Shown here one piece after another: positions 1 through 64,000 of a stretch of DNA of 64,000 nt. Numbering within the stretch: the first letter of the stretch is position 1; each line of letters starts with the position of its first letter. The stretch is taken from the NCBI GenBank assembly GCA_965217605.1, contig CBDCJB010000004.1, positions 8,015 through 72,014 on the forward strand, given 5' to 3'. Both the position numbers and the translations under genes were made by a program. Source of the stretch: Gammaproteobacteria bacterium (lineage in GTDB: Bacteria > Pseudomonadota > Gammaproteobacteria > Ga0077536). Under the pieces are notes generated by a model, which did not search any database, was not told the origin of the DNA, and was given only the letters and a program-made list of their open reading frames with translations.

Positions 1-1
1 T

Positions 2-2437
2 TTGCTCAGAGAACGCCAGTCCCGCGACGTTGCTGCGGCGCTTATAGTAGAGTACCTCTCGAGGAAGGGATCGGACGGCCAGCGCGCGATCGTCGACGCG
101 GGATTCAATGCGTTTCGCGAGGTGTTCTATTCGGTTTACGATCCGATGGAACGATGTCGGGTCCTGTGCTTGCTGTATGTGCTCGCAGAGAAGGGTCTGC
201 TCAGTGCATCAGACACGGTGCGGAGCGACTTGTCCATAGGGATCAAGGATTCTCTTTCGGAGCTTGAGCCGGGATGGGGACGAATTGACGCGGGCTTTCG
301 AGTTGGTCGTGCTATAGCTGACTGGCGTCCGAAAGCGGCAAAGCAATACCTATGTGACGCCGAAGCTGAGCGCAGGAGAAACGCACTCTCTTCGCTTACT
401 TCTGAGTGGACGTATCAAACATGTTTGCGCTTGGCAATTCGCGCATTCGCAGGCCAACTCGGCCAAGGGTACGATGCCCAGGACGACATGTCGCGACTGG
501 AGCATCTGATAGAGAGAATACCTGGGACGTCTCTTCGAAGCCAGCTCTGGGCTGAACTTGCGATGCGCCTATTTCTACGTGAACATTCCGACGATGGTAG
601 ACGAGTGATGGGCGAACACGTGGTGCCTCTGATAGAAACTAGGCGTGAAGGGCCGGCGAGAGTGCATAGTATCATTTCCGTCGCGCCGGCGCTATACCGA
701 AATCATAAGACCACTGCGCTTCGGCTATTTGACAGTCTCGAAGGATACGAAAAGGATGCAGCACTCATAGCATGTGCTGAATTCATAATGAAAAAGTGCA
801 TCCCTTCAGATCCATATGAGACTCACGAAGCAGGCTACCAAATCGCCTACGAGGACGCTGTCGATGTCGCCGAGTTGGCGAGTAATATCAGTCAGGACAA
901 TCTGGTATATTCCCTAATCGTGGCCCTCGGCGATACGCTCGCTCCGTCGTCACGGTTTCCTGACGGATTAACTGAACAGCAAAAATCGGACGTTGCGCAG
1001 ATGATAGAAGATTTGGTGGCCTGTAAGTTTCCCGATCAAGAGAACATACGACATGACGGTTACGTTGTCGCTAGCAACGCTCAGCTCTTGCGGATCAACA
1101 AGGGCAAGCGACAGTCCTGGATCCAGGTAGTAGACCGAGCTCGGACTATTCCGAACAGGTCTGATCGGGCTTTCGTGTTGGCTATAATCGGCCAAGTACT
1201 TCCGGCTCGGGAAGCCAGGCGTCGCGAGGACGTGTTTAGGGAGGCTATAAGTGTCGCCGAGACGATTCCGTGTACCTATGATCGACTCGCGCGGCTGAAT
1301 CATCTGGCGGGAAAGATGGCACTGAAATGCCCGGAGCTGGCGCGGAAATGCCTAACTAATGCGATCGCGGGAGTCCGTAATGCTGGTGACGGCGCAGATT
1401 CTGGTGTCGTGAGAGATGTCATAGACACTGCTTTCAAGATTGACCCGGACTTTGCTGGTTCACTTGTCTCGCTAACGGACGACGATCCGGCCCGTTCGGT
1501 GACTCGGCATGAGATGAAGCGTCGGCTGGATACACTGCGAGGGAAGAAGGCTATCATTGATGAAGTAGAGTCATGGGAGGAGTTCGATCGAGGGAATCGG
1601 GAAATGCCTCGCTCAGCTTGGTTGGCTCTTGGGTCACTGAACGCTAGGAGGGCTAAAGCGGTGGGTATGGAACAGCTGAGGCCGGCGCTTCGGGCTGCGG
1701 GTCAGTACCCGCTTCGCGATGGGTATCCGATACTGGCGTGGGTGATCGAGAACGCGGTGCGGTGGTTCTCGGGAACTCCTCAATCACGGTCAGCAATTCG
1801 GATACTCTTTGAGGGAGCGATGCATGCAACGGAACTTGCGGAGAGTGCCGGAAATAGCGCTTCGGTGGCAGTCCGGGAAGGCGCCTCAATGGCTAGTACT
1901 CGACGGAGCGAGGAGAGTTTGGTAGTACAGCCCGGTGACAAGGAGGGTGCTGTGGAGTTCGTGAGAAAGTGGTTCGAACGATCGGCTTCGGAGTACGTCC
2001 ACATCTGTGATCAGTACTTTAGTCCGGATGAACTTGATCTATTGATGTTGGTACAGTCGGTGAATGCAAGTCTCGAAGTCGTTGTTCTTACAAGCCGACA
2101 CTGTCAGCAACAGAATGGAATTGCGTCGCTGCGCGACGCATACCAGGGGGGATGGAAACATATTTCTGATCAGAAGCCACCGAGAGCGGAGATCGTTGTG
2201 GTCGGAGTGGAGGGGTCAGAAAAATCGCCGATTCATGATCGGATTATTCTGAGCAAACAAGGAGGGATTAGCCTTGGTACCTCGTGGAAGTCGGTTGGGG
2301 CTAAACAGGATTCGATCTTGCGGGTCCTGTCCGAGAGGGAAGCAGCCGAGCTGTCTGAACGCGTTCAGCTGTTTATTGTACAGAGAAGACGAGAGTATGG
2401 CGGCGGAAGATTGTCTTACGAAACGGTAACGCTGTAG
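2..2437 (+). CDS. large uncharacterized protein, 5'-partial (>811 aa); long alpha-helical repeat N-region plus C-terminal ~170-aa region with a PLD-like signature (YVHICDQYF ... IHDRIILSKQGGISLGTS)
   Basis: ORF runs continuously from the window edge. It ends 170 bp upstream of hsdM copy 1 on the same strand. The C-terminal HxR...G.S pattern resembles the phospholipase-D/nuclease HxK...GSxN motif, but this is an inference and not a confirmed fold. Confidence 0.5.
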   Translation: MLRERQSRDVAAALIVEYLSRKGSDGQRAIVDAGFNAFREVFYSVYDPMERCRVLCLLYVLAEKGLLSASDTVRSDLSIGIKDSLSELEPGWGRIDAGFRVGRAIADWRPKAAKQYLCDAEAERRRNALSSLTSEWTYQTCLRLAIRAFAGQLGQGYDAQDDMSRLEHLIERIPGTSLRSQLWAELAMRLFLREHSDDGRRVMGEHVVPLIETRREGPARVHSIISVAPALYRNHKTTALRLFDSLEGYEKDAALIACAEFIMKKCIPSDPYETHEAGYQIAYEDAVDVAELASNISQDNLVYSLIVALGDTLAPSSRFPDGLTEQQKSDVAQMIEDLVACKFPDQENIRHDGYVVASNAQLLRINKGKRQSWIQVVDRARTIPNRSDRAFVLAIIGQVLPAREARRREDVFREAISVAETIPCTYDRLARLNHLAGKMALKCPELARKCLTNAIAGVRNAGDGADSGVVRDVIDTAFKIDPDFAGSLVSLTDDDPARSVTRHEMKRRLDTLRGKKAIIDEVESWEEFDRGNREMPRSAWLALGSLNARRAKAVGMEQLRPALRAAGQYPLRDGYPILAWVIENAVRWFSGTPQSRSAIRILFEGAMHATELAESAGNSASVAVREGASMASTRRSEESLVVQPGDKEGAVEFVRKWFERSASEYVHICDQYFSPDELDLLMLVQSVNASLEVVVLTSRHCQQQNGIASLRDAYQGGWKHISDQKPPRAEIVVVGVEGSEKSPIHDRIILSKQGGISLGTSWKSVGAKQDSILRVLSEREAAELSERVQLFIVQRRREYGGGRLSYETVTL

Positions 2438-2608
2438 CGGAAGGGTGTTTGTGGTCGGGTCAGAGAGAAAGCCATCGTGGCGTGAAGACAGGTGGTACGC
2501 GCGGGCGGCAAAACGAGATCGACCTCACTACAAGTGGGAAGGGTGACGATTGCCCGCGATCGGCATGGCACCAGTTCGGAGAACCAAGACGTGGAAGGGC
2601 GGGAGAGG

Positions 2609-3715
2609 ATGAGCAACGGCGACCTGAACTGGATCGCGAACTACATCTGGGGCATCGCCGCCGACGTCCTGCGCGACCTCTACGTGCGCGGCAAGTACCG
2701 CGACGTGATCCTGCCCATGACCGTGCTGCGCCGCCTCGACGCGGTGCTGGAGGGCAGCAAGCAGGCGGTCCTCGACATGAAGGCCGCCCTCGATGACGCC
2801 GGCGTGGTCGAGCAGGACGCCGCCCTGCGCCAGGCGGCGGGGCAGGCGTTCTACAACACCTCCCGCTTCACCCTGAGCGACCTGCGCGCCCGCGCCAACC
2901 GCCAGCAGCTCACCGCCGACTTCCAAGCGTACCTCGACGGGTTCTCGCCGAACGTGCAGGACATCCTGGACAACTTCGAGTTCCGCAACCAGATCCAGCG
3001 CCTGTCCCGCGCCGACGCCCTGGGCACCCTGATCGAGAAGCTCACCTCGCCCGACATCAACCTGAGCCCCGCCCCGGTGCATCACGCCGACGGCTCGGTC
3101 AAGCATCCCGGCCTCGACAACCACGGCATGGGCACGATCTTCGAGGAGCTGGTGCGCCGCTTCAACAAGGAGAACAACGAGGAGGCGGGAGAGCACTGGA
3201 CCCCGCGTGACGCGGTCCGGCTGATGGCGAAGCTGGTCTTCCTGCCCATCGCCGACCGGATCAGCTCCGGCACCTATCTGCTGTACGACGGCGCCTGCGG
3301 CACCGGCGGCATGCTGACCGTGGCCGAGGAGACGCTGCGACAGCTCGCCGCCGAGCACGGCAAGGAGGTCGCCACCCACCTGTGCGGACAGGAGATCAAC
3401 GCCGAGACCTACGCCATCTGCAAGGCCGACCTGCTGCTGAAAGGCGAGGGCGAGGCCGCCGACAACATCGTGGGCGGCCCCGAGCACTTCACGCTGTCCA
3501 ACGACGCCTTCCCGTCGCGCGAGTTCGACTTTATGCTGTCCAATCCGCCCTACGGCAAGAGCTGGAAGACCGACCTGGAGCGCATGGGCGGCAAGCGCGA
3601 CATGCGCGACCCCCGTTTCGTGATCGAGCACGCCGGCGACCCCGAGTACTCCCTGGTGACCCGCTCCACCGATATCGTGACAGACGGTCCGAAGGAGGTT
3701 GAACATGACGAGTGA
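2609..3715 (+). pseudogene. hsdM: Type I restriction-modification methyltransferase HsdM, copy 1, 3'-truncated (HsdM_N domain, motif I DGACGTGG, motif IV NPPYGKSW, then ends after ...TRSTD)
   Basis: N-terminus MSNGDLNWIANYIWG...VLPMTVLRRLD is typical of the HsdM N-terminal domain. The gamma-class N6-adenine MTase motifs are present, but only ~55 aa follow NPPY, so the C-terminal part is missing. Confidence 0.8.
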
Positions 3716-3887
3716 CGAAGTAAAACGGTTCGATTGTGTCAGGACCATGAGAGCTATTCGCGACCAAATCAGCGCCGAGATTGCTGAAAAGAGCTTCGCC
3801 GAGCTGTCCCACTGGCTCGATACGCACGGTTACGCGGATCCTGCGCTGCAACGGTTGGCGGAGCGACGCGGCCAACGGAACCCATGA
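3705..3887 (+). CDS. small conserved protein (60 aa, MTSDEVKRFDCVRTMRAIRDQ...WLDTHGYADPALQRLAERRG); first gene of cassette A
   Basis: GGAGG RBS 6 nt upstream of the ATG. Its stop overlaps the ATPase start as ATGA. A homolog sits at the same relative position after hsdM copy 2. Confidence 0.5.
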   Translation: MTSDEVKRFDCVRTMRAIRDQISAEIAEKSFAELSHWLDTHGYADPALQRLAERRGQRNP

Positions 3888-5137
3888 TCACACGCGTCGA
3901 GGCGCTCAATTTCCGCTGTCTGCGGTACGTGCACCGTCCGATGAACCCGTTCCACGTATTGGTCGGCCCGAACGCATCCGGCAAGACGACGTTCCTGGAC
4001 GTCATCGGGCTCCTGGGTGACATCGTGTCAGGCGGGCTGGATTACGCCCTGTCCGAGCGCACACCCAACCCGCAGGATCTGCTGTTCGGACGCCGCGGCA
4101 GCCGACTCGAACTTGCGGTGGAGGCGACCGTGCCCGACGCCCTTCGCCAACCCGATGCGCAGCAGTGGAACACGGTTCGCTATCAGGTGGCGCTCGGTTA
4201 CGATGACACCGACCGCCAGTTTGAGTTCAAGGCTGAGACGCTGCTGTTGAAGAAGGCCACCGAATCCGGGCCGAGTCAGCGCGAATTGTTCCCGACGCCG
4301 CCGGTGCCGCCCGAGTCGCTGTTGGACAGCATCAAGCAGCGCGACAACAAGGTGTTGGTCAACAAGGCGTCGGGCGGCAACGACAACTTCTACAACGAGT
4401 CCAGCCCCGCAAACCGAAGTTGGGCGCCGTCGTTCAAACTCGGAACGCAGCGGTCGGCGCTGGGCAACCTTCCGGCCGACCAAAGCTCGTTTCCGACGGC
4501 GACGTGGTTTCGGGAGTACCTTGGCGCCGGCATTCAGCGGTTCACCCTCAACAGTGCCGCGATCCGGCAGCCGAGTCCGCCGACGCGGGCCGCCGGATTC
4601 CTGCCCGACGGGTCCAACGTCTCCTGGGTCGCCGGCCGCCTCCGGCAAGACGACCCCGCGCGCCACGCTGCGTGGATCGCGCATCTGCGCACGGCGCTGC
4701 CCGACCTGGAAGACATTGAGGCGGTGGAGCGGCCCGAAGACCGCCATTGTTATATGGTGTACCGGTATGTTGGCGGCTTGTCCGTGCCGTCCTGGCTGGT
4801 CTCCGATGGCACGCTCAGGTTGACCGGTCTCACGCTGCCGGCCTATCTGCCCGATCTGGAAGGTGTCTTCCTGGTTGAGGAGCCGGAAAACGGCATCCAC
4901 CCGAAGGCGGTGGCCACGGTGTTCGATTCGCTGTCCTCGGTGTATGGCGCTCAGGTGTTGATGGCGACCCACTCACCGGTCGTGCTCAACGCGGCGAATA
5001 CGGAAGACGTGCTGTGCTTCGCGCGCGACGATGCGGGTGCGACCGACGTCGTCTCTGGTACCGAACATCCTCACCTGCAAGCTTGGCGGGGCGATGCGGA
5101 CCTCGGCACCCTGCTTGCGGCCGGCGTACTGGGATGA
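3884..5137 (+). CDS. AAA_15/AAA_21-type ABC ATPase (OLD/RloA/AbiLi-like): Walker A GPNASGKTT, Walker B VFLVEEPENGIHP, H-loop ATHSP
   Basis: Motifs were read directly from the translation. The gene is translationally coupled to both neighbours through ATGA overlaps. Confidence 0.8.
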   Translation: MITRVEALNFRCLRYVHRPMNPFHVLVGPNASGKTTFLDVIGLLGDIVSGGLDYALSERTPNPQDLLFGRRGSRLELAVEATVPDALRQPDAQQWNTVRYQVALGYDDTDRQFEFKAETLLLKKATESGPSQRELFPTPPVPPESLLDSIKQRDNKVLVNKASGGNDNFYNESSPANRSWAPSFKLGTQRSALGNLPADQSSFPTATWFREYLGAGIQRFTLNSAAIRQPSPPTRAAGFLPDGSNVSWVAGRLRQDDPARHAAWIAHLRTALPDLEDIEAVERPEDRHCYMVYRYVGGLSVPSWLVSDGTLRLTGLTLPAYLPDLEGVFLVEEPENGIHPKAVATVFDSLSSVYGAQVLMATHSPVVLNAANTEDVLCFARDDAGATDVVSGTEHPHLQAWRGDADLGTLLAAGVLG

Positions 5138-5583
5138 CCCGCCGGGACCTCGTGGTCCTTGCCGCCGACAAGGACTTGGAACACGCGTTGCGCGGGTTGC
5201 TGTCCCGTCACGAGTCGCTGCCCATCCGGCAGATCGTGTTCGATATCTTCGTACACCCCGAGCATGACGCCGCTTGTGCGAGGCGTGGCGTTTCGTTCCT
5301 CTCCCCGCTTTCCCAGCGGTACCGATACGCACTGCTGATCATGGATCACGAAGGCAGTGGCCGCGAGAAGATATCAGCAGATGACTTGCAGGAAGCGCTG
5401 AATCAAGAATTTCGGGTATCCGCATGGGGCGAGCGGGGCAAGGCAATCGTCCTGGACCCGGAGCTGGAGATCTGGGTCTGGAGCGACTCCCCACACGTCG
5501 ACGCCGTGGCCGGTTGGGCAGATAGAAGGCCGCGGCTGCGCCAGTGGCTGAACGATCATGGTCTGTGGGATGACCAAGAGTAG
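5134..5583 (+). CDS. small partner protein of the AAA ATPase (149 aa), DUF4276/RloB-like
   Basis: Start overlaps the ATPase stop (ATGA). Its size and position match the two-gene ATPase + DUF4276/RloB modules found in R-M-linked and abortive-infection loci. The family assignment is from memory, not from a search. Confidence 0.5.
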   Translation: MTRRDLVVLAADKDLEHALRGLLSRHESLPIRQIVFDIFVHPEHDAACARRGVSFLSPLSQRYRYALLIMDHEGSGREKISADDLQEALNQEFRVSAWGERGKAIVLDPELEIWVWSDSPHVDAVAGWADRRPRLRQWLNDHGLWDDQE

Positions 5584-5721
5584 AAACCACGGCGGCCAAA
5601 GGAGGCGTTTCATGCCGCCCTGCATGCGTCGGGTGTGGCGCGCAGCGCATCGCTCTACCAACAGCTCGCCGAACGAGTATCCCTCAACCGGTGCGGCGAT
5701 CGTTCCTGAATCAGCGCCAAC

Positions 5722-6378
5722 ATGAGCAAAGGCGACCTCAACTGGATCGCGAACTACATCTGGGGCTTTGCCGACGATGTCCTCCGCGACCTCTACGTGC
5801 GCGGGAAGTACCGCGACGTGATCCTGCCCATGACCGTGCTGCGCCGCCTCGACGCGGTGCTGGAGGGCAGCAAGCAGGCGGTCCTGGACATGAAGGCCAC
5901 CCTCGACGACGCCGCCGTGGTCGAGCAGGACGCCGCCCTGCGCCAGGCGGCTGGGCAGGCGTTCTACAACACCTCCCGCTTCACCCTGAGCGACCTGCGA
6001 GCCCGCGCCAACCGCCAGCAGCTCACCGCCGACTTCCAGGCGTACCTCGACGGGTTCTTCCCCAACGTGCAGGACATCCTCGACAACTTCGAGTTCCGCA
6101 ACCAGATCCCGCGCCTGTCCCGTGCCGACGCCCTGGGCACCCTGATCGAGAAGCTCACCGCACCCGACATCAACCTGAGCCCCACCCCGGTGCACCCCGC
6201 CGAGGGCTCGGTCAAGCATCCCGGCCTCGACGACCACGGCATGGGGACGATCTTCGAGGAGCTGGTGCGCCGCTTCAACGAGGAGAACAACGAGGAGGCG
6301 GGCGAGCACTGCGCCCCGCGCGACGCGGTCCGACTGACTGATGCCAGTGACGTACCGGCTCCGATACGAGGGAGGTAG
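5722..6378 (+). pseudogene. hsdM: hsdM copy 2, truncated after ~205 aa (HsdM_N domain only)
   Basis: ~93% nucleotide identity to copy 1 from 15 bp upstream of the ATG. It diverges at ...EHCAPRDAVRL and then reads into the RBS of the next small gene. Confidence 0.8.
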
Positions 6379-6382
6379 GAAC

Positions 6383-6685
6383 ATGACGACCACGCGAGAG
6401 AAGAAAGGATTCGACTGCGTGAAGACCACGCGCGAGATTCGTGATGGCCTCAGTGTCGAGTTGGCCGGGATGTCCCCTGAGGACCGGATCCGGTGGCTCA
6501 ATAGCAGGGGTTTCTCGGACCCGCTCCTGCGCCGCCTCGTCAATCGGCTGCGGCCACAGGAAGGTCGAGAGGGCGAGTCCGCTCTGGTGCGCTCGACCGG
6601 CAGCCCCTTGCCCCGACGCGATTCCGTCCGCCGCCCGCCAGGAAGCGAACGATCACGACCACGGAGGACTGACGGCATATCGTGA
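6383..6685 (+). CDS. small protein homologous to 3705-3887 (MTTTREKKGFDCVKTTREIRDGLSVELAGMSPEDRIRWLNSRGFSDPLLRRL...), with a longer Arg/Pro-rich tail
   Basis: GGAGGGAGG RBS. ~40% aa identity to the cassette-A small protein over the first 60 aa (shared KxFDCVxTxRxIRD...WL...G..DP.L.RL pattern). Confidence 0.45.
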   Translation: MTTTREKKGFDCVKTTREIRDGLSVELAGMSPEDRIRWLNSRGFSDPLLRRLVNRLRPQEGREGESALVRSTGSPLPRRDSVRRPPGSERSRPRRTDGIS

Positions 6686-6719
6686 AGCCCGCAAGGAAGA
6701 CGAAGTGACAACTGCCAAC

Positions 6720-7040
6720 TCAATCCCTCTTCCACCAAGAAGCCAAGTCGTACTGGTTCTGCAGGTCCAGCCAGAAGCGAGGGCTGTTGCCAAAGTAACG
6801 GCCAAGCCGCAGCGCCGTGTCAGCGGTGATCGACCGGCGTCCGTTCAGGATGTCGGTGATGCGACCGGACGGAACGCCAAGGTCAAGTGCCAGTCTGTTG
6901 GCCCTCAGGCGGCGGGCTTCGAGCTCGCGCTTGAGCAATCGGCCAGGATGCGAAGTCGGATCCACTTTCGTAACCTCCCTACATACCACGAGGCCCGGTG
7001 AACACCGTAACCCATCAGCGGCAGGCAGCCGGTTGACCAA
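6720..7040 (-). CDS. higA: HigA-family (XRE-type HTH) antitoxin-like protein; TTG start in the ORF track, true start possibly at the internal VTKVD
   Basis: ...HPGRLLKRELEARRLRANRLALDLGVPSGRITDILNGRRSITADTALRLGRYFGNSPRFWLDLQNQYDL matches the HigA antidote signature. No intact HigB partner upstream. Confidence 0.7.
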   Translation of the reverse strand: MVNRLPAADGLRCSPGLVVCREVTKVDPTSHPGRLLKRELEARRLRANRLALDLGVPSGRITDILNGRRSITADTALRLGRYFGNSPRFWLDLQNQYDLASWWKRD

Positions 7041-7176
7041 CCAGCCAGCCGCCCCCGCCGGTCGTAGAAGATGGCAGGTTGAAACGAACTACGCGGCGTG
7101 TGCGTGTGCACGGACGGGCCGCAGCCGCGGTTGCTGTCGGTCCGCGGTCTGGACACGGGGGCGGCCACCGAATTGA

Positions 7177-8037
7177 ATGAGCGCCAACATGAGCAACGGC
7201 GACCTGAACTGGATCGCGAACTACATCTGGGGCATCGCCGACGACGTCCTGCGCGATCTGTACGTGCGCGGCAAGTACCGCGACGTGATCCTGCCCATGA
7301 CCGTGCTGCGCCGCCTCGACGCGGTGCTGGAGGGCAGCAAGCAGGCCGTCCTCGACATGAAGGCCACCCTCGACGATGCCGGCGTGGTCGAGCAGGACCC
7401 CGCCCTGCGCCAGGCGGCGGGACAGGCGTTCTATAACATCTCCGGATTCACCCTCCGCGACCTGCGCGCCCGCGCCAACCGCCAGCAGCTCACTGCCGAC
7501 TTCCAGGCATACCTCGACGGGTTCTCGCCCAACGTGCAGGACATCCTCGAAAACTTCGAGTTCCGCAACCAGATCCCGCGCCTGTCCCGCGCTGACGCCC
7601 TGGGCACCCTGATCGAGAAGCTCACCTCGCCGGACATCAACCTGAGCCCCGCCCCGGTGCACCACGCCGACGGCTCGGTCAAGCATCCCGGCCTCGACAA
7701 CCACGGCATGGGCACGATCTTCGAGGAGCTGGTGCGCCGCTTCAACGAGGAGAACAACGAGGAGGCGGGCGAGCACTGGACGCCGCGCGACGCCGTCCGG
7801 CTGATGGCGAAGCTGGTCTTCCTGCCGATCGCCGACCAGGTCAGGTCCGGCACCTACCTGCTGTACGACGGCGCCTGCGGCACCGGCGGCATGCTGACCG
7901 TGGCCGAGGAGACCCTGCGGCAGCTCGCCCGCGAGCACGGCAAGGAGGTCGCCACCCACCTGTACGGCCAGGACATCAACGCCGAGAGCGCGGCCACCAT
8001 CTGTTGGAGCTGTACGATGGGCTTGAAGCGACGATAA
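7177..8037 (+). pseudogene. hsdM: hsdM copy 3, truncated after ~265 aa (HsdM_N + motif I), then unrelated sequence
   Basis: ~95% aa identity to copy 1 up to ...HLYGQDINAES (~7985), then divergence and a stop. Confidence 0.8.
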
Positions 8038-8306
8038 AAGCCGAGGCGCAGCAGTCGATTTCCGAGTTGCCGCCCTTGGGCGCGCCGAGTTGGATTGGCG
8101 AGGATCCGGACATTCGAGCATTGATAAGACAAGGAAACTCGAATTTTTCTGATTGGAGATATCTGCCCGAAAGACCACGTGTCGAGAGCGGTGTACCAAA
8201 GGTGCTGGTCAACGTCGTACAGGTGATGCAGAAGCTTTGTCTCAAGCGCGTTTTGCAATCTCCGGATGTCGCGAATGAAAAGCAAGATGGCGGAGAGTCC
8301 CCCTAG
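8004..8306 (+). CDS. gene fragment or short ORF of unknown origin, directly fused downstream of hsdM copy 3
   Basis: Open frame (TTG start) from the copy-3 junction. It is lower GC than hsdM and has no recognizable domain. Confidence 0.2.
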   Translation: MELYDGLEATIKAEAQQSISELPPLGAPSWIGEDPDIRALIRQGNSNFSDWRYLPERPRVESGVPKVLVNVVQVMQKLCLKRVLQSPDVANEKQDGGESP

Positions 8307-8384
8307 TACCGGATCATTTGGCGGACATGGCGGTCGCCTTCGAGTGCGAGCCGTTTTCCACGCCCGCCTCGCCTTGCTCACGGT

Positions 8385-9686
8385 TCAGTCTCGATCGGGG
8401 CAGTCACGGTAGAAGTTCATGAGAGGTTCAAAGAGGTCCAACGTACGGGTGGACAGATACATGAACTGCAGTTCACGACTGTCTAGATCGACGTTACCAC
8501 GGGGCACGTGAAAAACGGACTTGCGAAGAGACTTGAGCGCTGCAAAATCGGGCTCGGACTCTATGAAAGCATCCAGTGCCGGGATTCGCAACGACGGCGC
8601 CTTTTTCATGGCCTGCTTATACAGCCTCAGCGGCTCATGTAACAATGCGAGGGTCACGCCCAGCAACGCTTGTTGGTTGTGATGCTCCTGTTCCGTTTTT
8701 GGAATGGTGTCGGCACGAAAGAACTGTTCGATATCGATTGACGTATCCTTGGATGGATCAACAGGACAGGCAAGTAACTTCTCAGGATCAATGTAGGAAG
8801 TGAATTCGTTATAGAATGCCAGTGCGCGCATGATCATCTGGACGCAACCCCGTTTTGCTTGTCTTATGCTGTCCGGGTAAAGCGTTCCGCGTCGACCGGA
8901 GTCGTTTGTTGCTGATGATTGTGAGGACCGTATTGGCTCCAGCGCGAAGAATTGAATTTGACTGGGGTTGCCGCGCAGATCCGAGGGATTGGGCCAGTGC
9001 GGCAATGGTCGATGGCAAATCCCTTTGGCGATTCGGTTGAGCTTCTCGATTCGACTGAAGCGTCTTGACTCCAGAGCCCTGCTAGCGATTTCCTTATCGC
9101 CTTCGGTAATGAAGTACGAGCCCATCGAATACCAGAATCTGACAGTATGGGCATCTATCAGGAATTGTGCGTCGAAAATCAGTTTTGTCAGGGCTTCGCG
9201 CTGTCGGTCCTCAGAAGAAAAGATTCCGTCGAGAGCGTCCTGGAATGAAGTGCGGTTTTGGGGGTGAAGTACGCTATCTCTCAACTCTCGCAAGTGCGCC
9301 AAGAAATCCTTGTTGCAGTTCAAGAAATCGGCCAGGGGTGCGTATCTGAAGTTGGAATTCCGCTTAACCAATCTCCTGTATGCCTCCAGTTCTTCGTGCA
9401 GCAGACACAGGTAGACGTCCAAGAGGCTGTCGATGAATATGCGGTGCATGTCGCGGCAGATGCCGGTGAGGTCCGCTTCTATGACTGACCTCGAATGTGT
9501 GGTGTATTTTTGACTGAACAGACCGACCGCTCCGGGGTCGATGATGGAGTTCGAGTCAGTCTCTTCCGAACTTCCCAGGTTGCGCAGGACGGCGTGGCGG
9601 ACGCCTTCGAGGACAAGGCATCGATGGTAGTGGATGTTGCAGCAGTGGTGCACTGCAATGGTTTCGGATTTCTTGTCGACGGGCAT
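8385..9686 (-). CDS. hypothetical protein (433 aa), lower GC. An overlapping upstream ORF (9556-10056) in another frame may be a 5' extension across a frameshift
   Basis: Long ORF with protein-like composition. I recognise no domain. Confidence 0.5.
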   Translation of the reverse strand: MPVDKKSETIAVHHCCNIHYHRCLVLEGVRHAVLRNLGSSEETDSNSIIDPGAVGLFSQKYTTHSRSVIEADLTGICRDMHRIFIDSLLDVYLCLLHEELEAYRRLVKRNSNFRYAPLADFLNCNKDFLAHLRELRDSVLHPQNRTSFQDALDGIFSSEDRQREALTKLIFDAQFLIDAHTVRFWYSMGSYFITEGDKEIASRALESRRFSRIEKLNRIAKGICHRPLPHWPNPSDLRGNPSQIQFFALEPIRSSQSSATNDSGRRGTLYPDSIRQAKRGCVQMIMRALAFYNEFTSYIDPEKLLACPVDPSKDTSIDIEQFFRADTIPKTEQEHHNQQALLGVTLALLHEPLRLYKQAMKKAPSLRIPALDAFIESEPDFAALKSLRKSVFHVPRGNVDLDSRELQFMYLSTRTLDLFEPLMNFYRDCPDRD

Positions 9687-10221
9687 GAAGTTCGAGCGCC
9701 GTAACAGGTCGATCTTTTCGTCGATATTTATGAGATGAACCGGTCATGTTGGGCGGGGTAGAACCGCAGGTCCAAAGATGAAGCTCGTCGACTCCGCGTG
9801 TGTCTGGTGGAGCGTCGCCGCTGCTGTGGGATGTGGGGGTTTTTGGGTTTGTCGATTTGAAATCCGGGACGGGCAGCGCTGCCTGTGAGAAAGATGAGTT
9901 GTCTAAGCTCGATGCTCGTCTCGTCAGGAATCCCAGGCTGCCTGGGGTGCTGTTGAACCACGCGCACAGTGCCTTCGGGATGTCCAGTGGTGTTGTGTCA
10001 TGCTGGATTGGCACCCACATTGAACCCACCGTCTGCTCTTTGCTGAGGATTGCCAACAGCTTACCGGAGTCCGTCCTAAACTTCGTGGGAGTGTTAGAAA
10101 TTCTGTGTCAATCCTTTAATCTAAGCGGAAAGGGGATTGAATCATGGCAGAGGAATTTGATTTTGAAGCCGCCCTGAAGGCAGTGCAATCAGGGCAATCG
10201 ATTACCGGCAAAGACGGTGTG

Positions 10222-11841
10222 CTAGCCCGGATATTTCATAAAAAAAGAGGGCAAGCCCTTTCTAATCCGTTATAATTCAGTTAGTTAGGCTGAAAACGGA
10301 AAGGACTCGCCCGTGACAGAATGTACCCAGACTGCGCTGCAATTTCCAGGCTTTTCTCGCCGCAAGATCGACGTCTCATTCAACGGCGGTGACATCACTT
10401 CCAACGGTGGGGTGCAGTTGCTGCGCTGGGCCGATGAACGGACCGGGTTGATCAAGGCCGCGGCACGGGCCATTGGGGATTCGCGCCGGAGAAAGAGCTG
10501 CACCCACGCTCTGGAGTCGCTGGTCCGACAGCGGGTCTATGGCCTTTCCCTGGGCTATGAGGACCTCAACGACCACGAGGCATTGCGCGCGGACTTGGCT
10601 CTGCAGACGGCGCTTTCCCGGGATGAGTCGCTGGCGAGCCCGTCGACGTTGTGCCGACTGGAGAACCGCGCGAACCGGAACACCGCGGTGGCCCTGCACA
10701 AGGGACTCATTGATAACTTTATCGCCGCTTACAAACAAGCGCCCCGACGACTGATACGCGATGTGGATGCCACCGACGATCGGGTGCAGGGTGATCAAGC
10801 GGGCCGCTTCTTCCACGGCGACTACGACCACGACTGCTGTCTGCCCTTGTACGTGTTCTGTGGCGATCAACGGTTGGTCAGTTATCTGCGTTCGAGCAAG
10901 ATCGACGGCGCAAAACACAGTGGGGCGATCTTGGCGCTGTTGATCAAACGGTTGCGCCAGGCGTGGCCGAAGGTCGAGATCCTGGTGCGCGCCGATGCCG
11001 GCTTTTGCCGCTGGCGGATGCTGCGCTGGTTCGATCGCCACGGCGTGGATTACGTCATGGGTATCGCGAAAAACCCGCGTTTGCACGATCAATCGTTAGC
11101 GTTGCGCACGTTGGCTCAGTGGCGGTATTGGATGATGGGTGAGAAGCAGCGCCTGTTCAGCGAGGTCCGTTACGCCGCACCGACTTGGGATACCCCGCGA
11201 CGGGTGATCGTCAAGGCCGAGCACAGCGCCCGCGGCAGCAATCCCCGCTTCGTGGTGACCCACCTCACCGGCAAGGCCCAACGCATCTACGACCGCCTCT
11301 ACTGCGCCCGCGGCGAGATGGAGAACCGGATCAAGGAGCAGCAGTTGGGCCTGTTTGCCGATCGCACCAGTTGCCACACCTGGTGGGCCAATCAGTTCCG
11401 GCTGTTGCTCTCAAGCTTGGCTTACACGCTGTTGGAGACGATCCGCCGGGTGGCACTACACGCAACGGCACGGGCTCGCGCGCAAGGCGGCACGCTGCGC
11501 CTGAAACTATTACGCATCGGCGCCATCGTCTTGCGCAATACCAGGCGCATCCGACTGTTGCTCTCCAGTGCTTACCCCCATCGAGAACTGTTCTGCCTGG
11601 TGGCCGCTCGCCTCAAGCCGGGATAGTCGTCCCAACGCCAGTCGCCTCGTGTGCGATTCCTTGTGAGTCGGGGTGTCGCTCGCCTCCGAAACGACTCGTG
11701 CATCGCAATCGGCGATAAATCCACCGGTGGCGCGCCGAAACGTCGCGCTCAAGCGCCGCTTCGTGCCACCACCAACGAATTCCGACCCATGATCGACCAA
11801 CTCCACGCACAATCTCACTGCTCATGCAATATCCGGGCTAG
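10222..11841 (+). mobile_element. IS1380/IS4-superfamily-like insertion sequence, copy A (1612-bp core flanked by CTAG on both sides; termini CCCGGATATT(T/G)CAT)
   Basis: Identical to copies at 16467-18086 and 48237-49808. All three are flanked by CTAG, so a 4-bp CTAG target duplication. It interrupts the IS256 tnp ORF in frame (GV|LGPLVK). Confidence 0.85.
10313..11626 (+). CDS. DDE transposase (437 aa) of the IS1380-like element
   Basis: GTG start. The C-terminal YCARGEMENRIKEQQLGLFADRTSCHTWWANQFRLLLSSLAYTL block is typical of IS4-superfamily (IS1380/IS701-like) transposases. Confidence 0.85.
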   Translation: MTECTQTALQFPGFSRRKIDVSFNGGDITSNGGVQLLRWADERTGLIKAAARAIGDSRRRKSCTHALESLVRQRVYGLSLGYEDLNDHEALRADLALQTALSRDESLASPSTLCRLENRANRNTAVALHKGLIDNFIAAYKQAPRRLIRDVDATDDRVQGDQAGRFFHGDYDHDCCLPLYVFCGDQRLVSYLRSSKIDGAKHSGAILALLIKRLRQAWPKVEILVRADAGFCRWRMLRWFDRHGVDYVMGIAKNPRLHDQSLALRTLAQWRYWMMGEKQRLFSEVRYAAPTWDTPRRVIVKAEHSARGSNPRFVVTHLTGKAQRIYDRLYCARGEMENRIKEQQLGLFADRTSCHTWWANQFRLLLSSLAYTLLETIRRVALHATARARAQGGTLRLKLLRIGAIVLRNTRRIRLLLSSAYPHRELFCLVAARLKPG

Positions 11842-11849
11842 GCCCGCTG

Positions 11850-12131
11850 GTGAAGCAGTTGACGGAGGCAGCGCTGGAGGCAGCGCTCGATTCGCACCGG
11901 GTCGAAGAACTCGCCGAGAACCGCAAGAACGGTAAATCGAAGAAGACCGTGAAAAGCACCAGCGGCGAGTTCGAGCTTGAGACGCCGCGGGATGGTGCTG
12001 GCACGTTCGAGCCGCAGCTGGTGAAAAAACACCAGCGCACGGTCTCCGATGAGATCGAGAGCAAGATTCTGTCGATGTACGGACTTGGGATGAGCTACGC
12101 CGACATTGCCGGGCACGTTGAGGAGATGTAG
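11850..12131 (+). pseudogene. IS256-family transposase fragment (continuation after the IS insertion)
   Basis: KQLTEAALEAALDSH...NGKSKKTVKSTSGEFELETPRDGAGTFEPQLVKKHQRTVSDEIESKILSMYGLGMSYADIAGHVEEM is the conserved IS256 tnp N-domain. Confidence 0.75.
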
Positions 12132-12308
12132 GGGATCAGCGTCTCGATGGCGGCGATCTCAACGATCACCGACAAACTGATCGACGCGGTTAAAGCCTGG
12201 CTGTGAATCCCGGAGACAAAATGGTCAGTGGAACCGGTCGGATAATCTGACCATCGCGGAGTAAAAGTCCGCATCTTAGGCCCGAGGCGAACGAGCTGAG
12301 GGCGGGAG

Positions 12309-13801
12309 ATGTATTCTGTGGATTTATACAGCCGGGTGCGGCGTGCGTGCCATGTTGAAGGGATGAGCAAGAGCGCGGCGGCGCGCCAGTTTGGGATCGA
12401 TCGCAAGACAGTCGCGAAGATGCTGGAGCACGCGGTTGCGCCTGGATACCGCCGGACGGGCCCTCCGGTGCGGCCCAAGCTTGACCCGTTCATTCCGATC
12501 ATCGACCAGATCCTCGAAGAGGACAAAGGCCGGCTGAAGAAGCAACGGCACACCGCGAAGCGGATCTTCGAGCGCCTGCGGGACGAACACGGCTTCACCG
12601 GTGGGGTCACGTCACGGATTACGTACGTGTGAAGAAGCGCCAGATCGGGAGGTCTTCGTGCCGCTGACGCACGCGCCGGGCCATGCCCAGGTGGACTTCG
12701 GCGAGGCGCTTGGTGTGATCGGCGGCGTGCAGCGCAAGCTGCACTATGTTGCGATGGTAGTGCCGCAGTCGGATGCCTTCTTCATCAAAGCGTATCCTGC
12801 CGAGACGGCCGAAGCTTTCTGCGACGGGCATGTCTCGGCGGTTGCGTTTTTTGGCGGTGTGCCGCTATCGGTACTCTACGACAACACCACCATCGCGGTT
12901 GCGAAGATCCTTGGCGACGGTACTCGCAAGCGCACCAGCGTTTTTTCCGAGTTGCAGTCGCACGACCTGTTCGAGGATCGGTTCGGCCGGCCGGGCAAGG
13001 GCAACGACAAGGGGTCGGTGGAGGGGGTGATCGGCTTTGCCCGGCGGAACTTCCTGGTCCCGATGCCCCGCTTCGAGAGCTTCGAGGCGCTGAATGCTTG
13101 GCTGGAGGTACAGTGCCTCAAGCGCCAGAGCGAGGTGCTGCGCGGGCACAGCGAGATGATCGGCGAACGCTTACTGCACGACCTGGATGCCCTGATGGCG
13201 TTACCAGCCGTCTGCTACGACGCTTGCGAGAGAGTCAGCACCCGGGCCACGTCGATCTCGATGGTGCGCGACCGCGGCAGCGACGACTCGGTGCCAGTCG
13301 CCTACGCCCATCACGAGGTTCAGGTTCGAGGCTATGTCGACAAGGTCGTCATCGGCTGCGGAGCTGAGGTGGTCGCGCGGCACCGCCGATCCTACGAGAA
13401 GGCTGACATGGTCTTCGATCCTATGCACTTCCTGCCGCTCCTGGAGCAGAAGGTCGGCGCACTCGACGGCCTGGCCGTTGCAGGGCTGGGCGTTGCCCGG
13501 GGAGTTCGCCACGCTGCGCCGGTTGCTCGAGGCGCGGATGGATAAGCGGGGCAAACGCGAATACGTTCAGGTGCTTCGGCTTCTCGAGACCTTCGAAATG
13601 GACCCTGTCCAAGGCGCCGTCAGGCCGGCGCTCGATCGCGGTGCGATCGGCTACGACGCAGTCAAACACCTGGTGCTGTGCCGGGTTGAGCGGCGCCCGC
13701 CGCGGCTCGATCTCGACATCTATCCCGACCTGCCCCGAGCAAGAGTAGAAACCACGAAGCCGGCCAGCTACATGAGCCTGATGCCGGGAGCGGCGGTATG
13801 A
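12309..13801 (+). pseudogene. istA: IS21 transposase IstA, at least two frameshifts (segments 12309-12632, 12601-13545, 13334-13801)
   Basis: HTH N-terminus, DDE core and C-terminus appear in three different frames. Confidence 0.8.
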
Positions 13802-14550
13802 GTGACACACCACAAGTGCTGCTGCACCACCACCTCAAGAAGCTCCGCCTGCCCACCTTCCACAGCGAATACGCCAAACTTGCCCGGCCATGTGCGGCCG
13901 AGGGCAACGATCACGTGCAGTATCTTCTCCGGCTCTGCGAACTGGAGCTGATCGAGCGCGAGCGGCGGATGGTCGAACGGCGCATTAAAGCCGCGAAGTT
14001 CCCGGCAACAAAGAGCCTGGATAGCTTCGACTTCAAGGCCATCCCGTCGCTCAACAAGGCACTGACGATGGAACTGGCCCGCTGCGAGTTCGTCAATCGG
14101 CGTGAGAACGTCATCGCCCTGGGCCCGAGCGGCACCGGCAAGACCCACGTTGCCCTCGGCCTGGGACTGGCAGCCTGCCAGAAGGGTCTGAAGGTCTGCT
14201 TCACAATCGCGGCTGCACTTGTGCACGAACTGATCGAAGCCGCAGACGCGCGCCGCCTGCAGCGCCTTCACAAGCAGCTTGCCAGCCAGGATCTGCTCAT
14301 CATCGATGAACTCGGCTTCGTACCTCTGTCAAAGACGGGGGCCGAACTGCTCTTCGAGATCATCTCCCAGAGCTACGAACGCGGCTCGATCATCATCACG
14401 TCCAACCTGCCGTTCGACGAATGGACCGAGGTCTTCGGATCGGAACGCCTCACAGGCGCCATTCTCGACCGCCTGACACACCACGTACACATCCTCGAAA
14501 TGAACGGCGAGAGCTTCCGGATGCGCCAAAGCCGCAAGACCAGAACCTGA
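13798..14550 (+). CDS. istB: IS21 helper ATPase IstB (Walker A GPSGTGKTH)
   Basis: Full-length, canonical IstB sequence. Start overlaps the istA end. Confidence 0.9.
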   Translation: MSDTPQVLLHHHLKKLRLPTFHSEYAKLARPCAAEGNDHVQYLLRLCELELIERERRMVERRIKAAKFPATKSLDSFDFKAIPSLNKALTMELARCEFVNRRENVIALGPSGTGKTHVALGLGLAACQKGLKVCFTIAAALVHELIEAADARRLQRLHKQLASQDLLIIDELGFVPLSKTGAELLFEIISQSYERGSIIITSNLPFDEWTEVFGSERLTGAILDRLTHHVHILEMNGESFRMRQSRKTRT

Positions 14551-14711
14551 TCTCGCAACAGACCAACGGCAACAATACTGGCCTGCGGTCAGTGCGCCTT
14601 GGCACGCGTCAGCTCAATGGGGAGCACGTGCGCCAAGGCGGTGCCAGTACCCGAAAACTGGGGACTATTCCGCCGGTGAATTGACCCTTTTTGCTCCGGG
14701 ATTGACAACGC

Positions 14712-14900
14712 ATGTGTGGAGCGCTTCAACGGCAAGTTCCGCGAATACTGTTTCAATCTCAATGGGTTCGCCAGCATCGAGGACGCGAGAGCGACGACCG
14801 ATACCTGACAGACGCATTACAACTACATTCGACTACATCGGTCAACCGGCAACAAACCACCTGCCGTGTTCGCAAAGCAAGCTGTCTGATAGGCTTCATC
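14712..14900 (+). pseudogene. IS3-family OrfB C-terminal fragment (...VERFNGKFREYCFNLNGFASIEDARATTDT*..YIRLHRSTGNKPPAVFAK)
   Basis: Matches the conserved C-terminal block of IS3 transposases. It has stops and shifts and sits immediately right of the IS21 end. Confidence 0.5.
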
Positions 14901-14936
14901 TCCCACATGCCACGTGGCTCGAAATAAAGGGTACGG

Positions 14937-16304
14937 TCAAAGATTGCTGGCTTCGCGGAGTTTGCGCATGATCCGGTCTTCGACCCATTGGCTGCTCCAC
15001 CAATCGATCGGTGTGACAGCCGTGCCATGCAAGAGCATCGTGAAGTGTAGGTGATCGCCTCCCGCCAAGCCCGTCGCACCGCTTCGCCCGAGTTGTTGGC
15101 CCATCTCGCTCATCGCGCCGACTCCGACGTTGATAGATGATAAGTGTGCGTAAAGCGACTGCAGGCCCATGCCATGATCGAGAATCACGCTGTTACCGTA
15201 AATGCCGAGCCAGCCGGAATGGACGACGCGGCCGCTGTTCGCGGCAAGCACGGGCGCCGCAGCCGTTGAAGCGAGGTCAAAACCCAAGTGTGTTTGGTGA
15301 TCGACGACCTCACCTTCATATACATAGTCGCGCTGATCGGCAAAGCCTGATTCGACAGCCGTGTTGATGAGCTGCTTGAAGGCTCCCTGCCAGAGGATCT
15401 CGGGCGCTGTCTTGGCACTCTGGCTCGCAATATACGCATCGTTTTCACGACGCATATCGCTGTTGATCGCGACATAGGACGCCAGCAGATTGGATGGGTC
15501 GTCAACAAAGAAGTCCGGCGAATTCTGCAGGATGGCCGGCACGACGCGCGACATAAAGCTATCATTTAAGTTGATGCGGTTTTCCCGAAACCGCTTTGGA
15601 AAGACACGTTGATCAAAAGTTGCACTGCCTTCGTTGCTGAGAGAATCGCGCGCGAAGACGCTGATGGGCGTGTTGAGATCCTGATCCCAGGAGAGTGCGT
15701 AAAACGCAACATGCAATGATGAATCGGCATTCTCGATACCTGCGCCAGCGGCCGGGAAACCCGGATACTCACGCTCACCTACGCGCACGCCCGAGATAGA
15801 ATCGGCCGGTGTTACACGATAAACGACGAGTTCGGAACCGCCGTGATTAATGTAGTGAAATTGTGATTGCACGCCGATGGCCGGCGGGCGCAAACGAACT
15901 TCAATCTCCAGCTCGGATTTGGTCACGGCCTTGCGATAGCCAAATAATACGGGCCGGACGGCTGTGACGGCGACACTTGCCGCACCCTCACTGAGCATTT
16001 CGAACCGCTGCCGACCGATGGGTTGCCTGAGAACCAAACGATCCTCACCTTCACGCGCGAGCCCAGAGACATCACCGGGCCCAAGATTGAATACTTGCAG
16101 CGTCTCGCCATCCTGTTCGAGCGTCACATCAAGCCTGTTGAGCTCGCCACCCGGCGTATCGATCGTCATGACGAGTTCACCGATTTGGCCGATGGCCACT
16201 GGCTCTATGAATTCGATGGTGGGACCCGGCGCGCTCCCGGCCCTGAACCAAGCCGCGCCAGCGCCCGCGGCCATTAAGAGCAGTAGCGCAAAGTATTTTC
16301 TCAT
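14937..16304 (-). CDS. M23 family metallopeptidase (murein endopeptidase-like) with N-terminal signal peptide
   Basis: Signal peptide MRKYFALLLLMAAGAGAAW. C-terminal HLGFDLA...GIYGNSVILDHGMGLQSLYAHLS...GATGLAGGDHLHF carries the M23 HxxxD/HxH motifs. Confidence 0.85.
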   Translation of the reverse strand: MRKYFALLLLMAAGAGAAWFRAGSAPGPTIEFIEPVAIGQIGELVMTIDTPGGELNRLDVTLEQDGETLQVFNLGPGDVSGLAREGEDRLVLRQPIGRQRFEMLSEGAASVAVTAVRPVLFGYRKAVTKSELEIEVRLRPPAIGVQSQFHYINHGGSELVVYRVTPADSISGVRVGEREYPGFPAAGAGIENADSSLHVAFYALSWDQDLNTPISVFARDSLSNEGSATFDQRVFPKRFRENRINLNDSFMSRVVPAILQNSPDFFVDDPSNLLASYVAINSDMRRENDAYIASQSAKTAPEILWQGAFKQLINTAVESGFADQRDYVYEGEVVDHQTHLGFDLASTAAAPVLAANSGRVVHSGWLGIYGNSVILDHGMGLQSLYAHLSSINVGVGAMSEMGQQLGRSGATGLAGGDHLHFTMLLHGTAVTPIDWWSSQWVEDRIMRKLREASNL

Positions 16305-16466
16305 GCGCTAGATTTTAGCAGTCCTGCGCTGATACAAGTTCTCCGATCGCATGCCGGAGATTCTGTAACCGGGCAGTTGCGCAGAATTATTTGCAGGCTC
16401 ATAACGCGACCAAATAGCTCAACTTGACAATACCGGCTCACCCAACCATGGCGGTCGCAGCTGGGT

Positions 16467-18086
16467 CTAGCCCGGATATTTCATAAAAAAAGAGGGCAAG
16501 CCCTTTCTAATCCGTTATAATTCAGTTAGTTAGGCTGAAAACGGAAAGGACTCGCCCGTGACAGAATGTACCCAGACTGCGCTGCAATTTCCAGGCTTTT
16601 CTCGCCGCAAGATCGACGTCTCATTCAACGGCGGTGACATCACTTCCAACGGTGGGGTGCAGTTGCTGCGCTGGGCCGATGAACGGACCGGGTTGATCAA
16701 GGCCGCGGCACGGGCCATTGGGGATTCGCGCCGGAGAAAGAGCTGCACCCACGCTCTGGAGTCGCTGGTCCGACAGCGGGTCTATGGCCTTTCCCTGGGC
16801 TATGAGGACCTCAACGACCACGAGGCATTGCGCGCGGACTTGGCTCTGCAGACGGCGCTTTCCCGGGATGCGTCGCTGGCGAGCCCGTCGACGTTGTGCC
16901 GACTGGAGAACCGCGCGAACCGGAACACCGCGGTGGCCCTGCACAAGGGACTCATTGATAACTTTATCGCCGCTTACAAACAAGCGCCCCGACGACTGAT
17001 ACGCGATGTGGATGCCACCGACGATCGGGTGCAGGGTGATCAAGCGGGCCGCTTCTTCCACGGCGACTACGACCACGACTGCTGTCTGCCCTTGTACGTG
17101 TTCTGTGGCGATCAACGGTTGGTCAGTTATCTGCGTTCGAGCAAGATCGACGGCGCAAAACACAGTGGGGCGATCTTGGCGCTGTTGATCAAACGGTTGC
17201 GCCAGGCGTGGCCGAAGGTCGAGATCCTGGTGCGCGCCGATGCCGGCTTTTGCCGCTGGCGGATGCTGCGCTGGTTCGATCGCCACGGCGTGGATTACGT
17301 CATGGGTATCGCGAAAAACCCGCGTTTGCACGATCAATCGTTAGCGTTGCGCACGTTGGCTCAGTGGCGGTATTGGATGATGGGTGAGAAGCAGCGCCTG
17401 TTCAGCGAGGTCCGTTACGCCGCACCGACTTGGGATACCCCGCGACGGGTGATCGTCAAGGCCGAGCACAGCGCCCGCGGCAGCAATCCCCGCTTCGTGG
17501 TGACCCACCTCACCGGCAAGGCCCAACGCATCTACGACCGCCTCTACTGCGCCCGCGGCGAGATGGAGAACCGGATCAAGGAGCAGCAGTTGGGCCTGTT
17601 TGCCGATCGCACCAGTTGCCACACCTGGTGGGCCAATCAGTTCCGGCTGTTGCTCTCAAGCTTGGCTTACACGCTGTTGGAGACGATCCGCCGGGTGGCA
17701 CTACACGCAACGGCACGGGCTCGCGCGCAAGGCGGCACGCTGCGCCTGAAACTATTACGCATCGGCGCCATCGTCTTGCGCAATACCAGGCGCATCCGAC
17801 TGTTGCTCTCCAGTGCTTACCCCCATCGAGAACTGTTCTGCCTGGTGGCCGCTCGCCTCAAGCCGGGATAGTCGTCCCAACGCCAGTCGCCTCGTGTGCG
17901 ATTCCTTGTGAGTCGGGGTGTCGCTCGCCTCCGAAACGACTCGTGCATCGCAATCGGCGATAAATCCACCGGTGGCGCGCCGAAACGTCGTGCTCAAGCG
18001 CCGCTTCGTGCCACCACCAACGAATTCCGACCCATGATCGACCAACTCCATGCACAATCTCACTGCTCATGCAATATCCGGGCTAG
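16467..18086 (+). mobile_element. IS1380-like IS, copy B (identical length to copy A, CTAG flanks)
   Basis: Sequence identity with 10222-11841 through both termini. Confidence 0.85.
16558..17871 (+). CDS. DDE transposase of IS1380-like copy B (437 aa)
   Basis: Near-identical to 10313-11626. Confidence 0.85.
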   Translation: MTECTQTALQFPGFSRRKIDVSFNGGDITSNGGVQLLRWADERTGLIKAAARAIGDSRRRKSCTHALESLVRQRVYGLSLGYEDLNDHEALRADLALQTALSRDASLASPSTLCRLENRANRNTAVALHKGLIDNFIAAYKQAPRRLIRDVDATDDRVQGDQAGRFFHGDYDHDCCLPLYVFCGDQRLVSYLRSSKIDGAKHSGAILALLIKRLRQAWPKVEILVRADAGFCRWRMLRWFDRHGVDYVMGIAKNPRLHDQSLALRTLAQWRYWMMGEKQRLFSEVRYAAPTWDTPRRVIVKAEHSARGSNPRFVVTHLTGKAQRIYDRLYCARGEMENRIKEQQLGLFADRTSCHTWWANQFRLLLSSLAYTLLETIRRVALHATARARAQGGTLRLKLLRIGAIVLRNTRRIRLLLSSAYPHRELFCLVAARLKPG

Positions 18087-18243
18087 GCCCTCACCATGCC
18101 CCTGTGTTCGGTCGGGTCCACGTCCTTGCTGCCGCGCGTTGGTATGCGGCGCACGGATATTAGGATCGTACTTACAGAAGCCGATCGGGAAGGCCGGGCC
18201 CTAAAATCGGCCTATTCGGGCCGGTCTGTCTCAGATACTGCTA

Positions 18244-18618
18244 TCACCAGCAGCGTTTTTCCAATGCGAGAATAGCCACCTTATAAAATGCGGCGTTAGT
18301 TCCCTGCAATAAGTTATCGGCGGCGCGGTCCGCGCGGCGCTGTATTTCCTCGCAGGATGTCTCAGCAAGTGACGGCGTCCAGCAGCGGCCAACCAGTTCG
18401 TTAATCGCAGCCCGGTAATAGGCGGCGTTTGTCCCCTCAAGGATGCGGTCTGCAGCGCGGTTTGCTCGACGCTGAAGTTCAGCGCAGGACGCCTCGGCTA
18501 GCGGTAGGCCAACCTGACGCCCGCGCTCGGCGCGAGCAGCCGCCTGCTCTGGCGATTCAACTGCCTCCTGTAGCGCACTGCATCCGGTAAAAAGCGCCGC
18601 GATCACGACGAACCGCAT
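18244..18618 (-). CDS. small lipoprotein with two tandem ~38-aa repeats, each containing a Cys pair (SCAELQRRANRAADRILEGTNAAYYRAAINELVGRCW / SCEEIQRRADRAADNLLQGTNAAFYKVAILALEKRCW)
   Basis: Lipobox MRFVVIAALFTGC at the internal Met. The internal duplication was read directly from the translation. Confidence 0.5.
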   Translation of the reverse strand: MRFVVIAALFTGCSALQEAVESPEQAAARAERGRQVGLPLAEASCAELQRRANRAADRILEGTNAAYYRAAINELVGRCWTPSLAETSCEEIQRRADRAADNLLQGTNAAFYKVAILALEKRCW

Positions 18619-18678
18619 GAACGGGGCTAACGGAGTCTCGCTATCCAGGGGCATAGATTAAGGGGCTTATATGCAAAG

Positions 18679-19170
18679 CTAGACGGGTGGGTCGATTCGA
18701 CCTAGCCGTTTCAGCAACCTGCGGCACATTTCCCTCAAGTCGCCACAACAATCACCGTCTGGGTGATTTCTCTCGACCCAACTGACGATCGCGTCCAAGT
18801 TATTCATCATGTGCAAGACATCCACATTTACGCTGAGATCGGAATAGTCTTCTGGCTGTTGTGCCAGTGGGGGCTGGTCAATCCACGCTGCCCCTCCCTT
18901 GGAGTTAAAACCTTGCTCAGGATAATTTGTTTGCCACGTGTGAATCAGGGCATTCTCTAGCAGCCTGATAACTTCTTCGTCTCCCTCAGCAACCACCTTC
19001 CAAGAAAAACCATCGACGCCATATGCTCGGATGGCCTTGTGGAAAAAGGTGTCATCCACCTCTTTCTTAGCGTGGCTTTCGTGCGAACTCCGACGGAGAC
19101 TCAGCGAGTCATTGGTGATGCCGACATATCGTCTCCCACTATCATTGTGCGTCGCCACGTAGCAGATCAT
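18679..19170 (-). CDS. GIY-YIG nuclease-family protein (MICYVATHNDSGRRYVGITNDSLSLRRSSHE...)
   Basis: N-terminal GIY...YIG-like motif (CYV...RYVGIT...RR..H). Low-GC gene in a low-GC patch. Confidence 0.5.
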   Translation of the reverse strand: MICYVATHNDSGRRYVGITNDSLSLRRSSHESHAKKEVDDTFFHKAIRAYGVDGFSWKVVAEGDEEVIRLLENALIHTWQTNYPEQGFNSKGGAAWIDQPPLAQQPEDYSDLSVNVDVLHMMNNLDAIVSWVERNHPDGDCCGDLREMCRRLLKRLGRIDPPV

Positions 19171-19406
19171 TGAATCCTTTTAATTTTTCATACCTGCGAC
19201 CGTGGCGTTTGCGCTAGGGGCTGTAATCGACGCAAAACGGGCTATATTTGACCGACTTGCGACGATAGAGCTTCAGTTCAAGGCATGCGGTTTCGGCGGG
19301 AGTTAACCATCCCCACAATAGTGCGATCGAGATTGCCCCAAAGCTCGGGAGCCGGTCCCCGGCCCGTACCGGGTTGCGATACTCGAAACAGGCTCCCTGA
19401 TTTATT

Positions 19407-19643
19407 TCACGCAGTGAGTTTCAGCAAGCCGAAGGTAATCGCGGCGTTGCCCAAGATGATCGCGATGGCAGTCTGGTAGAGATCGACCTTGGTGGCTTGG
19501 CGCAGTTCAGCCAGGTCCGCTTTGGTCGCGAGCTCGCCTTGCCCTGCGCGGATTGCCTCGGCTATGGCCTCGGCCTGGGCACGGTCCATGCCCGCTGCTT
19601 CCAGGTTACGGGCAGCCTTGAGCGTGTCGAACGTAGTGCTCAT
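19407..19643 (-). CDS. DUF1640-family small protein (coiled-coil N-region, C-terminal TM helix)
   Basis: MSTTFDTLKAARNLEAAGMDRAQAEAIAEAIR...ELATKADLAELR...AIAIILGNAAITFGLLKL is the recognisable DUF1640 pattern. Confidence 0.55.
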   Translation of the reverse strand: MSTTFDTLKAARNLEAAGMDRAQAEAIAEAIRAGQGELATKADLAELRQATKVDLYQTAIAIILGNAAITFGLLKLTA

Positions 19644-19808
19644 GGCGGTAGCGTAGCACGGCTAGTCCACTGCCGTTGCCGCCGGAGCGCTTCACGGCCT
19701 CGACGAATCGGGCCGAAGCACGCACCTGCAAACCGGCCAGTGTTAATTTGCCAGGGCCGCGCTCTAGGCTGCAGGTCGCGCGCGTTCGGCTGTCTCGAAA
19801 CGGCGCCC

Positions 19809-19831
19809 AAATTCCCCAATTTGGGTAATTT
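19809..19831. promoter_or_regulatory. 23-bp imperfect palindrome AAATTCCCCAATTTGGGTAATTT, copy 1 (intergenic); putative dimeric regulator operator
   Basis: Exact second copy at 23366-23388. 20 of 23 positions are self-complementary. Confidence 0.5.
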
Positions 19832-19999
19832 CATTCCGGACGCCCTCAAGGTTTCGAGATCACGAAGGCATACCGCCACGCGGCGCGTGAGCACTTGGCC
19901 ACGGCTCGCAGTATTCGGTACGGTAAAAGAGACAAATTGTCCCTTTTCGTTCGGCATGGGGCGCCGATTTTCAAGGTTGCGTTACCGTTCCGCCAAGCC

Positions 20000-20026
20000 G
20001 TGATGGCCGTGACGAAAGTGCAAGGC
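20000..20026. repeat. 27-bp inverted repeat arm A (GTGATGGCCGTGACGAAAGTGCAAGGC); partner at 20796-20822
   Basis: 24 of 27 positions match the reverse complement of 20796-20822. The arms bracket ~770 bp holding one minus-strand ORF. Confidence 0.8.
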
Positions 20027-20036
20027 CACCCGTCAG

Positions 20037-20806
20037 TCAGTCTTCAATCTCTACGTCGCCAAGATCCTCTCCGATGCGCCGAAAGACAGAACGGGACAGG
20101 TGGGTCAGGGCGCCGTAGTTCCGGTTGTGCTTTGGTGGCTCTTTTGCGTATTTCTCCCACTGTCCCGGAGTCACCTTGTACAGATTGAAGGCACCGTCCA
20201 CAGTCTGTGATGCACAGATGATGTAGTCCACGCGATCTCGCATTGTGTTCGTGAGTCCGCATTGAGTGGTCGCTGGCTTCGCACACTTGATCGCGACGCG
20301 TTTGCCATCAAGCATGAATTCGTTGGCCATCGGTTGGTCGGCAGCTTTTTCAGCTTGGAGCACCGCGGCGATCTTCCGCGCGGTCCGGATTCCCCACTGC
20401 TGAGCGCGTTGTCCAGACACGGTGTCCTGCCCCCCAGATGCATCCTCTTTCGCAGGTGTCGGCACTGCGCCCGGTGCAATCTCGCTTCCTGAGAGCGCTT
20501 GCTCCACAAGCACCGCAATAGCGTTCGAGCGCGTTAACTCGTGCACTTGGGCGAACCTGTCTACACCAGCGAGCACACGTTCAGGAATTCGGACTCCCAA
20601 AGTTTGGCTTCCCGTCACGGCTTGTCTTCTCCTCGGATTACCGATGGTGCACACCCTATACGACGGGGTACCCTTTGTCAACAGGGGGTGCACACGCTTA
20701 AAGAGCGTCGAAGGGGATCCCGTTCGGTCAAGGGGATGAAGCCGTCTCCGTCGTCGGCGGGATTTCCGTGTTCTAAAGCGGCCGCAGTCGGCTTTGCCCT
20801 GCGCTT
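20037..20806 (-). CDS. hypothetical protein with an RHH/Arc-like segment (TLGVRIPERVLAGVDRFAQVHELTRSNAIAVLVEQAL). N-terminal extent uncertain, since the ORF-track N-terminus is Arg-rich junk
   Basis: Open frame. The RHH-like segment and the C-terminal domain are separated by a Pro/Gly linker. Confidence 0.35.
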
Positions 20807-20822
20807 TCGTCACAGCCATCAC
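20796..20822. repeat. 27-bp inverted repeat arm B
   Basis: See 20000-20026. Confidence 0.8.
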
Positions 20823-21048
20823 CACGACCGATCTCCTCCCACAGCGGCCGTTCACTAGCTCGGTCCATCCAGTTCATCACGATTTGACGGAACGGTTATT
20901 TTCTTTCAGGCGGGGCGCGAGCACGGCCATTCCGGCCGCGCGCAAGCGCCACGCCCCAGCCGCCTTATTCGGCTTGGCTATGGGGCAGAGGTGGATCCCT
21001 TGAAAATCAATGCTTTAAGTCTAGAAAACTCCCCGGTTGTGCAACCGC

Positions 21049-22239
21049 TCAATCGCTATCATCGCGGCGCTTGCTGGCAGCCTCGGCCGGCAGTATTCGC
21101 CAGCCTACTTCTCCCGTTCGATCGTCAACCGCTCCCCGCTCAACTACCACAAGGCCCGGTAGGTCGTCCCATGATTTTTCAACTTCGGCCCGCGTGCGGT
21201 GTTTGCGATCGCGCTCGCCGAACGCCAGGCGGCGCATATCCTCGGCAGTCAAGATCGGGTAATCGTGCGGATCGCGGCTCCATCCGTAGCGGCCGCGGCG
21301 CTTCGGTACCGGCCGGCGCGTTTTGCCGGGCAGCCATGCGAGTGCGTGCGCCGCGATATAGGCCCGCCAACGCGGCGCAGAATCAACGCTCAGGCGATCC
21401 AGCGTCGGGAGGTCAATCACCGGCCCATCGCTCGCGCCGGGCGGGTACGCCACATCAAGGACAATGTGATCGTCCAAGCTCGGCAGCCCTCGCGGAGCTT
21501 CGAACGGCAGACGGCGTAGCGCGAGCATGAACCATCGGCCGCCGTCCGGTAAGCGAATCGTGTAATCGCGCGCTCCCATCAACGCGGCCTTGAGCCGGGG
21601 CCAGTGTTTACCGATCCGCCAGCCATGCGGAAATAAACCGTCGCGCAGCTCGCGGACAGTGATCGCCATGCGCACGAATTGGAGCTTGCGATCGGCGGGT
21701 TTGACAGATAGGCCGGTGCGAACGAACAGCCGGGCGGATAGCGGGGCGCCGCGCCCTTGTGCCATCACAGGCACACCGGCCGCGTCGGCAATGTCCAAGA
21801 TCGCAACAGACTTGCGAACGGGCACGGCCTCGAAAAGCGGAAGTTCGGCTTGCGCTCGCCCTTCGACAAGTCCACCGAATAGCATTCCCCGCTGGCGTTC
21901 GGGGCGGCTATCAGCATCGCGGACAACAGTTAGGACGCGGCGATCTTTCCGGGTCTCCGGTTCAACCTCGCGCGGCCGATCCTGCCATGCGCGAACGGTA
22001 GCGCCGAGCGGGTGCGTCCCGCGCTCGCGAGCGTTTAGCCACAAGCCATGCACCATCCGGATCGCGGCTTCTTGGCAAGGCATAAAGGCGCAGAATTCCG
22101 CCACGGCCGGGATCGCGTCGGCCGGACAGTCGGCGCCATCGTGATCATTGTGCCAAGCGGCGCGCGCTACCGCCTCGAGAATCTCTCCCGCCGAATGAGC
22201 GCCGATCACCGCCTTGTCGAATGCCGCCCCGTCAGACAC
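21049..22239 (-). CDS. hypothetical protein (396 aa), high GC, possibly replication/primase-like island protein
   Basis: Long ORF with no recognised motif. The function guess rests only on context. Confidence 0.45.
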   Translation of the reverse strand: MSDGAAFDKAVIGAHSAGEILEAVARAAWHNDHDGADCPADAIPAVAEFCAFMPCQEAAIRMVHGLWLNARERGTHPLGATVRAWQDRPREVEPETRKDRRVLTVVRDADSRPERQRGMLFGGLVEGRAQAELPLFEAVPVRKSVAILDIADAAGVPVMAQGRGAPLSARLFVRTGLSVKPADRKLQFVRMAITVRELRDGLFPHGWRIGKHWPRLKAALMGARDYTIRLPDGGRWFMLALRRLPFEAPRGLPSLDDHIVLDVAYPPGASDGPVIDLPTLDRLSVDSAPRWRAYIAAHALAWLPGKTRRPVPKRRGRYGWSRDPHDYPILTAEDMRRLAFGERDRKHRTRAEVEKSWDDLPGLVVVERGAVDDRTGEVGWRILPAEAASKRRDDSD

Positions 22240-22807
22240 TTTTAGCCCGCTCGGATTGATTATCAGAATGCGAGTTCTGAGAAGGATCCCGGCCTTCTCG
22301 CCGGCGTTACGGGCGGTGGCTAATGAGGTTCGCGGCGGAGCAACTGATTTAGCGAAAGGCGTAAATCTGCCCGCGCTTTGTCCATTGCGTTATTTGCTTT
22401 CTCGTCGCCCTGGTCAGCCCGCCAATTAAGAAAATTACGAAATGACATGGATCTGCGAACTGATATAGATTGCCCAGATTGCGGCCCCTTCCAGGGACAG
22501 GTAGTTACCTTGTGACATTTTGCATGCTCAACTCGGCCAACACGTTTTAGGAATATCAAAAATGGACATCCCTATATCCCACCTATACAAGCCCATCCCC
22601 AAGGGTCATTGGTGCTTTATCGCCAAAAAGGTCGAGGCAGCTCGAGCCGCTGAAACCAAGCCCGAGGGCGAGCCGATTGTCTATTTCACGACGCTCAGCG
22701 GCTGCGATCAGCCGCTGGCCAAGCTGGCGGCTTAGGAGAAGAAGATGCAACCACGATAATCCTAATCGTCTCCGCCCCAGCCTTCGCCGAGTGGGGACGC
22801 CATCAGC

Positions 22808-23173
22808 CTAGAACGGCGGCGCACCCAACTTCCACGTAGGCAAATAGTCACTGGCCACATAGCCTCCGGCGCATTCGTTTCTGAGGTATCTGTATGCTTC
22901 CGACCGTTCTTCCACCGGCATTCCTTTCACGGCTTTTTCTGTGTCCCATGCCAAGCGGTTGAAATTTCCGCCCTCCATCTCGCTGTGAAGCTGAAGGGCG
23001 ATTTCGTCTATATTACCCACGCTTGCGCCTTGGTCTTCTGCGATTTGATACATGCAGGGCATCCACACCCAGGAAAACACTTCATCCCTGTAATTGATGT
23101 CGGCATAGATTGGAGCGGCGATGAGCACAGCAAGCGCCAGTGCACTCGCGAAGGACGCGGTTAGTTGCTTCAT
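22808..23173 (-). CDS. small secreted protein (signal peptide MKQLTASFASALALAVLIAAPIYA)
   Basis: Signal peptide at the internal Met. Low-GC gene. Confidence 0.45.
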   Translation of the reverse strand: MKQLTASFASALALAVLIAAPIYADINYRDEVFSWVWMPCMYQIAEDQGASVGNIDEIALQLHSEMEGGNFNRLAWDTEKAVKGMPVEERSEAYRYLRNECAGGYVASDYLPTWKLGAPPF

Positions 23174-23365
23174 ACTGCGGTGATATCCCCACCTATTCAC
23201 CAAGGCCAGGGGAGCTACCCCGAGCCGGACCGGGCGGGGCCGTAGTCTTGGCACGACTGCGCCATATTATTACGGCAACTGTCGCGACTCCGCAAGAGCA
23301 GAGGATAGGCTCGCCGCTTCGCCGTGAGCGTCACGCTGCGGATCCCGTGCCGATCGAGTCGGTTG

Positions 23366-23388
23366 AAATTCCCCAATTTGGGTAATTT
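23366..23388. promoter_or_regulatory. 23-bp palindrome copy 2, ~130 bp upstream of the terminase-small-like gene
   Basis: Identical to 19809-19831. Confidence 0.5.
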
Positions 23389-23518
23389 GAGCGCCGCGAT
23401 CGCTTATTAGAATCGACATTCCGATAATCGATTTTTTGCCCGATGCGCGGACGCGATCGCTATTGATATAATTCTGGCGGGCAGCTTGGTGCCTTTTAGA
23501 AGCTCTAAAAACTCCGAA

Positions 23519-23783
23519 ATGTCCCGCCGAACGAAATTGACTCGCGAACGGATCGAGACGCTGGCCGGATATGTGGCGAACGGCTGCACGAACCGCGACG
23601 CGGCGCGACTGAGCGGGATCGCGGAATCCACCCTTTACCATTGGCTTGGCATTGCACGAGAGCATGAGCACGAGGGGCGGACCCGGACGCTGCCGGTTCA
23701 ACTGGCGCGCGCTGGAAGAAGCCGAGGCCGGATTCCGCCGAGCGCAGCTTGAGGTTATCCGGCGGGCGGCGTCGGAATCGACT
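23519..23783 (+). pseudogene. phage-related HTH protein fragment (terminase small subunit-like: MSRRTKLTRERIETLAGYVANGCTNRDAARLSGIAESTLYHWL...), frameshifted and 3'-truncated by IS3
   Basis: HTH pattern typical of small terminase or Nu1-like N-termini. The coding sequence runs into the truncated IS3 copy at ~23784. Confidence 0.3.
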
Positions 23784-24472
23784 GTTCAGCGCCAACGTGA
23801 TCAGGCGGTCTCGCACGGTATCGGGGATCCGGTTCCACACCCGCCCCGGCAGGGGCGCTTGGTCCTGCAGCGCCACTTCTCCGTCATGACGATAGTGTGC
23901 GTACCAACGGTAGAAGGTGGTGCGTGGAACGCCCAACATAGCCAGGGTTTGCTTGGCCGGCAGGTGCGATCGCTCCACCAACCGAATGATCTCAAGCTTC
24001 TCGGCGGCTGAATACCTCATTGCAGGTCGTCCCCATCCCCGAGCCTGTTTTTTTTGAGCAGCCGCAGTTCCAGCGTTTGCTCGGCGACCACTTCCTTGAG
24101 ATCTCGGGCGTCACGCCGAAGCGCCGTGACGTCACTGGTGTTGGCCTGGCGAACAAGGTCCCCGGCCAGGCGCTGCTTGCCGGCTTCCATGAAGTCCTTG
24201 GACCCTTTGTAATATAGGCTTTGAGCAATACCTTCTCGTCGGCACAGCTCCGCCATGCTGGCTTCGCCACGCACGCCGTCCACTACGATGCGTATTTTCT
24301 CCTCCGCACTGGTTTGCTTGCGCGTGTTGCGCTTGATGTCACGAATGATTTTTTCTAACGACGACGTTCGTCCTGTCGGTCTCTGTTTCATCTCAACTCC
24401 TCAGGTTAGGATGAACAAAAACTCTCCCTTAAACCAGCGCTATATCTGTCCCATAGGCGCTGACGGCATACA
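23784..24472 (-). mobile_element. IS3-family element, copy 1, truncated: orfA plus the first ~80 codons of orfB; left terminus TGTATGCCGTCAGCGCC (RC) at 24472
   Basis: Identical to the complete copy at 49809-51378 down to position 23784. Confidence 0.8.
24017..24391 (-). CDS. IS3-family transposase OrfA (HTH)
   Basis: MKQRPTGRTSS...EEKIRIVVDGVRGEASMAELCRREGIAQSLYYKG... ATGA overlap with orfB. Confidence 0.85.
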   Translation of the reverse strand: MKQRPTGRTSSLEKIIRDIKRNTRKQTSAEEKIRIVVDGVRGEASMAELCRREGIAQSLYYKGSKDFMEAGKQRLAGDLVRQANTSDVTALRRDARDLKEVVAEQTLELRLLKKNRLGDGDDLQ

Positions 24473-24500
24473 CCACTGACCATTTTGTCTCCGGGATTTA
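24473..24500. repeat. solo IS21-type terminal repeat (RC = TAAATCCCGGAGACAAAATGGTCAGTGG) abutting the IS3 end
   Basis: 26 of 28 nt identical to the left terminus of the IS21 element at 12202. Confidence 0.6.
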
Positions 24501-24502
24501 CA

Positions 24503-24655
24503 TGCAAGTTGACGCCACTCGGTCAGGGCAGCAGCTCGGTCTTGTTTGAAAATATCGGGGTGGTCGAGATGGCGTTCGTGGTTGAAGTGGTTGTAGATTG
24601 AGGCGTGGGCTGCAGCAAACTTCTGGAGAGTCTTGATGTCCCTGAACCTGGCCAT
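24503..24655 (-). pseudogene. DDE transposase C-terminal fragment (ARFRDIKTLQKFAAAHASIYNHFNHERHL...), IS6-like
   Basis: Resembles the conserved C-terminal block of IS6/IS26-type transposases. The call comes from pattern memory only. Confidence 0.3.
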
Positions 24656-24964
24656 TGCCTGTTAACGGCGGCGGAATAATGGCCCACGCGAGGCGCAACG
24701 GGTCTTTTTGCATGGCACTGTTCGACCCTTGGGCAAGATGTTAGTCGCGGAACTGTCCGCGAAATTGGAAACGGAGATCGCGCTGAACTTCGATCAGCTT
24801 TACATGCATGACCTAGTGGGCCGCGCCCAAGCGTTTCAAAAGCTGGTCGCCGGTGGGATGGACGTGGGGAAGGCGGCGGCGCTCTCGGGGCTTATGGCGG
24901 GCGAGGCGGCGTGATGGTCGGGCTAGTAGTACGGCACGCCGGGAACCTTCGGGGCAAACGGCCC

Positions 24965-25699
24965 TCATTCTCCCGAATGGAATGTGTTGCGCCAGAGCTG
25001 GTGTGCTCGGGCAAACTTTTCACGCGTCGCTAGTGCATCGACCCACGTCTCGGCAAAGAAGTGATCTAAAAACTGTCCAGCTAGACCAGCGAGTTGCCCC
25101 ATCTCCGACAGAACCGCCTTAAGAAAACGCTTCTCAATGAAAGGTCCGATCACCGCATCGCCGTCCTTGTTTGGACGCATCATGAAGGCAGACTTCATCG
25201 TGGGATGTGCCGCGAATTCGGAAAACCGGCGATAATGCTCCTCACGCTTCTTGGCTTTGAATCCGTCACGGGTATCGAGGGCATCGCGCACAGCGAACGG
25301 AGAGAAGTGCTTCTTACGCTCCTTCTCGTCAGCTTGGCGCCAGCAGCTGATCATTGCGGCGTCCCTCCGGAACAGATCCAGCAGGAATGTCGTTTCCAGA
25401 ATGTCTCGCATGATCAAAGCGCTGTTCTGTCCGTAGCCGGAAAGAGCGAGCTTTAGGCTCGCACCGAAGGCGTTGAAAATCCGCATTCCCAATATCTGGA
25501 TCACCTTCATGTCCTCGTCCTCGGTGGGGTACTTTCGAAGAAGGTCTGCCAGATCTATTGCAGCCTCGATCACAACAAGGTGTAACTCGAGTTGGCTGTC
25601 AGGCTCTACGAACTCATACGCCTTTCGGCGTAGCGCTTCCTCGTGAGTGTGGAGGGTGAATAAGTTCTCCAATTTTGGGGACAAAATCATGCTGCTCAT
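24965..25699 (-). CDS. hypothetical protein (244 aa), low GC, adjacent to the tRNA-Asn 3' end
   Basis: ORF with protein-like composition and no recognised domain. Confidence 0.45.
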   Translation of the reverse strand: MSSMILSPKLENLFTLHTHEEALRRKAYEFVEPDSQLELHLVVIEAAIDLADLLRKYPTEDEDMKVIQILGMRIFNAFGASLKLALSGYGQNSALIMRDILETTFLLDLFRRDAAMISCWRQADEKERKKHFSPFAVRDALDTRDGFKAKKREEHYRRFSEFAAHPTMKSAFMMRPNKDGDAVIGPFIEKRFLKAVLSEMGQLAGLAGQFLDHFFAETWVDALATREKFARAHQLWRNTFHSGE

Positions 25700-25789
25700 T
25701 TAGGCGTTACTGATTGGGGTTTGTCGGTGACATCCCGGTGACACGAACCTCAAGCAGCGCCACAGAATGATCGTAAAGACCTGATTTAA

Positions 25790-25865
25790 TGGCTCCCCGG
25801 GACGGGCTCGAACCGCCGACCTAGTGATTAACAGTCACCCGCTCTACCAACTGAGCTACCGGGGA
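25790..25865 (-). tRNA. tRNA-Asn (GTT)
   Basis: Cloverleaf read on the minus strand: UCCCCGG acceptor, anticodon loop CUGUUAAUC, TPsiC GGTTCGAGC, 3' CCA. Confidence 0.9.
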
Positions 25866-25922
25866 ATCGGTGGGAGGCGCGTATGGTACTGAGGCCCCAA
25901 TTAGGGGTCAATTACGCCGCGT

Positions 25923-27140
25923 TCAAGCCAGTGATTCTTGCAGACGCGCCGTCGCGTCCTTCAGTACGTCCATACTCGTCGCATACGAAAAGCGCATGCA
26001 GCCCGGCGCACCGAAAGCCGATCCGGGTACACCGGCGACGCCCGCGTGCTCGAGCAGATATTCCGCCAACTGAATATCGTCATTCATATCGGCAGCGCGT
26101 TCGATAACTCCACTGAGATCCGGAAACGTATAAAACGTGCCGGCGGAAGCTTGCACGGTGACGCCCTCGATGCGGTCCAACTCGCGTACGAGGAAATCGT
26201 GGCGCTGCTTAAAAATCTCACAATTGTTGCGCAGCGATGCCTGATCGCCTTTCAATGCGGCCGTTGCCGCAACCTGCGCGATCGAGGTCGGGTTCGATGT
26301 GCTTTGCGATTGAATTTTCTTCATTGCCGCGATGAGGCTTGCCGGGCCAGCCGCATAGCCGATGCGCCAACCGGTCATCGCGTAGGCTTTGGATACGCCA
26401 TTGAGGACCACGGTGTGCTCGTGTAGTTGCGGCACGGCATTCAAGATGTTGGCGAAGGGTTCACCGGACCACAGGATGTGCTCGTAGATATCGTCCGTGG
26501 CGATGACGACATCCGGGTAATCGACCAGAACACTGCCCAGCGCCTCCAACTCGACGCGACTGTACACCGCGCCGGTGGGATTCGAGGGACTGTTCAATAT
26601 CAAAAGGCGCGAGCGTTCATTGATCGCGCCGCGTAATTGCTCTGCGGTGATCTTGAAACGGCTCGCGATATCGGTGCGGATAATGACCGGCGCCGCTCCG
26701 GCCAGGCGCGCCATATCCGGGTAGGACACCCAGTATGGCGCAGGAATGATGGCTTCGTCCCCATCGTTCAATAGCGCCTGCATCAAGTTGTAGATGCTGT
26801 GCTTACAACCGGACGACACCAGGATCTGTTCCGGCTCGAACCGCAGGCCATTCTCCCGCTCGAACTTCTGCACGACCGCTTCCTTGAGTTCTAGCGTGCC
26901 ATCCACCCCGGTGTACTTCGTGAACCCATCATTGATCGCGATGATTGCCGCCGCTTTGACATGCTCTGGCGTGTCGAAATCCGGTTCGCCCGCGGCAAGA
27001 CTTAAGATGTCGCGGCCCGCGCGTTTCAATTCCGCCGCCTTCGCCGACACTGCCATCGTCGGCGACGGCTTGACGCTTTGCGCGCGTTGTGACGGCTTGA
27101 TGTCCAAGATGGATACGACTCCTCGCTCGTTTACGTCCAC
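25923..27140 (-). CDS. aspC: class I PLP-dependent aspartate/aromatic aminotransferase
   Basis: GEPDFDTP, NSPSNPTG and the SKAYAMTGWRIGY Lys motif. Confidence 0.85.
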   Translation of the reverse strand: MDVNERGVVSILDIKPSQRAQSVKPSPTMAVSAKAAELKRAGRDILSLAAGEPDFDTPEHVKAAAIIAINDGFTKYTGVDGTLELKEAVVQKFERENGLRFEPEQILVSSGCKHSIYNLMQALLNDGDEAIIPAPYWVSYPDMARLAGAAPVIIRTDIASRFKITAEQLRGAINERSRLLILNSPSNPTGAVYSRVELEALGSVLVDYPDVVIATDDIYEHILWSGEPFANILNAVPQLHEHTVVLNGVSKAYAMTGWRIGYAAGPASLIAAMKKIQSQSTSNPTSIAQVAATAALKGDQASLRNNCEIFKQRHDFLVRELDRIEGVTVQASAGTFYTFPDLSGVIERAADMNDDIQLAEYLLEHAGVAGVPGSAFGAPGCMRFSYATSMDVLKDATARLQESLA

Positions 27141-27225
27141 GTAGCAGCGGGTCGTGTACTATACGGACTCCTGACGACCTCGCAACCGCGGCGCCTACGC
27201 GCCTTACCCGATTGATGATCACTCG

Positions 27226-29250
27226 ATGAGCAAAAAGCTACAGCTCGAATCGGACTTTGCTCCAGCGGGCGGACAGCCGCAGGCGATTACCTCCCTCATC
27301 GAGGGCCTTCAGGCCGGGCTCTATCATCAGACGCTGCTCGGGGTAACGGGTTCCGGCAAGACGTTCACCATCGCGAACGCCATCGATACGGTGCAACGCC
27401 CGACGCTCATACTCGCGCCGAACAAAACGCTGGCCGCGCAACTCTACGGTGAGATGCGGGAGTTTTTTCCGCACAACGCAGTCGAATACTTCGTGTCTTA
27501 TTACGACTACTATCAGCCTGAAGCCTATGTACCGGCGTCGGATACGTATATAGAGAAAGACGCCTCGATCAACGATCACATCGAGCAGATGCGCCTATCG
27601 GCGACCAAGGCGCTCCTCGAACGGCCCGATACCATCATCGTCGCCACGGTTTCGGCGATCTACGGCCTCGGTGAACCGGATGAGTATCACGCGATGGTGT
27701 TGCACTTGCGACGCGGCGACATCATCAATCAGCGAACAATCCTGCGCCGCCTCGCGAATCTTCAATACCGGCGTAATGACTACGAGCTCGAACGCGGCAC
27801 CTACCGGGTGCGCGGCGAGATCATCGACATTTTCCCGGCAGAATCGGACCGCGACGCCTTGCGCCTGGAATTATTCGACGATGAGATCGAGTCACTCGCG
27901 CATTTCGATCCGCTGACCGGCGAAATACTACGCAAGGTCCCACGCTTTACGATCTATCCGAAATCACATTACGTGACTTCGCGCGACACCGTGTTGCGTG
28001 CGATCGAGACGATCAAAGTCGAGCTCGTCGAACGGCTCGAGCAGTTACGCTCGCTCGATAAGTTGGTCGAAGCGCAGCGATTGGAACAGCGTACGCGCTT
28101 CGATATCGAAATGATGGCCGAGATCGGCTATTGCAATGGCATCGAAAATTACAGCCGCCATCTGTCCGGACGCGCGCCCGGAGAGCCACCCGCAACGCTC
28201 TTCGAGTACCTGCCCGCCGACACCTTGCTCGTGATCGACGAAAGTCATGTGACGGTCCCGCAGCTCGGCGGCATGTACCGCGGCGACCGCTCGCGCAAGG
28301 AGAACCTCGTCGAGTACGGGTTCCGCCTGCCGTCCGCGCTCGACAACCGGCCGCTCAAATTCGAGGAATTCGAGCAGATGGCGCCGCAGATGATCTTCGT
28401 TTCGGCTACGCCCGGACCTTACGAGGGTGATCACGCCGGGCAAGTCGTCGAATTAGTGGTGCGCCCGACCGGCCTCGTCGACCCGCACGTGGAAGTGCGG
28501 CCGGCGGGTACGCAGGTCGACGATCTATTGTCGGAAATCAATGCTTCGGCCGCGTCCAACGAGCGCGTGCTCGTCACCACCCTGACCAAACGCATGGCGG
28601 AAGACCTGACCGATTATCTGGCCGAGCACGGTGTACGCGTGCGTTACCTGCACTCGGATATCGATACGGTCGAACGCGTCGAGATCATCCGCGATCTGCG
28701 GCTGGGTGAATTCGACGTTCTGGTCGGCATCAATCTTTTGCGCGAGGGCCTCGATCTTCCCGAAGTCTCTCTGGTCGCGATACTCGACGCCGACAAGGAA
28801 GGTTTTTTACGCTCGGACCGTTCACTGATCCAGACGACCGGCCGCGCGGCACGCAACATTGGCGGCCGCGCAATCATGTACGCCGACTCGGTAACGGGGT
28901 CGATGCAACGTGCGCTGGACGAGATGGACCGACGGCGCAGCGTCCAGATCGAATTCAACGCTGAGCACGGGATCACGCCGCAGGGGATCCGCAAGCACGT
29001 CGCCGACATCATGGAAGGCGCGTACGCACCGAGCGGCGGCAGGCCGCGCCGCGTACTGCGTGCAGCCGAGGCACGCTCCGACTACCAGGGCTTGAGCGAC
29101 GATGCGCTGATGAAGAAAGTCAAACAAATGGAGAATCAGATGTACCGGCACGCGCGGGATCTCGAATTCGAGGAAGCGGCGCGCATCCGCGATGAGATCG
29201 CGACGCTAAAGACGGATTTGCTCGATATGCCGGCTACTGCCGAGAGTTAG
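27226..29250 (+). CDS. uvrB: excinuclease ABC subunit B
   Basis: GVTGSGKTF Walker [11 protein letters not shown] and the C-terminal UVR domain. Confidence 0.95.
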
Positions 29251-29278
29251 CCCGCACCGTCCGTTAAAATATCCACCC

Positions 29279-30376
29279 ATGGTTAAACGCGTCATCCTCA
29301 TTTTGATCGTTATCGCAGTGGTCGGTGGTGCGACCTATGCGCTGCACATAAACAAAATGAATCAAATGGCGGCAATGAGCGAGCGGGCATTTCCACCCGC
29401 CGCCGTAACCGTGGCCGAAGTCCAACCCACTTCCTGGCGCCAGAGTCTATTCGCGGTTGGTTCGATTGCGGCCGAGCAGGGCATCGAGGTAACCGCCCCT
29501 CTGCCTGGGACCGTCATCGACATCACATTCGAATCCGGCGAGCAGGTGCAGCGCGGTGATGTGCTGGTGAAGATGGATGTCGTCGTCGACATGGCTCAGC
29601 TCGATGGGCTGATCGCGACGAAGGAATTGCGGATATTGCAGTTCGAGCGGGCCAAGAAGCTGCGCAACGACCGCCAGATCTCGCAATCGGATTACGATGC
29701 CGCGCAGGCCGCGCTCGACGAAGCCGATGCGGAAATGAAGGCCAAGCAGGCGTTGATCGCGCGCAAGCGCGTCTATGCGCCGTTCGACGGTACACTCGGG
29801 ATCCGCATGATCGATCTCGGTGAATACCTCGAACCGGGCGATCCCGTAGTCCCGCTGCAAATGCTGAGCCCGATCCACGTCGATTACGCGCTACCGGAGC
29901 AATTCCTGAGCCGCCTGGCGGTCGACCAGCTGATCGAGATCGAAGTGCCGGCCTATCCGGGAGAAAAGTTCCACGGGCAGATCACCGCGTTCGACCCCGG
30001 CATCGATCCCAACACCCGTAACGTGCGGATCCGGGCCACATTCGCGAACGCCGATCGCCGACTGCGGCCGGGCATGTTTGCGGAAGTTTGGACGATCGAG
30101 CCGGTCCTTAAAGAAGTCTTGTCATTACCTGAGACCGCGGTGACTTACAGTCCGTTCGGCAACACGGTATTCATCGTCATTGAGAAGGACGGCGCGACCG
30201 TGGTCGATCGCCGTCAGGTGCAAACCGGCGAAGTACGCGCCGGGCGTGTGGAGATAACGGCGGGGCTCGCCCCGGGCGAGCGCGTCGTGTCGGTCGGTCA
30301 AAATAAGTTGCGCAACGGCATGCCCGTTCACGTTGTGGAGAACGTCTCGGCGGCGCTGGCCAGCGAATCTCCGTGA
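29279..30376 (+). CDS. RND efflux periplasmic adaptor (membrane fusion protein)
   Basis: N-terminal TM, biotinyl-lipoyl-like and beta-barrel segments. Translationally coupled to the RND pump. Confidence 0.85.
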   Translation: MVKRVILILIVIAVVGGATYALHINKMNQMAAMSERAFPPAAVTVAEVQPTSWRQSLFAVGSIAAEQGIEVTAPLPGTVIDITFESGEQVQRGDVLVKMDVVVDMAQLDGLIATKELRILQFERAKKLRNDRQISQSDYDAAQAALDEADAEMKAKQALIARKRVYAPFDGTLGIRMIDLGEYLEPGDPVVPLQMLSPIHVDYALPEQFLSRLAVDQLIEIEVPAYPGEKFHGQITAFDPGIDPNTRNVRIRATFANADRRLRPGMFAEVWTIEPVLKEVLSLPETAVTYSPFGNTVFIVIEKDGATVVDRRQVQTGEVRAGRVEITAGLAPGERVVSVGQNKLRNGMPVHVVENVSAALASESP

Positions 30377-33300
30377 ACCTGACCGATCTCTTTATCAAGC
30401 GGCCGGTGCTGGCTAGCGTCATCAGCCTGATGATCCTGGTGCTCGGTCTGCGCTCGATCGCCTCGCTGGAACTACGGCAATATCCGAAAACCGAAAATAC
30501 GCTGGTTACCGTACGCACGACGTATCCCGGCGCCAGCAGCGAACTCGTCAACGGTTTCATTACGACGCCCTTGCAACAGGCCATCGCCGAAGCGAACGGT
30601 ATCGATTTTCTCAAGGCGACCAGCAAGCAGGGGATCTCGGTTATCGAGGCCCATATGAATCTCAACTACGACCCCAATGCCGCGGTCGCCGAGATCCAGG
30701 CCAAAGTCGCGAGCCAGCGCAACGTTCTCCCCGAGGAAGCGAACGATCCAGTGATCGATTCACAAACGGGTAGCACGCTTGCCCTGATGTATCTGGCGTT
30801 TCACAGCGAGACCATGTCGCCGCCCGAGATGACCGACTATTTGATCCGCGTGGTACGCCCCCAGTTGCAAGCGCTTCCGGGAGTCGCCAAGACGCGGATT
30901 TTCGGCGCCAAGACCTATGCGATGCGGATCTGGCTCGACCCACGCCGCATGGCGGCGATGAACGTGACGGCGGCGGACGTGAGGCGCGTGTTGCTCGCGA
31001 ATAACTATCTGTCTGGCGCGGGCGAGACGAAGAGTGAATACGTCGCGGTCGACTTGAGCGCGACGACCGATATCTCCGGCGTCGACGAGTTCGAAGATCT
31101 GGTCGTGCGCGAGGAAGCTGGCGTCATCGTGCGCTTATCGAATGTCGCGCGTTTGGAACTCGGGGCCGAAGACTACGAATCGACCGCATGGTACAACGGC
31201 AACACGGCGTTGTTTATCGGGATCACCCCAACGCCCGGCGCAAACCCGCTGACGGTCGCTGAACGCGTACGTGCGGAGATGCCCGAGATTCGTTCACAAA
31301 TGCCGAGCGGGCTCAACGCGTTCATTCCCTACGATGCCAGCGAATTCATCCAGGAATCGATCGAGGAGGTGTTCACGACGCTGGCGGAAGCCGTGCTGAT
31401 CGTCCTCACCGTCATTCTGCTAAGCCTCGGTTCCGTGCGCGCGGCACTGATCCCCGCGGTCGCGATACCGCTGTCGCTCATAGGCGGGGCGTTCTTGATG
31501 TTGCTCATGGGCTTCTCGATCAACTTGCTGACCTTGCTCGCGATGGTCCTCGCCATTGGCTTGGTAGTCGACGATGCGATCGTCATCGCGGAAAACATTC
31601 ATCGGCACATCGAAAAAGGCCGTACGCCGCTCGAAGCGGCGCTGACGGGCGCGCGCCAATTGCAACTCCCCATCATCGCGATGACTACGACCTTGGTCGC
31701 CGTCTATGCGCCCATCGGCTTCATGGGTGGCCTCGTCGGGACATTATTCACGGAATTCGCGTTCGCGCTGGCAGGCGCTGTGCTGATTTCGGGTGTAGTC
31801 GCGCTAACTTTGTCACCGATGTTGTGTTCTCGGGTTTTTAAACCGGGCAAGGGCGGACGCTTCGAGCTGCTCGTCGAGCGATTGTTCAATGCGTTGGCGG
31901 ATGCCTATAAAGCAATTTTACACAGATTTCTAGACTACACCTCGGTAATCGTCGTATTTGGCGTCGCCGTTCTCATCAGTATTTATTCGATGTTCGTGAT
32001 GAGTCAGCGCGAACTCGCACCGGACGAAGATCAAAGCATCATCTACGTCAGCGCGCGCGGGCCGCAGACCGCTACCGTGGATTACGATGAACAATACGGC
32101 CATCGTATGATCGAATTATTCGAAGAGATCCCCGAATATCAGGAAAGTTTTGCATTGCTCGGCTTCGACAACGCGCGCAACGTCATCTTTATGGGCTTCA
32201 AGATGCCGCCGCCATCGAAGCGGGCGCGCGCGCAGTGGGATGTACAGAACGAACTCCAAGAGAAGCTCTTCGGTATCACTGGATTCGAGGTGTCAACCTT
32301 CGTGCGCCCCAGTCTGCCATCTCCGGGTTTCGGCCTGCCGGTTCAGTTCTTCCTGGTGTCGCCCGCCAGTTATGAAGAACTCGATCGGGTCGCGGAAGAC
32401 CTGCTCGGCCGCGCAATGCAAAGCGGTCGGTTCATGTTTTTGCAGAAATCGGTTGAATTCAATCGGCCGAAAGCGACCATCCAGATCGATCGTAATCGCG
32501 CCGGCATTTTAGGTATCAAAATGGACGATCTTGGACAGGATCTGGCCACCCTCTTGGGCGGCAATCACGTCAATTGGTTCAATTTGGAAGGCCGCAGTTA
32601 TAAGGTCATTCCCCAAGTCGAACGCGAGTTTCGCGCGAACCAGGGCATGCTCGACGATTACTACGTACGTACCGGTGACGGCAATCTGGTGCCGCTGTCC
32701 ACGGTGGTTTCACTCGAGCGATCTGTCGAGCCGAGTGAACGGCTACAGTTTCAGCAGTTGAACGCCGTGGCCTTGGAAGGTGTGCCGGGGCCGGGGGTCT
32801 CGATGGGCGACGCGATCAGCTACCTCGAAGAGACCGCGCGCGAAGTGCTACCCAAAGAGTTCAAATGGGATTACGCGGGTGAATCCCGGCAGTACACCCA
32901 GCAAGGCGGTGCCTTGGTCACCACCTTCTTCGTGGCGCTGCTCGTGATCTACCTGGTGCTCGCCGCGCAGTTCGAAAGTTGGCGCGACCCGCTGATCATT
33001 CTGATGTCGGTACCCATGTCGATCGCGGGTGCGCTGATCTTCATTGCGCTTGGCTTTGCCACGTCCAATATTTACACACAAGTCGGATTAATCACGCTCA
33101 TCGGTCTGATCACCAAAAACGGCATTCTGATCGTCGAGTTCGCCAACCAGGTTCAGATCGTGCGTGGCTTACCAAAGCGCGAGGCCGTCGAGGAAGCTGC
33201 GCGCATCCGGCTTCGTCCGATTCTAATGACTACGATCGCGATGATCGTTGCAATGATTCCACTGTTGACAGCCAGCGGGCCCGGCGCGGTCAGCCGCTTT

Positions 33301-33450
33301 CATATCGGACTGGTCATTGCCACGGGCCTCGGCATCGGCACCATCTTCACCTTGTTCATCGTGCCGGCTTTCTACCTTCTACTGGCTCGCGATCACAGTG
33401 CAGACATCGCCGCACAACAGCTCGGTTCGACGCAGGAGTCGACCGCTTAA
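30373..33450 (+). CDS. RND efflux transporter permease (AcrB/MdtB family, 12 TM)
   Basis: Length 1025 aa. Two large periplasmic loops and the conserved TM4 and TM10 regions. Confidence 0.9.
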   Translation: MNLTDLFIKRPVLASVISLMILVLGLRSIASLELRQYPKTENTLVTVRTTYPGASSELVNGFITTPLQQAIAEANGIDFLKATSKQGISVIEAHMNLNYDPNAAVAEIQAKVASQRNVLPEEANDPVIDSQTGSTLALMYLAFHSETMSPPEMTDYLIRVVRPQLQALPGVAKTRIFGAKTYAMRIWLDPRRMAAMNVTAADVRRVLLANNYLSGAGETKSEYVAVDLSATTDISGVDEFEDLVVREEAGVIVRLSNVARLELGAEDYESTAWYNGNTALFIGITPTPGANPLTVAERVRAEMPEIRSQMPSGLNAFIPYDASEFIQESIEEVFTTLAEAVLIVLTVILLSLGSVRAALIPAVAIPLSLIGGAFLMLLMGFSINLLTLLAMVLAIGLVVDDAIVIAENIHRHIEKGRTPLEAALTGARQLQLPIIAMTTTLVAVYAPIGFMGGLVGTLFTEFAFALAGAVLISGVVALTLSPMLCSRVFKPGKGGRFELLVERLFNALADAYKAILHRFLDYTSVIVVFGVAVLISIYSMFVMSQRELAPDEDQSIIYVSARGPQTATVDYDEQYGHRMIELFEEIPEYQESFALLGFDNARNVIFMGFKMPPPSKRARAQWDVQNELQEKLFGITGFEVSTFVRPSLPSPGFGLPVQFFLVSPASYEELDRVAEDLLGRAMQSGRFMFLQKSVEFNRPKATIQIDRNRAGILGIKMDDLGQDLATLLGGNHVNWFNLEGRSYKVIPQVEREFRANQGMLDDYYVRTGDGNLVPLSTVVSLERSVEPSERLQFQQLNAVALEGVPGPGVSMGDAISYLEETAREVLPKEFKWDYAGESRQYTQQGGALVTTFFVALLVIYLVLAAQFESWRDPLIILMSVPMSIAGALIFIALGFATSNIYTQVGLITLIGLITKNGILIVEFANQVQIVRGLPKREAVEEAARIRLRPILMTTIAMIVAMIPLLTASGPGAVSRFHIGLVIATGLGIGTIFTLFIVPAFYLLLARDHSADIAAQQLGSTQESTA

Positions 33451-33509
33451 GCTGTAGCCGCTCGTGTGCATTTTGTGTATGCTCGCCCGCCTGTTATTTA
33501 ACGAATAAC

Positions 33510-33586
33510 AGGCGCGTAGCTCAGCTGGTTAGAGCACCACCTTGACATGGTGGGGGTCGTTGGTTCGAGTCCAATCGCGCCTACCA
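33510..33586 (+). tRNA. tRNA-Val (GAC)
   Basis: AGGCGCG acceptor, anticodon loop CUUGACAU, GGTTCGAGTCC T-arm, CCA. Confidence 0.9.
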
Positions 33587-33627
33587 CTTACGTTCGATGG
33601 CCCCTCGTATCGGTCACGGAGACTGCC

Positions 33628-35550
33628 ATGCCCTCGATTACGCTTCCCGACGGTAGCCAAAAACAGTTCGACGCTGCGGTTACCGTTCACGGCGTCGCTG
33701 AATCCATCGGTCCGGGCCTTGCCAAAGCGGCCTTGGGCGGACGCATCGATGGTCGAGCGGTCGATACCTCATTCTCGATCGAAAAAGACTGCGAGCTGGC
33801 CATCATCACCGCCAAGGACGATGAAGGGCTCGAGATCATCCGGCACAGCACGGCGCACTTGTTGGCGCAGGCCGTGAAGGAACTCTTCCCGGCCGCCCAG
33901 GTGACCATCGGACCCGTGATCGAGGATGGCTTCTATTACGACTTCGCGTTCGAGCGTTCCTTCACGCCGGAAGATCTGGAAGCGATCGAGGCGCGCATGA
34001 CGGAACTCACCAAAGCCGATCATGCGATCGAACGCCGGGTCATGGATCGCGACGAAGCCGTCGCCTTCTTTCGCGAACTGGGGGAGGAATACAAAGCCGA
34101 AATCATCGCGGAGATCCCCGCCGGTGAACCGATCTCGCTCTATGGTCAAGGCGATTTCGTCGATCTCTGCCGCGGACCGCACGTGCCGAACACCGGCAAG
34201 CTCAAGGCCTTCAAGTTGACCAAGATCGCGGGGGCGTACTGGCGCGGCGATTCGAACAACGAGATGCTGCAACGCATCTACGGTACCGCGTGGCCGGACA
34301 AGAAGACCCTCAAGGCCTACATCAATCGACTCGAAGAGGCGGAGAAGCGGGATCACCGCAAGCTCGCGCGGCAACTGGATCTTTTCCACTTTCAGGAAGA
34401 GGCCCCCGGCATGGTCTTCTGGCATGAGAAGGGATGGACGCTCTATCAGGTCGTCGAAGGCTACGTCCGCGAGGTGTGCTACGCCGATTATCGGGAAGTC
34501 CACACGCCCCAAGTGTTGGACCGCACCTTGTGGGAGAAATCGGGCCATTGGGACAAGTTCCACGACATGATCTTCGCCACGCAATCGGAAAATCGTGAAT
34601 ATGCGCTGAAACCCATGAACTGCCCTGGACACGTTCAGATTTTCAACCACGCGCTGCGGAGCTACCGGGATCTGCCATTTCGTATCGCCGAGTTCGGCAT
34701 CGTCCACCGCAACGAACCGTCCGGCACGCTGCACGGTTTGCTGCGCGCGCGCCGGTTTACGCAAGACGACGCGCACATCTTCTGCGGCGAAGACGGAATA
34801 CAGGCGGAAGTAACCCGGCTCATTGATATGACCTTCCGGATCTACCGCGATTTCGGTTTCGACGACATTGAAATCGCGTTGTCGCTCCGCCCGGCGCAGC
34901 GCGTCGGCGCTGACGCGTTGTGGGATAAGGCTGAAGCAGCCCTCGAATTGGCCCTAAAAAACAAAGGTTTGGAGTTTCGGATCGATCCCGGTGAAGGGGC
35001 GTTCTATGGGCCCAAGATCGATTTCACGCTGCGCGATTGCATCGGCCGCTTGTGGCAATGCGGCACGGTCCAGGTCGATTTCTCGATGCCCGATCGATTG
35101 GGCGCCAAGTTCGTCGGCGAAGACGGTGACCGCCATGTGCCGGTCATGATCCATCGCGCTTTGCTGGGGTCAATGGAACGCTTTATCGGGATCTTGATCG
35201 AACAACACGCGGGACGGTTCCCAGCGTGGTTGGCGCCCGTTCAGACGATCGCATTGAGCATCACGGAAAAGCATGCGGTCTATGCCAGCGAAGTCGCGGA
35301 AACCTTGAAAAATCAAGGGTTCCGGGCCGATTCAGACTTGAGAAATGAGAAGATCGGGCTTAAAATCCGCGAACATACGCTGCAGCGTGTCCCGTATCTG
35401 CTCGTCGTTGGCGAGCGCGAAATGGAAAACCGAACGGTGGCCGTGCGCGCGCTGGACGGAGATGACTTGGGCGAAATGTCGGTCGACGATTTCGCGCAAC
35501 GCCTCCGCGGGGAAATCGCATCGCGCGGGCCGCACACATTGGAGGATTAG
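33628..35550 (+). CDS. thrS: threonine--tRNA ligase
   Basis: TGS/editing N-domain, class II core motifs and anticodon-binding C-domain. Start at MPSITLPDG. Confidence 0.95.
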
Positions 35551-35553
35551 GGT

Positions 35554-36072
35554 ATAGCCGCTGAGAAGAAGAATCGTGTAAACGGTGACATAGTCGTTCC
35601 GGAAGTCCGGCTGATCGGCGCCGACGGAAGCAACCTCGGGGTCATGTCGATCGAAGATGCGCGGCGCGAGGCCGAAACATCCGAACTCGATCTCGTCGAA
35701 ATCGTGCCCACTGCTGAGCCGCCCGTATGCCGGGTGATGGATTTTGGTAAATTCCTGTTCGACCAGAACAAGAAACGCCATGCCGCGAAGAAAAAGCAGA
35801 AACAAATCCAGGTCAAGGAGATCAAGTTCCGGCCAGGTACAGACGAGGGCGACTATCAGATCAAGCTGAGGAACCTCAGGCGATTCCTCGAAAACGGCGA
35901 CAAAGTAAAAGTAACGTTACGCTTTCGCGGACGTGAGATGGCTCATCAAGAGCTCGGAGCGCAAATGCTCGAGCGCGTGGAACACGACCTCGCGATCCTG
36001 GGTAGCGTGGAGCAGTATCCGAAACTCGAAGGCCGACAGATGGTCATGGTTATAGCGCCGAAGCGGCACTAG
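35554..36072 (+). CDS. infC: translation initiation factor IF-3, apparent ATA start codon 6 nt after a GGAGG
   Basis: The conserved N-terminus (...[18 protein letters not shown]...) is in frame upstream of the first ATG. The only plausible initiator after the thrS stop is ATA at 35554. IF-3 is known to use AUU/AUA starts. Confidence 0.85.
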
Positions 36073-36104
36073 ATTGTTGCCAGTGGATTTATAGAGGATC
36101 AGTG

Positions 36105-36303
36105 ATGCCGAAAATAAGGACCAACCGTGGCGCGGCGAAACGTTTTTTCGCGAACGGGCACGGGCAAGATCAAGCGGCGGCAGTCTTACAAGAGCCATAT
36201 CCTCACCAAAAAGAGTCCCAAGAGAAAACGCAAGTTGCGCCAAGCCACGCTCATCGCGCACGCCGACGAAGAGCAAGTGCGTCGTTTGATCCCTGGAACA
36301 TAA
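36105..36303 (+). CDS. rpmI: 50S ribosomal protein L35, interrupted by a +1 frameshift in a T6 run (36143-36148)
   Basis: MPKIRTNRGAAKRF in one frame, SRTGTGKIKRRQSYKSHILTKKSPKRKRKLRQATLIAHADEEQVRRLIPGT* in the -1 frame. Removing one T restores a 65-aa L35. Confidence 0.8.
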
Positions 36304-36325
36304 AACTGATCGAGGATACTGAACG

Positions 36326-36685
36326 ATGGCACGAGTGAAGCGCGGCGTGCAGGCCCACGCCCGACACAAAAAGATTATTCGGCAAGCCAAGGGTTATCGA
36401 GGGCGGCGCAAAAACGCCTTCCGAGTTGCCAAGCAAGCGGTTACGAAAGCCGGACAATACGCCTATCGCGATCGCCGGCAGCGCAAGCGCCAGTTTCGCG
36501 CGCTGTGGATCGTGCGGATCAATGCCGCGTCACGGGAACACGGCTTGAGCTACTCGAAGTTTATGCACGGCCTCGCGCGCGCCGATATTGCCGTAGACCG
36601 TAAGGTCCTGGCCGACCTCGCGGTGAATGATCGCGTGGCATTCGGGGCGCTGGCCGAGCGCTCGAAGGCCGCACTCGCCGGCTGA
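36326..36685 (+). CDS. rplT: 50S ribosomal protein L20
   Basis: [39 protein letters not shown]... Confidence 0.95.
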
Positions 36686-36700
36686 AGCCGGCGGCGTTTC

Positions 36701-37801
<1,101 letters not shown>

Positions 37802-37829
37802 GCCCGACTGGTCAGCGCGGGAGCGGCTG

Positions 37830-40202
37830 ATGAAAGTCAGCGAGCAATGGTTGCGCGACTGGGTGGACCCGGCAATCGACGCCGAAGCGATCGGCGAATG
37901 CCTCACCTTGGGCGGGATCGAGGTCGACGCAATCACGCCCGCGACGCCGGCGCTCGACGGTATCGTGGTGGCTGAAATCACCGCAGTCGATCCGCATCCG
38001 CAAGCCGACCGCCTAACCTTGTGCCGCGTCTTCGACGGGGCGGCAGCACGACAGGTCGTGTGCGGCGCCTCGAACGTAACGACCGGGATGAAGGCGCCGT
38101 ATGCGCCGCCGGGCGTCCGACTACCCGGTGGTCGGGTCATCGAAAGCGCCGAGATCCGTGGCGTCGAGTCGTCCGGCATGTTGTGTTCCGCCGCGGAACT
38201 CGAGCTCGGCGAAGACGTGTCGGGGATCCTCGCGTTACCGGATTCCGCTGCAAGCGGCGCACCGCTGAGCGAACTACTGCGGCTCGACGACGCGATATTC
38301 GACATCGATCTAACGCCGAATCGCGGTGATTGTTTCTGCGTACTCGGGATCGCGCGCGATCTCGGCGCCCTGACCGGTCAGTCGGTGCAGCCGCCTGAGG
38401 TCGCGCCTGTCGCGGCCGGGAGTGATGACCGTTTCGACGTCGAATTACAGGATGGTTCAGGGTGTCCGCGCTACGGGGGTCGCGTCATATCGGGTGTGAA
38501 CAGCGCCGCGTCGACCCCATTGTGGATGCAGGAGCGACTACGTCGGACGGGTGTACGGTGCATCCATCCGCTCGTCGACGTGACCAATTACGTGATGCTG
38601 GAGCTCGGCCAGCCCCTGCACGCCTTCGATCTGGATAAGCTCAGCGAGCAGATCATCGTCCGCGGAGCACGCGCAGGCGAACGCCTCGAACTGCTGGATG
38701 GTCAGGCCATCGAGCTGGACGCCGGGACGCTGGTTATCGCCGATACCGCCGGTCCGGTCGCGCTGGCCGGCGTGATGGGTGGCGCGAGTACGGCGGTCTC
38801 TGCTGCGACGACGACGGTTTTTCTCGAGGGCGCGTATTTCGATCCGGTGCCGCTGGCGGGCGTCGCGCGCCGCTACCGCCTGCACACCGATGCCTCGATG
38901 CGTTTTGAGCGTGGCGTTGACCCCACGATGCAGGCCCGCGCGATCGAACGTGCAACCGCCCTGGTCGTTGAGATCTGCGGCGGCGTCGCCGGCCCATGTG
39001 AGGTCACCGAAGTTGCCTCCGCCGTGCCTGCGCCCGCGCGGATTGCTTTCCGCCCGCAGGCCGTCGAACGTCTACTCGGCACGTCGGTCGCCTACGACCG
39101 GATCGAGTCCATCCTGCGCTCTCTGGACATGTCCATCGATCGCGACGGCGAGGCGTGGGTCGTCGAGCCGCCGGCCTTTCGATTCGATATCGCAATGGAG
39201 GCCGATCTCGTCGAGGAGGTCGCGCGCGTGCATGGGTACGATGCGATCCCCTTTTCACTTCCGGCGGGCGCCGGACGGCCCGCCGTCGCCGTCAAGGAAT
39301 CGACGATAGAAAACACCATGCGCCACTGCCTGAGCGCACGGGGTTATTTTGAGGCGGTGACCTACAGTTTCATCGATCCCGAACTCGCGCGGCGCTTCGA
39401 GCCAACAGCTGATGGCGTGGCGCTCACCAATCCTATTTCGCGCGACATGTCCGTCATGCGGCCGTCCCTATGGCCCGGGCTCATCGGCGCCGCGCGCTAC
39501 AATCTCAATCGCCAACACGACGATATCCGCCTGTTCGAAATCGGCATGATCTTTCGCGCAGGGCCTAACGGCGTGGCGCAAACGAACCGCGTCGCAGGGG
39601 TGCGTTGCGGGTCCGCGCGGCCCGAGCAATGGGGAGAAACCCTGCGGGACACGGACTTTTATGATTCGAAACAGGATGTTGAGGCCTTGATCGATGCGTT
39701 ATGCATCGACGGTGCGCAAATCGAGGCCACGCAAGACCCGGCCCTACACCCGGGACAGGGCGCGCGAATCGTGGTCAATGGCTGCGCAATCGGCCGCGTC
39801 GGCGCGCTTCACCCCGCGCTTGCCCGCCATCTGGACATCGATAAGCCATTGTATCTATTCGAAATTGACCATAACCTTGGCGCCAGTTTCGCGCCGACCC
39901 AATATCGGCCCATCTCGAAATTTCCAGTGGTGCGACGCGACATCAGCGTGGTAGTCGACGACGAGGTATCAGCCGCTGTCTGTCTCGCTGCCGTGCGAGA
40001 AGTCGCGGGCGAGATCCTTCGCGACCTGCAGTTATTTGACGTATATCGAGGGCAAGGTATTGATAACGACAAAAAAAGTCTCACCTTAGGCTTGATTTTT
40101 CAGGCCCTTTCTAGCACTCTTGTGGATGACGAAGTCGAAGAGGCAGTGCAACGCGTGGTCGAAAACCTTTCGAAGCGCGTTGGGGGGAGATTGAGGAACT
40201 AG
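37830..40202 (+). CDS. pheT: phenylalanine--tRNA ligase beta subunit
   Basis: 790 aa with tRNA-binding, B3/4, B5 and FDX-ACB domains. Confidence 0.95.
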
Positions 40203-40206
40203 TTCG

Positions 40207-40509
40207 ATGGCGTTGACCAAGGCCGAAATGGCGGAGCGATTGTTCGAGGACCTGGGACTCAACAAACGCGAAGCGAAAGAACTCGTGGAGGCTTTTTTTG
40301 AGGAAATTCGCGCATCACTCGAGGCCGGTCAACAAGTTAAGTTATCAGGTTTTGGCAACTTCGATCTTCGCGATAAAAATCAACGACCAGGACGGAATCC
40401 CAAAACCGGTGAGGAGATTCCGATCAGCGCACGCCGCGTCGTCACGTTTAGGCCCGGCCAGAAATTAAAAGCCCGAGTAGAAGCCTATGCTGGAAGCATC
40501 GAACAATAA
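40207..40509 (+). CDS. ihfA: integration host factor alpha subunit
   Basis: [35 protein letters not shown]...[41 protein letters not shown]. Confidence 0.9.
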
Positions 40510-40843
40510 CGAACTGCCCGCCATCCCGGGCAAGCGCTACTTCACGATCGGTGAAGTAAGTGAGTTGTGCGCCGTGAAACCGCACGTGTTGCGCTACTGG
40601 GAGCAGGAATTTCCGCAGCTCAAACCGATTAAGCGGCGTGGGAATAGACGTTACTATCAACGTCAAGACGTGATTCTAATTCGCCAAATCCGTAGCCTTT
40701 TATATGAACACGGGTTCACCATTGGCGGCGCTCGTCAGAAGCTATCGGGCGACGAAGTGAAGGCGGACTCCAGCATGAGTCAACAGATCGTCCGTCAGTT
40801 ACGCATCGAACTTGAAGAAGTACTCGATATTCTACGCCGCTAA
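40487..40843 (+). CDS. MerR-family transcriptional regulator
   Basis: [31 protein letters not shown]. Confidence 0.75.
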
Positions 40844-40977
40844 CGGCGTTCCACTCATTTACCCAACCTGATTACCAACGCCTCGCGACGTTAGCACCGA
40901 CTGGCGATCGCAATCGAATCCGTCTACCCTCTACGCCGTCGACCAGACGCCGATCATTCATCTACGCATAGTCAAGT

Positions 40978-41125
<148 letters not shown>

Positions 41126-41240
41126 GAAAGGATGCGAACCTATCCCGAGGTTCACAAAATCGCCGGGAGCGATTTTGAACAACGCCGGCCGTAGGGCGGC
41201 GTTGGCCCTGAAGGGGCGAATTACAGGGATGTAATTCGTA

Positions 41241-41264
41241 AATCCTCTCGCCCCGACCAATTTC
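41241..41264 (+). repeat. 24-bp direct repeat of the tRNA-Pro 3' end (AATCCTCTCGCCCCGACCAATTTC), att-like remnant
   Basis: Identical to 41036-41059. The two copies bracket ~180 bp of non-coding DNA that contains the hairpin. Confidence 0.85.
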
Positions 41265-41315
41265 CAATTAAAAATTGACCTTGTTAAAGATCTACTCGAA
41301 CGAAACGCGTTAACT

Positions 41316-42461
41316 GTGAGTGCACGACGCTTGTCGCCCAATCGGACGATCGCTTTGAGCGCGCCGAACGTCGGCGAGGAAGAATGGCGCGCGCTGAAGG
41401 CGCCGCTCGAATCGGGCTGGCTCACGCAAGGGCCGCACGTCGACGCCTTTGAGGCGGCTTTTGCCGACCGGCATGCCGTGAACCACGCTGTGGCCGTGAC
41501 CAGCGGAACGACCGCACTGCACGTTGCGCTCGCTGCGGCGGGCATCGGACCGGGCGATGAGGTGATCGTGCCCGCTTTCACCTGGGTGGCCACCGCAAAC
41601 GCGGCGATTATTGTGGGAGCAACCCCGGTATTCGCCGATGTATTACCCGCTACCTATAACATCGATCCCGCCGATGTGGCGCGGCGCTTGACCGAACGCA
41701 CAAAGGCGGTGATTGCGGTGCATCTCTTCGGATTGTGCGCAGACATGGACGGTCTACGCGCCGTTCTTCCAGAACAGGTCGTGATCATCGAGGATGCCGC
41801 CTGCGCCGCCGGGGCGGCTTTTCGTGATGTGCCCGCCGGAAGTATGGGAAGGGTGGGGTGCTTTAGCTTCCATCCCCGCAAGTCAATGACGACCGGAGAA
41901 GGCGGCATGATCACGACTAACGACGATGCCATCGCCGCCGCGGCCCGCTCGCTCCGCAATCATGGCGCGGAGACGACCGGTGATTCGGAATCTCCGCACG
42001 TCATGCCGGAATTTCCGCGCCTCGGGTTTAACTATCGCATGACGGACCTGCAGGCGGCCATCGGACAGGTTCAGTTGACCAAGCTCGATGGATTCATCGA
42101 CGAACGCGCGTCGTGGGCCAAGGTGTATTGCGAGGAACTGCGGCCGCTAGGCTGGCTGAGCCTACCGGATGTCGACCTACGTGACCGGCACGCTTGGCAA
42201 GCGTTCGTTACGGTGGTCGATGAAGGCGCGTCTCCAGTGACGCGTAATGACTTGATGCAAGATCTGCAGTCAGCCGGCATCGCAACGCGACCCGGTACCC
42301 ATGCGGTAACGGAATTGGCGTATTACCGAAATCTCGGCGTTGATCCGGCGTCTTATCCCGTTGCACGTGGCCTCCATCATCGCTCGATGGCCATTCCAAT
42401 GCACAACCGCATGTCGGCGGACGATTACCACTATGTCATCGAAACGCTGCGGTCGATCTGA
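41316..42461 (+). CDS. DegT/DnrJ/EryC1/StrS-family PLP-dependent sugar aminotransferase (ArnB-like)
   Basis: GDEVIVPAFTWVATANA... and the SFHPRKSMTTGEGGM Lys motif. Confidence 0.85.
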   Translation: MSARRLSPNRTIALSAPNVGEEEWRALKAPLESGWLTQGPHVDAFEAAFADRHAVNHAVAVTSGTTALHVALAAAGIGPGDEVIVPAFTWVATANAAIIVGATPVFADVLPATYNIDPADVARRLTERTKAVIAVHLFGLCADMDGLRAVLPEQVVIIEDAACAAGAAFRDVPAGSMGRVGCFSFHPRKSMTTGEGGMITTNDDAIAAAARSLRNHGAETTGDSESPHVMPEFPRLGFNYRMTDLQAAIGQVQLTKLDGFIDERASWAKVYCEELRPLGWLSLPDVDLRDRHAWQAFVTVVDEGASPVTRNDLMQDLQSAGIATRPGTHAVTELAYYRNLGVDPASYPVARGLHHRSMAIPMHNRMSADDYHYVIETLRSI

Positions 42462-42584
42462 AGCATTGAGCCCTTAACTTCGGCGGCGATTATTCGCGTA
42501 GCGCACTGCGTACAGTGGTTAAACACCGTGTCCGGTGGTCTCCTAAGGTAGAATTCAAACTGTAATTCACTGTTTAATCTACAT

Positions 42585-44417
42585 ATGTGTGGAATTGTCG
42601 GTGCTGTAGCGCAACGGGACGTTGCGCCCATCCTGCTCGAAGGGCTCAAGCGGCTCGAATACCGCGGCTACGATTCAGCCGGTATCGCCGTTATTACTGA
42701 ACCCCAAGGGATCAGACGCATTCGCGTTGCCGGGAAGGTGCGCGCGTTGGAGGAAGCCTTGAGCGAGGAACCCCACGAAGGTGGGATCGGCATTGCGCAC
42801 ACCCGCTGGGCCACGCACGGAGAACCGTCGATAAAGAACGCGCATCCGCACGTGTGCCGCGACAACATCGCGCTCGTGCATAACGGCATTATCGAGAATC
42901 ACGAAGAATTACGCGCCGAGCAACTGGGCGCCGGCCATGAGTTTCATTCCGACACCGACACCGAAGTCGTCGTAAATCGCGTCTGTGATTACGTCGAAGC
43001 CGGCGACGATCTGCTGAAGGCCGTGCAGCGCACGACCGCCGATCTCAAAGGCGCTTATGCGTTGGGTGTCCTTGCGAAGACCCATAGTGAACGGCTCGTG
43101 GTTGCCCGCCGGGGCAGCCCCCTCGTTATCGGGCTGGGGATCGGTGAGAACTTCGTCGCGTCCGATGTGTTCGCCCTGTTACCTGTTACGCAGCGGTTTA
43201 TTTTTCTCGAAGAAGGTGACGTTGCGGAGATCATGCGCAATGTGGTCCGCATTTACGATGAGTCCGGCAAACGCGTGACGCGACCGGAGTCGCTTTCCGA
43301 GCTTTCCGCCGATGCTGCCGAGAAGTCGGGTTACCGCCATTACATGCTCAAAGAAATCTTCACTCAGCCGCAAGCGGTTGCGGACACACTCGAAGGAAGA
43401 ATTGAAAAGGGTACGGTAAGCAACGCGGCCTTTGGTTTTGGCGCCGACCGCATCCTCGATAAGGTTAAATCCGTGACCATCGTTGCGTGCGGTACGAGCT
43501 ACCATGCCGGCCTGGTCGCGCGCTATTGGATGGAAAGTCTCGCTGGCGTCCCCTGCACGGTCGAGATTGCCAGCGAATTCCGATATCGGCGGCCCGTCGT
43601 GACTGACGACGCCCTGTTTGTGACGATTTCACAATCGGGCGAGACCGCCGATACGCTGGCCGCGCTGCGCGAAGCCAAGTCGTGGGGTTTCGCGCATTCC
43701 CTGGCGATTTGTAATGTCCCTGAAAGCTCCCTCACGCGTGAATCGGAACTCATACTCATGACACGCGCGGGACCCGAGATCGGCGTTGCATCCACCAAAG
43801 CATTTACGACACAACTCGTGGCCTTGATGCTACTCGTGATCGCGCTCGGCCGTCGCAACATGATGTCGGAAGAGCTCGCGGCAGATCTTGTACGACAACT
43901 CGAATCGCTGCCGGGCAAGATTTACGGTGCGCTCGAACTCAACGACCGCCTCGCGGATTTAGCGCAGAGTTTCGCAACCAAACATCACACGCTGTACCTC
44001 GGCCGCGGATCGATGTATCCGATCGCGATGGAAGGCGCGCTGAAGCTGAAGGAGATTTCCTATATTCACGCCGAAGCGTATCCCGCCGGCGAACTCAAAC
44101 ACGGGCCGCTGGCGCTCGTTGACGAGGACATGCCCGTCATTTCGGTGGCACCCAACAATGAGTTGCTGGAAAAGCTCAAATCGAACCTCGAAGAAGTGCG
44201 CGCGCGTGGCGGCGAACTTTACATCTTCGCCGATTCAAGGGTTAAAGTGACCGCGCAACCGGGGATACACGTCTTCGATGTGGCGCCGGTGGACGATCCC
44301 ATCGCTCCCGTGGTGTACGCGGTACCGTTACAATTGTTTTCTTATCACGTCGCCGTCTTAAAAGGGGCGGACGTGGACCAGCCGCGCAATCTGGCGAAAT
44401 CCGTGACGGTAGAGTGA
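42585..44417 (+). CDS. glmS: glutamine--fructose-6-phosphate aminotransferase
   Basis: MCGIVGAV N-terminal nucleophile, two SIS domains, 610 aa. Confidence 0.95.
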
Positions 44418-44426
44418 ACGCTGTAC

Positions 44427-44591
44427 CTAGTGTGCTGTCCCGCAATAATGTTAGGTGCGTCGCGCCGGATTTTTTGTTCCTGGCAAGGCGCGACGACGCC
44501 GTGTAGCGGGCTCTACACAAGGAGGAGCAACGCCGCCAGGGGCAAAAAAGACCAGCGAATTATGAAACATTATTGCGGGACAGCGCACTAG
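44427..44591. mobile_element. MITE-like element: 157-bp body with 22-bp terminal inverted repeats (TGTGCTGTCCCGCAATAATGTT), flanked by CTAG on both sides, 10 bp after the glmS stop
   Basis: TIRs match with 1 mismatch. CTAG occupies both flanks. No ORF inside. Confidence 0.45.
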
Positions 44592-44729
44592 CCATCAAAG
44601 TTGAAATACCTCACATAATAGATCGTTGAAAAGAAAGCTAGAATTGCCCCTCCACCCGAGCGGAATGGCGAATGGCCGAGATTGAAGAATTAGTCGTATC
44701 AGAAGGCACCGTACTTATCAACAGGCTGC

Positions 44730-45250
44730 TTGAAACCCAAGCGCCATACCGTCCACGGAAACGGGGCAACTCCAGTCAGCCACAACGTCGTATTTATCGG
44801 TGGACCCGGAACAGGCAAGACGCATCTGGCCACCGCTATCGGTGTGCAGGCGATCATGCATCATCATCTGCGCGTGCGTTGCTTCTCAACCATTGAACTC
44901 GTCAATCAGCTCGAGAGCGAGAAGGCGCTCGGTAAACCTGGTCAGCTCGCCAACCGGCTCGTCCATGCCGATCTCGTCGTCCTCGATGAACTCGGCTACC
45001 TGCCGTTCTCTCAAGCGGGCGGCGCACTGCTGTTCCATCTGCTCAGCAAACTCTATGAACGCACCGCCGTGATGATCACGACGAACCTGAGCTTCTCACC
45101 ATGAGCTTCCGTATTTGGTGACCCCAAAATGACCACGGCAAAATGACCACGGCACTGCTCGATCGCCTCACTCATCACTGCCATATCGTTGAGACCGGCA
45201 ACGATAGCTAGCGCTTCAAACACAGCTCAACCAAAAACAAAAAGGAGATA
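44730..45250 (+). pseudogene. istB: IS21-family IstB remnant (N-truncated; 14-bp tandem duplication AAAATGACCACGGC x2 at 45137-45164 causes a frameshift)
   Basis: GGPGTGKTHLATAIG Walker A, DELGYLPF, then C-terminus ...LLDRLTHHCHIVETGNDS in a shifted frame. Confidence 0.7.
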
Positions 45251-45419
45251 AAATCTAGAAAACCATCCAAATCTTGAGCCCTACTTCGGCTCACCGAGGC
45301 GGGTCAATATTTAGTCCAAATCCCGGGTCAGTTTTCGGTGCAAATCAATAAGTCCTCGACATGACGTTTGATGATCCCCCGTGACACTGAGGCGAATGCC
45401 GCGTATCGGACAGCGCGGG

Positions 45420-48017
45420 CTAATAGTCAAGCTGGTAACTAACTCTGAAGTAATAGAAGGTGCCGTCAAACCCGAACGGTGAATACTGGCTGTAGAGATT
45501 ACCGGTCTGATCTCGCGCCTTTGGATTCTTATCCCCTTTCTCGTTAAAGACGTTCTGCACACCCGCAGTAAAGGTCATTCGCCCGTCGAGCGTGTATGCT
45601 GCCTCCAGATCAAACAGGTATTCACCGCCGTAGGTATTACCGTCTTCTGAGTCATACCAGCCGCCGTAGTAGCTGACCCGCCCCAGGAAACGCCATTCAT
45701 CCATACCGTGGTTAGCGGAAAGATTCCAGCGTGTTTCAGGTATCCCCTCCTCAATTTGCTTGACCCGTCCCTCACCCACCGTCTCCGGGTTTCTTTTGAT
45801 GACCTTGGTTTCCGTATGATTGAAGGCGAAGTTGAGATCGGTCTTGCCACTAGCCCAAGCAATGGGGTAAGTGGCCACGATATCTACACCCTGGGTTCTC
45901 GTATTAAAATCATTGATGAAAAACTTGAATGTTTGCAGGGTTTTCGCCTCAGCCAGGAGATCGCCTTGAAGATCGCTGAAATAGGCAGTACAGCTGGGAT
46001 CAGGAACCGCCGGCCGATCACCGGGACATACGTTCCGCTCTGTAGACAGGTTCAAGCGATCCTCGACCTTGATGTTGTAATAGTCAACTGACACATCCAA
46101 ATCGAAGATGTTGAAAAAAGTACCGGCGGTCAGGTTCAGCGACTCCTCGGGACTCAACTCCTGGCCGCCATACGCCACGGCAAGTGGATGGGTGGAGGGA
46201 ATGGTTCCCTCGTTGACCAGATCTCCTAGGCTTTGATTAAATACGGTGGAGATATTGAAAGCATTGGACTGACCCGGTGTCGGTGCCTTGAACCCAGTAC
46301 TGGCGGTGGCCCTGAAACCGAGTTGCTTGAATAGATGCAAGTTGCCGCCTACCTTCCAGTTGGTGGTACCGCCAAAGTCTTCGAATTCCTCGTGGCGTAC
46401 CGCCCCGGTCAGCAGCGCATTGTCAGTCAGTTCCCATTCGGTATCAAAATAGAACGCATGGTTATAGCGGGAGAAAACGCCGGCGGTACGGGGGCCAAAG
46501 CCTGAGAAACCGTTGGATGCTGGCGTGAAGCCTTGGTCCGCCAAGGGCCCATCCTCCCACGATGCCTGCTCGCCGATGCGAATTTCAAACTCTTCCTCGC
46601 GCCATTCGTAACCAATTGCGATACTGATGGCATCCGTAGGCGCGTAGCCCAGATCAACATTGAAATTCACCTCTGTCTGTATGTAGGCGCCGGGGTCAAA
46701 AGAGAGTGGCGTGTCCGGTCCCAGGGAGGCATTCACCGTGTTGTAGATGAAGAAGTCCACCTCATTCTGACCGTAGCTCGCACTGAAATCCCAACTAAAC
46801 GCGCCAAGCTTACTGTCGGCTTCGCCTTCCACACCGCTAACCAGGGAAACATCGGTCAGCTTTCCGCCAAAACGCGGGGTAAAGCCGCCGGGTAACAGTT
46901 TCTGCAGAGTGAAACAGTTGTCGTTTTCGAGTACCTGGTTCCATGCATCACGATCATCCGCGAGGACGGTACCATCGTCGGCAACTCCCACAGCAGGACA
47001 CCCTGCTGACCCGTCAGGCGTCAGGTCGCCGATCAGCAGCTGGGTGCCACCGCCGGTTCCGAACACCCCGCCACGGGTATTGGGGTGGCGGTAGTAGAAA
47101 CCACCATCCACTTCTTTCGACAAGTAGTTGGCGTGGGCATAGAAGTTATTGTGGTTGCCGAGCTCCACCCCCAGGTTGCCCCAAAGTTTGAGATCCTCAT
47201 CAATGACCGGTGAACCCCAGATCATCGCAGGCGCGGGCACGGCCGCGCCACGTTCACCCAAATAGCTGTCCAGTGCCCCCATCCCCGTAGTAAGGGTATT
47301 GCTTTCGTCGATCAGGGCCTGAGCATCATTTCTCTGAATGCTGCGGACGGTGGGGTCCGTCTCACCGTACTCGAAACTCAGGTTGGCGAAGCCCGAGGCG
47401 GTGAAAGGCAGGCCGATATTGCCGGAGACGCGAAACATGTCCCCATCATTTTCGGTCGTCTGGCCGTAACGTGCCTCAAATGTGGCGCCCTCATCATAGT
47501 CTTTCAAGATGAAGTTGAGCACGCCGGCGATGGCGTCACTGCCGTACTGGGCCGAGGCACCATCACGCAGCACTTCAACCCGTTTCAGGGCGATGGCCGG
47601 TATGGACGCAAGATCGGGGCCCTGCGACCCGTTTGCGATACCGTTTCCTATCCAAGTAATAATACTCGCGCGGTGGCGGCGCTTGCCGTTGACTAGGACC
47701 AAGGTATGGTCTGGCGCTAGCCCCCGGAGGTTTGAGGGTCGGACAATGGTGCCGGCATCGCTGATAGGTTGGGTGTTGAGATTAAGGGAAGGAACGATAT
47801 TACGCAGCAGGTTCCCCAGATCGCTGTCACCCTGATTGACGAAATCATCACCAAAGATGACGTCAATCGGAGCGGGTGTGTCCTGAACGACTCTCGCCTT
47901 GGCGCGTGTACCGGTGGTGACAACTTCCTCTAGGACATCCTCTTGCGCAACCCCGGTGATGGCCGTCAACAGGCCCATCAGCAACGTCAACCCTCGGTAT
48001 GCTTTGCGATTTTTCAT
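45420..48017 (-). CDS. TonB-dependent outer-membrane receptor (865 aa)
   Basis: Signal peptide, TonB box/plug (...VVTTGTRAK...) and a C-terminal beta-barrel. Confidence 0.9.
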   Translation of the reverse strand: MKNRKAYRGLTLLMGLLTAITGVAQEDVLEEVVTTGTRAKARVVQDTPAPIDVIFGDDFVNQGDSDLGNLLRNIVPSLNLNTQPISDAGTIVRPSNLRGLAPDHTLVLVNGKRRHRASIITWIGNGIANGSQGPDLASIPAIALKRVEVLRDGASAQYGSDAIAGVLNFILKDYDEGATFEARYGQTTENDGDMFRVSGNIGLPFTASGFANLSFEYGETDPTVRSIQRNDAQALIDESNTLTTGMGALDSYLGERGAAVPAPAMIWGSPVIDEDLKLWGNLGVELGNHNNFYAHANYLSKEVDGGFYYRHPNTRGGVFGTGGGTQLLIGDLTPDGSAGCPAVGVADDGTVLADDRDAWNQVLENDNCFTLQKLLPGGFTPRFGGKLTDVSLVSGVEGEADSKLGAFSWDFSASYGQNEVDFFIYNTVNASLGPDTPLSFDPGAYIQTEVNFNVDLGYAPTDAISIAIGYEWREEEFEIRIGEQASWEDGPLADQGFTPASNGFSGFGPRTAGVFSRYNHAFYFDTEWELTDNALLTGAVRHEEFEDFGGTTNWKVGGNLHLFKQLGFRATASTGFKAPTPGQSNAFNISTVFNQSLGDLVNEGTIPSTHPLAVAYGGQELSPEESLNLTAGTFFNIFDLDVSVDYYNIKVEDRLNLSTERNVCPGDRPAVPDPSCTAYFSDLQGDLLAEAKTLQTFKFFINDFNTRTQGVDIVATYPIAWASGKTDLNFAFNHTETKVIKRNPETVGEGRVKQIEEGIPETRWNLSANHGMDEWRFLGRVSYYGGWYDSEDGNTYGGEYLFDLEAAYTLDGRMTFTAGVQNVFNEKGDKNPKARDQTGNLYSQYSPFGFDGTFYYFRVSYQLDY

Positions 48018-48036
48018 GCGCGAGATCCTCGTCTAA

Positions 48037-48207
48037 GCTGTGGCCGAACGGCCGATGTCATAACCTGCAACGCGGCCATGCCCTGGGTGCGCCTACCGCC
48101 CAGGCGGCAGGTTGGAAGTGGACCCCAATGATTGGACAGTGGGGCAGCAGATTTAAGGTGGTATCTGCAGTTCATCGTTATGCTGCCAAAGTCAGTGGCC
48201 GAATTCC
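48037..48207 (-). ncRNA. possible cobalamin riboswitch in the 5' leader of the TonB receptor gene
   Basis: The leader contains ACCACCTTAAATCTGCTGCCCCACTGTCCAA (compare consensus GGTGcc.AA.TCC..GCTGCCCCCGCAACTGTAA) and GCCACTG/GCCACAG B12-box-like motifs. The order and spacing were not verified by folding. Confidence 0.3.
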
Positions 48208-48236
48208 AGCATAGACTTCACTCGGGGTGAGGTCGT

Positions 48237-49808
48237 CTAGCCCGGATATTTCATAAAAAAAGAGGGCAAGCCCTTTCTAATCCGTTATAATTCAGTTAGT
48301 TAGGCTGAAAACGGAAAGGACTCGCCCGTGACAGAATGTACCCAGACTGCGCTGCAATTTCCAGGCTTTTCTCGCCGCAAGATCGACGTCTCATTCAACG
48401 GCGGTGACATCACTTCCAACGGTGGGGTGCAGTTGCTGCGCTGGGCCGATGAACGGACCGGGTTGATCAAGGCCGCGGCACGGGCCATTGGGGATTCTCG
48501 CCGGAGAAAGAGCTGCACCTACGCTCTGGAGTCGCTGGTCCGACAGCGGGTCTATGGCCTTTCCCTGGGCTATGAGGACCTCAACGACCACGAGGCATTG
48601 CGCGCGGACTTGGCTCTGCAGACGGCGCTTTCCCGGGATGAGTCGCTGGCGAGCCCGTCGACGTTGTGCCGACTGGAGAACCGCGCGAACCGGAACACCG
48701 CGGTGGCCCTGCACAAGGTACTCATCGATGTGGATGCCACGGACGATCGGGTGCATGGTGATCAAGCGGGCCGCTTCTTCCACGGCTACTACGACCACTA
48801 CTGCTGTCTGCCCTTGTACGTGTTCTGTGGCGATCAACGGTTGGTCAGTTATCTGCGTTCGAGCAAGATCGACGGCGCAAAACACAGTGGGGCGATCTTG
48901 GCGCTGTTGATCAAACGGTTGCGCCAGGCGTGGCCGAAGGTCGAGATCCTGGTGCGCGCCGATGCCGGCTTTTGCCGCTGGCGGATGCTGCGCTGGTTCG
49001 ATCGCCACGGCGTGGATTACGTCATGGGTATCGCGAAAAACCCGCGTTTGCACGATCAATCGTTAGCGTTGCGCACGTTGGCTCAGTGGCGGTATTGGAT
49101 GATGGGTGAGAAGCAGCGCCTGTTCAGCGAGGTCCGTTACGCCGCACCGACTTGGGATACCCCGCGACGGGTGATCGTCAAGGCCGAGCATAGCGCCCGC
49201 GGCAGCAATCCCCGCTTCGTGGTGACCCACCTCACCGGCAAGGCCCAACGCATCTACGACCGCCTCTACTGCGCCCGCGGCGAGATGGAGAACCGGATCA
49301 AGGAGCAGCAGTTGGGCCTGTTTGCCGATCGCACCAGTTGCCACACCTGGTGGGCCAATCAGTTCCGGCTGTTGCTCTCAAGCTTGGCTTACACGCTGTT
49401 GGAGACGATCCGCCGGGTGGCACTACACGGAACGGCACGGGCTCGCGCGCAAGGCGGCACGCTGCGCCTGAAACTATTACGCATCGGCGCCATCGTCTTG
49501 CGCAATACCAGGCGCATCCGACTGTTGCTCTCCAGTGCTTACCCCAATCGAGAACTGTTCTGCCTGGTGGCCGCTCGCCTCAAGCCGGGATAGTCGTCCC
49601 AACGCCAGTCGCCTCGTGTTCGATTCCTTGTGAGTCGGGGTGTCGCTCGCCTCCGAAACGACTCGTGCATCGCAATCGGCGATAAATCCACCGGTGGCGC
49701 GCCGAAACGTCGCGCTCAAGCGCCGCTTCGTGCCACCACCAACGAATTCCGACCCATGATCGACCAACTCCACGCCCAATCTCACTGCTCATGCAATATC
49801 CGGGCTAG
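48237..49808 (+). mobile_element. IS1380-like IS, copy C, with a 48-bp in-frame internal deletion; CTAG flanks
   Basis: Same termini as copies A and B. The transposase is 421 instead of 437 aa and lacks GLIDNFIAAYKQAPRRLIRD. Confidence 0.85.
48328..49593 (+). CDS. DDE transposase of IS1380-like copy C (421 aa, internal 16-aa deletion)
   Basis: Alignment to copies A and B. Confidence 0.8.
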   Translation: MTECTQTALQFPGFSRRKIDVSFNGGDITSNGGVQLLRWADERTGLIKAAARAIGDSRRRKSCTYALESLVRQRVYGLSLGYEDLNDHEALRADLALQTALSRDESLASPSTLCRLENRANRNTAVALHKVLIDVDATDDRVHGDQAGRFFHGYYDHYCCLPLYVFCGDQRLVSYLRSSKIDGAKHSGAILALLIKRLRQAWPKVEILVRADAGFCRWRMLRWFDRHGVDYVMGIAKNPRLHDQSLALRTLAQWRYWMMGEKQRLFSEVRYAAPTWDTPRRVIVKAEHSARGSNPRFVVTHLTGKAQRIYDRLYCARGEMENRIKEQQLGLFADRTSCHTWWANQFRLLLSSLAYTLLETIRRVALHGTARARAQGGTLRLKLLRIGAIVLRNTRRIRLLLSSAYPNRELFCLVAARLKPG

Positions 49809-49945
49809 CTTGGAATGCGGCCGTTCATCATTGTAATAATTGAACCAAACACCGAGCTGGTGCTGTGCGTCTTTGTGTCCGTCTTCAAACAAATGGGACA
49901 GATGTTTGGTCTTGCTAAGGGAGTATTTTGCTCATCATTTTCATG

Positions 49946-50926
49946 TTACGCAGCGTGTCGTTGATAGTGCAAACGACGTTTCGCGATAGTCTTTCGTTTG
50001 ATCCTTTCTCGTTTTGCCAAAATAGATTGCCCGCGCCCGAAGTAAACGTCGGCTGGCGTCAGGTTTTTCAAGCGCTCATGGGTTCGCTGATGATTGTAGT
50101 GATCGACGAACCGCTCGATCTGCTGTTTCAGATCGCCGGGCAAGAAGTCATTCTCCAGTAGTATCCGGTTCTTCAGCGTCTGGTGCCAGCGTTCGATCTT
50201 GCCTTGTGTCTGCGGATGGTACGGTGCACCGCGAACGTGGCTCATCCCATTGTCGCTGAGCCAATCAGCAAGGTCGCTCGAGAGGTAACTTGAGCCATTG
50301 TCGGAGAGTAATCTCGGCTTTTGCACGACGTCGGCCTGGTCGCAACCCGAGGCCTGCAAGGCAAGTTCCAGGGTCTCGGCCACATCCCGGCTGGTCATGG
50401 TCGTACACAGCTTCCAGGCCACGACATAGCGTGAAAAGTCATCCCGTATCGTGGATAGAACCATCCAGCCCCAGCCAATGATCTTCAGGTAGGTAAAATC
50501 CGTCTGCCACTGCTGATTGATGGCCGTGGTCTTGTCTGTGAACTCGCTGGCGGCCTTCATGACGATGAAGGCCGGACTGGTGATCAGAGCGTGGGCTTTG
50601 AGAAGCCGGTAAACCGAGCTTTCCGAGACAAAATAGCCCTCGGTATCGGTGAAGGTAACCGCCAACTCGCGCGGACTCAGTTCCGGCCTGTTCAGCGCCA
50701 ACGTGATCAGGCGGTCTCGCACGGTATCGGGGATCCGGTTCCACACCCGCCCCGGCAGGGGCGCTTGGTCCTGCAGCGCCACTTCTCCGTCATGACGATA
50801 GTGTGCGTACCAACGGTAGAAGGTGGTGCGTGGAACGCCCAACATAGCCAGGGTTTGCTTGGCCGGCAGGTGCGATCGCTCCACCAACCGAATGATCTCA
50901 AGCTTCTCGGCGGCTGAATACCTCAT
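49946..50926 (-). CDS. IS3-family transposase OrfB (DDE integrase core, 326 aa)
   Basis: DFTYLK...LLSDNGSSYLS...YHPQTQGKIERWHQTLK. Confidence 0.9.
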   Translation of the reverse strand: MRYSAAEKLEIIRLVERSHLPAKQTLAMLGVPRTTFYRWYAHYRHDGEVALQDQAPLPGRVWNRIPDTVRDRLITLALNRPELSPRELAVTFTDTEGYFVSESSVYRLLKAHALITSPAFIVMKAASEFTDKTTAINQQWQTDFTYLKIIGWGWMVLSTIRDDFSRYVVAWKLCTTMTSRDVAETLELALQASGCDQADVVQKPRLLSDNGSSYLSSDLADWLSDNGMSHVRGAPYHPQTQGKIERWHQTLKNRILLENDFLPGDLKQQIERFVDHYNHQRTHERLKNLTPADVYFGRGQSILAKRERIKRKTIAKRRLHYQRHAA

Positions 50927-51297
50927 TGCAGGTCGTCCCCATCCCCGAGCCTGTTTTTTTTGAGCAGCCGCAGTTCCAGCGTTTGCTCGGCGACCACTTC
51001 CTTGAGATCTCGGGCGTCACGCCGAAGCGCCGTGACGTCACTGGTGTTGGCCTGGCGAACAATGTCCCCGGCCAGGCGCTGCTTGCCGGCTTCCATGAAG
51101 TCCTTGGACCCTTTGTAATACAGGCTTTGAGCAATACCTTCTCGTCGGCACAGCTCCGCCATGCTGGCTTCGCCACGCACGCCGTCCAGTACGATGCGTA
51201 TTTTCTCCTCCGCACTGGTTTGCTTGCGCGTGTTGCGCTTGATGTCACGAATGATTTTTTCTGACGACGACGTTCGTCCTGTCGGTCTCTGTTTCAT
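50923..51297 (-). CDS. IS3-family transposase OrfA
   Basis: One conservative substitution versus 24017-24391. Confidence 0.9.
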   Translation of the reverse strand: MKQRPTGRTSSSEKIIRDIKRNTRKQTSAEEKIRIVLDGVRGEASMAELCRREGIAQSLYYKGSKDFMEAGKQRLAGDIVRQANTSDVTALRRDARDLKEVVAEQTLELRLLKKNRLGDGDDLQ

Positions 51298-51378
51298 CTC
51301 AACTCCTCAGGTTAGGATGAACAAAAACTCTCCCTTAAACCAGCGCTATATCTGTCCCATAGGCGCTGACGGCATACA

Positions 51379-51594
51379 GTCTCGGCCACGTCCCGGCTGG
51401 TCATGGTCGTACACAGCTTCCAGGCCACGACATAGCGTGAAAAGTCATCCCGTATCGTGGATAGAACCATCCAGCCCCAGCCAATGATCTTCAGGTAGGT
51501 AAAATCCGTCTGCCACTGCTGATTGATGGCCGTGGTCTTGTCTGTGAACTCGCTGGCGGCCTTCATGACGATGAAGGCCGGACTGGTGATCAGA
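51379..51594 (-). other. 216-bp internal orfB fragment of the same IS3 (copy of ~50373-50588) stranded between two IS3 elements
   Basis: Near-exact identity to the internal orfB segment. It begins immediately after the IS3 terminus. Confidence 0.8.
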
Positions 51595-51681
51595 TGTCTG
51601 ACGTCAGCGCCTTTGGGACAAATTGAGGTAATTGCATAACGGAGGATTTCTGGCTCATCGTAGTAACCGAAGGGAACGAAG

Positions 51682-52056
51682 ATGAGACAGAAATCAATGA
51701 GCAAGAACGACCCGGCGGAGAGAATGGTTCGGGATATTCGCCGCAAGACACGCAAGCAGTATACGGCTGAGGAGAAGATCCGGATCGTGGTGTCGGGCCT
51801 GCGCGGCGAGGAGAGCATCGCCGCCTTGTGCCGCCGCGAGGGCATCGCCGAGGGTCTGTATTACAGCGGGTCGAAAGAGTTTTTGGAAGCGGGCAAGAAG
51901 CGGCTCGCCGGCGACACCGGGCGCCAAGCGACCTCGGGCGAGGTTAAAGGCCTGCGCCAGGAGATGCGCGACTTGAAGGAATTGGTCGCCGAACTTTCGC
52001 TGGAGAACCGGCTTCTCAAAAAAAACATGATCGGGCATGGGGGAGGTGAGGAATGA
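51682..52056 (+). CDS. IS3-family OrfA (divergent paralog, ~65% identical to 50923-51297)
   Basis: ...EEKIRIVVSGLRGEESIAALCRREGIAEGLYYSGSKEFLEAGKKRLAGD... Confidence 0.85.
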   Translation: MRQKSMSKNDPAERMVRDIRRKTRKQYTAEEKIRIVVSGLRGEESIAALCRREGIAEGLYYSGSKEFLEAGKKRLAGDTGRQATSGEVKGLRQEMRDLKELVAELSLENRLLKKNMIGHGGGEE

Positions 52057-52545
52057 GGTATCCCGCATCCGAGAAGCTGGAGATCATCCGCCTGGTCGAG
52101 CAGTCCCACCTGGGCGTCGGGTCCACTTTGGACAAGCTGGGCATTCCGAAGACCACCTTCTATCGCTGGTACGATCGCTTTCTGGCCTTTGGCGACGCCG
52201 GTCTTGAGGATCGCAACAGCAGCCCAGGCCGGGTGTGGAACCGTATCCCGGATGATGTCCGGGGGCAGATCATCGATCTTGCCCTGGAGGAGACGCAACT
52301 GTCGCCCCGGGAACTGGCCGTCAGGTTTACGGACACCAGGGGCTACTTTGTCTCGGAAGCCTCGGTTTACCGGCTTCTCAAGGCCCACGACCTGATCACC
52401 AGCCCCGCTTTCGTGGTCATCAAGGCAACCGATGAGTTCCGCAACAAGACCACGGCGCCGAACCAGCTGTGGCAGACCGACTTCACCTATCTCAAGGTCA
52501 TCGGCTGGGGCTGGTTTTACCTGTCGACCATCCTGGACGACTATT
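52053..52545 (+). pseudogene. IS3-family OrfB, truncated after ~165 aa
   Basis: Matches OrfB through [23 protein letters not shown], then reads into the guaA 3' end. Confidence 0.75.
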
Positions 52546-54139
52546 CCCATTCGATGGTGGCCGGCGGTTTACCGGAAATGTCGTATGTGACCCGTGACAC
52601 ACCTTCGATCTCGTTGATGATCCGCCGCGAGACGAGATCCAGAAAATCGTAGGGCAGATGGGCCCACTGCGCGGTCATGAAGTCGATCGTTTCCACGGCG
52701 CGCAACGCGACCACGTATTCGTAGCGCCGGGCGTCGCCTTGTACGCCGACCGATCGAACCGGCAGGAACACGGCGAACGCCTGGCTGACTTGGTCGTACA
52801 ACCCGTGTCCGCGCAGTTCCTCGAGAAAGATCGCGTCCGCGCGGCGTAAGCAATCCGCGTATTCGCGCTTGATCTCACCGAGGATGCGCACCCCCAGCCC
52901 GGGCCCCGGGAAGGGATGCCGGTAGACGATCTCGCGCGGCAGGCCGAGCGCGAGCCCGATTTGCCGGACTTCGTCTTTAAACAACTCGCGCAGCGGTTCC
53001 ACCAGCGCGAGCTTCATGCGCGCGGGCAGACCGCCAACGTTATGATGGGATTTGATCACATGCGCCTTGCCGGTTGCCGCACCCGCGGATTCGATCACGT
53101 CGGGATAGATCGTGCCTTGGGCGAGCCAGCGAATATTCGTCAGTTGTTGAGCTTCGAGTTCGAATACCTCGATGAATGTCCGACCGATGATCTTGCGTTT
53201 CTCTTCCGGATCGTCAACGCCATGCAAAGCGCCGAGGAACTGTTCCGACGCATCGACGTGCCGCACGTCGAGCCGCATAGCTTGCGAGAATGTCGCCATA
53301 ACTTCGCGCGCTTCATTCAGGCGCAGTAGACCGTTGTCGACGAAGACGCAGCTTAGACGGTCGCCGATCGCCTGGTGTAAAAGCGCGGCAACGACCGAGG
53401 AATCAACACCGCCTGAGAGCGCGAGCAGCACCCGGTCTTTGCCGACCTGCGCGCGGATGCGGGCGATGCCGTCGATGATGATGTTATCCGGATTCCAAAG
53501 TGTTCCGCAGTCGCAGATCTCGTGTACAAAGCGGGTGAGTATCGCCTGCCCCTGCGGCGTATGCGTCACCTCGGGGTGAAACTGTACGCCGTAAAAACGA
53601 CGCGTCTCGTCGGCAATGGCAGCGATCGGCGCATTGTCCGACGACGCGATGCACTTGAATCCTTGGGGAAGCCCAGTGACGTGATCGCCATGGCTCATCC
53701 AGACGTCTAGCAAGCCGTGCCCCGCATCATTGCTTGCGTCCTGAATATCACGCAGCAAACTCGAATGTCCCCGTGCACGGACGCGCGCGTAGCCGAATTC
53801 ACGCTCACTCGATGCCTCCACCTTGCCGCCGAGTTGCATCGCCATCGTCTGCATGCCGTAACAGATCCCCAGCACCGGCACGCCGAGTTCGAACACGCAT
53901 GGCGGTGCACGAAAATCCGCGTTGTCAGTTACGGACTCCGGTCCGCCGGAAAGGATGATGCCGTTGGGAGAAAATTTGCGGATCGCGGCTGCATCGAGAT
54001 CGTAGGGCCGTATTTCACAATAGACCTGTGCTTCGCGTACGCGCCGCGCGATGAGTTGGGTATATTGCGCACCGAAATCGAGGATGAGGATCCGATCGGC
54101 GTGGAGGTCAAGACCGGCGGCTTGAGGCTCCGACTTAAT
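52541..54139 (-). CDS. guaA: GMP synthase (glutamine-hydrolysing); no canonical start codon; 5' end uncertain
   Basis: The conserved GATase N-terminus (...[21 protein letters not shown]...[11 protein letters not shown]...) is in frame upstream of the first ATG (53896). No ATG/GTG/TTG/CTG lies between an upstream in-frame stop and RILILDF. The only candidates are ATT codons, one overlapping the guaB stop at 54139. Confidence 0.8.
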
Positions 54140-55598
54140 CGAGGCGGTAATTGGGCGCCTCTTTAGTGATGTGAACGTCGTGTGCGTGGCTTTCGCGCAT
54201 ACCCGCCGCGGTCACGCGCAGAAATTTCGGTTTGCTGCGGAATTCATCGATGTCGCGACAGCCGGTGTAGCCCATCGCGGCGCGCACGCCGCCGACCATC
54301 TGATGCACGATGACACTCATCGGTCCCTTGTAGGGCACCCGTCCTTCGATTCCTTCAGGCACGAGCTTTTCGATCTCACCGCTTTCCTGAAAGTACCGAT
54401 CCGACGATCCGTGCTGTTGCGCCATCGCACCCAGCGATCCCATGCCACGGTACGATTTGTATGAGCGGCCCTGGTACAACTCCACTTCGCCCGGCGCCTC
54501 TTCTGTACCAGCAAAGAGCGATCCCAACATCACGCTATGCGCACCCGCCACGAGGACTTTAGCGACGTCGCCCGAATAGCGGATGCCCCCATCCGAGATC
54601 AAGGGCACTCCGGTACCTTCAACTTGTTTCGCGACGACGGAGACCGCGGTGATCTGGGGCACACCGATACCCGTCACGATGCGCGTCGTACAGATCGAGC
54701 CCGGCCCAATGCCGACCTTGACTGCGTCAACGCCCGCCCCGATCAGGGCCTCGGCGGCTTCAGCCGTCGCGATATTGCCGCCGATGACTTGGGCATCGCG
54801 ATACTGCTCCTTGATCCACTTGACAGTGTTCAACACCCCCAATGAATGGCCGTGTGCCGTATCCACGACGATCACGTCGGCGCCGGCTTCCACCAAGGCT
54901 TCGACGCGTGCATGCGTACCTTCGCCGACGCCGACCGCGGCGCCCACGCGTAAGCGTTCATGGGAATCCTTGCAAGCGTCGGGGAATTCCGCGGCTTTCT
55001 GAATGTCCTTTACCGTGATCATCCCGCGCAGTTCAAACTCGCCGTTCACGACCAGTAATTTTTCGATGCGGTGACGGTGCAGAAGGGCGATGACCTCTTC
55101 TTGATCGGCATCTTCCCTGACCGTCACGAGCCGCTCTTGCGGTGTCATGATTTCACTGACCGGGGCGTCGAAACGCCGCTCGAATCGCAGGTCGCGACTG
55201 GTGACTATACCGACGACTTGATTATCGTCGACAACCGGTACACCGGAGATGCCACGCGCACGGGTCAACTGCACGACTTCCCCGATGCTGACATTCGGAT
55301 CGATGGTGATCGGATCCCGGATCACTCCGCTTTCGAATTTTTTCACTGTGCGGACTTGAGCCGCTTGATCTTCGGGGCTCATATTCTTGTGAATAATGCC
55401 GATCCCACCTTCTTGCGCCAGCGCGATTGCGAGGCGCGCTTCGGTGACGGTGTCCATCGCCGCGGACAACAGGGGGATGTTGAGATCGATGTCTCGCGTC
55501 AACTGGGTTTTGAGATCTGCGTCCCGTGGGAGGACATCCGAGTAGTCGGGGACCAGAAGAACGTCATCGAAAGTCAGTCCGTCGGCGTCGACGCGCAT
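54135..55598 (-). CDS. guaB: IMP dehydrogenase
   Basis: [17 protein letters not shown]..., CBS pair, catalytic [11 protein letters not shown] loop. Confidence 0.9.
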
Positions 55599-55660
55599 GG
55601 ATGCGGGACATCCCGTAAAATGTAAGCGGACAATTATAAGGTTTCGGTACCCACGGGTAA

Positions 55661-56989
55661 ATGTCACGAGACATCTATACGGTCTCGCGTCTCAACGACG
55701 AAGCGCGCGCGCTACTCGAACACGAGTTTGGAACGATCTGGGTGGAAGGTGAGGTCTCCAACCTCGCCCGGCCATCATCCGGCCATATCTATTTTTCGCT
55801 CAAAGACACGAGCGCCTCTGTGCGTTGCGCGATGTTTCGCAGCCGTAATACGCACCTCGGCTTCGACGTGCGCGACGGTCTTCAGGTCGTTGCCCATGGT
55901 CGCGTAAGTCTCTACGCCGCGCGCGGCGATTTTCAGATCATCGCCGATTCACTCGAGCCGGCGGGCGAAGGATTGTTGCGGCTCAAGTTCGAGCAGATGA
56001 AACGCAAACTCAATGAAGAAGGCCTTTTCGACGCCGAGCATAAGCGGACTTTACCTTATTGGCCGCGTGCCATCGGCGTCGTGAGCTCGATAACAGGGGC
56101 TGCGTTGCGGGACATATTGAACGTACTCGAGCGGCGGTGCCCGGCGATCCCCGTAGTCGTTTACCCGACCCCGGTACAAGGTGAAGGCGCCGCGGATCAA
56201 ATCGTCCGAGCGATCGAGAACGCCTCGCGGCGGCAGGACTGCGATGTCCTCATCGTGGGCCGTGGAGGCGGCTCCCTGGAAGACCTGTGGGCGTTCAACG
56301 AAGAGCGCGTTGCCCGCGCTATTCACGCCGCATCCGTGCCGGTCGTGAGCGCGGTGGGCCATGAGATCGATTTTACGATCGCCGATCTCGTCGCCGACGC
56401 GCGCGCGCCGACGCCATCGGCAGCCGCAGAGTTGGTATCGCCCGACCTGCTGGAAGTCAACGCCACGATCCTGAATCTAGGTCGCCGTCTCGCTACGAGC
56501 ATGACGTCGACCTTAAGCGCCCGCCATGCCGAGCTCAGACAGCTGATGCAAGGCCTTATATCACCACGCCGCCGCCTCGAGTCGCACTTTCAGCGTCTGG
56601 ATGAGTTGACTCAGCGTTTACCGCTTGCCCTCGGCACGCGCCTCGAACTCCATCGCATGGGGTTGCAGACGCTTTTATCGCGCGTCCATGCCGAATCGCC
56701 GCGATCACGCATCGACGGGTTATGGCGCGACGTAAGCTTCGTCCGTCAGCGCCTCACGGCCGCGATCAGGCTGAACCTTGTCGAACGCGCCCAGACGCTC
56801 GCCCGCTTCCGGGACGTTCTCCGCGCCGTTGGTCCCACGGCCACGCTCGAGCGCGGCTATGCCATCGTCACCGACAGCGCAGACCGTATTGTCACCGATG
56901 CCAGTCAATTGAAACCGCGAGACGCCGTCACGACACGACTCGCACGGGGTCGATTCAAGAGTTCGGTCCAATCGATCGACAAAGAATGA
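55661..56989 (+). CDS. xseA: exodeoxyribonuclease VII large subunit
   Basis: OB-fold N-terminus plus catalytic domain, 442 aa. Confidence 0.9.
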
Positions 56990-57745
56990 TCACTGCGGCA
57001 ATGCGTACCAGAGTCCCGCGAGGTACTCATAAATCGCATAATGCGTACCGGAAAATCCGTCATAGGTCGGGAGGAAATCGCGTAAGACATAATCCGGCTG
57101 CTGCTCCGAAACGAACCCGAGCGGCGCGGGAACCACGTTAAATCCGACCGCTTGGAATACGCGCACCGCTCTTGGCATGTGCATCGCATGCGTAACGAGG
57201 ATGATGGTATCGAAGGCGAACCGCGCGCGGGTCATCTGTGCGTTCTCCAGGGTGTTTCGGCTTTCGGTTTCGGCCCAGCGCACGGTTACGCCGAAATCCG
57301 TTTCCAAGGCCGTTCGCATCAGACCCGCTTCGGGCTCTTCTGGATGGCGTGGGGTCCCGCCGGTCACCGCGATGTCGATACCCGTGGCGCGATGCACGCG
57401 GGCGCCGTAACGCAGGCGTTCCAGAGTCAGGCGGGAGACCGCGTCGGAGCCCCCGAATTCCACAGCTCCGCGGTAATTACCGCCACCGAGGATGACGATC
57501 GCGTCCGCCTTTTTCGAGGCGAATCGCTCGATTTCCAGCGGTGGGAAATACTCGAATGAGCGGGCGAACCACCTCGCCGTAACGGGCATGGACAACAGCC
57601 ACATGGAAGCGACGGCAATGCCGAGCAAGGTCAGGCCGAGGCGCCGCCTTCGCCCGTACAAAAAGAGCCCGAGCAGGCCGACCGCAGCCGGCGCACCCGG
57701 CGGCACAACGAGCGCCTTGATGACGATATAGAGGTAACTGCCCAA
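56990..57745 (-). CDS. DUF218 (ElyC/SanA/YdcF-family) envelope biogenesis protein; TTG start proposed just after the lipA stop
   Basis: Two N-terminal TM helices then DUF218: ...AIVILGGG...LVTHAMHMPRAV... The ORF-track N-terminus overlaps lipA and is not credible. Confidence 0.55.
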   Translation of the reverse strand: MGSYLYIVIKALVVPPGAPAAVGLLGLFLYGRRRRLGLTLLGIAVASMWLLSMPVTARWFARSFEYFPPLEIERFASKKADAIVILGGGNYRGAVEFGGSDAVSRLTLERLRYGARVHRATGIDIAVTGGTPRHPEEPEAGLMRTALETDFGVTVRWAETESRNTLENAQMTRARFAFDTIILVTHAMHMPRAVRVFQAVGFNVVPAPLGFVSEQQPDYVLRDFLPTYDGFSGTHYAIYEYLAGLWYALPQ

Positions 57746-57762
57746 GGGGCGGCCGAACGGGC

Positions 57763-58722
57763 CTAGTTCACACCCTGCCCGGCCGCCTGCAGATCCGCGT
57801 GATAGGACGACCTCACCAGCGGCCCGCTCGCGATATTGCTGAAGCCCAGCGACCGTCCGAATGCCGCCAGCGCCTCGAATTCGGCAGGTGGTACGAATCG
57901 CGCGACCGGAAGATGAGCACGGCTCGGCTGGAGATACTGGCCGAGGGTCACCATGTCGCAATCGTGCCGGCGAAGATCGCCCAATACCGCCTTTACTTCG
58001 TCGATCGTTTCGCCGAGTCCCAGCATTAATCCCGATTTCGTCGGGATCTCCGGTGCTTGGCCCTTGAACTTACCGATGAGATCCAACGACCACGCATAGT
58101 CCGCGCCGGGACGCACTTTGGTATACAGCGCGGGTACGGTTTCCAGATTGTGATTAAAGATGTCCGGCGGCGCGCGCAAGAGCGCCTCCAGAGCCTTGTT
58201 CATGCGTCCGCGAAAATCGGGAACCAGGATCTCGATGCGGATCGCGCCGGCGCGTTTGCGTACCGCGTGTACGCAATCCGCGAAGTGTGCCGCGCCACCG
58301 TCCAGCAGATCGTCTCGATCCACCGAGGTTATGACGACATATTTCAGGTCCATGCGCGCGACGGCATTGGCTACGTGTTCGGGCTCGGTCGGGTCGAGCG
58401 GTTGCGGGCGGCCGTGCGCAACATCACAAAACGGGCAACGCCGCGTGCAGAGATCGCCCATGATCATGAAGGTTGCCGTGCCGTGTGAGAAACATTCGCC
58501 CAGGTTTGGACACGATGCTTCTTCGCAAACCGTGTTGAGCCCTTCGTCACGCAACAACTTTTTGAGCTCGATCACGCGCGGATCGGTGGGCGCACGCGCT
58601 TTCAGCCATGGGGGTTTGCGCTGTCGCGCGCCCGTCTCCGCCACGACTTTGATCGGTATGCGGGAAACTTTGTCAGCGCCTCGCTGCGCGCGTGTCGGCT
58701 TTGTCTTTACGTGTGCAGCCAC
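57763..58722 (-). CDS. lipA: lipoyl synthase
   Basis: [12 protein letters not shown] and CTRRCPFC radical-SAM cysteine clusters. Confidence 0.95.
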
Positions 58723-58731
58723 GATCGCGAA

Positions 58732-59433
58732 TCACGCCTCGGCGGGGCTGGTCTGGGCAAACGCGTCCCGATCCTGCCGCAAGGTGATCGGGGCGCCGTC
58801 GAAAAGGCTATTCGCCAGTATGGGCACGAGGTCCGACATGACGTCTGCGCAAGCCGTTGGCCCGCCGTGCGCTGACAATTCCGTCACGGTCAGTCCCGCG
58901 TAGCCGCAAGGATTAATACGGGTAAACGGTTCGAGGTCCATGGCAACGTTCAACGCCAGTCCGTGGTAACTGCAGCCGTTGCGAATGCGCAAGCCGAGCG
59001 CCGCTATTTTCGCTCCGGCGACGTACACGCCGGGCGCGCCCTGTACCTGCTCGCCTCGGATCCCATAGCCCGCCAGATAGGCGATGACCCCGCGTTCTAA
59101 CCGGCGCACGAGTGTGCGCGGACCGATGCCGAGCCGTTTGACGTCCAACAACACATACACGACCAACTGACCGGGGCCGTGGTAGGTCACCTGGCCGCCG
59201 CGATCGCTTTCGACGACGGGGATCTCACCCGGCTCCAGCACGTGCTCGCTCTTGCCGGCGCGACCTTGCGTAAAGACGGGCGGATGCTGAACGGCCCAGA
59301 GTTCATCCGCCGTCGCGGGCGTACGCAGGCGGGTGAAATCCTGCATCGCGCGCCATACACGCTCATAATTCACTGCGCCTAAGTCGCGCCACAGAACGTT
59401 CATAACACCATCAAGATGCGCTCGTGGCGGCAT
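58732..59433 (-). CDS. lipB: octanoyltransferase LipB
   Basis: ...[12 protein letters not shown]...[16 protein letters not shown]... Confidence 0.9.
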
Positions 59434-59696
59434 AGCTCCATGTAGATGCCGTCGAGCTGCGCTTGAGATTGCGCCTGTATGGTCACGGTAATCGATACAT
59501 ATTTGCCGTTGCGGCTCTGTTTGGCGCTGATCGCGCCCTCGCGCAGGTCATCGACGTGTTTGCGCACGATGGCGACGACCAGTGCGTCGAAATCATCGGT
59601 CTTGAGCCCCATCACTTTTAGCGGAAAATCGCAGGGAAACTCCAGCAGGGATTCGGTTGGCTGCGCCACCGCGCGGCCCAATTTTTCTGCGCTCAT
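59400..59696 (-). CDS. ybeD: YbeD/UPF0250 (DUF493) family protein
   Basis: [14 protein letters not shown]... Conserved lipB-ybeD synteny. Confidence 0.8.
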
Positions 59697-59903
59697 CGGC
59701 GATATTGTAACGTGCGCCTACAGTTTCAACGGGTCGGGGCCGCTACATAGGGGCATCAGGGCATTTTCGCATAAGTAATTGATTTCGAAAGAGCATGACG
59801 ACATTTCTAAGAGTTTACTTTAAATATAAGCTCTAATGTGCCAGAATTAGGCAATGATTGGCGCCCGCGCCGATATGCCTGTGAAACGAAGGGGACTCAC
59901 GGG

Positions 59904-60059
59904 ATGGAAGACATCCTCATAGCGCTTTACTACGTCGCGGCGATCGTCGTCATCGTCATGCACTACATCGGGTGGCTCGAAGACCGCGGTCTGGAATGGA
60001 TCGTATACGTCGTCGCGGTCTTGCTCTTTCCGATGCTGTATTTCGCCTATATTCCCTAA
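59904..60059 (+). CDS. possible small two-TM membrane protein (51 aa)
   Basis: Hydrophobic ORF with a weak RBS. Confidence 0.2.
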   Translation: MEDILIALYYVAAIVVIVMHYIGWLEDRGLEWIVYVVAVLLFPMLYFAYIP

Positions 60060-60071
60060 CCCTACCGGCCC

Positions 60072-60590
60072 TCAGCCCTGCAGCGCTTTGGGGCGCTGAT
60101 GCGCGGTAATGCGTGCGCAGCGTGGTTGCAGCATATCGAACCGCCGGCCCGTTTCTAATACGAATAATCCCGCGGTCGGAACACGCTTGTTGAAAGCAGC
60201 CGCAGGCGGCCATTCGTCGACGAGGAAATCGAGGAGGTCTTCCAAGCCCGGATTGTGGCCGAGCAGCATGAGGTCACGCCGTCGCTTTTGGGCCTTCAAG
60301 ACCGCCAAAATTGACTCGAGCGAGCTGTGATACAACTCATCGATCCATTCCGTACGAACCTCTAGATCGGTAGCTGCGCCCTCTGCGAGGAGGCGCAGCG
60401 TCTCGCGGGTCCGGCGCGCTGGTGAGCTCACGATCCATTCCGGCAGGATCGCTTCTGCCGCCATCCATTGCCCCATGCGGCGTGCGTCGGCTAAGCCGCG
60501 CTCCGACAAGGGTCGCAAGAAATCCTCCGGTGCGCCGCTATACCAATCAGATTTAGCGTGACGCATGACCACTAATCGGGAACTGCCCAT
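60072..60590 (-). CDS. sixA: histidine phosphatase family protein (SixA-like phosphohistidine phosphatase)
   Basis: N-terminal RHAKS catalytic motif (LVVMRHAKSDW...), ~170 aa. Confidence 0.6.
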   Translation of the reverse strand: MGSSRLVVMRHAKSDWYSGAPEDFLRPLSERGLADARRMGQWMAAEAILPEWIVSSPARRTRETLRLLAEGAATDLEVRTEWIDELYHSSLESILAVLKAQKRRRDLMLLGHNPGLEDLLDFLVDEWPPAAAFNKRVPTAGLFVLETGRRFDMLQPRCARITAHQRPKALQG

Positions 60591-60607
60591 AGCCTATATA
60601 TCACCAC

Positions 60608-61525
60608 ATGAAACCCGAATTTGCAGTGCCGGAGCAACGCGCCGATTCCAGCGGGCAAACCCATGAGATCACGCTCGACCTCGCGGAGCTTGCCGGTATC
60701 AGCCGCAGCGACAAAGTCGAGGTTCAGGGTCTGGTCAATCGCACCATCGATCTCTTTGACCACACGCTCGACTTGGTCCAGACCATCGAATCGAGTCCCG
60801 ACGCGCCTGAATCTCCACTGGCCGCAGTACGCTTCATTCCTCAGGAAAAAGACCTCCGGTCACGCTTTAAGTTCGCGGAAGCACTGGGTAGTTATTCGAC
60901 TCTAAACAGTCTGCTGGATCGTTACGCGCCCGCTTACCAGCTTACGCGCGCGCTCGAGGAATCTTCAATCGTTGCGGAAATCTCCGCACCCGAGATCCGG
61001 ATGCTGGAAGAATACCGCGATCAGATCGAGCTCGCCTTGAACCACGCGAGCGAACATCTAACCGCACATGCGATGTGCGAGTTTTCATCGGATGAATTAC
61101 AGGAACTCAATGCCATATTGCGTGAAGCGCGTGACCGCTTCCGCGCGATCGAAACCGTGCTCGGCATGCGTCTTATCTACGATGTCGAGCAATCCCTCCA
61201 AACGCTTTACGACCTTCGCGAAAAGATCCAGACCGTGCAGCGCACGATTTCCGGCATTTTCATCGTCGACAGCGAGATCATGTTCATGCCCGCGAATGAC
61301 CTGATCAGAATTGTGGATGGTATCTTCAAGGCCATCGGCAATCCGTTTGTCGTGGAACACATCGACGGTACCATGCTACTAGCCGCAAGAAACCTCCTTA
61401 TTCAGGTCGTTTCTTTCTACTCCTATTACGGTCGTGAACAGATATATCGCGTGTTCGAAAAAAGCCCGAGCAAAAATAGCGGCCTGTATGAGAAGCGAGA
61501 TCAAAACGCTGTTCGGGGCGTGTAA
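60608..61525 (+). CDS. hypothetical protein (305 aa). A downstream overlapping ORF (61434-61733) in another frame suggests a possible frameshift
   Basis: ORF only. Confidence 0.45.
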   Translation: MKPEFAVPEQRADSSGQTHEITLDLAELAGISRSDKVEVQGLVNRTIDLFDHTLDLVQTIESSPDAPESPLAAVRFIPQEKDLRSRFKFAEALGSYSTLNSLLDRYAPAYQLTRALEESSIVAEISAPEIRMLEEYRDQIELALNHASEHLTAHAMCEFSSDELQELNAILREARDRFRAIETVLGMRLIYDVEQSLQTLYDLREKIQTVQRTISGIFIVDSEIMFMPANDLIRIVDGIFKAIGNPFVVEHIDGTMLLAARNLLIQVVSFYSYYGREQIYRVFEKSPSKNSGLYEKRDQNAVRGV

Positions 61526-61816
61526 AGCGAACAACAAATTGGTGTTAACGCGTGTGATGGACAGCGCCGAGCGAGAATTCGAGCTGTCTGTCGAATCCCT
61601 TCAGACCGAAGCGACCAACCGGGCCATCGTCGCGGTCGAACGCCTGATGCCCGTGCAAACGATGATGCCAAAACCGCCACCGCGTACGATGATGCAACGA
61701 TTCAGGCGCTGGCTCTTCCGCTCCGCAGAATAGCGGCCTCGCGCGCGCTCGGAGCGCGATCAACGCGATTCCTTTTCGTGCTACATTCTGGCGCCCGCTG
61801 ATCGAGCCTCAGTTTC

Positions 61817-62731
61817 TTGAACGCTCTCGAAATCAAAGGATTGCGCAAAACTTACCGCAACGGCGTCGAGGCGTTACGCGGTATCGACCTGACGGTCCCC
61901 GCAGGTGATTTCTTCGCGCTGTTAGGCCCGAATGGCGCAGGAAAGTCGACCACTATCGGTATCATCAGTTCCCTGATCAACAAGTCCGCCGGTCTAGTGT
62001 CGATTTTCGGAATCGACATCGACTCCGACTTTCCGCGTGCGCGCTCGCATATCGGTCTCGTACCCCAGGAAATCAACTTTTCGCAGTTCGAAACGCCATA
62101 CGATATCGTCCTGAATCAAGCGGGCTATTACGGGATTCGCCGCCGGATCGCATACACGCGCGCAGAGAAATACCTGCGCCAACTCGATTTATGGGGCCGC
62201 CGCAATGGCGTGTCGCGCAACCTCTCCGGTGGCATGAAGAGACGGCTCATGATTGCACGCGCTTTGATCCACGAGCCTCGACTCTTGATTCTCGACGAAC
62301 CGACCGCTGGCGTCGATATCGAGATCCGTCGGCAAATGTGGAATTTCCTGATCGAGCTCAATGAATCTGGAACGACGATTATCCTGACTACGCACTACCT
62401 CGAAGAAGCGGAACAACTTTGCCGGAACATCGCCATTATCGACGGCGGTCTGATCATAGAGGATACGACGATGCGTGCATTGTTGACCCAACTGCATGTC
62501 GAGTCGTTTGTCCTCGATTGTGACGGCAGCCTCGATACGATCCCGACGTTGCAGGGATTTCCATTGTTGAAAGTGGATGATCACAGTCTCGAAGTGATCG
62601 TAGAAAAACATCAAAACCTCAATGACGTATTCGAGCAACTGTCGCATCACGGTATCGAGATCAAAAGTATGCGCAATAAGCGAAACCGTCTGGAAGAACT
62701 ATTCATCAAGCTGGTAGATAACAATGGTTAA
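61817..62731 (+). CDS. ABC transporter ATP-binding protein (ABC-2 type, YadG-like)
   Basis: Walker A GPNGAGKST, signature LSGGMKRR, Walker B ILDEPT. TTG start. Confidence 0.9.
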   Translation: MNALEIKGLRKTYRNGVEALRGIDLTVPAGDFFALLGPNGAGKSTTIGIISSLINKSAGLVSIFGIDIDSDFPRARSHIGLVPQEINFSQFETPYDIVLNQAGYYGIRRRIAYTRAEKYLRQLDLWGRRNGVSRNLSGGMKRRLMIARALIHEPRLLILDEPTAGVDIEIRRQMWNFLIELNESGTTIILTTHYLEEAEQLCRNIAIIDGGLIIEDTTMRALLTQLHVESFVLDCDGSLDTIPTLQGFPLLKVDDHSLEVIVEKHQNLNDVFEQLSHHGIEIKSMRNKRNRLEELFIKLVDNNG

Positions 62732-63494
62732 ATTGTATGCAGTCGCGTTTGCCACCATCGCTACCAAGGAAATCCATCGATTCTCGCGCATCTGGGTGCA
62801 GACGATCCTGCCGCCCGCGATAACCATGGGCCTGTATTTCGTCATATTCGGCAGCCTGATCGGCCCGCGCATCGGGCAGATGGGAGGGTTCACCTACATG
62901 CAATTTATTGCGCCCGGCATCATCATGATGGCGATCATTACGAATTCATATTCCAATGTCGTGACGTCGTTTTTTGGTGCTAAATTCCAACGGCATATCG
63001 AGGAAATCCTGATCGCGCCGGTGCCTAATGTTTTAATCGTGTTGGGTTGGGTTTGCGGTGGTGTCTGTCGCGGCGTTATCGTCGGCGCTTTAGTGACGGT
63101 AATCGCCTTATTTTTTACTGATCTACAAATAAATTCCTGGTTCGTGACCGTTGCGGTCGTCGTCTTGACGTCAGCGCTGTTTTCTTTAGGCGGACTCATC
63201 AACGCGATTTTTGCAAAGAAGTTTGACGACATCTCTATTGTGCCGACGTTCGTATTAACCCCGTTAACCTATTTAGGGGGCGTGTTCTATTCGATCGAAC
63301 TGTTGCCGGAGATCTGGCGCCAGATCTCGTTATTCAACCCGGTCCTGTACATGGTGAACGCCTTCCGATACGGGATCTTGGGCGTCAGTGACATCGAGAT
63401 CATCCCCGCCTTCGCCATCATCATCGCATTCATCATCGGGCTCGGTAGCCTGAGTGTAATACTGTTGCAGAAGGGTGTCGGCATCCGCACGTAA
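62724..63494 (+). CDS. ABC-2 family transporter permease (YadH-like, 6 TM)
   Basis: Coupled to the ATPase by an ATGA overlap. Hydrophobic profile. Confidence 0.85.
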   Translation: MVKLYAVAFATIATKEIHRFSRIWVQTILPPAITMGLYFVIFGSLIGPRIGQMGGFTYMQFIAPGIIMMAIITNSYSNVVTSFFGAKFQRHIEEILIAPVPNVLIVLGWVCGGVCRGVIVGALVTVIALFFTDLQINSWFVTVAVVVLTSALFSLGGLINAIFAKKFDDISIVPTFVLTPLTYLGGVFYSIELLPEIWRQISLFNPVLYMVNAFRYGILGVSDIEIIPAFAIIIAFIIGLGSLSVILLQKGVGIRT

Positions 63495-63540
63495 TCGCCA
63501 GGATTTATTTATACTCGAAGCCTCAAGACCACGGGAGGAC

Positions 63541-64000
63541 ATGATGGCATCGATTCGGGGTATAGGCAGTCGGCGGTCTGCATACCGCGTGCGGCCGGAT
63601 TCCGTGCAGGAATTGGATCTCGCCCTGTTAGAGAAAAAATACAAGTTGGTACGTGGCAACGTCGCCGATATTGCATATGGCGGGGCGCAGGTGGAGTTCG
63701 ATAAAGACACCGCTCAACAAATCGCAAGCGGCGACAGAATCATGCTGGCGATTGCCTCAGAACGTTACGATTTCGACATGACCTTATGGGCGCGTGTCGT
63801 GGCGCGCGCCGAAGGCACCGACGAACAGGTCGTACGTCTATCATTTGAAGACGAAGAAGAAGAGCTGCTAAAACCCGAGACCGCACGCTTCTTCGAGTTG
63901 TTCAACCGCCGCGCGAAATTTCGCCAGATGGAGTCGGGATCCGAATCCTTATGCGATGCTAAGGTTGCGCCGGACGTGGATGGCCCCGAGACGGCGCCGG
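63541..64000 (+). CDS. PilZ domain protein, 3'-partial
   Basis: RRSAYRVRP (RxxxR) and DIAYGGAQV (D.S.GG) c-di-GMP-binding motifs. GGGAGG RBS. Confidence 0.6.
   Translation, partial: MMASIRGIGSRRSAYRVRPDSVQELDLALLEKKYKLVRGNVADIAYGGAQVEFDKDTAQQIASGDRIMLAIASERYDFDMTLWARVVARAEGTDEQVVRLSFEDEEEELLKPETARFFELFNRRAKFRQMESGSESLCDAKVAPDVDGPETAP

Follow-up and report, generated by a model that had tools for sequence, protein, structure and literature searches.

The window, i.e., the whole 64,000-nucleotide stretch of DNA that was analysed, begins inside a gene. Its left edge cuts an open reading frame (ORF) at the 5′ end, and the 5′ half of the gene lies to the left of the window. With 811 open codons, far beyond chance, and homologues that agree, this ORF is genuine coding sequence. 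The features of the gene and of its immediate downstream context are as follows.

2..2437, forward strand: ORF of 811 codons plus stop, the 3′ part of a 1,643-aa STAND-solenoid-PLD gene (ORF list and translation)
2..1897, forward strand: alpha-solenoid (HEAT/TPR-like), candidate sensor or scaffold (window residues 1-632, AlphaFold2 model)
1907..2434, forward strand: predicted PLD-superfamily-fold domain, candidate effector (window residues 636-811, which are residues 1468-1643 of the full-length protein P0012)
2003..2020, forward strand: strand ICDQYF, whose conserved acidic residue D670 (P0012 D1502) is found in 156/158 family representatives; counterpart of IEDPYI in a MITD1 alignment
2087..2095, forward strand: LTS motif, residues 696-698, with T697 in 148/158 and S698 in 150/158; aligns with LLTS of MITD1
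2234..2242, forward strand: H745-D746-R747 (P0012 H1577-D1578-R1579), with H in 158/158, D in 152/158 and R in 158/158
2276..2293, forward strand: GTSWKS, residues 759-764, corresponding to G-x-S-x-N in the PLD signature; aligns with GaSlN of PssA
2438..2609, no strand: intergenic gap, homologous from 2579 onwards to an upstream hsdM stump (copy 0, on contig L045; blastn)
2609..3715, forward strand: truncated hsdM copy 1, context rather than part of the gene (Pfam HsdM_N and the first half of N6_Mtase)

The ORF covers the C-terminal half of a STAND (NLR-like) NTPase that measures 1,643 aa in a single chain. Specifically, its product corresponds to residues 833-1643 of P0012, and all 811 residues are identical save the first, where the mismatch is an artefact (leucine in the window, scored as methionine). 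The entire gene is also present on contig L045, at 99.1% nucleotide identity to the window. A reading made from the window sequence only had described an 811-aa repeat protein with a PLD-like end. Both the helical repeats and the PLD-like end are real, but they belong to a chain twice that size, and the N-terminus that this reading had wished to recover was obtained through P0012, where it carries a STAND/NACHT-like P-loop ATPase. This ATPase lies outside the window and was invisible to the sequence-only reading; its presence redefines the protein as NLR-like.

At its N-terminus, P0012 has a P-loop NOD whose Walker A motif reads GQEGSGKTT and whose Walker B motif reads YYFVLDGLTD; the Walker residues G60, K61, T62, D143 and G144 are invariant in all 12 diverse members compared. 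STAND-type Pfam matches among these members were to AAA_22 (11/12), AAA_16 (9/12), NACHT (8/12), nSTAND5 (5/12) and NB-ARC (3/12), with STAND-family scores that were modest overall (AAA_16, 35.9 bits versus a cut-off of 32.6). When an N-terminal profile was compared with the PDB, the matches to MalT, Avs4, an NB-ARC protein and NAIP5 were marginal and dominated by the P-loop, and the N-terminal 420 aa used there as a single sequence gave no informative match. No match was returned when the 811 aa were scanned directly against Pfam and PADLOC, or when the single 811-aa protein was searched against PDB sequences.

The long alpha-helical repeat region proposed for the window was borne out by the AlphaFold2 model of the 811 residues (pLDDT 91.1, pTM 0.77), in which ~30 helices form a solenoid over residues 1-632 (~630 residues within the window) and are followed by an alpha/beta domain at 636-811. 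Over the whole P0012 chain, the alpha-solenoid amounts to ~1,250 aa. Foldseek matches of the helical part were generic TPR/HEAT/ARM solenoids, and weak internal repeats were detected in family segments by profile-profile comparison with hhalign (best pair probability 90%, E=1.9e-6). Invariant polar residues of the solenoid are D299, H351, G353, D388 and D495.

The C-terminal module, earlier put at ~170 aa, is present at a size of ~176 aa. Modelled alone (176 residues; pLDDT 89, pTM 0.85), it has the alpha/beta fold of the PLD superfamily in the predicted structure. Its best Foldseek match in the PDB was NucT (6ehi, E=6e-6), alongside FAM83B (E=8.7e-6) and MITD1 (2ymb, E=2.7e-3), and further matches included Streptomyces PLD, SauUSI, PssA, BfiI and TrmBL2. 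The Foldseek probability was 1.00 for NucT, Streptomyces PLD, SauUSI and PssA, and 0.97-0.99 for MITD1 and BfiI. At the sequence level, E. coli PssA was the sole PDB match of the domain profile, over both halves and with a marginal E-value (0.011), and no match emerged when six C-terminal domains were scanned against Pfam and PADLOC.

The motif elements in the window protein are YVHICDQYF at residue 665 and IHDRIILSKQGGISLGTSWKS at residue 744. In an HMM alignment, the spacing H1, R3, G15, S17, K19 is the same as in the first HKD motif of E. coli PssA; H745 aligns to the H and R747 to the K of that motif, which makes them the positional equivalent of HxK. The HxK-like signature is therefore present as it had been read, with PssA-like spacing, but the HKD aspartate is absent and the N of GSxN is K in this copy. 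Among the 158 family representatives, G759 is found in 157 and S761 in all, while position 763 is N in 121 (77%) and K in 20 (13%), as in the window copy. Measured against HxK(x)4D(x)6G(S/T)xN, an invariant R takes the place of K, and residue 752, at the D position, varies. The arginine, previously taken for a replacement of K in this particular protein, is thus a family trait, as both the H and the R of H-D-R are invariant in the 158 representatives. The domain has a conserved acidic residue after strand 2 and HDR before strand 5, colinear with IEDPYI...IHDR of MITD1, as is characteristic of the HDR type. Judged from these motifs, H-D-R together with the conserved [I/V]xDPY[F/I] acidic motif appears to match the MIT_C/PB-PLD1 type of PLD-like domain. 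The literature describes this HDR-plus-acidic signature in MIT_C, in certain BrxL proteins and in PB-PLD1, the effector domain of Menshen NsnC (PMC12065111).

With regard to the number of PLD units, nearly all of the matches listed have one stretch per chain, and two proteins are listed with two stretches. A second HxK half-site, which the sequence-only reading had suggested looking for, was not found in the chain, the rest of the model being helical. To the best of our knowledge, MITD1 is the sole structurally characterised member of the MIT_C/PB-PLD1 subgroup, and its MIT_C is a membrane-binding, non-catalytic domain; we also know of no HDR-type (MIT_C/PB-PLD1) PLD-like domain with demonstrated nuclease activity or catalysis. 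Because the motif is of the MIT_C/PB-PLD1 type and the characterised member is non-catalytic, the domain should be regarded as a putative nuclease. In the same vein, the fold obtained for the C-terminus agrees only in part with the nuclease assignment made earlier, since the PLD fold also has non-catalytic members.

On balance, we lean towards a stand-alone NLR-like immune sensor whose oligomerisation would pair its PLD domains into an active phosphodiesterase; the defence role and the catalysis are what we infer here. A single protein would act alone as an anti-phage or anti-mobile-element sensor-effector. The trigger would be bound by the solenoid, the NOD would oligomerise in a nucleotide-dependent manner, and the single-copy PLD domains would be brought into pairs. 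Pairing would complete a two-histidine active site, as in Nuc/NucT/BfiI dimers, and the resulting phosphodiesterase would cleave nucleic acid, most likely DNA, such that infection is aborted. Single-HKD PLD nucleases (Nuc/NucT, BfiI) have a half-site that is completed by dimerisation. Along with the SauUSI nuclease domain, these proteins are the best fold matches of our domain and share with it one half-site per chain, but they have H-x-K where the family has H-D-R and lacks the HKD aspartate, and catalysis by the family domain is presumptive.

It is possible, but in our view unlikely, that an immune or conflict STAND-solenoid protein carries a non-catalytic PLD-fold domain, which would serve upon activation as a membrane-binding or scaffold/dimerisation module and may target membranes or recruit a factor, in likeness to MITD1 MIT_C, FAM83 DUF1669 and the C-terminal domain of TrmBL2. 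This would be consistent with a motif set that is colinear with MITD1 (IEDPYI / LLTS / IHDR / G..G), with non-catalytic FAM83B, TrmBL2 and MITD1 among the Foldseek matches, and with the unconserved HKD aspartate and the K at the N position in some members, the window copy included. Nonetheless, relatives that share ~30% identity all retain H745, R747 and S761, and 99% of them retain D670. The invariant residues sit at the catalytic H, K and S positions of PLD enzymes, and such conservation exceeds the usual need of a scaffold. The top fold match is, moreover, the nuclease NucT, and the chain has no other candidate effector domain.

A catalytic domain that acts on phospholipids as a PssA-, cardiolipin-synthase- or PLD-like transphosphatidylase or hydrolase and damages or remodels the membrane upon STAND triggering is improbable. 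It would explain why PssA is the only sequence-level PDB match of the domain profile and why Streptomyces PLD and PssA appear among the Foldseek matches, and MIT_C is generally known to bind membranes. However, the PssA match is marginal, the nearest folds also include the nucleases NucT, SauUSI and BfiI, and a general look at the AlphaFold2 model turned up no transmembrane or amphipathic segment.

The family comprises at least 1,107 clusters at 50% identity, and current annotations call its members no more than hypothetical or ATP-binding proteins. Nearly all full-length members measure 1,610-1,670 aa, with the PLD-fold domain at the extreme C-terminus and an identity of ~30% among members that is roughly even along the entire length. 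Related loci were searched for with a narrower C-terminal alignment (A3) as the query. The 17 full-length loci show a patchy distribution over Acidobacteriota, Chloroflexota, Bacillota, Pseudomonadota and other phyla. An all-against-all BLAST of the 103 neighbours at these 17 loci revealed no recurrent partner gene; the neighbours include five integrases, type I R-M genes, a McrB_N protein and YhcG nucleases. Close relatives adjoin GmrSD, type II/IIG R-M and IS elements, two copies are interrupted by IS, and five copies on plasmids have IS, integrases, Fic or a TIR-domain protein on their flanks. A full-length copy was found in three IMG/VR (viral-classified) contigs, a tblastn search of the phage collection gave no match, and one MAG carries two paralogues. 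A known defence gene lies within 5 kb in ~6 of 29 loci, a rough enrichment (P ~5e-6 against a 1.53% null taken from PMC13581612) that was counted from Pfam domains rather than complete-system calls and in a small sample. The family is absent from PADLOC 2.0.0, NCBIfam holds no family-specific model, and no mention of five RefSeq accessions of the family was found in the literature.

The earlier expectation of a defence-associated gene is supported in that the family is mobile and lies near defence or mobile genes above chance. The family is accessory, mobile, widespread and unnamed, with copies on plasmids, on viral-classified contigs and in islands, and its members are probably anti-phage sensor-effectors. 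On two long contigs (L037 and L038), which lack any defence gene within 8 kb of it, the gene lies amid hrcA-grpE-dnaJ, hem genes, metK and mfd. Such housekeeping neighbourhoods could point to a non-immune signalling STAND, i.e., a MalT-like switch on a housekeeping phosphodiesterase that senses a conserved cellular ligand, and so could the MalT-like module order, the AAA_16 matches, the fixed architecture, the even conservation and the invariant polar residues of the solenoid. We assign this explanation little probability, given the patchiness across phyla, the copies on plasmids and viral-classified contigs, the IS-disrupted copies, the two paralogues in one MAG, the enrichment of integrase, IS and R-M genes nearby, and a GC content that is atypical for the surroundings at the locus of the window.

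Co-orientation with hsdM copy 1 at a distance of ~170 bp was read correctly: the gap to this first hsdM fragment is 172 bp (hsdM ATG at 2610), and neither a sigma-70-like promoter nor a terminator was called within it. All hsdM copies here are truncated stumps, however, and copy 1 covers positions 4-316 of the 661 in the PADLOC MTase_I profile. Four hsdM 5′ stumps, 93-95% identical, bracket the gene and the cargo that follows it; the fourth (copy 0) lies upstream of the gene and is seen in L045. In GC content, the gene (0.54) differs from hsdM (0.67). MAD3 and part of MAD4 follow 1.4 kb downstream, and an adjacent MAD3/MAD4′ occurs at this locus only. Co-occurrence with hsdM, which had been put forward as a check, is not conserved in the family: type I R-M is adjacent in ~2-3 of 17 other loci (two HsdM and two HsdS among the 103 neighbours, at L023 and L032, in addition to an HsdR-like gene in L014). 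No type I R-M genes were found near the gene in L001, L002, L007, L037, L038 or the plasmid copies, and the hsdM fragment of the window had no BLAST match to the hsdM genes beside other family members. We take the gene for cargo in a cassette that the hsdM 5′ stumps delimit, and not for a working partner of hsdM. Of the defence-effector architecture envisaged earlier, the large helical sensor-like region with a candidate effector stands, but the nuclease is putative and the link to hsdM is unconserved.

That the gene works as part of the adjacent hsdM/MADS-like system, e.g., by supplying the nuclease that a methylation-associated defence system lacks here, is very improbable and largely refuted by context: the co-orientation, the short gap with no terminator called, the downstream MAD3 and partial MAD4, and the R-M genes at L023, L032 and L014 would agree with it, but the protein matches no MAD model, the hsdM copies are truncated and differ in GC, no partner recurs across the 17 loci, and most homologues have no hsdM nearby. 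Identity with MAD1 was discarded, given that MAD1 has been described as a regulator-like accessory gene and that no MAD model of PADLOC or NCBIfam matched.

The stand-alone sensor-effector that we favour resembles Avs/AVAST and bNACHT proteins in being one large protein with a STAND P-loop NOD, long sensor-type helical repeats and one enzymatic-type output (a candidate one here), and in being accessory, horizontally mobile and near defence genes. The sole NCBIfam Avs match, in contrast, was to Avs1b, at 13.6 bits versus a cut-off of 1,500. The family also differs from Avs/bNACHT in its NTPase at the extreme N-terminus, its candidate effector at the C-terminus and the HDR-type PLD fold of that effector, and no effector swapping was seen in it; its fixed length, fixed architecture and even conservation contrast with the effector/sensor shuffling typical of Avs/bNACHT, which counts against our reading. 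In its module order (NOD, helical sensor, C-terminal output), the family follows MalT and departs from the effector-first arrangement that is usual for Avs proteins. Likeness to MalT extends to a marginal profile match (8bob, E=0.031) that takes in the pre-Walker-A segment and to the AAA_16 matches, but MalT has a LuxR-type DNA-binding output and ~900 aa, compared with a PLD-fold output and 1,643 aa here.

The C-terminal domain shares with MITD1 MIT_C and NsnC PB-PLD1 the PLD fold and the elements [I/V]xDPY[F/I], LTS and H-D-R in MITD1 order. The PADLOC NsnC model matches family members below threshold (3.7e-7), and the window protein itself is unmatched. There was no Pfam MIT_C (PF16565) match at E≤10, and hhalign comparisons with MITD1 were not significant (E=0.038 and, against a MITD1 profile, 0.016 with a probability of 2.8%); this profile was too shallow for significance because the homologue search had yielded vertebrate orthologues at ≥76% identity only. 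The domain is fused to MIT or inPIN in MITD1 and NsnC, and to a STAND ATPase in our family. A local HMM match also links the PLD-fold domain to the N-terminal model of Juno (VPA1262), at model positions ~320-475, and at 320-453 for the window protein itself, with sub-threshold values of 1.5e-7 for the window protein and down to 4.7e-12 for relatives. Juno is likewise a single-gene system on mobile islands, but the window protein scores 30.6 bits versus a cut-off of 80 (NF040700) and 10.6 versus 325 (NF040699), Juno measures ~1,026 aa, and the remainder of the two proteins is unrelated. Juno-mediated protection of E. coli against four phages has been reported (bioRxiv 10.64898/2026.08.01.741415).

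If the family is immune, prokaryotic NLR-like receptors would gain a widespread family of >1,100 clusters, found in many phyla and on plasmids, with an unusual C-terminal output. The family would also provide a tractable single-gene system in which to ask whether HDR-type PLD-like domains are enzymes, a question that bears on Menshen NsnC, BrxL variants, the matching region of Juno and human MITD1. More tentatively, the family may represent a new class of NLR-like receptor, with MalT-like order and an HDR-type (MIT_C-like) PLD effector that is active only once STAND oligomerisation pairs two copies, although we would not yet bet on it. Should this class be real, the HDR-type PLD domains of NsnC, some BrxL and Juno would share one catalytic mechanism, and the eukaryotic MIT_C of MITD1 would be the descendant of a bacterial immune effector.

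A STAND NOD, a very long alpha-solenoid and a single PLD-fold domain share one polypeptide chain in the family to which the window gene belongs (residues are numbered 1-811 by the window ORF unless P0012 numbering is stated). The reading frame at window 2-2437 (+) has 811 codons, is open to the left at the window edge, and leaves a gap of 172 bp to the start codon (ATG, 2610) of an hsdM fragment in the same orientation, in agreement with the sequence-only reading of an ORF shortly upstream of hsdM. Direct scans of the 811 residues gave no match in Pfam or PADLOC; in NCBIfam, residues 644-769 matched positions 320-453 of the VPA1262 N-terminal-domain model below threshold (E=1.5e-7, 30.6 bits vs. 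a cut-off of 80). A word-indexed search found 11 relatives only, several split or truncated. When the final 180 residues were used as a profile for an exhaustive HMM search, 1,107 clusters (50% identity) matched at E<=1e-3, of which 334 reached E<=1e-30; full-length matches were mostly 1,610-1,670 aa, with the PLD-fold domain at the extreme C-terminus. The missing N-terminus was recovered in P0012, a 1,643-aa protein encoded on a 594-kb NCBI contig. The window ORF is identical to P0012 across all 811 residues, and the window therefore starts at P0012 residue 833.

P0012 opens with a P-loop module whose Walker A motif reads GQEGSGKTT and whose Walker B motif reads YYFVLDGLTD; in it, G60, K61, T62, D143 and G144 (P0012 numbering) were invariant among 12 diverse members. 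STAND-type Pfam matches to this part of the 12 proteins included AAA_22 (11/12), AAA_16 (9/12; 35.9 bits vs. a cut-off of 32.6), NACHT (8/12), NPHP3_N (7/12), nSTAND5 (5/12) and NB-ARC (3/12). PDB profile matches were marginal and P-loop-dominated, and included MalT, Avs4, an NB-ARC protein and NAIP5. Seventy-one full-length representatives could be aligned end to end (median identity to P0012 ~30%), with conservation roughly even along the chain.

With 54 family sequences as input, AlphaFold2 modelled the 811 residues (pLDDT 91.1, pTM 0.77) as ~30 helices spanning residues 1-632 and, after them, an alpha/beta domain (636-811). The description of an alpha-helical repeat region thus holds, since weak internal repeats were also detected by profile-profile comparison of 120-residue family segments (best pair of 171 comparisons: probability 90%, E=1.9e-6). 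Foldseek matched the helical part to generic TPR/HEAT/ARM solenoids (Ctr9, APC/C subunits, TTC7B, VPS35, importins), and its invariant polar residues include D299, H351, G353, D388 and D495. We also observed a recurring motif, P-x-R-x-D-R-x-x-h-L-x-x-I-[AG] (window residues 375-399, P0012 residues 451-475; e.g., IPNRSDRAFVLAIIG and CPLREDRIHLLGVIA), which recalls HEAT-like repeats and in one copy of which lies the family-invariant D388.

A separate AlphaFold2 model of residues 630-811 (pLDDT 89, pTM 0.85) matched PLD-superfamily members of the PDB with Foldseek probabilities of ~1.0, so that structure prediction bears out the proposed PLD-like C-terminus. Matches included NucT (E=6e-6, TM 0.56-0.65), FAM83B DUF1669, Streptomyces PLD, the TrmBL2 C-terminal domain, SauUSI, phosphatidylserine synthases, MITD1, PPK1 and BfiI. 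The sole sequence-level PDB match of the family profile was E. coli PssA (E=0.011), where PiHdRw aligned over vlHfKg and GtSfN over GaSlN; this pairing makes the spacing H1, R3, G15, S17, N19 that of a genuine HKD motif, as the reported resemblance had implied. Both quoted motifs were found, YVHICDQYF at residue 665 and IHDRIILSKQGGISLGTSWKS at residue 744. Across 158 representatives H745, R747 and S761 were invariant, and D670 (156), D746 (152), G759 (157), T697 (148) and S698 (150) nearly so; residue 752, the HKD aspartate position, was variable, and at position 763 N occurred in 121 representatives and K in 20, the window copy among the latter. The invariant H-D-R/S/D constellation sits where PLD enzymes have their catalytic residues. 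Because H-D-R is conserved across the representatives, it is a family signature rather than a change of K to R in this gene, where R had been read as substituting K. No second PLD half-site turned up in the chain, either among the HMM matches or in the model; nearly all listed matches showed one PLD stretch per protein, and two proteins showed two.

A conserved acidic residue after strand 2 together with an HDR motif before strand 5 has been described in the PB-PLD1 effector domain of Menshen NsnC, MIT_C of MITD1 and some BrxL C-termini (PMC12065111, 2025), and the family domain has exactly this combination in common with them. In MITD1 (PDB 2ymb), IEDPYI, LLTS, IHDR and G..G are colinear with ICDQYF, VLTS, IHDR and GISLG of the family domain. 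The hhalign comparison with the MITD1 profile was weak (E=0.038 and 0.016), MIT_C was not matched in a Pfam scan of the C-terminal domains, and the PADLOC NsnC model matched two family members below threshold (3.7e-7, 2.9e-4). We know of no HDR-type PLD-like domain for which catalysis has been demonstrated; that of MITD1 is a membrane binder. The VPA1262 N-terminal model matched family members with E as low as 4.7e-12. VPA1262 proteins, recently renamed Juno, are reported to reduce plaquing >100-fold for T4, lambda-vir and two BASEL phages, in a paper that gives no domain description (bioRxiv 10.64898/2026.08.01.741415).

Features of the window downstream of the STAND-PLD gene (strand where assigned)
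2610-3715 (+): truncated hsdM copy 1, HsdM_N and first half of N6_Mtase
3884-5137: intact MAD3 ATPase (NF047739, 488 bits vs. cut-off 420)
5014-5583: truncated MAD4 overlapping MAD3 (profile positions 1-150 of 206, 138 bits vs. cut-off 160)
5722-6378 and 7177-8037: two further hsdM 5' fragments
8385-9686 (-): 433-aa ATG-initiated ORF, in a GC 0.54 stretch beside the GC 0.67 hsdM stumps
10222-17871: two identical IS1380 copies, direct orientation, identity over at least 300 nt (transposases 10313-11626, 16558-17871)
12601-14550: IS21 fragment between the IS1380 copies
14937-16304 (-): M23 peptidase gene between the IS1380 copies
18679-19170 (-): small ORF, weak GIY-YIG/group I intron endonuclease-like match (Pfam E=5.7e-5)

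The hsdM copies of the window share 93-95% identity and break off at different distances (+616, +799 and at least +1,106 bp). What lies left of the window can be read from L045, a near-identical-strain contig (gene 99.1% nt identical), where the gene starts 190 bp past a fourth hsdM 5' stump, which is ~304-338 bp long and shares 94% identity with copy 1; an RHH gene and a transposase come before this stump. With stumps on both sides, the STAND-PLD gene is bracketed by direct hsdM stumps in a cassette-in-array-like manner; its GC is 0.543 (GC3 0.55) vs. 0.67 (GC3 0.67-0.95) for the stumps. Neither a terminator nor a sigma-70-like promoter was called in the gap of 172 bp, so read-through may occur. 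In all, four direct hsdM 5'-end copies (window 2579-8037 and L045 3766-4146), truncated at ~+304, +616, +799 and at least +1,106 bp, each lead into cargo of their own: the STAND-PLD gene, MAD3 with partial MAD4, an unassigned stretch (6378-7177), and an unassigned low-GC stretch. The array looks as if cassettes had been serially inserted or replaced at a hotspot anchored by hsdM; it may instead be a mis-assembly of population variants. MAD3 and partial MAD4 (3884-5583) look like a decayed or partial MADS-like module; MAD5-8 were absent among the ORFs scanned, up to ~20 kb of the window. The 433-aa ORF, without a match in Pfam, PADLOC, NCBIfam or PDB sequences, may be a further cargo gene, and the IS1380-bracketed region has a composite-transposon-like layout.

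Elsewhere, no recurring partner family was found among 103 neighbours of 17 loci. The commonest neighbour Pfam families were phage integrase (5) and ResIII (3), followed by N6_Mtase, HsdM_N, Methylase_S and YhcG nuclease (2 each), and single matches to McrB_N, IstB and Transposase_31; ordinary metabolic genes lay among them. The hsdM adjacency is island/cassette organisation, not partnership. These 17 loci carry intact ORFs of ~1,530-1,790 codons (15 within 1,623-1,679) and come from 29 found by a genome scan with two conserved motifs, in Acidobacteriota, Chloroflexota, Bacillota, Armatimonadota, Planctomycetota, Bacteroidota, Desulfobacterota, Gammaproteobacteria and one archaeal MAG. One MAG, the Chloroflexia CAVWGW01, holds two paralogous copies, L012 (intact, 1,651 codons) and L021, whose 394-codon ORF is not cut by the contig end and is apparently truncated or disrupted.

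Close relatives (loci L001, L002, L003, L007, L037 and L038) shared 54-67% identity. The L002 relative adjoins two GmrSD_N genes; that of L003 has a type IIG-like methyltransferase upstream and is broken by a DDE transposase; that of L001 is broken by an IS and has a CfrBI R-M pair at a distance of 5.4 kb; the neighbours in L007 are unremarkable. Breaks in the gene are thus frequent among close relatives. The IS insertions split the ATPase part from the remainder (L001 7024-13777, L003 7276-13102) and look real; the splits into adjacent ORFs in L002 (10001-14934) and L007 (3880-8832) may be indel errors of 2-11x long-read assemblies. A 40%-identical lineage (L004 8255-12510, also L005 and L006; same structure in three JGI samples) is split in two (533 + 600 aa) and stops ahead of the PLD domain, with MNT/HepT and other toxin-antitoxin-like pairs (DUF4258/DUF2283) directly downstream.

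Full-length members annotated "hypothetical" or "ATP-binding protein" were carried by five plasmids, and in the three examined, IS elements, integrases, a Fic protein or a TIR-domain protein flank the gene. On Bacillus cereus plas2 (L044 3723-7126), directly upstream of WP_000105744.1, lie a TIR-domain protein and an ATP-binding protein of 805 aa, which may form a further defence pair. Full-length copies were present on three IMG/VR contigs; the phage GenBank collection had no record with one. The gene family is accessory, mobile and stand-alone. A known defence gene lay within 5 kb in 6 of 29 distinct loci (a conservative count), compared with a background frequency of 1.53% (PMC13581612); the binomial P of ~5e-6 is rough, given domain-based calls and a small sample.

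We infer that the family protein would act as an NLR-like immune sensor-effector, with its PLD domain a putative phosphodiesterase completed by pairing upon oligomerisation and probably acting on nucleic acid. MalT similarly has its NOD first and output last, whereas typical Avs proteins differ in module order. The main uncertainties lie in the HDR type of the PLD-like domain, in the fixed architecture and even conservation, atypical of arms-race families, and in the two homologues amid housekeeping genes (L037, L038). The family matches none of the PADLOC 2.0.0 or family-specific NCBIfam models, and has no name in source annotations, and five of its RefSeq accessions were found in no searchable paper; a 2026 survey of 589 STAND clades (PMC13581612) may include it. 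We place the family with the prokaryotic STAND/NLR-like receptors, its unusual feature being a C-terminal MIT_C-like PLD output of predicted function.

Follow-up and report, generated by a model that had tools for sequence, protein, structure and literature searches.

The window, meaning the whole 64-kb stretch of DNA that was analysed, contains an array of truncated Type I restriction-modification (R-M) genes between positions 2609 and 7987. Three front ends of the methyltransferase gene hsdM follow each other in this array, with other genes lying between them. The features, in order, are the following.

2609-3673, plus strand: hsdM copy 1 (c1), codons 1-355, with HsdM_N and the first half of N6_Mtase including the NPPY motif
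3674-3715, plus strand: junction J1, where hsdM codon 355 runs in frame into what is left of a PIN gene, its last ~13 codons
3705-3887, plus strand: small ORF s1, 60 aa, of an uncharacterised family whose members come after PIN in intact operons
3884-5137, plus strand: MAD3-like ABC/AAA_21 ATPase (HEC-01A-like), an intact ORF
5134-5706, plus strand: MAD4-like DUF4276/TOPRIM partner, disabled by a premature stop at 5581-5583 and by deletion of its 3' end
5707-6337, plus strand: hsdM copy 2 (c2), from -15 to codon 205, with its ortholog in related locus L082 at 12062-12689
6338-6382, plus strand: junction J2, the remnant of a PIN tail, read in the frame of the native PIN and interrupted there by a premature stop
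6383-6685, plus strand: small ORF s2, 47% identical to s1, with family homology to about 6562
6720-7040, minus strand: HigA-family antitoxin (82.8 bits with TIGR02607, whose cutoff is 47.7; Pfam HTH_3)
6981-7188, plus strand: native upstream region of c3, with homology to the sequence that precedes the intact hsdM of L082 and of L085
7189-7987, plus strand: hsdM copy 3 (c3), codons 1-266 (7174-7987 when the 15 nt upstream of the ATG are included)
7988-8306, plus strand: junction J3 and what remains of a resident 192-aa gene, its C-terminal 100 codons (8004-8306)

The three copies are direct, ungapped and free of indels, and self-BLAST and in-register alignment put them at 93-95% identity, much as the original prediction had it (three tandem copies, about 93% identical). 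Copy c1 (2609-3407) is 94.7% identical to c3 (7189-7987) over 799 nt and 94.3% identical to c2 (5722-6337) over 616 nt, and c2 and c3 are 93.0% identical over 631 nt, the 15 nt upstream of the ATG counted in. The expectation that all the repeats start about 15 bp before the hsdM start codon holds for c2 and c3, but in c1 the repeat starts only at the ATG, and the -15 region there is unlike that of c2 and c3 and belongs to an upstream region of its own. Likewise, of the predicted ends at 395, 205 and 265 codons, that of c2 stands and that of c3 shifts to 266, but c1 leaves hsdM at codon 355 (3673). Its ORF reaches 3715 because it reads into the 13-codon remnant of the PIN gene. All three fragments are open over their 355, 205 and 266 codons, without a stop or frameshift. 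Pfam detects HsdM_N in all three copies and N6_Mtase in c1 and c3, and PADLOC assigns c1 to MTase_I (PDLC03029) with 390 bits. The c1 protein is 89% identical in amino acids to the full-length HsdM of L004 (residues 4-357), and compared with full-length HsdM from 80 loci the fragments show 82-91% identity, which makes them members of this Type I HsdM family.

A complete HsdM joins HsdM_N to a full N6_Mtase catalytic domain and a C-terminal region and has about 660 aa here (659-674 aa in intact relatives), and every fragment stops short of that length. Searches of the 64 kb by tblastn found nothing beyond the three copies with full-length HsdM, and no match with the HsdS and HsdR of L082, bearing out the claim that the window has no hsdS or hsdR; its large ORFs are housekeeping or IS genes. 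No functional Type I system is left at the array, and a lesson for annotation is that none of the three genes called hsdM is a functional methyltransferase. There is no recombinase in the 1-10 kb interval and self-BLAST gives no inverted repeats, so the array does not qualify as a site-specific cassette system of the integron or shufflon type. It had been said that this is not the usual hsdS-shuffling architecture, and the direct hsdM repeats agree with that. The borders of the units are truncated genes joined at short microhomologies.

The genes between the copies were suspected to be defence cargo, and defence modules are what they are. The ATPase scores 488 bits with the NCBIfam model antiphage_MADS3 (NF047739; cutoff 420), which makes it a MAD3; PADLOC matches it to HEC-01A and mad3, and its counterpart in L082, P0001, shares 99% identity with it. 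Its truncated partner reaches 139 bits with the MADS4 model (NF047734; cutoff 160) over profile positions 1-150 of 206. In L082 the MAD4 is intact at 211 aa and the window copy aligns to it without an indel, the loss of the 3' end being a 238-nt deletion relative to L082. An intact HigB partner was sought upstream of HigA and no HigB ORF was found, so there is no HigBA pair; a HigB-like N-terminal ORF is present in L082 only, beyond a 1173-nt insert. Thus MAD3, s1, s2 and HigA are still open in the array, while MAD4 is stopped and HigB is gone. With the MAD2 model (cutoff 720), the hsdM fragments and their full-length relatives score 20-45 bits (fragments 23) and are not MAD2. MAD5-8 were not found among those window ORFs that were scanned with NCBIfam.

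Junctions J1 and J2 tie the copies to a native operon plan. In intact loci the order is hsdM (often fused to PIN), a small ORF, optional embedded defence genes, hsdS and hsdR; the small ORF directly follows PIN in 10 of 80 family loci, and the end of PIN reads ...DIRTPEEVVHD*. The stop codon of J1 overlaps the start of s1. L082 carries both tails, J1 and J2, at 100% identity, and L086 has J1 as well. PIN remnants of ~13 codons occur in four independent cases (J1, J2, L012 and L048), L012 having the same PIN-deleted in-frame fusion. In the three readable cases of three, the PIN-tail fusion is in frame and the stop/start overlap with the small ORF is kept. Such clustering at ~13 codons, together with the in-frame fusions, is not predicted by simple random deletion. 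A copy of s2 with 90% identity precedes MAD3 in L083 and L084.

Direct-order hsdM pieces, at least two of them, are found in four related loci (the window, L082, L084 and L086), and no second hsdM piece lies within 10 kb in any of the 80 other family loci. An intact operon still closes the array in L082 and in L084. In L082 this operon consists of hsdM (659 aa), hsdS (466 aa) and hsdR, and c3 is the positional counterpart of that intact hsdM. Three window segments are colinear with L082, with identities of 97.2% (3245-5707), 95.8% (5707-6979) and 93.3% (6981-7987). After MAD4, L082 has a 5' (N-terminal) stub of hsdS and then the region upstream of c2, which the last ~46 nt of the c3 upstream region also match. 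The shared junctions, the intact end of L082 and this stub show that the units are relics of whole operons. Copy 1 of L082 has lost its first 212 codons and carries a stop and 1-nt indels, with MAD3 and MAD4 intact behind it. Unit 1 of L084 retains PIN plus an hsdM with an internal deletion, its MAD3 is broken at codon 387, and a CBASS system, placed between the hsdM remnant and the intact operon, occupies the position of MAD4, c2 and HigA in the window. In L085 and L086, c2 was lost by deletions with joins in GGAGG-like motifs, and differences among the relatives are mostly further deletions at such short microhomologies. The fragments are inherited pseudogenes, and close relatives differ mainly by deletion, which largely matches an outcome that the original prediction had itself named as counting against it.

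The synonymous divergence between c1, c2 and c3 is 0.15-0.21, with dN/dS of 0.13-0.22 (family median 0.146). No GTDB locus comes as near to any of the copies as the other two copies do (best GTDB match 90.5%), and the differences between copies are spread along their length, with no long identical tracts. With dS this high and dN/dS at the norm of functional family members, the copies are distinct alleles rather than a local triplication. Between the window and L082, the truncated hsdM orthologs have a dN/dS of 0.17-0.21, and their dS exceeds that of MAD3/MAD4 next to them by a factor of 2-4, the baseline in the neighbouring genes being about 0.05 (Fisher p = 2.7e-7, 8.6e-4 and 9.4e-5 for the excess of the hsdM pieces). 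In c2, 22 of 25 differences fall within the first 320 nt (p = 1.5e-4). Low dN/dS combined with raised dS in truncated orthologs is not plain neutral decay, and the patchy excess hints at recombination with other alleles. The Type I R-M family of the array is very conserved and horizontally mobile; its hsdM is 82-91% identical in amino acids and up to 90% in nucleotides across many phyla, and the 5' part is no more conserved than the middle or the rest of the gene.

At its right end the array stops abruptly. From exactly 7988 onwards L087, L088 and L089 match at 99.4-100%, and nothing to the left of 7988 matches them. In these sister strains the 192-aa gene is complete and adjoins a TIR-domain gene. 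By this comparison J3 (7987/7988) is private to the strain, an illegitimate join that cuts both c3 and the resident gene. The 5.4-kb array has 65.6% G+C compared with 58.9% in the core genes, and the flanks of L083, L085 and L086 have 64-68%. The surroundings of the array are rich in IS elements.

Taken together, the array probably represents the eroded front ends of three stacked Type I operons of the same family, a decaying relic of a defence island. Unit A was originally hsdM-PIN-s1-MAD3-MAD4-hsdS, unit B began with hsdM-PIN-s2, and unit C was a divergent HigBA followed by hsdM-hsdS-hsdR, which is still an intact operon in L082. In A and B, an internal in-frame deletion took away hsdM beyond its 5' half, together with almost all of PIN, leaving hsdM' fused to the PIN tail and the small ORF; both deletions are older than the split from L082 and L086. 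The stacking itself could have come about as related operons arrived one after another, each recombining by homology at one end (in the conserved hsd genes) and being joined illegitimately at the other, so that the front end of the older operon was left upstream. A search for a donor or empty-site pair for any stacking step found none. A fragment may later have passed from a donor of higher G+C in the same community into this gammaproteobacterium of lower G+C, a direction suggested by G+C content and by co-occurrence in sample ERZ25067264.

The original prediction had instead proposed an hsdM hotspot into which defence cassettes were repeatedly inserted or recombined, or else a cassette exchange by homologous recombination with the hsdM 5' segment as the recombining sequence. 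The hotspot survives in part, since distinct alleles sit at one locus, cargo varies in relatives and divergence is patchy, but insertion into a single hsdM does not, given that the units are remnants of hsdM-PIN-small ORF-...-hsdS operons cut by deletions. An unlikely reading retains more of the idea and sees active, integrase-free capture in which the 5' segment is a portable homology arm. Circles or fragments of hsdM' plus cargo would integrate at a resident hsdM by single or one-sided homologous recombination, duplicating the 5' segment and placing fresh defence cargo ahead of an operon that still works. The near-identity of the family across phyla, the four loci with repeated pieces, the intact operons at the ends of two of them, the CBASS replacement and the patchy, low-dN/dS divergence would all fit capture. 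However, J1 and J2 are fixed and common to relatives, the cargo ends in broken genes (the hsdS stub and the L084 MAD3) rather than as tidy cassettes, and close relatives differ by microhomology deletions. Also, the 80 other loci lack a second piece, the 5' part is not specially conserved, and no intact hsdM remains in the window. One could go further and treat same-family hsdM genes as integrase-free landing pads, where incoming DNA with a near-identical 5' end recombines, stacks its cargo and leaves open stubs that drive coupled translation of that cargo. This is decidedly unlikely; if true, recombining again and again with alleles that pass between phyla within one community would have left the stubs with their patchy excess divergence and low dN/dS.

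It is more doubtful still that the truncated ORFs are kept for a function, whether as translated leaders to which expression of the small ORF and of MAD3/MAD4 is coupled, or as N-terminal HsdM domains acting on their own. The long open frames, the in-frame PIN-tail fusions with their preserved overlaps and the low dN/dS between truncated orthologs are what such a function would leave behind. Yet the degraded copy 1 of L082 has the same low dN/dS beside intact MAD3 and MAD4, L085 and L086 have deleted c2 wholly, dS above that of the neighbouring genes argues for imported variation rather than selection in place, and no sigma-70-like promoter was found. A local tandem triplication of one 5' segment, its copies kept alike by the gene conversion from a master hsdM that was suggested originally, is very improbable. 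The direct orientation and the mutual closeness of the copies favour it, but their dS far exceeds the baseline to L082, each copy has its own positional ortholog there, the downstream partners differ, and the spread of differences along the copies, without long identical tracts, contradicts conversion. An artefact of a collapsed or expanded repeat has next to no chance of being correct. All that speaks for it is that the region is IS-rich and contains repeats, while the 5-7% divergence suffices for unambiguous assembly, J1 and J2 recur in L082 and L086 (independent metagenome assemblies from other samples), and the right side of J3 matches three sister contigs from its first base. Eroded operon relics remain the best explanation, and the array is best seen as a decaying relic rather than a working cassette-exchange device.

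Several known systems help to place such a relic. Related restriction loci in the immigration control region of E. coli are swapped by recombination in conserved flanks; the array likewise has different contents at one site, but its replacement is apparently one-sided and incomplete, and the old hsdM fronts stay as a direct-repeat stack. Phase-variable hsdS shufflons, for which Mycoplasma pulmonis and Streptococcus pneumoniae provide examples, rely on inverted repeats of hsdS and in most cases on a site-specific recombinase. They share with the array several partial hsd genes at one locus, whereas the array is built of 5' pieces of hsdM in direct orientation, without inverted repeats and without a recombinase nearby. 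In naturally transformable bacteria, homology-facilitated illegitimate recombination combines one homologous anchor with a microhomology join. This would yield truncated-gene junctions like those of the array, though as a mechanism it is here inferred, with no anchor or donor pair identified.

Accessory defence genes embedded in Type I R-M operons have been described under "guilt by embedding" (Payne et al., bioRxiv 10.1101/2024.01.29.577857), and such embedding is also reported in bioRxiv 10.1101/2023.03.30.534895. The classic embedded gene is PrrC. The array resembles these operons in having modules of the kind placed between hsdM and hsdS/hsdR (an ABC ATPase with a TOPRIM/DUF4276 partner, and toxin-antitoxin genes), but its host operon is gone, three hsdM fronts are stacked and the modules are partly broken. 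GmrSD-like genes are embedded in relatives such as L048 and L001. The array also recalls MADS (mad1-8) and HEC-01 through its MAD3 ATPase and a partner matching MAD4, unlike them in its methyltransferase fragments and in the absence of MAD5-8 among the ORFs tested. In the detection model of the MADS authors, MAD6, MAD7 and MAD8 are mandatory, while MAD3 and MAD4 are accessory and not reliably present (bioRxiv 10.1101/2023.03.30.534895); the array contains none of the three mandatory genes, and no window ORF scanned with NCBIfam matched them. HEC-01, a PADLOC candidate, gave no protection in a published assay.

As a probable relic, the array could be considered a legible fossil record of defence-island turnover, in which related Type I operons accumulate with their own modules and redundant fronts are trimmed by microhomology deletions. 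It would also mean that a dead defence fragment can move into another genome. Perhaps worth more than the array are the reach of this single hsdM family across phyla and the uncharacterised pair of PIN and small protein that recurs, sometimes in tandem, directly after hsdM.

The window comes from the chromosome of an uncultured gammaproteobacterium, in which the core genes uvrB, thrS, pheST, glmS, guaAB and xseA are found together with many IS copies; the closest UvrB matches belong to gammaproteobacterial MAGs. An array at 2609-7987 is headed by partial copies of the 5' end of hsdM, the first two of which are followed by a small ORF (s1, s2):

2609-3673, copy 1 of the hsdM 5' end
3705-3887, s1, a 60-aa ORF of the small-ORF family, first after copy 1
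5722-6337, copy 2 of the hsdM 5' end; the shared sequence starts 15 bases upstream, at 5707
6383-6562, s2, second member of the small-ORF family, after copy 2
7189-7987, copy 3 of the hsdM 5' end; its upstream bases start at 7174

The original prediction of three hsdM 5' copies is borne out by an ungapped alignment. The copies lie in direct orientation, show 94.7% (copies 1 and 3, 799 nt), 94.3% (copies 1 and 2, 616 nt) and 93.0% (copies 2 and 3, 631 nt) identity, and carry Type I HsdM domains confirmed with Pfam and PADLOC. Similarity to full-length HsdM stops at codon 355, 205 and about 266, respectively. Copy 1 had been said to end after 395 codons, which is wrong, as its ORF extends past codon 355 only because reading enters foreign codons. 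The reported lack of hsdS and hsdR in the 64-kb window also held, no other hsdM sequence was found there, and no working Type I system is left in it.

The array contains genes of known kinds, namely Type I hsdM, an embedded ATPase-TOPRIM pair (MAD3/MAD4, HEC-01), HigA and a PIN module. After s1 comes the ATPase MAD3, which scores 488 bits against an NCBIfam cutoff of 420 and is grouped with HEC-01A and mad3 by PADLOC. It is followed by a MAD4-like gene that falls under the NCBIfam cutoff because it is truncated. MAD3 and MAD4 are accessory parts of the eight-gene MADS system (bioRxiv 10.1101/2023.03.30.534895), and ATPase-TOPRIM pairs occur as embedded modules within operons of the Hma, BREX and Type I R-M systems (bioRxiv 10.1101/2024.01.29.577857). 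NCBIfam ruled out the hsdM fragments as MAD2. The second small ORF, s2, is 47% identical to s1, and a HigA antitoxin gene follows it on the opposite strand.

The origin of the first two fragments can be read from the junctions between each copy and its small ORF, here called J1 and J2. Native PIN tails end in DIRTPEEVVHD and a stop; in the PIN frame, the bases between copy 1 and s1 translate to TDIVTDGPKEVEHDE and a stop, and those between copy 2 and s2 to DASDVPAPIRGR, a stop and EHDD. Since these tails match the native PIN end, J1 and J2 are internal in-frame deletions that begin within hsdM and stop about 13 codons short of the PIN end. They are no insertions of foreign cassettes into hsdM. 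The interpretation of the locus as a hotspot for defense cassettes was only partly right. A comparable in-frame PIN deletion is seen in a further family locus, L012.

A protein search with MAD3 returned near-identical copies, and the contigs bearing them were then compared. The metagenome contig L082 is colinear with window 3245-7987, its MAD3 and MAD4 being 98.5% and 98.1% identical to those of the window and its MAD4 complete (211 aa). Both PIN tails are 100% identical in L082, and J1 is also present in another contig, L086; the two deletions are old and shared. Copy 2, s2 and HigA are all found in L082, where the third hsdM is full length (659 aa) and followed by hsdS (466 aa) and then hsdR. 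After MAD4, the first ~36 codons of an hsdS abut the sequence that precedes copy 2, so the unit headed by copy 1 is the remnant of a whole hsdM-PIN-s1-MAD3-MAD4-hsdS operon. The units of the array derive from whole operons.

Later changes have been deletions at microhomologies. Relative to L082, the window MAD4 has a nonsense codon, and a 238-nt deletion took the end of MAD4, the hsdS stub and, down to -15, the sequence ahead of copy 2; the seemingly sharp boundary of copy 2 at -15/-17 is this deletion. In L085, a third relative, and in L086, copy 2 is gone, and the new joins fall in GGAGG-like, purine-rich motifs: ribosome-binding sites and a part of hsdM that codes for EENNEE. Joins of this kind are the product of microhomology-mediated deletion. 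A 1173-nt insert (L082 13333-14505), absent from the window and L085, sits between HigA and a HigB-like N-terminal ORF; two ORFs, of 162 and 122 aa, lie on its minus strand. In L086, the third hsdM (9500-9540) is cut 11 nt from the copy 1 cut site (window 3660-3680), the ends reading CGCTCCAGCGACGGCCAG and CGCTCCA, respectively. This proximity could reflect a local breakage hotspot or be coincidence.

A more distant relative, L084, carries an hsdM from which residues 303-425 have been deleted, then an intact PIN, an s2-like ORF, a 44-aa scrap of the hsdM C-terminus, a MAD3 broken at codon 387, an opposite-strand CBASS operon and, finally, an intact hsdM-hsdS-hsdR. Four related loci show direct stacking of hsdM front ends; no case was seen among the 80 other family loci (the best 80 of 570). 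Such a stack 5' of an intact operon is unusual, as is a recombination footprint confined to the stubs.

The copies are different alleles. Between them, dS is 0.15-0.21 and dN/dS 0.13-0.22, the latter within the family distribution (median 0.146, 1946 pairs). None of the fragments has a stop or frameshift, and the differences are evenly spread, with long identical tracts absent. This rules out a recent local triplication as well as homogenisation by a master copy, and the earlier proposal of gene conversion is not supported. Against L082, copies 1, 2 and 3 are 93.4%, 95.9% and 95.6% identical, and the hsdM pieces diverge 2-4 times more than the adjacent genes (Fisher p = 2.7e-7, 8.6e-4 and 9.4e-5). 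The excess is patchy, with 22 of the 25 copy 2 differences within the first 320 nt (p = 1.5e-4), and mostly synonymous (dN/dS 0.17-0.21). The local copies are not the donors in a gene conversion, since most of the differing alleles are private. The simplest reading of these alignments is that the stubs recombined with other functional alleles of the hsdM family. Selection on the stubs is less likely, as the pattern is no different in copy 1 of L082, a clearly dead copy that is 5'-truncated and carries a stop and 1-nt indels. An hsdM 5' end acting as a specially conserved att-like arm was rejected, identity being 75-90% along the first 1.5 kb without a 5' peak.

How the operons came to be stacked can be proposed only tentatively, and the specific route below is rather doubtful. 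Incoming operons of the same family would recombine at one end through a conserved hsd gene and be joined illegitimately at the other, so that each arrival leaves the front end of the preceding operon upstream. PIN would be lost repeatedly and its small partner kept, as expected of a toxin (PIN) and a small protein that guards against it. With the joins in frame, translational coupling to the small ORF would be preserved. Aligned with L035, L047 and L069, the sequences ahead of the copies had only about 20 nt of leader in common, and the inter-copy spacers gave only noise against the 80 family loci by tblastx and blastn. A promoter and terminator scan found none, and a plasmid search returned only lone hsdM genes (71-79% identical). 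Exact-sequence matching of the MAD3 and PheS proteins of the window, and of the homologs P0004 and P0121, had no hit.

In this genome, the array amounts to a relic. The join that ends copy 3 (J3, 7987/7988) is recent and private to this strain. A 433-aa protein at 8385-9686 is identical in sequence on three sister contigs (L087-L089), which are 99.4-100% identical to the window on the right of the join, starting at base 7988, and have nothing in common with it to the left. There, the neighboring gene is a complete 192-aa ORF beside a TIR-domain gene; the window keeps only its last 100 codons (8004-8306). G+C is 65.6% in the array, 58.9% in the core genes and 53-54% in the immediate flanks, with a switch to 53% right of copy 3. 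L082 and the sister contig L087 share a sample of origin, so the lineage with the array and this organism occur together. This co-occurrence and the G+C contrast suggest horizontal acquisition of the array fragment and an illegitimate join. In the sister strains, the TIR-domain protein (464 aa) adjoins the 433-aa and 192-aa proteins, neither of which has a family match, and the three may therefore be an unrecognised defense module; the window (7988-9686) has lost the TIR gene and half of the gene for the 192-aa protein.

Better leads than the array are the extreme cross-phylum conservation of the hsdM family and the PIN-small ORF module, which is uncharacterised. When one genome per species was scanned, 570 hsdM relatives came up, the best 80 of which have 82-91% protein and up to 90.5% nucleotide identity and come from Latescibacterota, Vicinamibacterales, Entotheonella, Binatia, Chloroflexi, Gammaproteobacteria and others. 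This suggests, from sequence comparison, one Type I R-M family spread horizontally, very recently and often. The family spans more than 10 phyla, mostly as MAGs with names pointing to shared habitats (L002-L081, hsdM at ~10001). A PIN domain is fused to or follows hsdM at 10 of these best 80 loci, and in all 10 the start of the small ORF overlaps the PIN stop codon, so the two form a module embedded directly after hsdM. Several module copies occur in L048, L025/L058 and L026, with PIN remnants of 13, 25 or 40 codons before the extra small ORFs:

L048 12429-14472, tandem small ORFs
L025 4895-5634, tandem small ORFs
L026 12432-13465, tandem small ORFs

The nameless small-ORF family has 240 members among 5.8 billion proteins, with F9, R16, D45 and P46 invariant, and no match in Pfam, NCBIfam or PADLOC. 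Its predicted fold is a three-helix bundle (pLDDT 84), and the model has no PDB neighbor.

Other features were seen around the array. An 811-aa ORF (2-2437, 54% G+C) runs off the window start, matches the VPA1262-family N-terminal domain weakly (30 bits, cutoff 80) and is missing from every relative retrieved. Mobile elements and a tRNA gene are as follows:

10222-11845, 16467-18090 and 48237-49808, DDE_Tnp_1_4 insertion sequence, 1.6 kb, three copies 96-99.8% identical
12601-14550, IS21-type element
23782-24472 and 50688-51378, 691-nt repeat pair
49946-50926, rve-type transposase
25790-25865, tRNA-Asn, marking where the IS-rich variable region (1 to ~25.7 kb) meets the conserved core genes (aminotransferase, uvrB)

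The tRNA-Asn gene may be an island integration site. Beside the repeats listed above, guaA (52541-53896) apparently lacks its N-terminal ~70 residues. Lastly, a 113-nt palindromic stretch (41029-41141) adjoins and overlaps the 3' end of tRNA-Pro (40978-41054).

Follow-up and report, generated by a model that had tools for sequence, protein, structure and literature searches.

A decayed type I restriction-modification locus with two small genes behind truncated hsdM copies, probable orphan partners of a toxin-first PIN module

The window (the whole stretch of DNA analysed here, 64,000 nucleotides in length) contains fragments of a type I restriction-modification (R-M) locus in which two small genes, sA and sB, each lie 3' of a truncated hsdM copy. 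The features of this region are as follows (L numbers denote related loci used for comparison):

2609..3672, + strand: hsdM 5' fragment, copy 1 (codons 1-355; HsdM_N and the first half of N6_Mtase)
3673..3715, + strand: 3' remnant of a PIN gene, TDIVTDGPKEVEHDE*, in frame with hsdM copy 1
3705..3887, + strand: sA, probable orphan member of the PIN-partner family, 60 aa (homology, AF2 model, dN/dS)
3884..5137, + strand: ABC/AAA_21 ATPase cargo gene (MAD3 / HEC-01A-like), its start overlapping the sA stop
5134..5583, + strand: MAD4-like (DUF4276/TOPRIM-type) ATPase partner (NCBIfam MAD4, 139 bits, below the cut-off of 160)
5707..6337, + strand: hsdM 5' fragment, copy 2 (approximately 15 nt of leader and codons 1-205; Pfam HsdM_N only)
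6338..6382, + strand: junction and PIN-tail remnant with the sB ribosome-binding site (RBS); homology to intact PIN 3' ends from 6367
6383..6685, + strand: sB, second probable orphan family member (homology, dN/dS, native version in L003)
6705..6742, + strand: hsdS 5' remnant, GTG start and approximately 12 codons (homology to L007)
6720..7040, - strand: higA-like HTH antitoxin gene (TIGR02607 HigA, 83 bits)
7177..7987, + strand: hsdM 5' fragment, copy 3, ending at approximately codon 271 at unrelated DNA of lower GC content

The three hsdM 5' repeats share 92-95% nucleotide identity. Copy 1 matches Pfam HsdM_N and N6_Mtase (profile positions 3-150 of 311), is 94% identical to residues 1-355 of the L003 HsdM in a tblastn alignment that ends at 3673, and carries repeat families D4-D6. 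Homology to full-length hsdM stops at 3672 and 6337, in agreement with the preliminary description, which had placed each small gene immediately after a truncated hsdM copy. The short stretch that follows copy 1 resembles the C-termini of intact PIN proteins (GVLEIRTPKEVCDD in L145 and GTLEIRTPREMIDDE in L020), with homology to the L145 PIN tail beginning at 3689 (BLASTN); it contains the sA RBS and runs 11 nt into sA, a class of overlap common among PIN/small-gene pairs. Ahead of sB, homology to PIN 3' ends begins 16 nt before the ATG, and none is assigned for 6338-6366. Other than these short PIN-tail and hsdS-start remnants, the window has no detectable PIN domain, hsdS or hsdR.

The ATPase gene matches the NCBIfam MAD3 equivalog at 488 bits (cut-off 420) and, in PADLOC, HEC-01A (5e-36) as well as AriA and mad3. 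The MAD4-like gene is truncated in the window (149 aa versus 211 aa in L002 and L006): it has a stop at 5581-5583, yet the homology runs on to 5707. Homology to L007, covering sB, the spacer and the hsdS start, extends to 6742. A higA gene on the minus strand next to hsdM is also found upstream of the intact hsdM of L002, L006, L008 and L020, and the higA of the window is part of the 5' flank of the following hsdM copy and does not belong to an sB-led cassette. The locus as a whole is decayed: besides the three hsdM fragments and the truncated MAD4, it contains IS elements and a higA that lacks higB.

The sA ORF (3705-3887) encodes 60 aa from MTSDE. Its RBS, AAGGAGGT, ends 6 nt upstream of the ATG, and the stop codon of sA overlaps the start of the ATPase gene in the sequence ATGA (3884-3887). 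The sB ORF (6383-6685) encodes 100 aa and is preceded by the RBS GGGAGGTAGG at 6370-6379; both ORFs, and the strong RBS attributed to each in the preliminary description, were confirmed. The conserved domain of sB is confined to 6383-6565, and its C-terminal tail is low-complexity and variable, bringing the protein to 100 aa in the window compared to 74 aa for the native sB of L003, which lies between hsdM::PIN and hsdS. The two small proteins are homologous (BLASTP E=1e-14, 48% identity across 48 aa; 42-43% identity in a full alignment), consistent with the earlier figure of approximately 40%. The shared pattern FDCV..R.IRD...WL...DP.L.RL is likewise real, with at least 90% conservation of residues F9, D10, R16, R19 and P46 across 77 aligned family sequences. 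As had been pointed out, sA and sB (48% amino acid identity) are far more diverged than the hsdM 5' repeats.

A homolog search, which had been set as the test of whether these genes form a family, found one far beyond chance: there are 10 close homologs of sA and 59 of sB, and the family comprises 613 clusters at 50% identity (E≤1e-3). Neither sA, sB nor any of 59 diverse members has a Pfam or NCBIfam match above cut-off, sA and sB have no PADLOC match, and the best hit of a PDB profile search is to vimentin with an E-value of 0.021; the original reader's remark that no domain could be recognised is thus borne out. The AF2 model of sA (pLDDT 84) has three helices (residues 11-27, 31-40 and 46-58). 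The HTH or RHH fold for which such a model was to be checked was not seen: Foldseek against PDB has no hit below E=6 and no HTH neighbour, Foldseek against BFVD gives no known antitoxin or DNA-binding fold, and HTH profiles match only two of 59 members, weakly and below cut-off (HTH_31, E=0.031; HTH_22, E=0.077). sA and sB are members of a widespread, so far unannotated family of approximately 60-70 aa with a predicted three-helix fold.

The intact arrangement is found in Spirochaetia-MAG loci, in which a full HsdM carries a C-terminal fusion to a VapC-like PIN domain and is directly followed by the small gene, the order being hsdM::PIN, small gene, variable cargo, hsdS and hsdR. HsdM::PIN with the small gene occurs in L003, L007, L009-L017, L019, L020, L024, L145 and L146; the start of the small gene falls within the stop region of the 808-821-aa HsdM::PIN, and PIN and small gene are adjacent on the same strand in at least 15 Spirochaetia-type loci. 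A stand-alone form, consisting of a 158-aa PIN gene and a 67-aa small gene with no R-M genes, is present in a Thermoanaerobaculia MAG and in soil contigs. Between loci, the PIN and small-gene module shares 50-69% nucleotide identity, whereas the hsdM body shares 75-99%; the greater divergence is a property of the whole module. The PIN is gone and the small gene kept in the window, L002, L004 and L005, and in several unrelated contigs (L033, L049, L092 and L109) just the last approximately 30 PIN residues remain. Junctions differ between events, lying about 16, 25, 35 and 75 nt before the small-gene ATG.

A census of 120 metagenome loci, retrieved with a degenerate motif, provided 106 small genes with enough upstream DNA. 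A PIN of the same family lies directly upstream on the same strand in 86 of these (81%), and approximately 19% of family members in this census have no PIN nearby. Every full-length PIN in the census loci (69/69) is a stand-alone gene, and hsdM, hsdS and hsdR were found in none of the 120. The small gene is downstream of the PIN in all pairs, and the PIN stop overlaps the small-gene start by 4-23 nt in 81 of 83. The PIN of the relatives scores 29.4 bits against Pfam PIN (cut-off 23.6), and judging by its acidic residues D7, E46, D95 and D108, at least 95% conserved in 64 sequences from relatives rather than from the window, it looks catalytic. Natural PIN::small fusions exist (P0080, P0193, P0200 and a 248-aa protein of L016), and PIN distances correlate with small-protein distances (r=0.84; 0 of 999 permutations as high); these fusions and the tight co-divergence together suggest a protein-protein relationship. 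A single-sequence model of the P0080 fusion has a pLDDT of 36.7.

The preliminary description had read the small gene as the first gene of mobile cassettes that insert in hsdM, travelling with the cargo behind it. Both small genes do stand at the left edge of non-hsdM DNA, the ATGA overlap couples translation of sA to that of the ATPase, and both small genes are much more diverged than the hsdM repeats around them. However, at least four different gene sets are found downstream of one identical small protein (P0251), and the ATPase cargo that stands behind sA in the window is found behind sB in L004 and L005; the boundary is at 3881, and the break falls exactly at the ATPase start. The small genes are independent of the cargo. 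In intact relatives, which carry hsdM::PIN and then the small gene, the small gene closes the left flank and the variable cargo begins after it; the supposed second cassette contains no cargo, being a PIN tail, sB and approximately the first 38 nt of hsdS; and the third hsdM break has no small gene on its 3' side. The tie to PIN genes in unrelated metagenomes, where R-M genes were absent, also argues against this reading, as does the lack of a Pfam integrase domain among the ORFs scanned in the first 10 kb (two of which, 2-2437 and 8385-9686, have no Pfam match of any kind). It is thus largely refuted and very improbable, and the apparent insertions in hsdM are better read as deletions that fused the 5' part of hsdM to the last PIN codons. 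An integron-like or otherwise site-specific cassette was rejected on the same integrase result, the independent assortment of small gene and cargo, and the variable junctions. Among the roles first suggested for the small protein (regulator, recombination accessory factor or toxin/antitoxin (TA)-like component), the TA-like one is favoured.

sA and sB are probably the orphaned cognate partners, and probably antitoxins, of a toxin-first PIN module. The PIN gene and the small gene form a translationally coupled two-gene module in which the small protein may bind and neutralise the PIN nuclease, in the manner of a type II antitoxin. In the Spirochaetia lineage the PIN is fused to the C-terminus of HsdM, with optional embedded defence cargo before hsdS and hsdR. 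Rearrangements have probably removed the 3' half of hsdM and nearly the whole PIN from two operon copies in the window, joining the hsdM 5' fragments to the last approximately 5-15 PIN codons and leaving the small genes as orphans with their own RBS. As orphans, they may provide immunity against incoming related PIN modules or simply act as an upstream ORF coupled to the ATPase gene. With a pI of 10.2 the core of sB is basic, and its PIN partner is mildly acidic, which is compatible with neutralisation but proves nothing.

The small protein might instead be a positive cofactor or adaptor of the PIN, conferring specificity, activation or a link between PIN and HsdM. Adjacency, fusions and co-divergence would suit any obligate partner, and the toxin-first order and the lack of a known antitoxin fold point the same way. 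We consider this unlikely: the small gene is repeatedly retained where the PIN has been lost or truncated, as expected of TA decay and not of a cofactor, because a cofactor is useless without its enzyme. Overlapping, 1:1 coupled gene pairs, as found here, are moreover typical of TA modules. A role purely in transcription, whether as autoregulator of the PIN operon or in the timing of hsdS or cargo expression, with no neutralisation of the PIN, seems quite unlikely. A compact protein with the predicted three helices could bind DNA, residues R16 and R19 are conserved arginines, and in the Spirochaetia loci the small gene has its place between hsdM and hsdS; against this, the HTH and Foldseek searches described above gave only two sub-threshold matches and no neighbour, the family outside the Spirochaetia lineage is tied to the PIN and not to R-M, and the fusions and co-divergence favour contact between proteins. 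An R-M controller (C) protein was rejected, as there is no HTH above cut-off and the family occurs without R-M outside that lineage.

With respect to the window copies themselves, it is improbable that they are functionless debris, with ORFs open solely through recent rearrangements. The decay of the surrounding locus is in keeping with this, as is the lengthened sB tail, and the noisy dN/dS of sA against its orthologs (0.19-0.84), together with frameshifted sB variants in relatives, indicates that the window copies are possibly decaying. Yet neither ORF is disrupted and each retains its strong RBS, the dN/dS of the conserved domain of sB stays at 0.09-0.34 even between copies that lack the PIN (the window, L002 and L004), and the sA junction is retained, with its ORF intact, in at least four related genomes. 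This alternative touches present function alone and fits the origin proposed in the preferred reading, that of orphaned PIN partners.

The module of PIN and small gene resembles VapBC in the acidic active site of the PIN (as conserved in relatives), in a small, co-directional partner gene with a stop/start overlap, in the co-divergence of the partners, in the frequent loss of the toxin gene to leave an orphan partner, and in modules embedded in defence loci. It differs in that the toxin gene comes first, whereas vapB is upstream in VapBC, in that the PIN is covalently fused to HsdM in the Spirochaetia lineage and its neutralisation is putative, and in that the partner, a predicted three-helix protein with no detectable DNA-binding domain, matches no known VapB class. 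These classes are AbrB/SpoVT, RHH/MetJ-CopG, Phd/YefM and HTH. Canonical VapBC was rejected on the gene order in all pairs and the absence of a VapB-class match. HigBA, HicAB, MqsRA and BrnTA also place the toxin gene before a small antitoxin gene in one operon; however, their toxins have RelE-like, HicA, MqsR and BrnT folds rather than PIN, DNA-binding domains of HTH, RHH or zinc type can be recognised in their antitoxins, and no sequence or fold similarity of these systems to sA or sB was found.

Type I R-M operons are known to have TA and abortive-infection genes embedded in them, among these PIN-like genes coupled to hsdM/hsdS (Matelska et al. 2017, PMC5499597) and other embedded systems (Payne et al. 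2024, bioRxiv 10.1101/2024.01.29.577857). The loci described here share with embedded systems a nuclease module between hsdM and hsdS and a variable slot in the same place, in this case filled by a HEC-01 / MAD3-MAD4-like ATPase pair, and any functional link of the PIN to R-M activity is hypothetical. PrrC within EcoprrI differs in being an ABC-ATPase anticodon nuclease with no small partner. A C-terminal PIN-HsdM fusion followed by this small partner was not found in the literature searched. The genes after sA recall MADS (mad1-8), the first being a MAD3 equivalog and the next MAD4-like; however, only this pair is present, sA and sB match no MADS model (NCBIfam, PADLOC), and the hsdM fragments are type I HsdM and not MAD2 (22 bits versus a cut-off of 720). 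A better description of the pair is that of a HEC-01-like ATPase and its TOPRIM-type partner, both lying within a type I R-M operon as embedded genes.

By analogy with PrrC/EcoprrI, HsdM::PIN could be a built-in guard of the R-M system and the small protein a new class of nuclease inhibitor, with the orphans acting as immunity or cargo-driving ORFs; we regard this extension as rather unlikely. The small protein, perhaps together with the intact R-M complex, would restrain the methylase-tethered PIN, and a phage anti-restriction protein that disables or dismantles the complex would release the nuclease.

For the window, the apparent cassette leader would become a pair of ordinary orphaned partner genes in a decayed and rearranged type I R-M locus. 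With the family profile, further orphan copies can be annotated, and in these genomes the hsdM-proximal edge of embedded-defence slots can be marked. The wider family, unannotated and fairly large, is the fixed downstream partner of one VapC-like PIN clade, and this position makes it a candidate new toxin-first TA family. One lineage has fused the PIN to HsdM, right before the slot in which embedded defence genes accumulate; if the fusion ties PIN activity to R-M integrity, this would be a second, mechanistically different example of a PrrC-type back-up.

The small genes sA and sB are orphaned partners of PIN nuclease modules in a decayed type I restriction-modification (R-M) array, and not leaders of cassettes inserted in hsdM. 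The observation made in the preliminary description is confirmed; its reading is changed. The two proteins are homologous (BLASTP E=1e-14; 48% identity across 48 residues), each gene is preceded by a strong ribosome binding site, and each lies directly behind a truncated hsdM, with homology to full-length hsdM ending at 3672 (before sA) and 6337 (before sB). The stop codon of sA overlaps the start of the next gene (ATGA, 3884-3887). The three hsdM 5' repeats are 92-95% identical among themselves.

Features of the window
2-2437: large ORF (>811 aa) that extends past the window start, 5' of hsdM copy 1
3705-3887: sA, 60 aa, with AAGGAGGT ending 6 nt 5' of the ATG
3884-5583: gene pair directly after sA, comprising an ATPase gene (AAA_21/ABC; NCBIfam MAD3 equivalog, 488 bits against a cut-off of 420) and, after it, a MAD4-like (DUF4276/TOPRIM-type) gene with a premature stop (149 aa, versus 211 aa in related loci L002 and L006)
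6383-6685: sB, 100 aa, with GGGAGGTAGG at 6370-6379
6720-7040, minus strand: HigA-family antitoxin gene, after sB and before the third hsdM fragment
8385-9686, minus strand: 433-aa ORF in lower-GC DNA, with no Pfam, NCBIfam or PADLOC match
10222-11700, 16467-17950 and 48237-49600: three IS copies (99-100% identical) with a DDE_Tnp_1_4 (IS1380-like) transposase
12309-14550: IS21-like pair, the first ORF having rve and Mu-transposase C-terminal domains
23782-24081 and 50688-50987; 50373-50588 and 51379-51594: direct repeats, 100% identical (families D7 and D8)

Similarity above chance extends well beyond this pair: a profile search of 1.84 billion cluster representatives retrieved 613 clusters at E<=1e-3, with members nearly all 60-75 aa in length. 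Close homologs (10 for sA, 59 for sB) come from metagenome assemblies only, and by a genome scan they belong to MAGs of 6-7.4 Mb labelled Spirochaetia bacterium. Throughout the locus, the window shares 96-97% identity with OZ244929.1 (L006). Scans of Pfam, NCBIfam and PADLOC with sA, sB and 59 diverse members assigned no family, a PDB sequence search returned nothing significant for either the small-protein profile or the stand-alone PIN, and tblastn of PLSDB plasmids with a family member gave no match. A few fusions occur among the family clusters, joining the small protein to a PIN domain (PIN::small; P0080, P0193 and P0200) or to HsdS (small::HsdS; P0091).

The neighbours of the family are informative. 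HsdM is complete in related loci L003 and L007 (813-818 aa) and has at its C-terminus a PIN domain (RIYVDTSVIGGC..EF ... SWNFKH.VN ... LDIRSP) that scores above the Pfam PIN cut-off; the sB gene starts within the stop region of this hsdM::PIN fusion and is followed by hsdS, DUF433 and hsdR. Distant members (40-63% identity to sA; L009-L017, L019, L020, L024, L145 and L146) also lie behind hsdM::PIN, in the order hsdM::PIN (808-821 aa), small gene, variable genes, hsdS and hsdR. In a Thermoanaerobaculia MAG and in soil contigs, a stand-alone 158-aa PIN precedes a 67-aa member, and R-M genes are absent nearby. Scanning of a metagenome collection with the degenerate motif FD.V..MR.IRD yielded 120 loci, which were scored with HMMs built here. 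A family PIN lies directly upstream on the same strand for 86 of the 106 small genes (81%) with at least 450 nt of upstream DNA, and every full-length PIN in these loci (69/69) is stand-alone. None of the 120 loci contains hsdM, hsdS or hsdR: outside the lineage the homologs mostly adjoin PIN, and not the truncated hsdM considered in the preliminary description.

Of 83 pairs, 81 show a 4-23 nt overlap between the end of the PIN gene and the start of the small gene. Conservation of the PIN acidic residues D7, E46, D95 and D108 is at least 95%, and PIN and small-protein pairwise distances are correlated (r=0.84; 0 of 999 permutations as high). Given this adjacency, overlap and co-divergence, the small protein is the constant downstream partner of one VapC-like PIN clade. 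Fusion of the clade to HsdM is confined to the Spirochaetia-type lineage.

Several arrangements elaborate on this pattern. L016 (533-5327) has tandem PIN/small modules, consisting of hsdM::PIN, a 77-aa small gene, a 248-aa PIN::small fusion and a 62-aa small gene, with a 253-aa unknown protein between the second small gene and hsdS. On the high-GC metagenome contig L100 (5769-9810), three PIN-less members on one strand are interspersed among DUF2442, DUF4160, DUF433/DUF5615 and BrnA-like genes; orphan copies thus accumulate in islands rich in toxin-antitoxin (TA) genes outside an R-M context. The hsdS-hsdR interval of the L003 and L007 operons holds further TA-type genes (L003 11666-11905; L007 11914-12465 and 12922-13551): DUF433, a DUF5615/Mut7-C-like PIN partner, and a second PIN-like ORF with ...TWNCRH....

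No PIN domain, hsdS or hsdR was found within the window, where traces of the module are visible at the junctions. Upstream of sA, the hsdM frame passes from ...LVTRS into TDIVTDGPKEVEHDE and a stop, a tail resembling intact PIN C-termini (...GVLEIRTPKEVCDD in L145 and ...GTLEIRTPREMIDDE in L020, each also ending in a stop); by BLASTN, the match to the L145 PIN tail starts at 3689. Upstream of sB, the sequence matches intact PIN 3' ends from 6367 on, 16 nt short of the ATG, which leaves 29 nt between that point and the end of the hsdM homology. PIN-less copies elsewhere have their junction approximately 25 nt (L004, L005) or 75 nt (L002) before the ATG. These differing junctions are independent events, each losing PIN and keeping the small gene. 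On several unrelated metagenome contigs too, PIN is reduced to its last ~30 residues beside an intact small gene. Downstream of sB, homology to L007 extends to 6742 and takes in the first hsdS codons (GTG at 6705); thus the supposed cassette led by sB ('cassette B') consists of a PIN tail remnant, sB and an hsdS start, without cargo. The tandem hsdM 5' fragments may have arisen from tandem operon copies by deletion, by homology-facilitated illegitimate recombination, or by Campbell-type integration of circles. Several of the rearrangement boundaries (3881, 5707 and 2594-2609) lie within ~0-20 nt of a start codon: ATPase homology begins 3 nt ahead of the ATG, the hsdM repeats begin ~15 nt ahead of theirs, and the small genes retain a 16-35 nt leader. 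Selection for expression may account for this, or else a mechanistic hotspot.

The ATPase behind sA also has PADLOC HEC-01A, AriA and mad3 matches, and the 3' end of the MAD4-like gene has been lost to hsdM copy 2. Assignment of sA itself as a MADS component was rejected: it has no model match, and the hsdM fragments are not MAD2. In L002 and L006, an hsdS 5' fragment lies directly behind the MAD4 gene; the ATPase pair was therefore originally embedded between the small gene and hsdS, the interval in which defence genes are usually embedded (Payne et al. 2024, bioRxiv 10.1101/2024.01.29.577857).

The proposal that the small gene travels with its cargo does not survive comparison of these loci. 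One and the same small protein (P0251) is followed by at least four different gene sets, and the same ATPase cargo (96-97% nucleotide identity), with homology starting exactly at 3881, is found behind sA in the window, L002 and L006 and behind sB in L004 and L005. The small genes are indeed far more diverged than hsdM, as had been noted; this divergence is a property of the whole PIN+small module (50-69% nucleotide identity between loci versus 75-99% for the hsdM body). With cargo independent of the small gene, and cassette B reduced to module and hsdS remnants, a cassette leader is very improbable. An integron-like or site-specific cassette leader was rejected on the independent assortment of small gene and cargo and on the variable junctions.

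The reading that we favour, and regard as probable, is that the PIN and small genes form a translationally coupled module of two genes, toxin first, whose small protein would bind and restrain the PIN nuclease, and that sA and sB are orphans remaining once the toxin was lost. Binding and neutralisation, like any role that the orphans may have today, are inferred by analogy with type II TA modules in general. That antitoxins can end up as orphans is recognised (e.g. PMC7354431). A positive cofactor of PIN would also be a partner of the nuclease; we consider this unlikely. That the small protein is purely a regulator is quite unlikely. Its AF2 model (77-sequence alignment; pLDDT 84) has three helices (residues 11-27, 31-40 and 46-58), and Foldseek of the model against PDB and BFVD returned no match with E<1. 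A C-protein-like controller was rejected, as there is no HTH and the family is present without R-M. AF2 without an alignment gave no usable model of the P0080 PIN::small fusion (pLDDT 36.7).

The window copies themselves are remnants. That they are functionless debris is improbable. With L007 and L008 left out, dN/dS spans 0.09-0.34 in the sB core and 0.19-0.84 in sA, values with few substitutions behind them. Relatives include frameshifted sB variants.

Elsewhere in the window, only ~136 nt (7041-7176) separate higA from the next hsdM copy, too few to accommodate higB. The gene is part of the 5' flank of hsdM copy 3, and minus-strand higA adjoins hsdM likewise in L002, L006, L008 and L020; an orphan higA thus seems to be a constant 5' neighbour of hsdM across this lineage. 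The third hsdM fragment is cut at 7987 by lower-GC foreign DNA (~52-55%, 7988-9700), beyond which lie IS elements. The island is heavily invaded by IS elements, and the D7 and D8 repeats are probably more IS or duplicated segments. The sole match of ORF 2-2437 is weak (VPA1262 N-terminal domain; 30.6 bits versus a cut-off of 80). In L020 (8865-12228), hsdR is patterned like hsdM, with a 469-aa 5' fragment, a DUF6978-DUF1828 pair and a full 1002-aa hsdR. This pair adjoins R-M loci in several relatives (L020, and also L005, L009, L010 and L013) and may be another embedded defence candidate.

Coupling of PIN-type TA genes to type I R-M subunits was noted earlier in section 17 of Matelska et al. 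2017 (PMC5499597), and R-M operons with embedded defence genes are already known, among them EcoprrI with PrrC (Payne et al. 2024). On an HsdM-PIN fusion with a small partner, the literature search yielded only general statements on PIN TA genes coupled to type I R-M; the small-protein family, its toxin-first pairing with a PIN clade and the HsdM::PIN fusion were not found in the literature and databases searched. The module has neither the gene order nor the known VapB fold of canonical VapBC, and is therefore not classed as a VapBC member. The points of wider interest are the unannotated small-protein family and the HsdM::PIN fusion.
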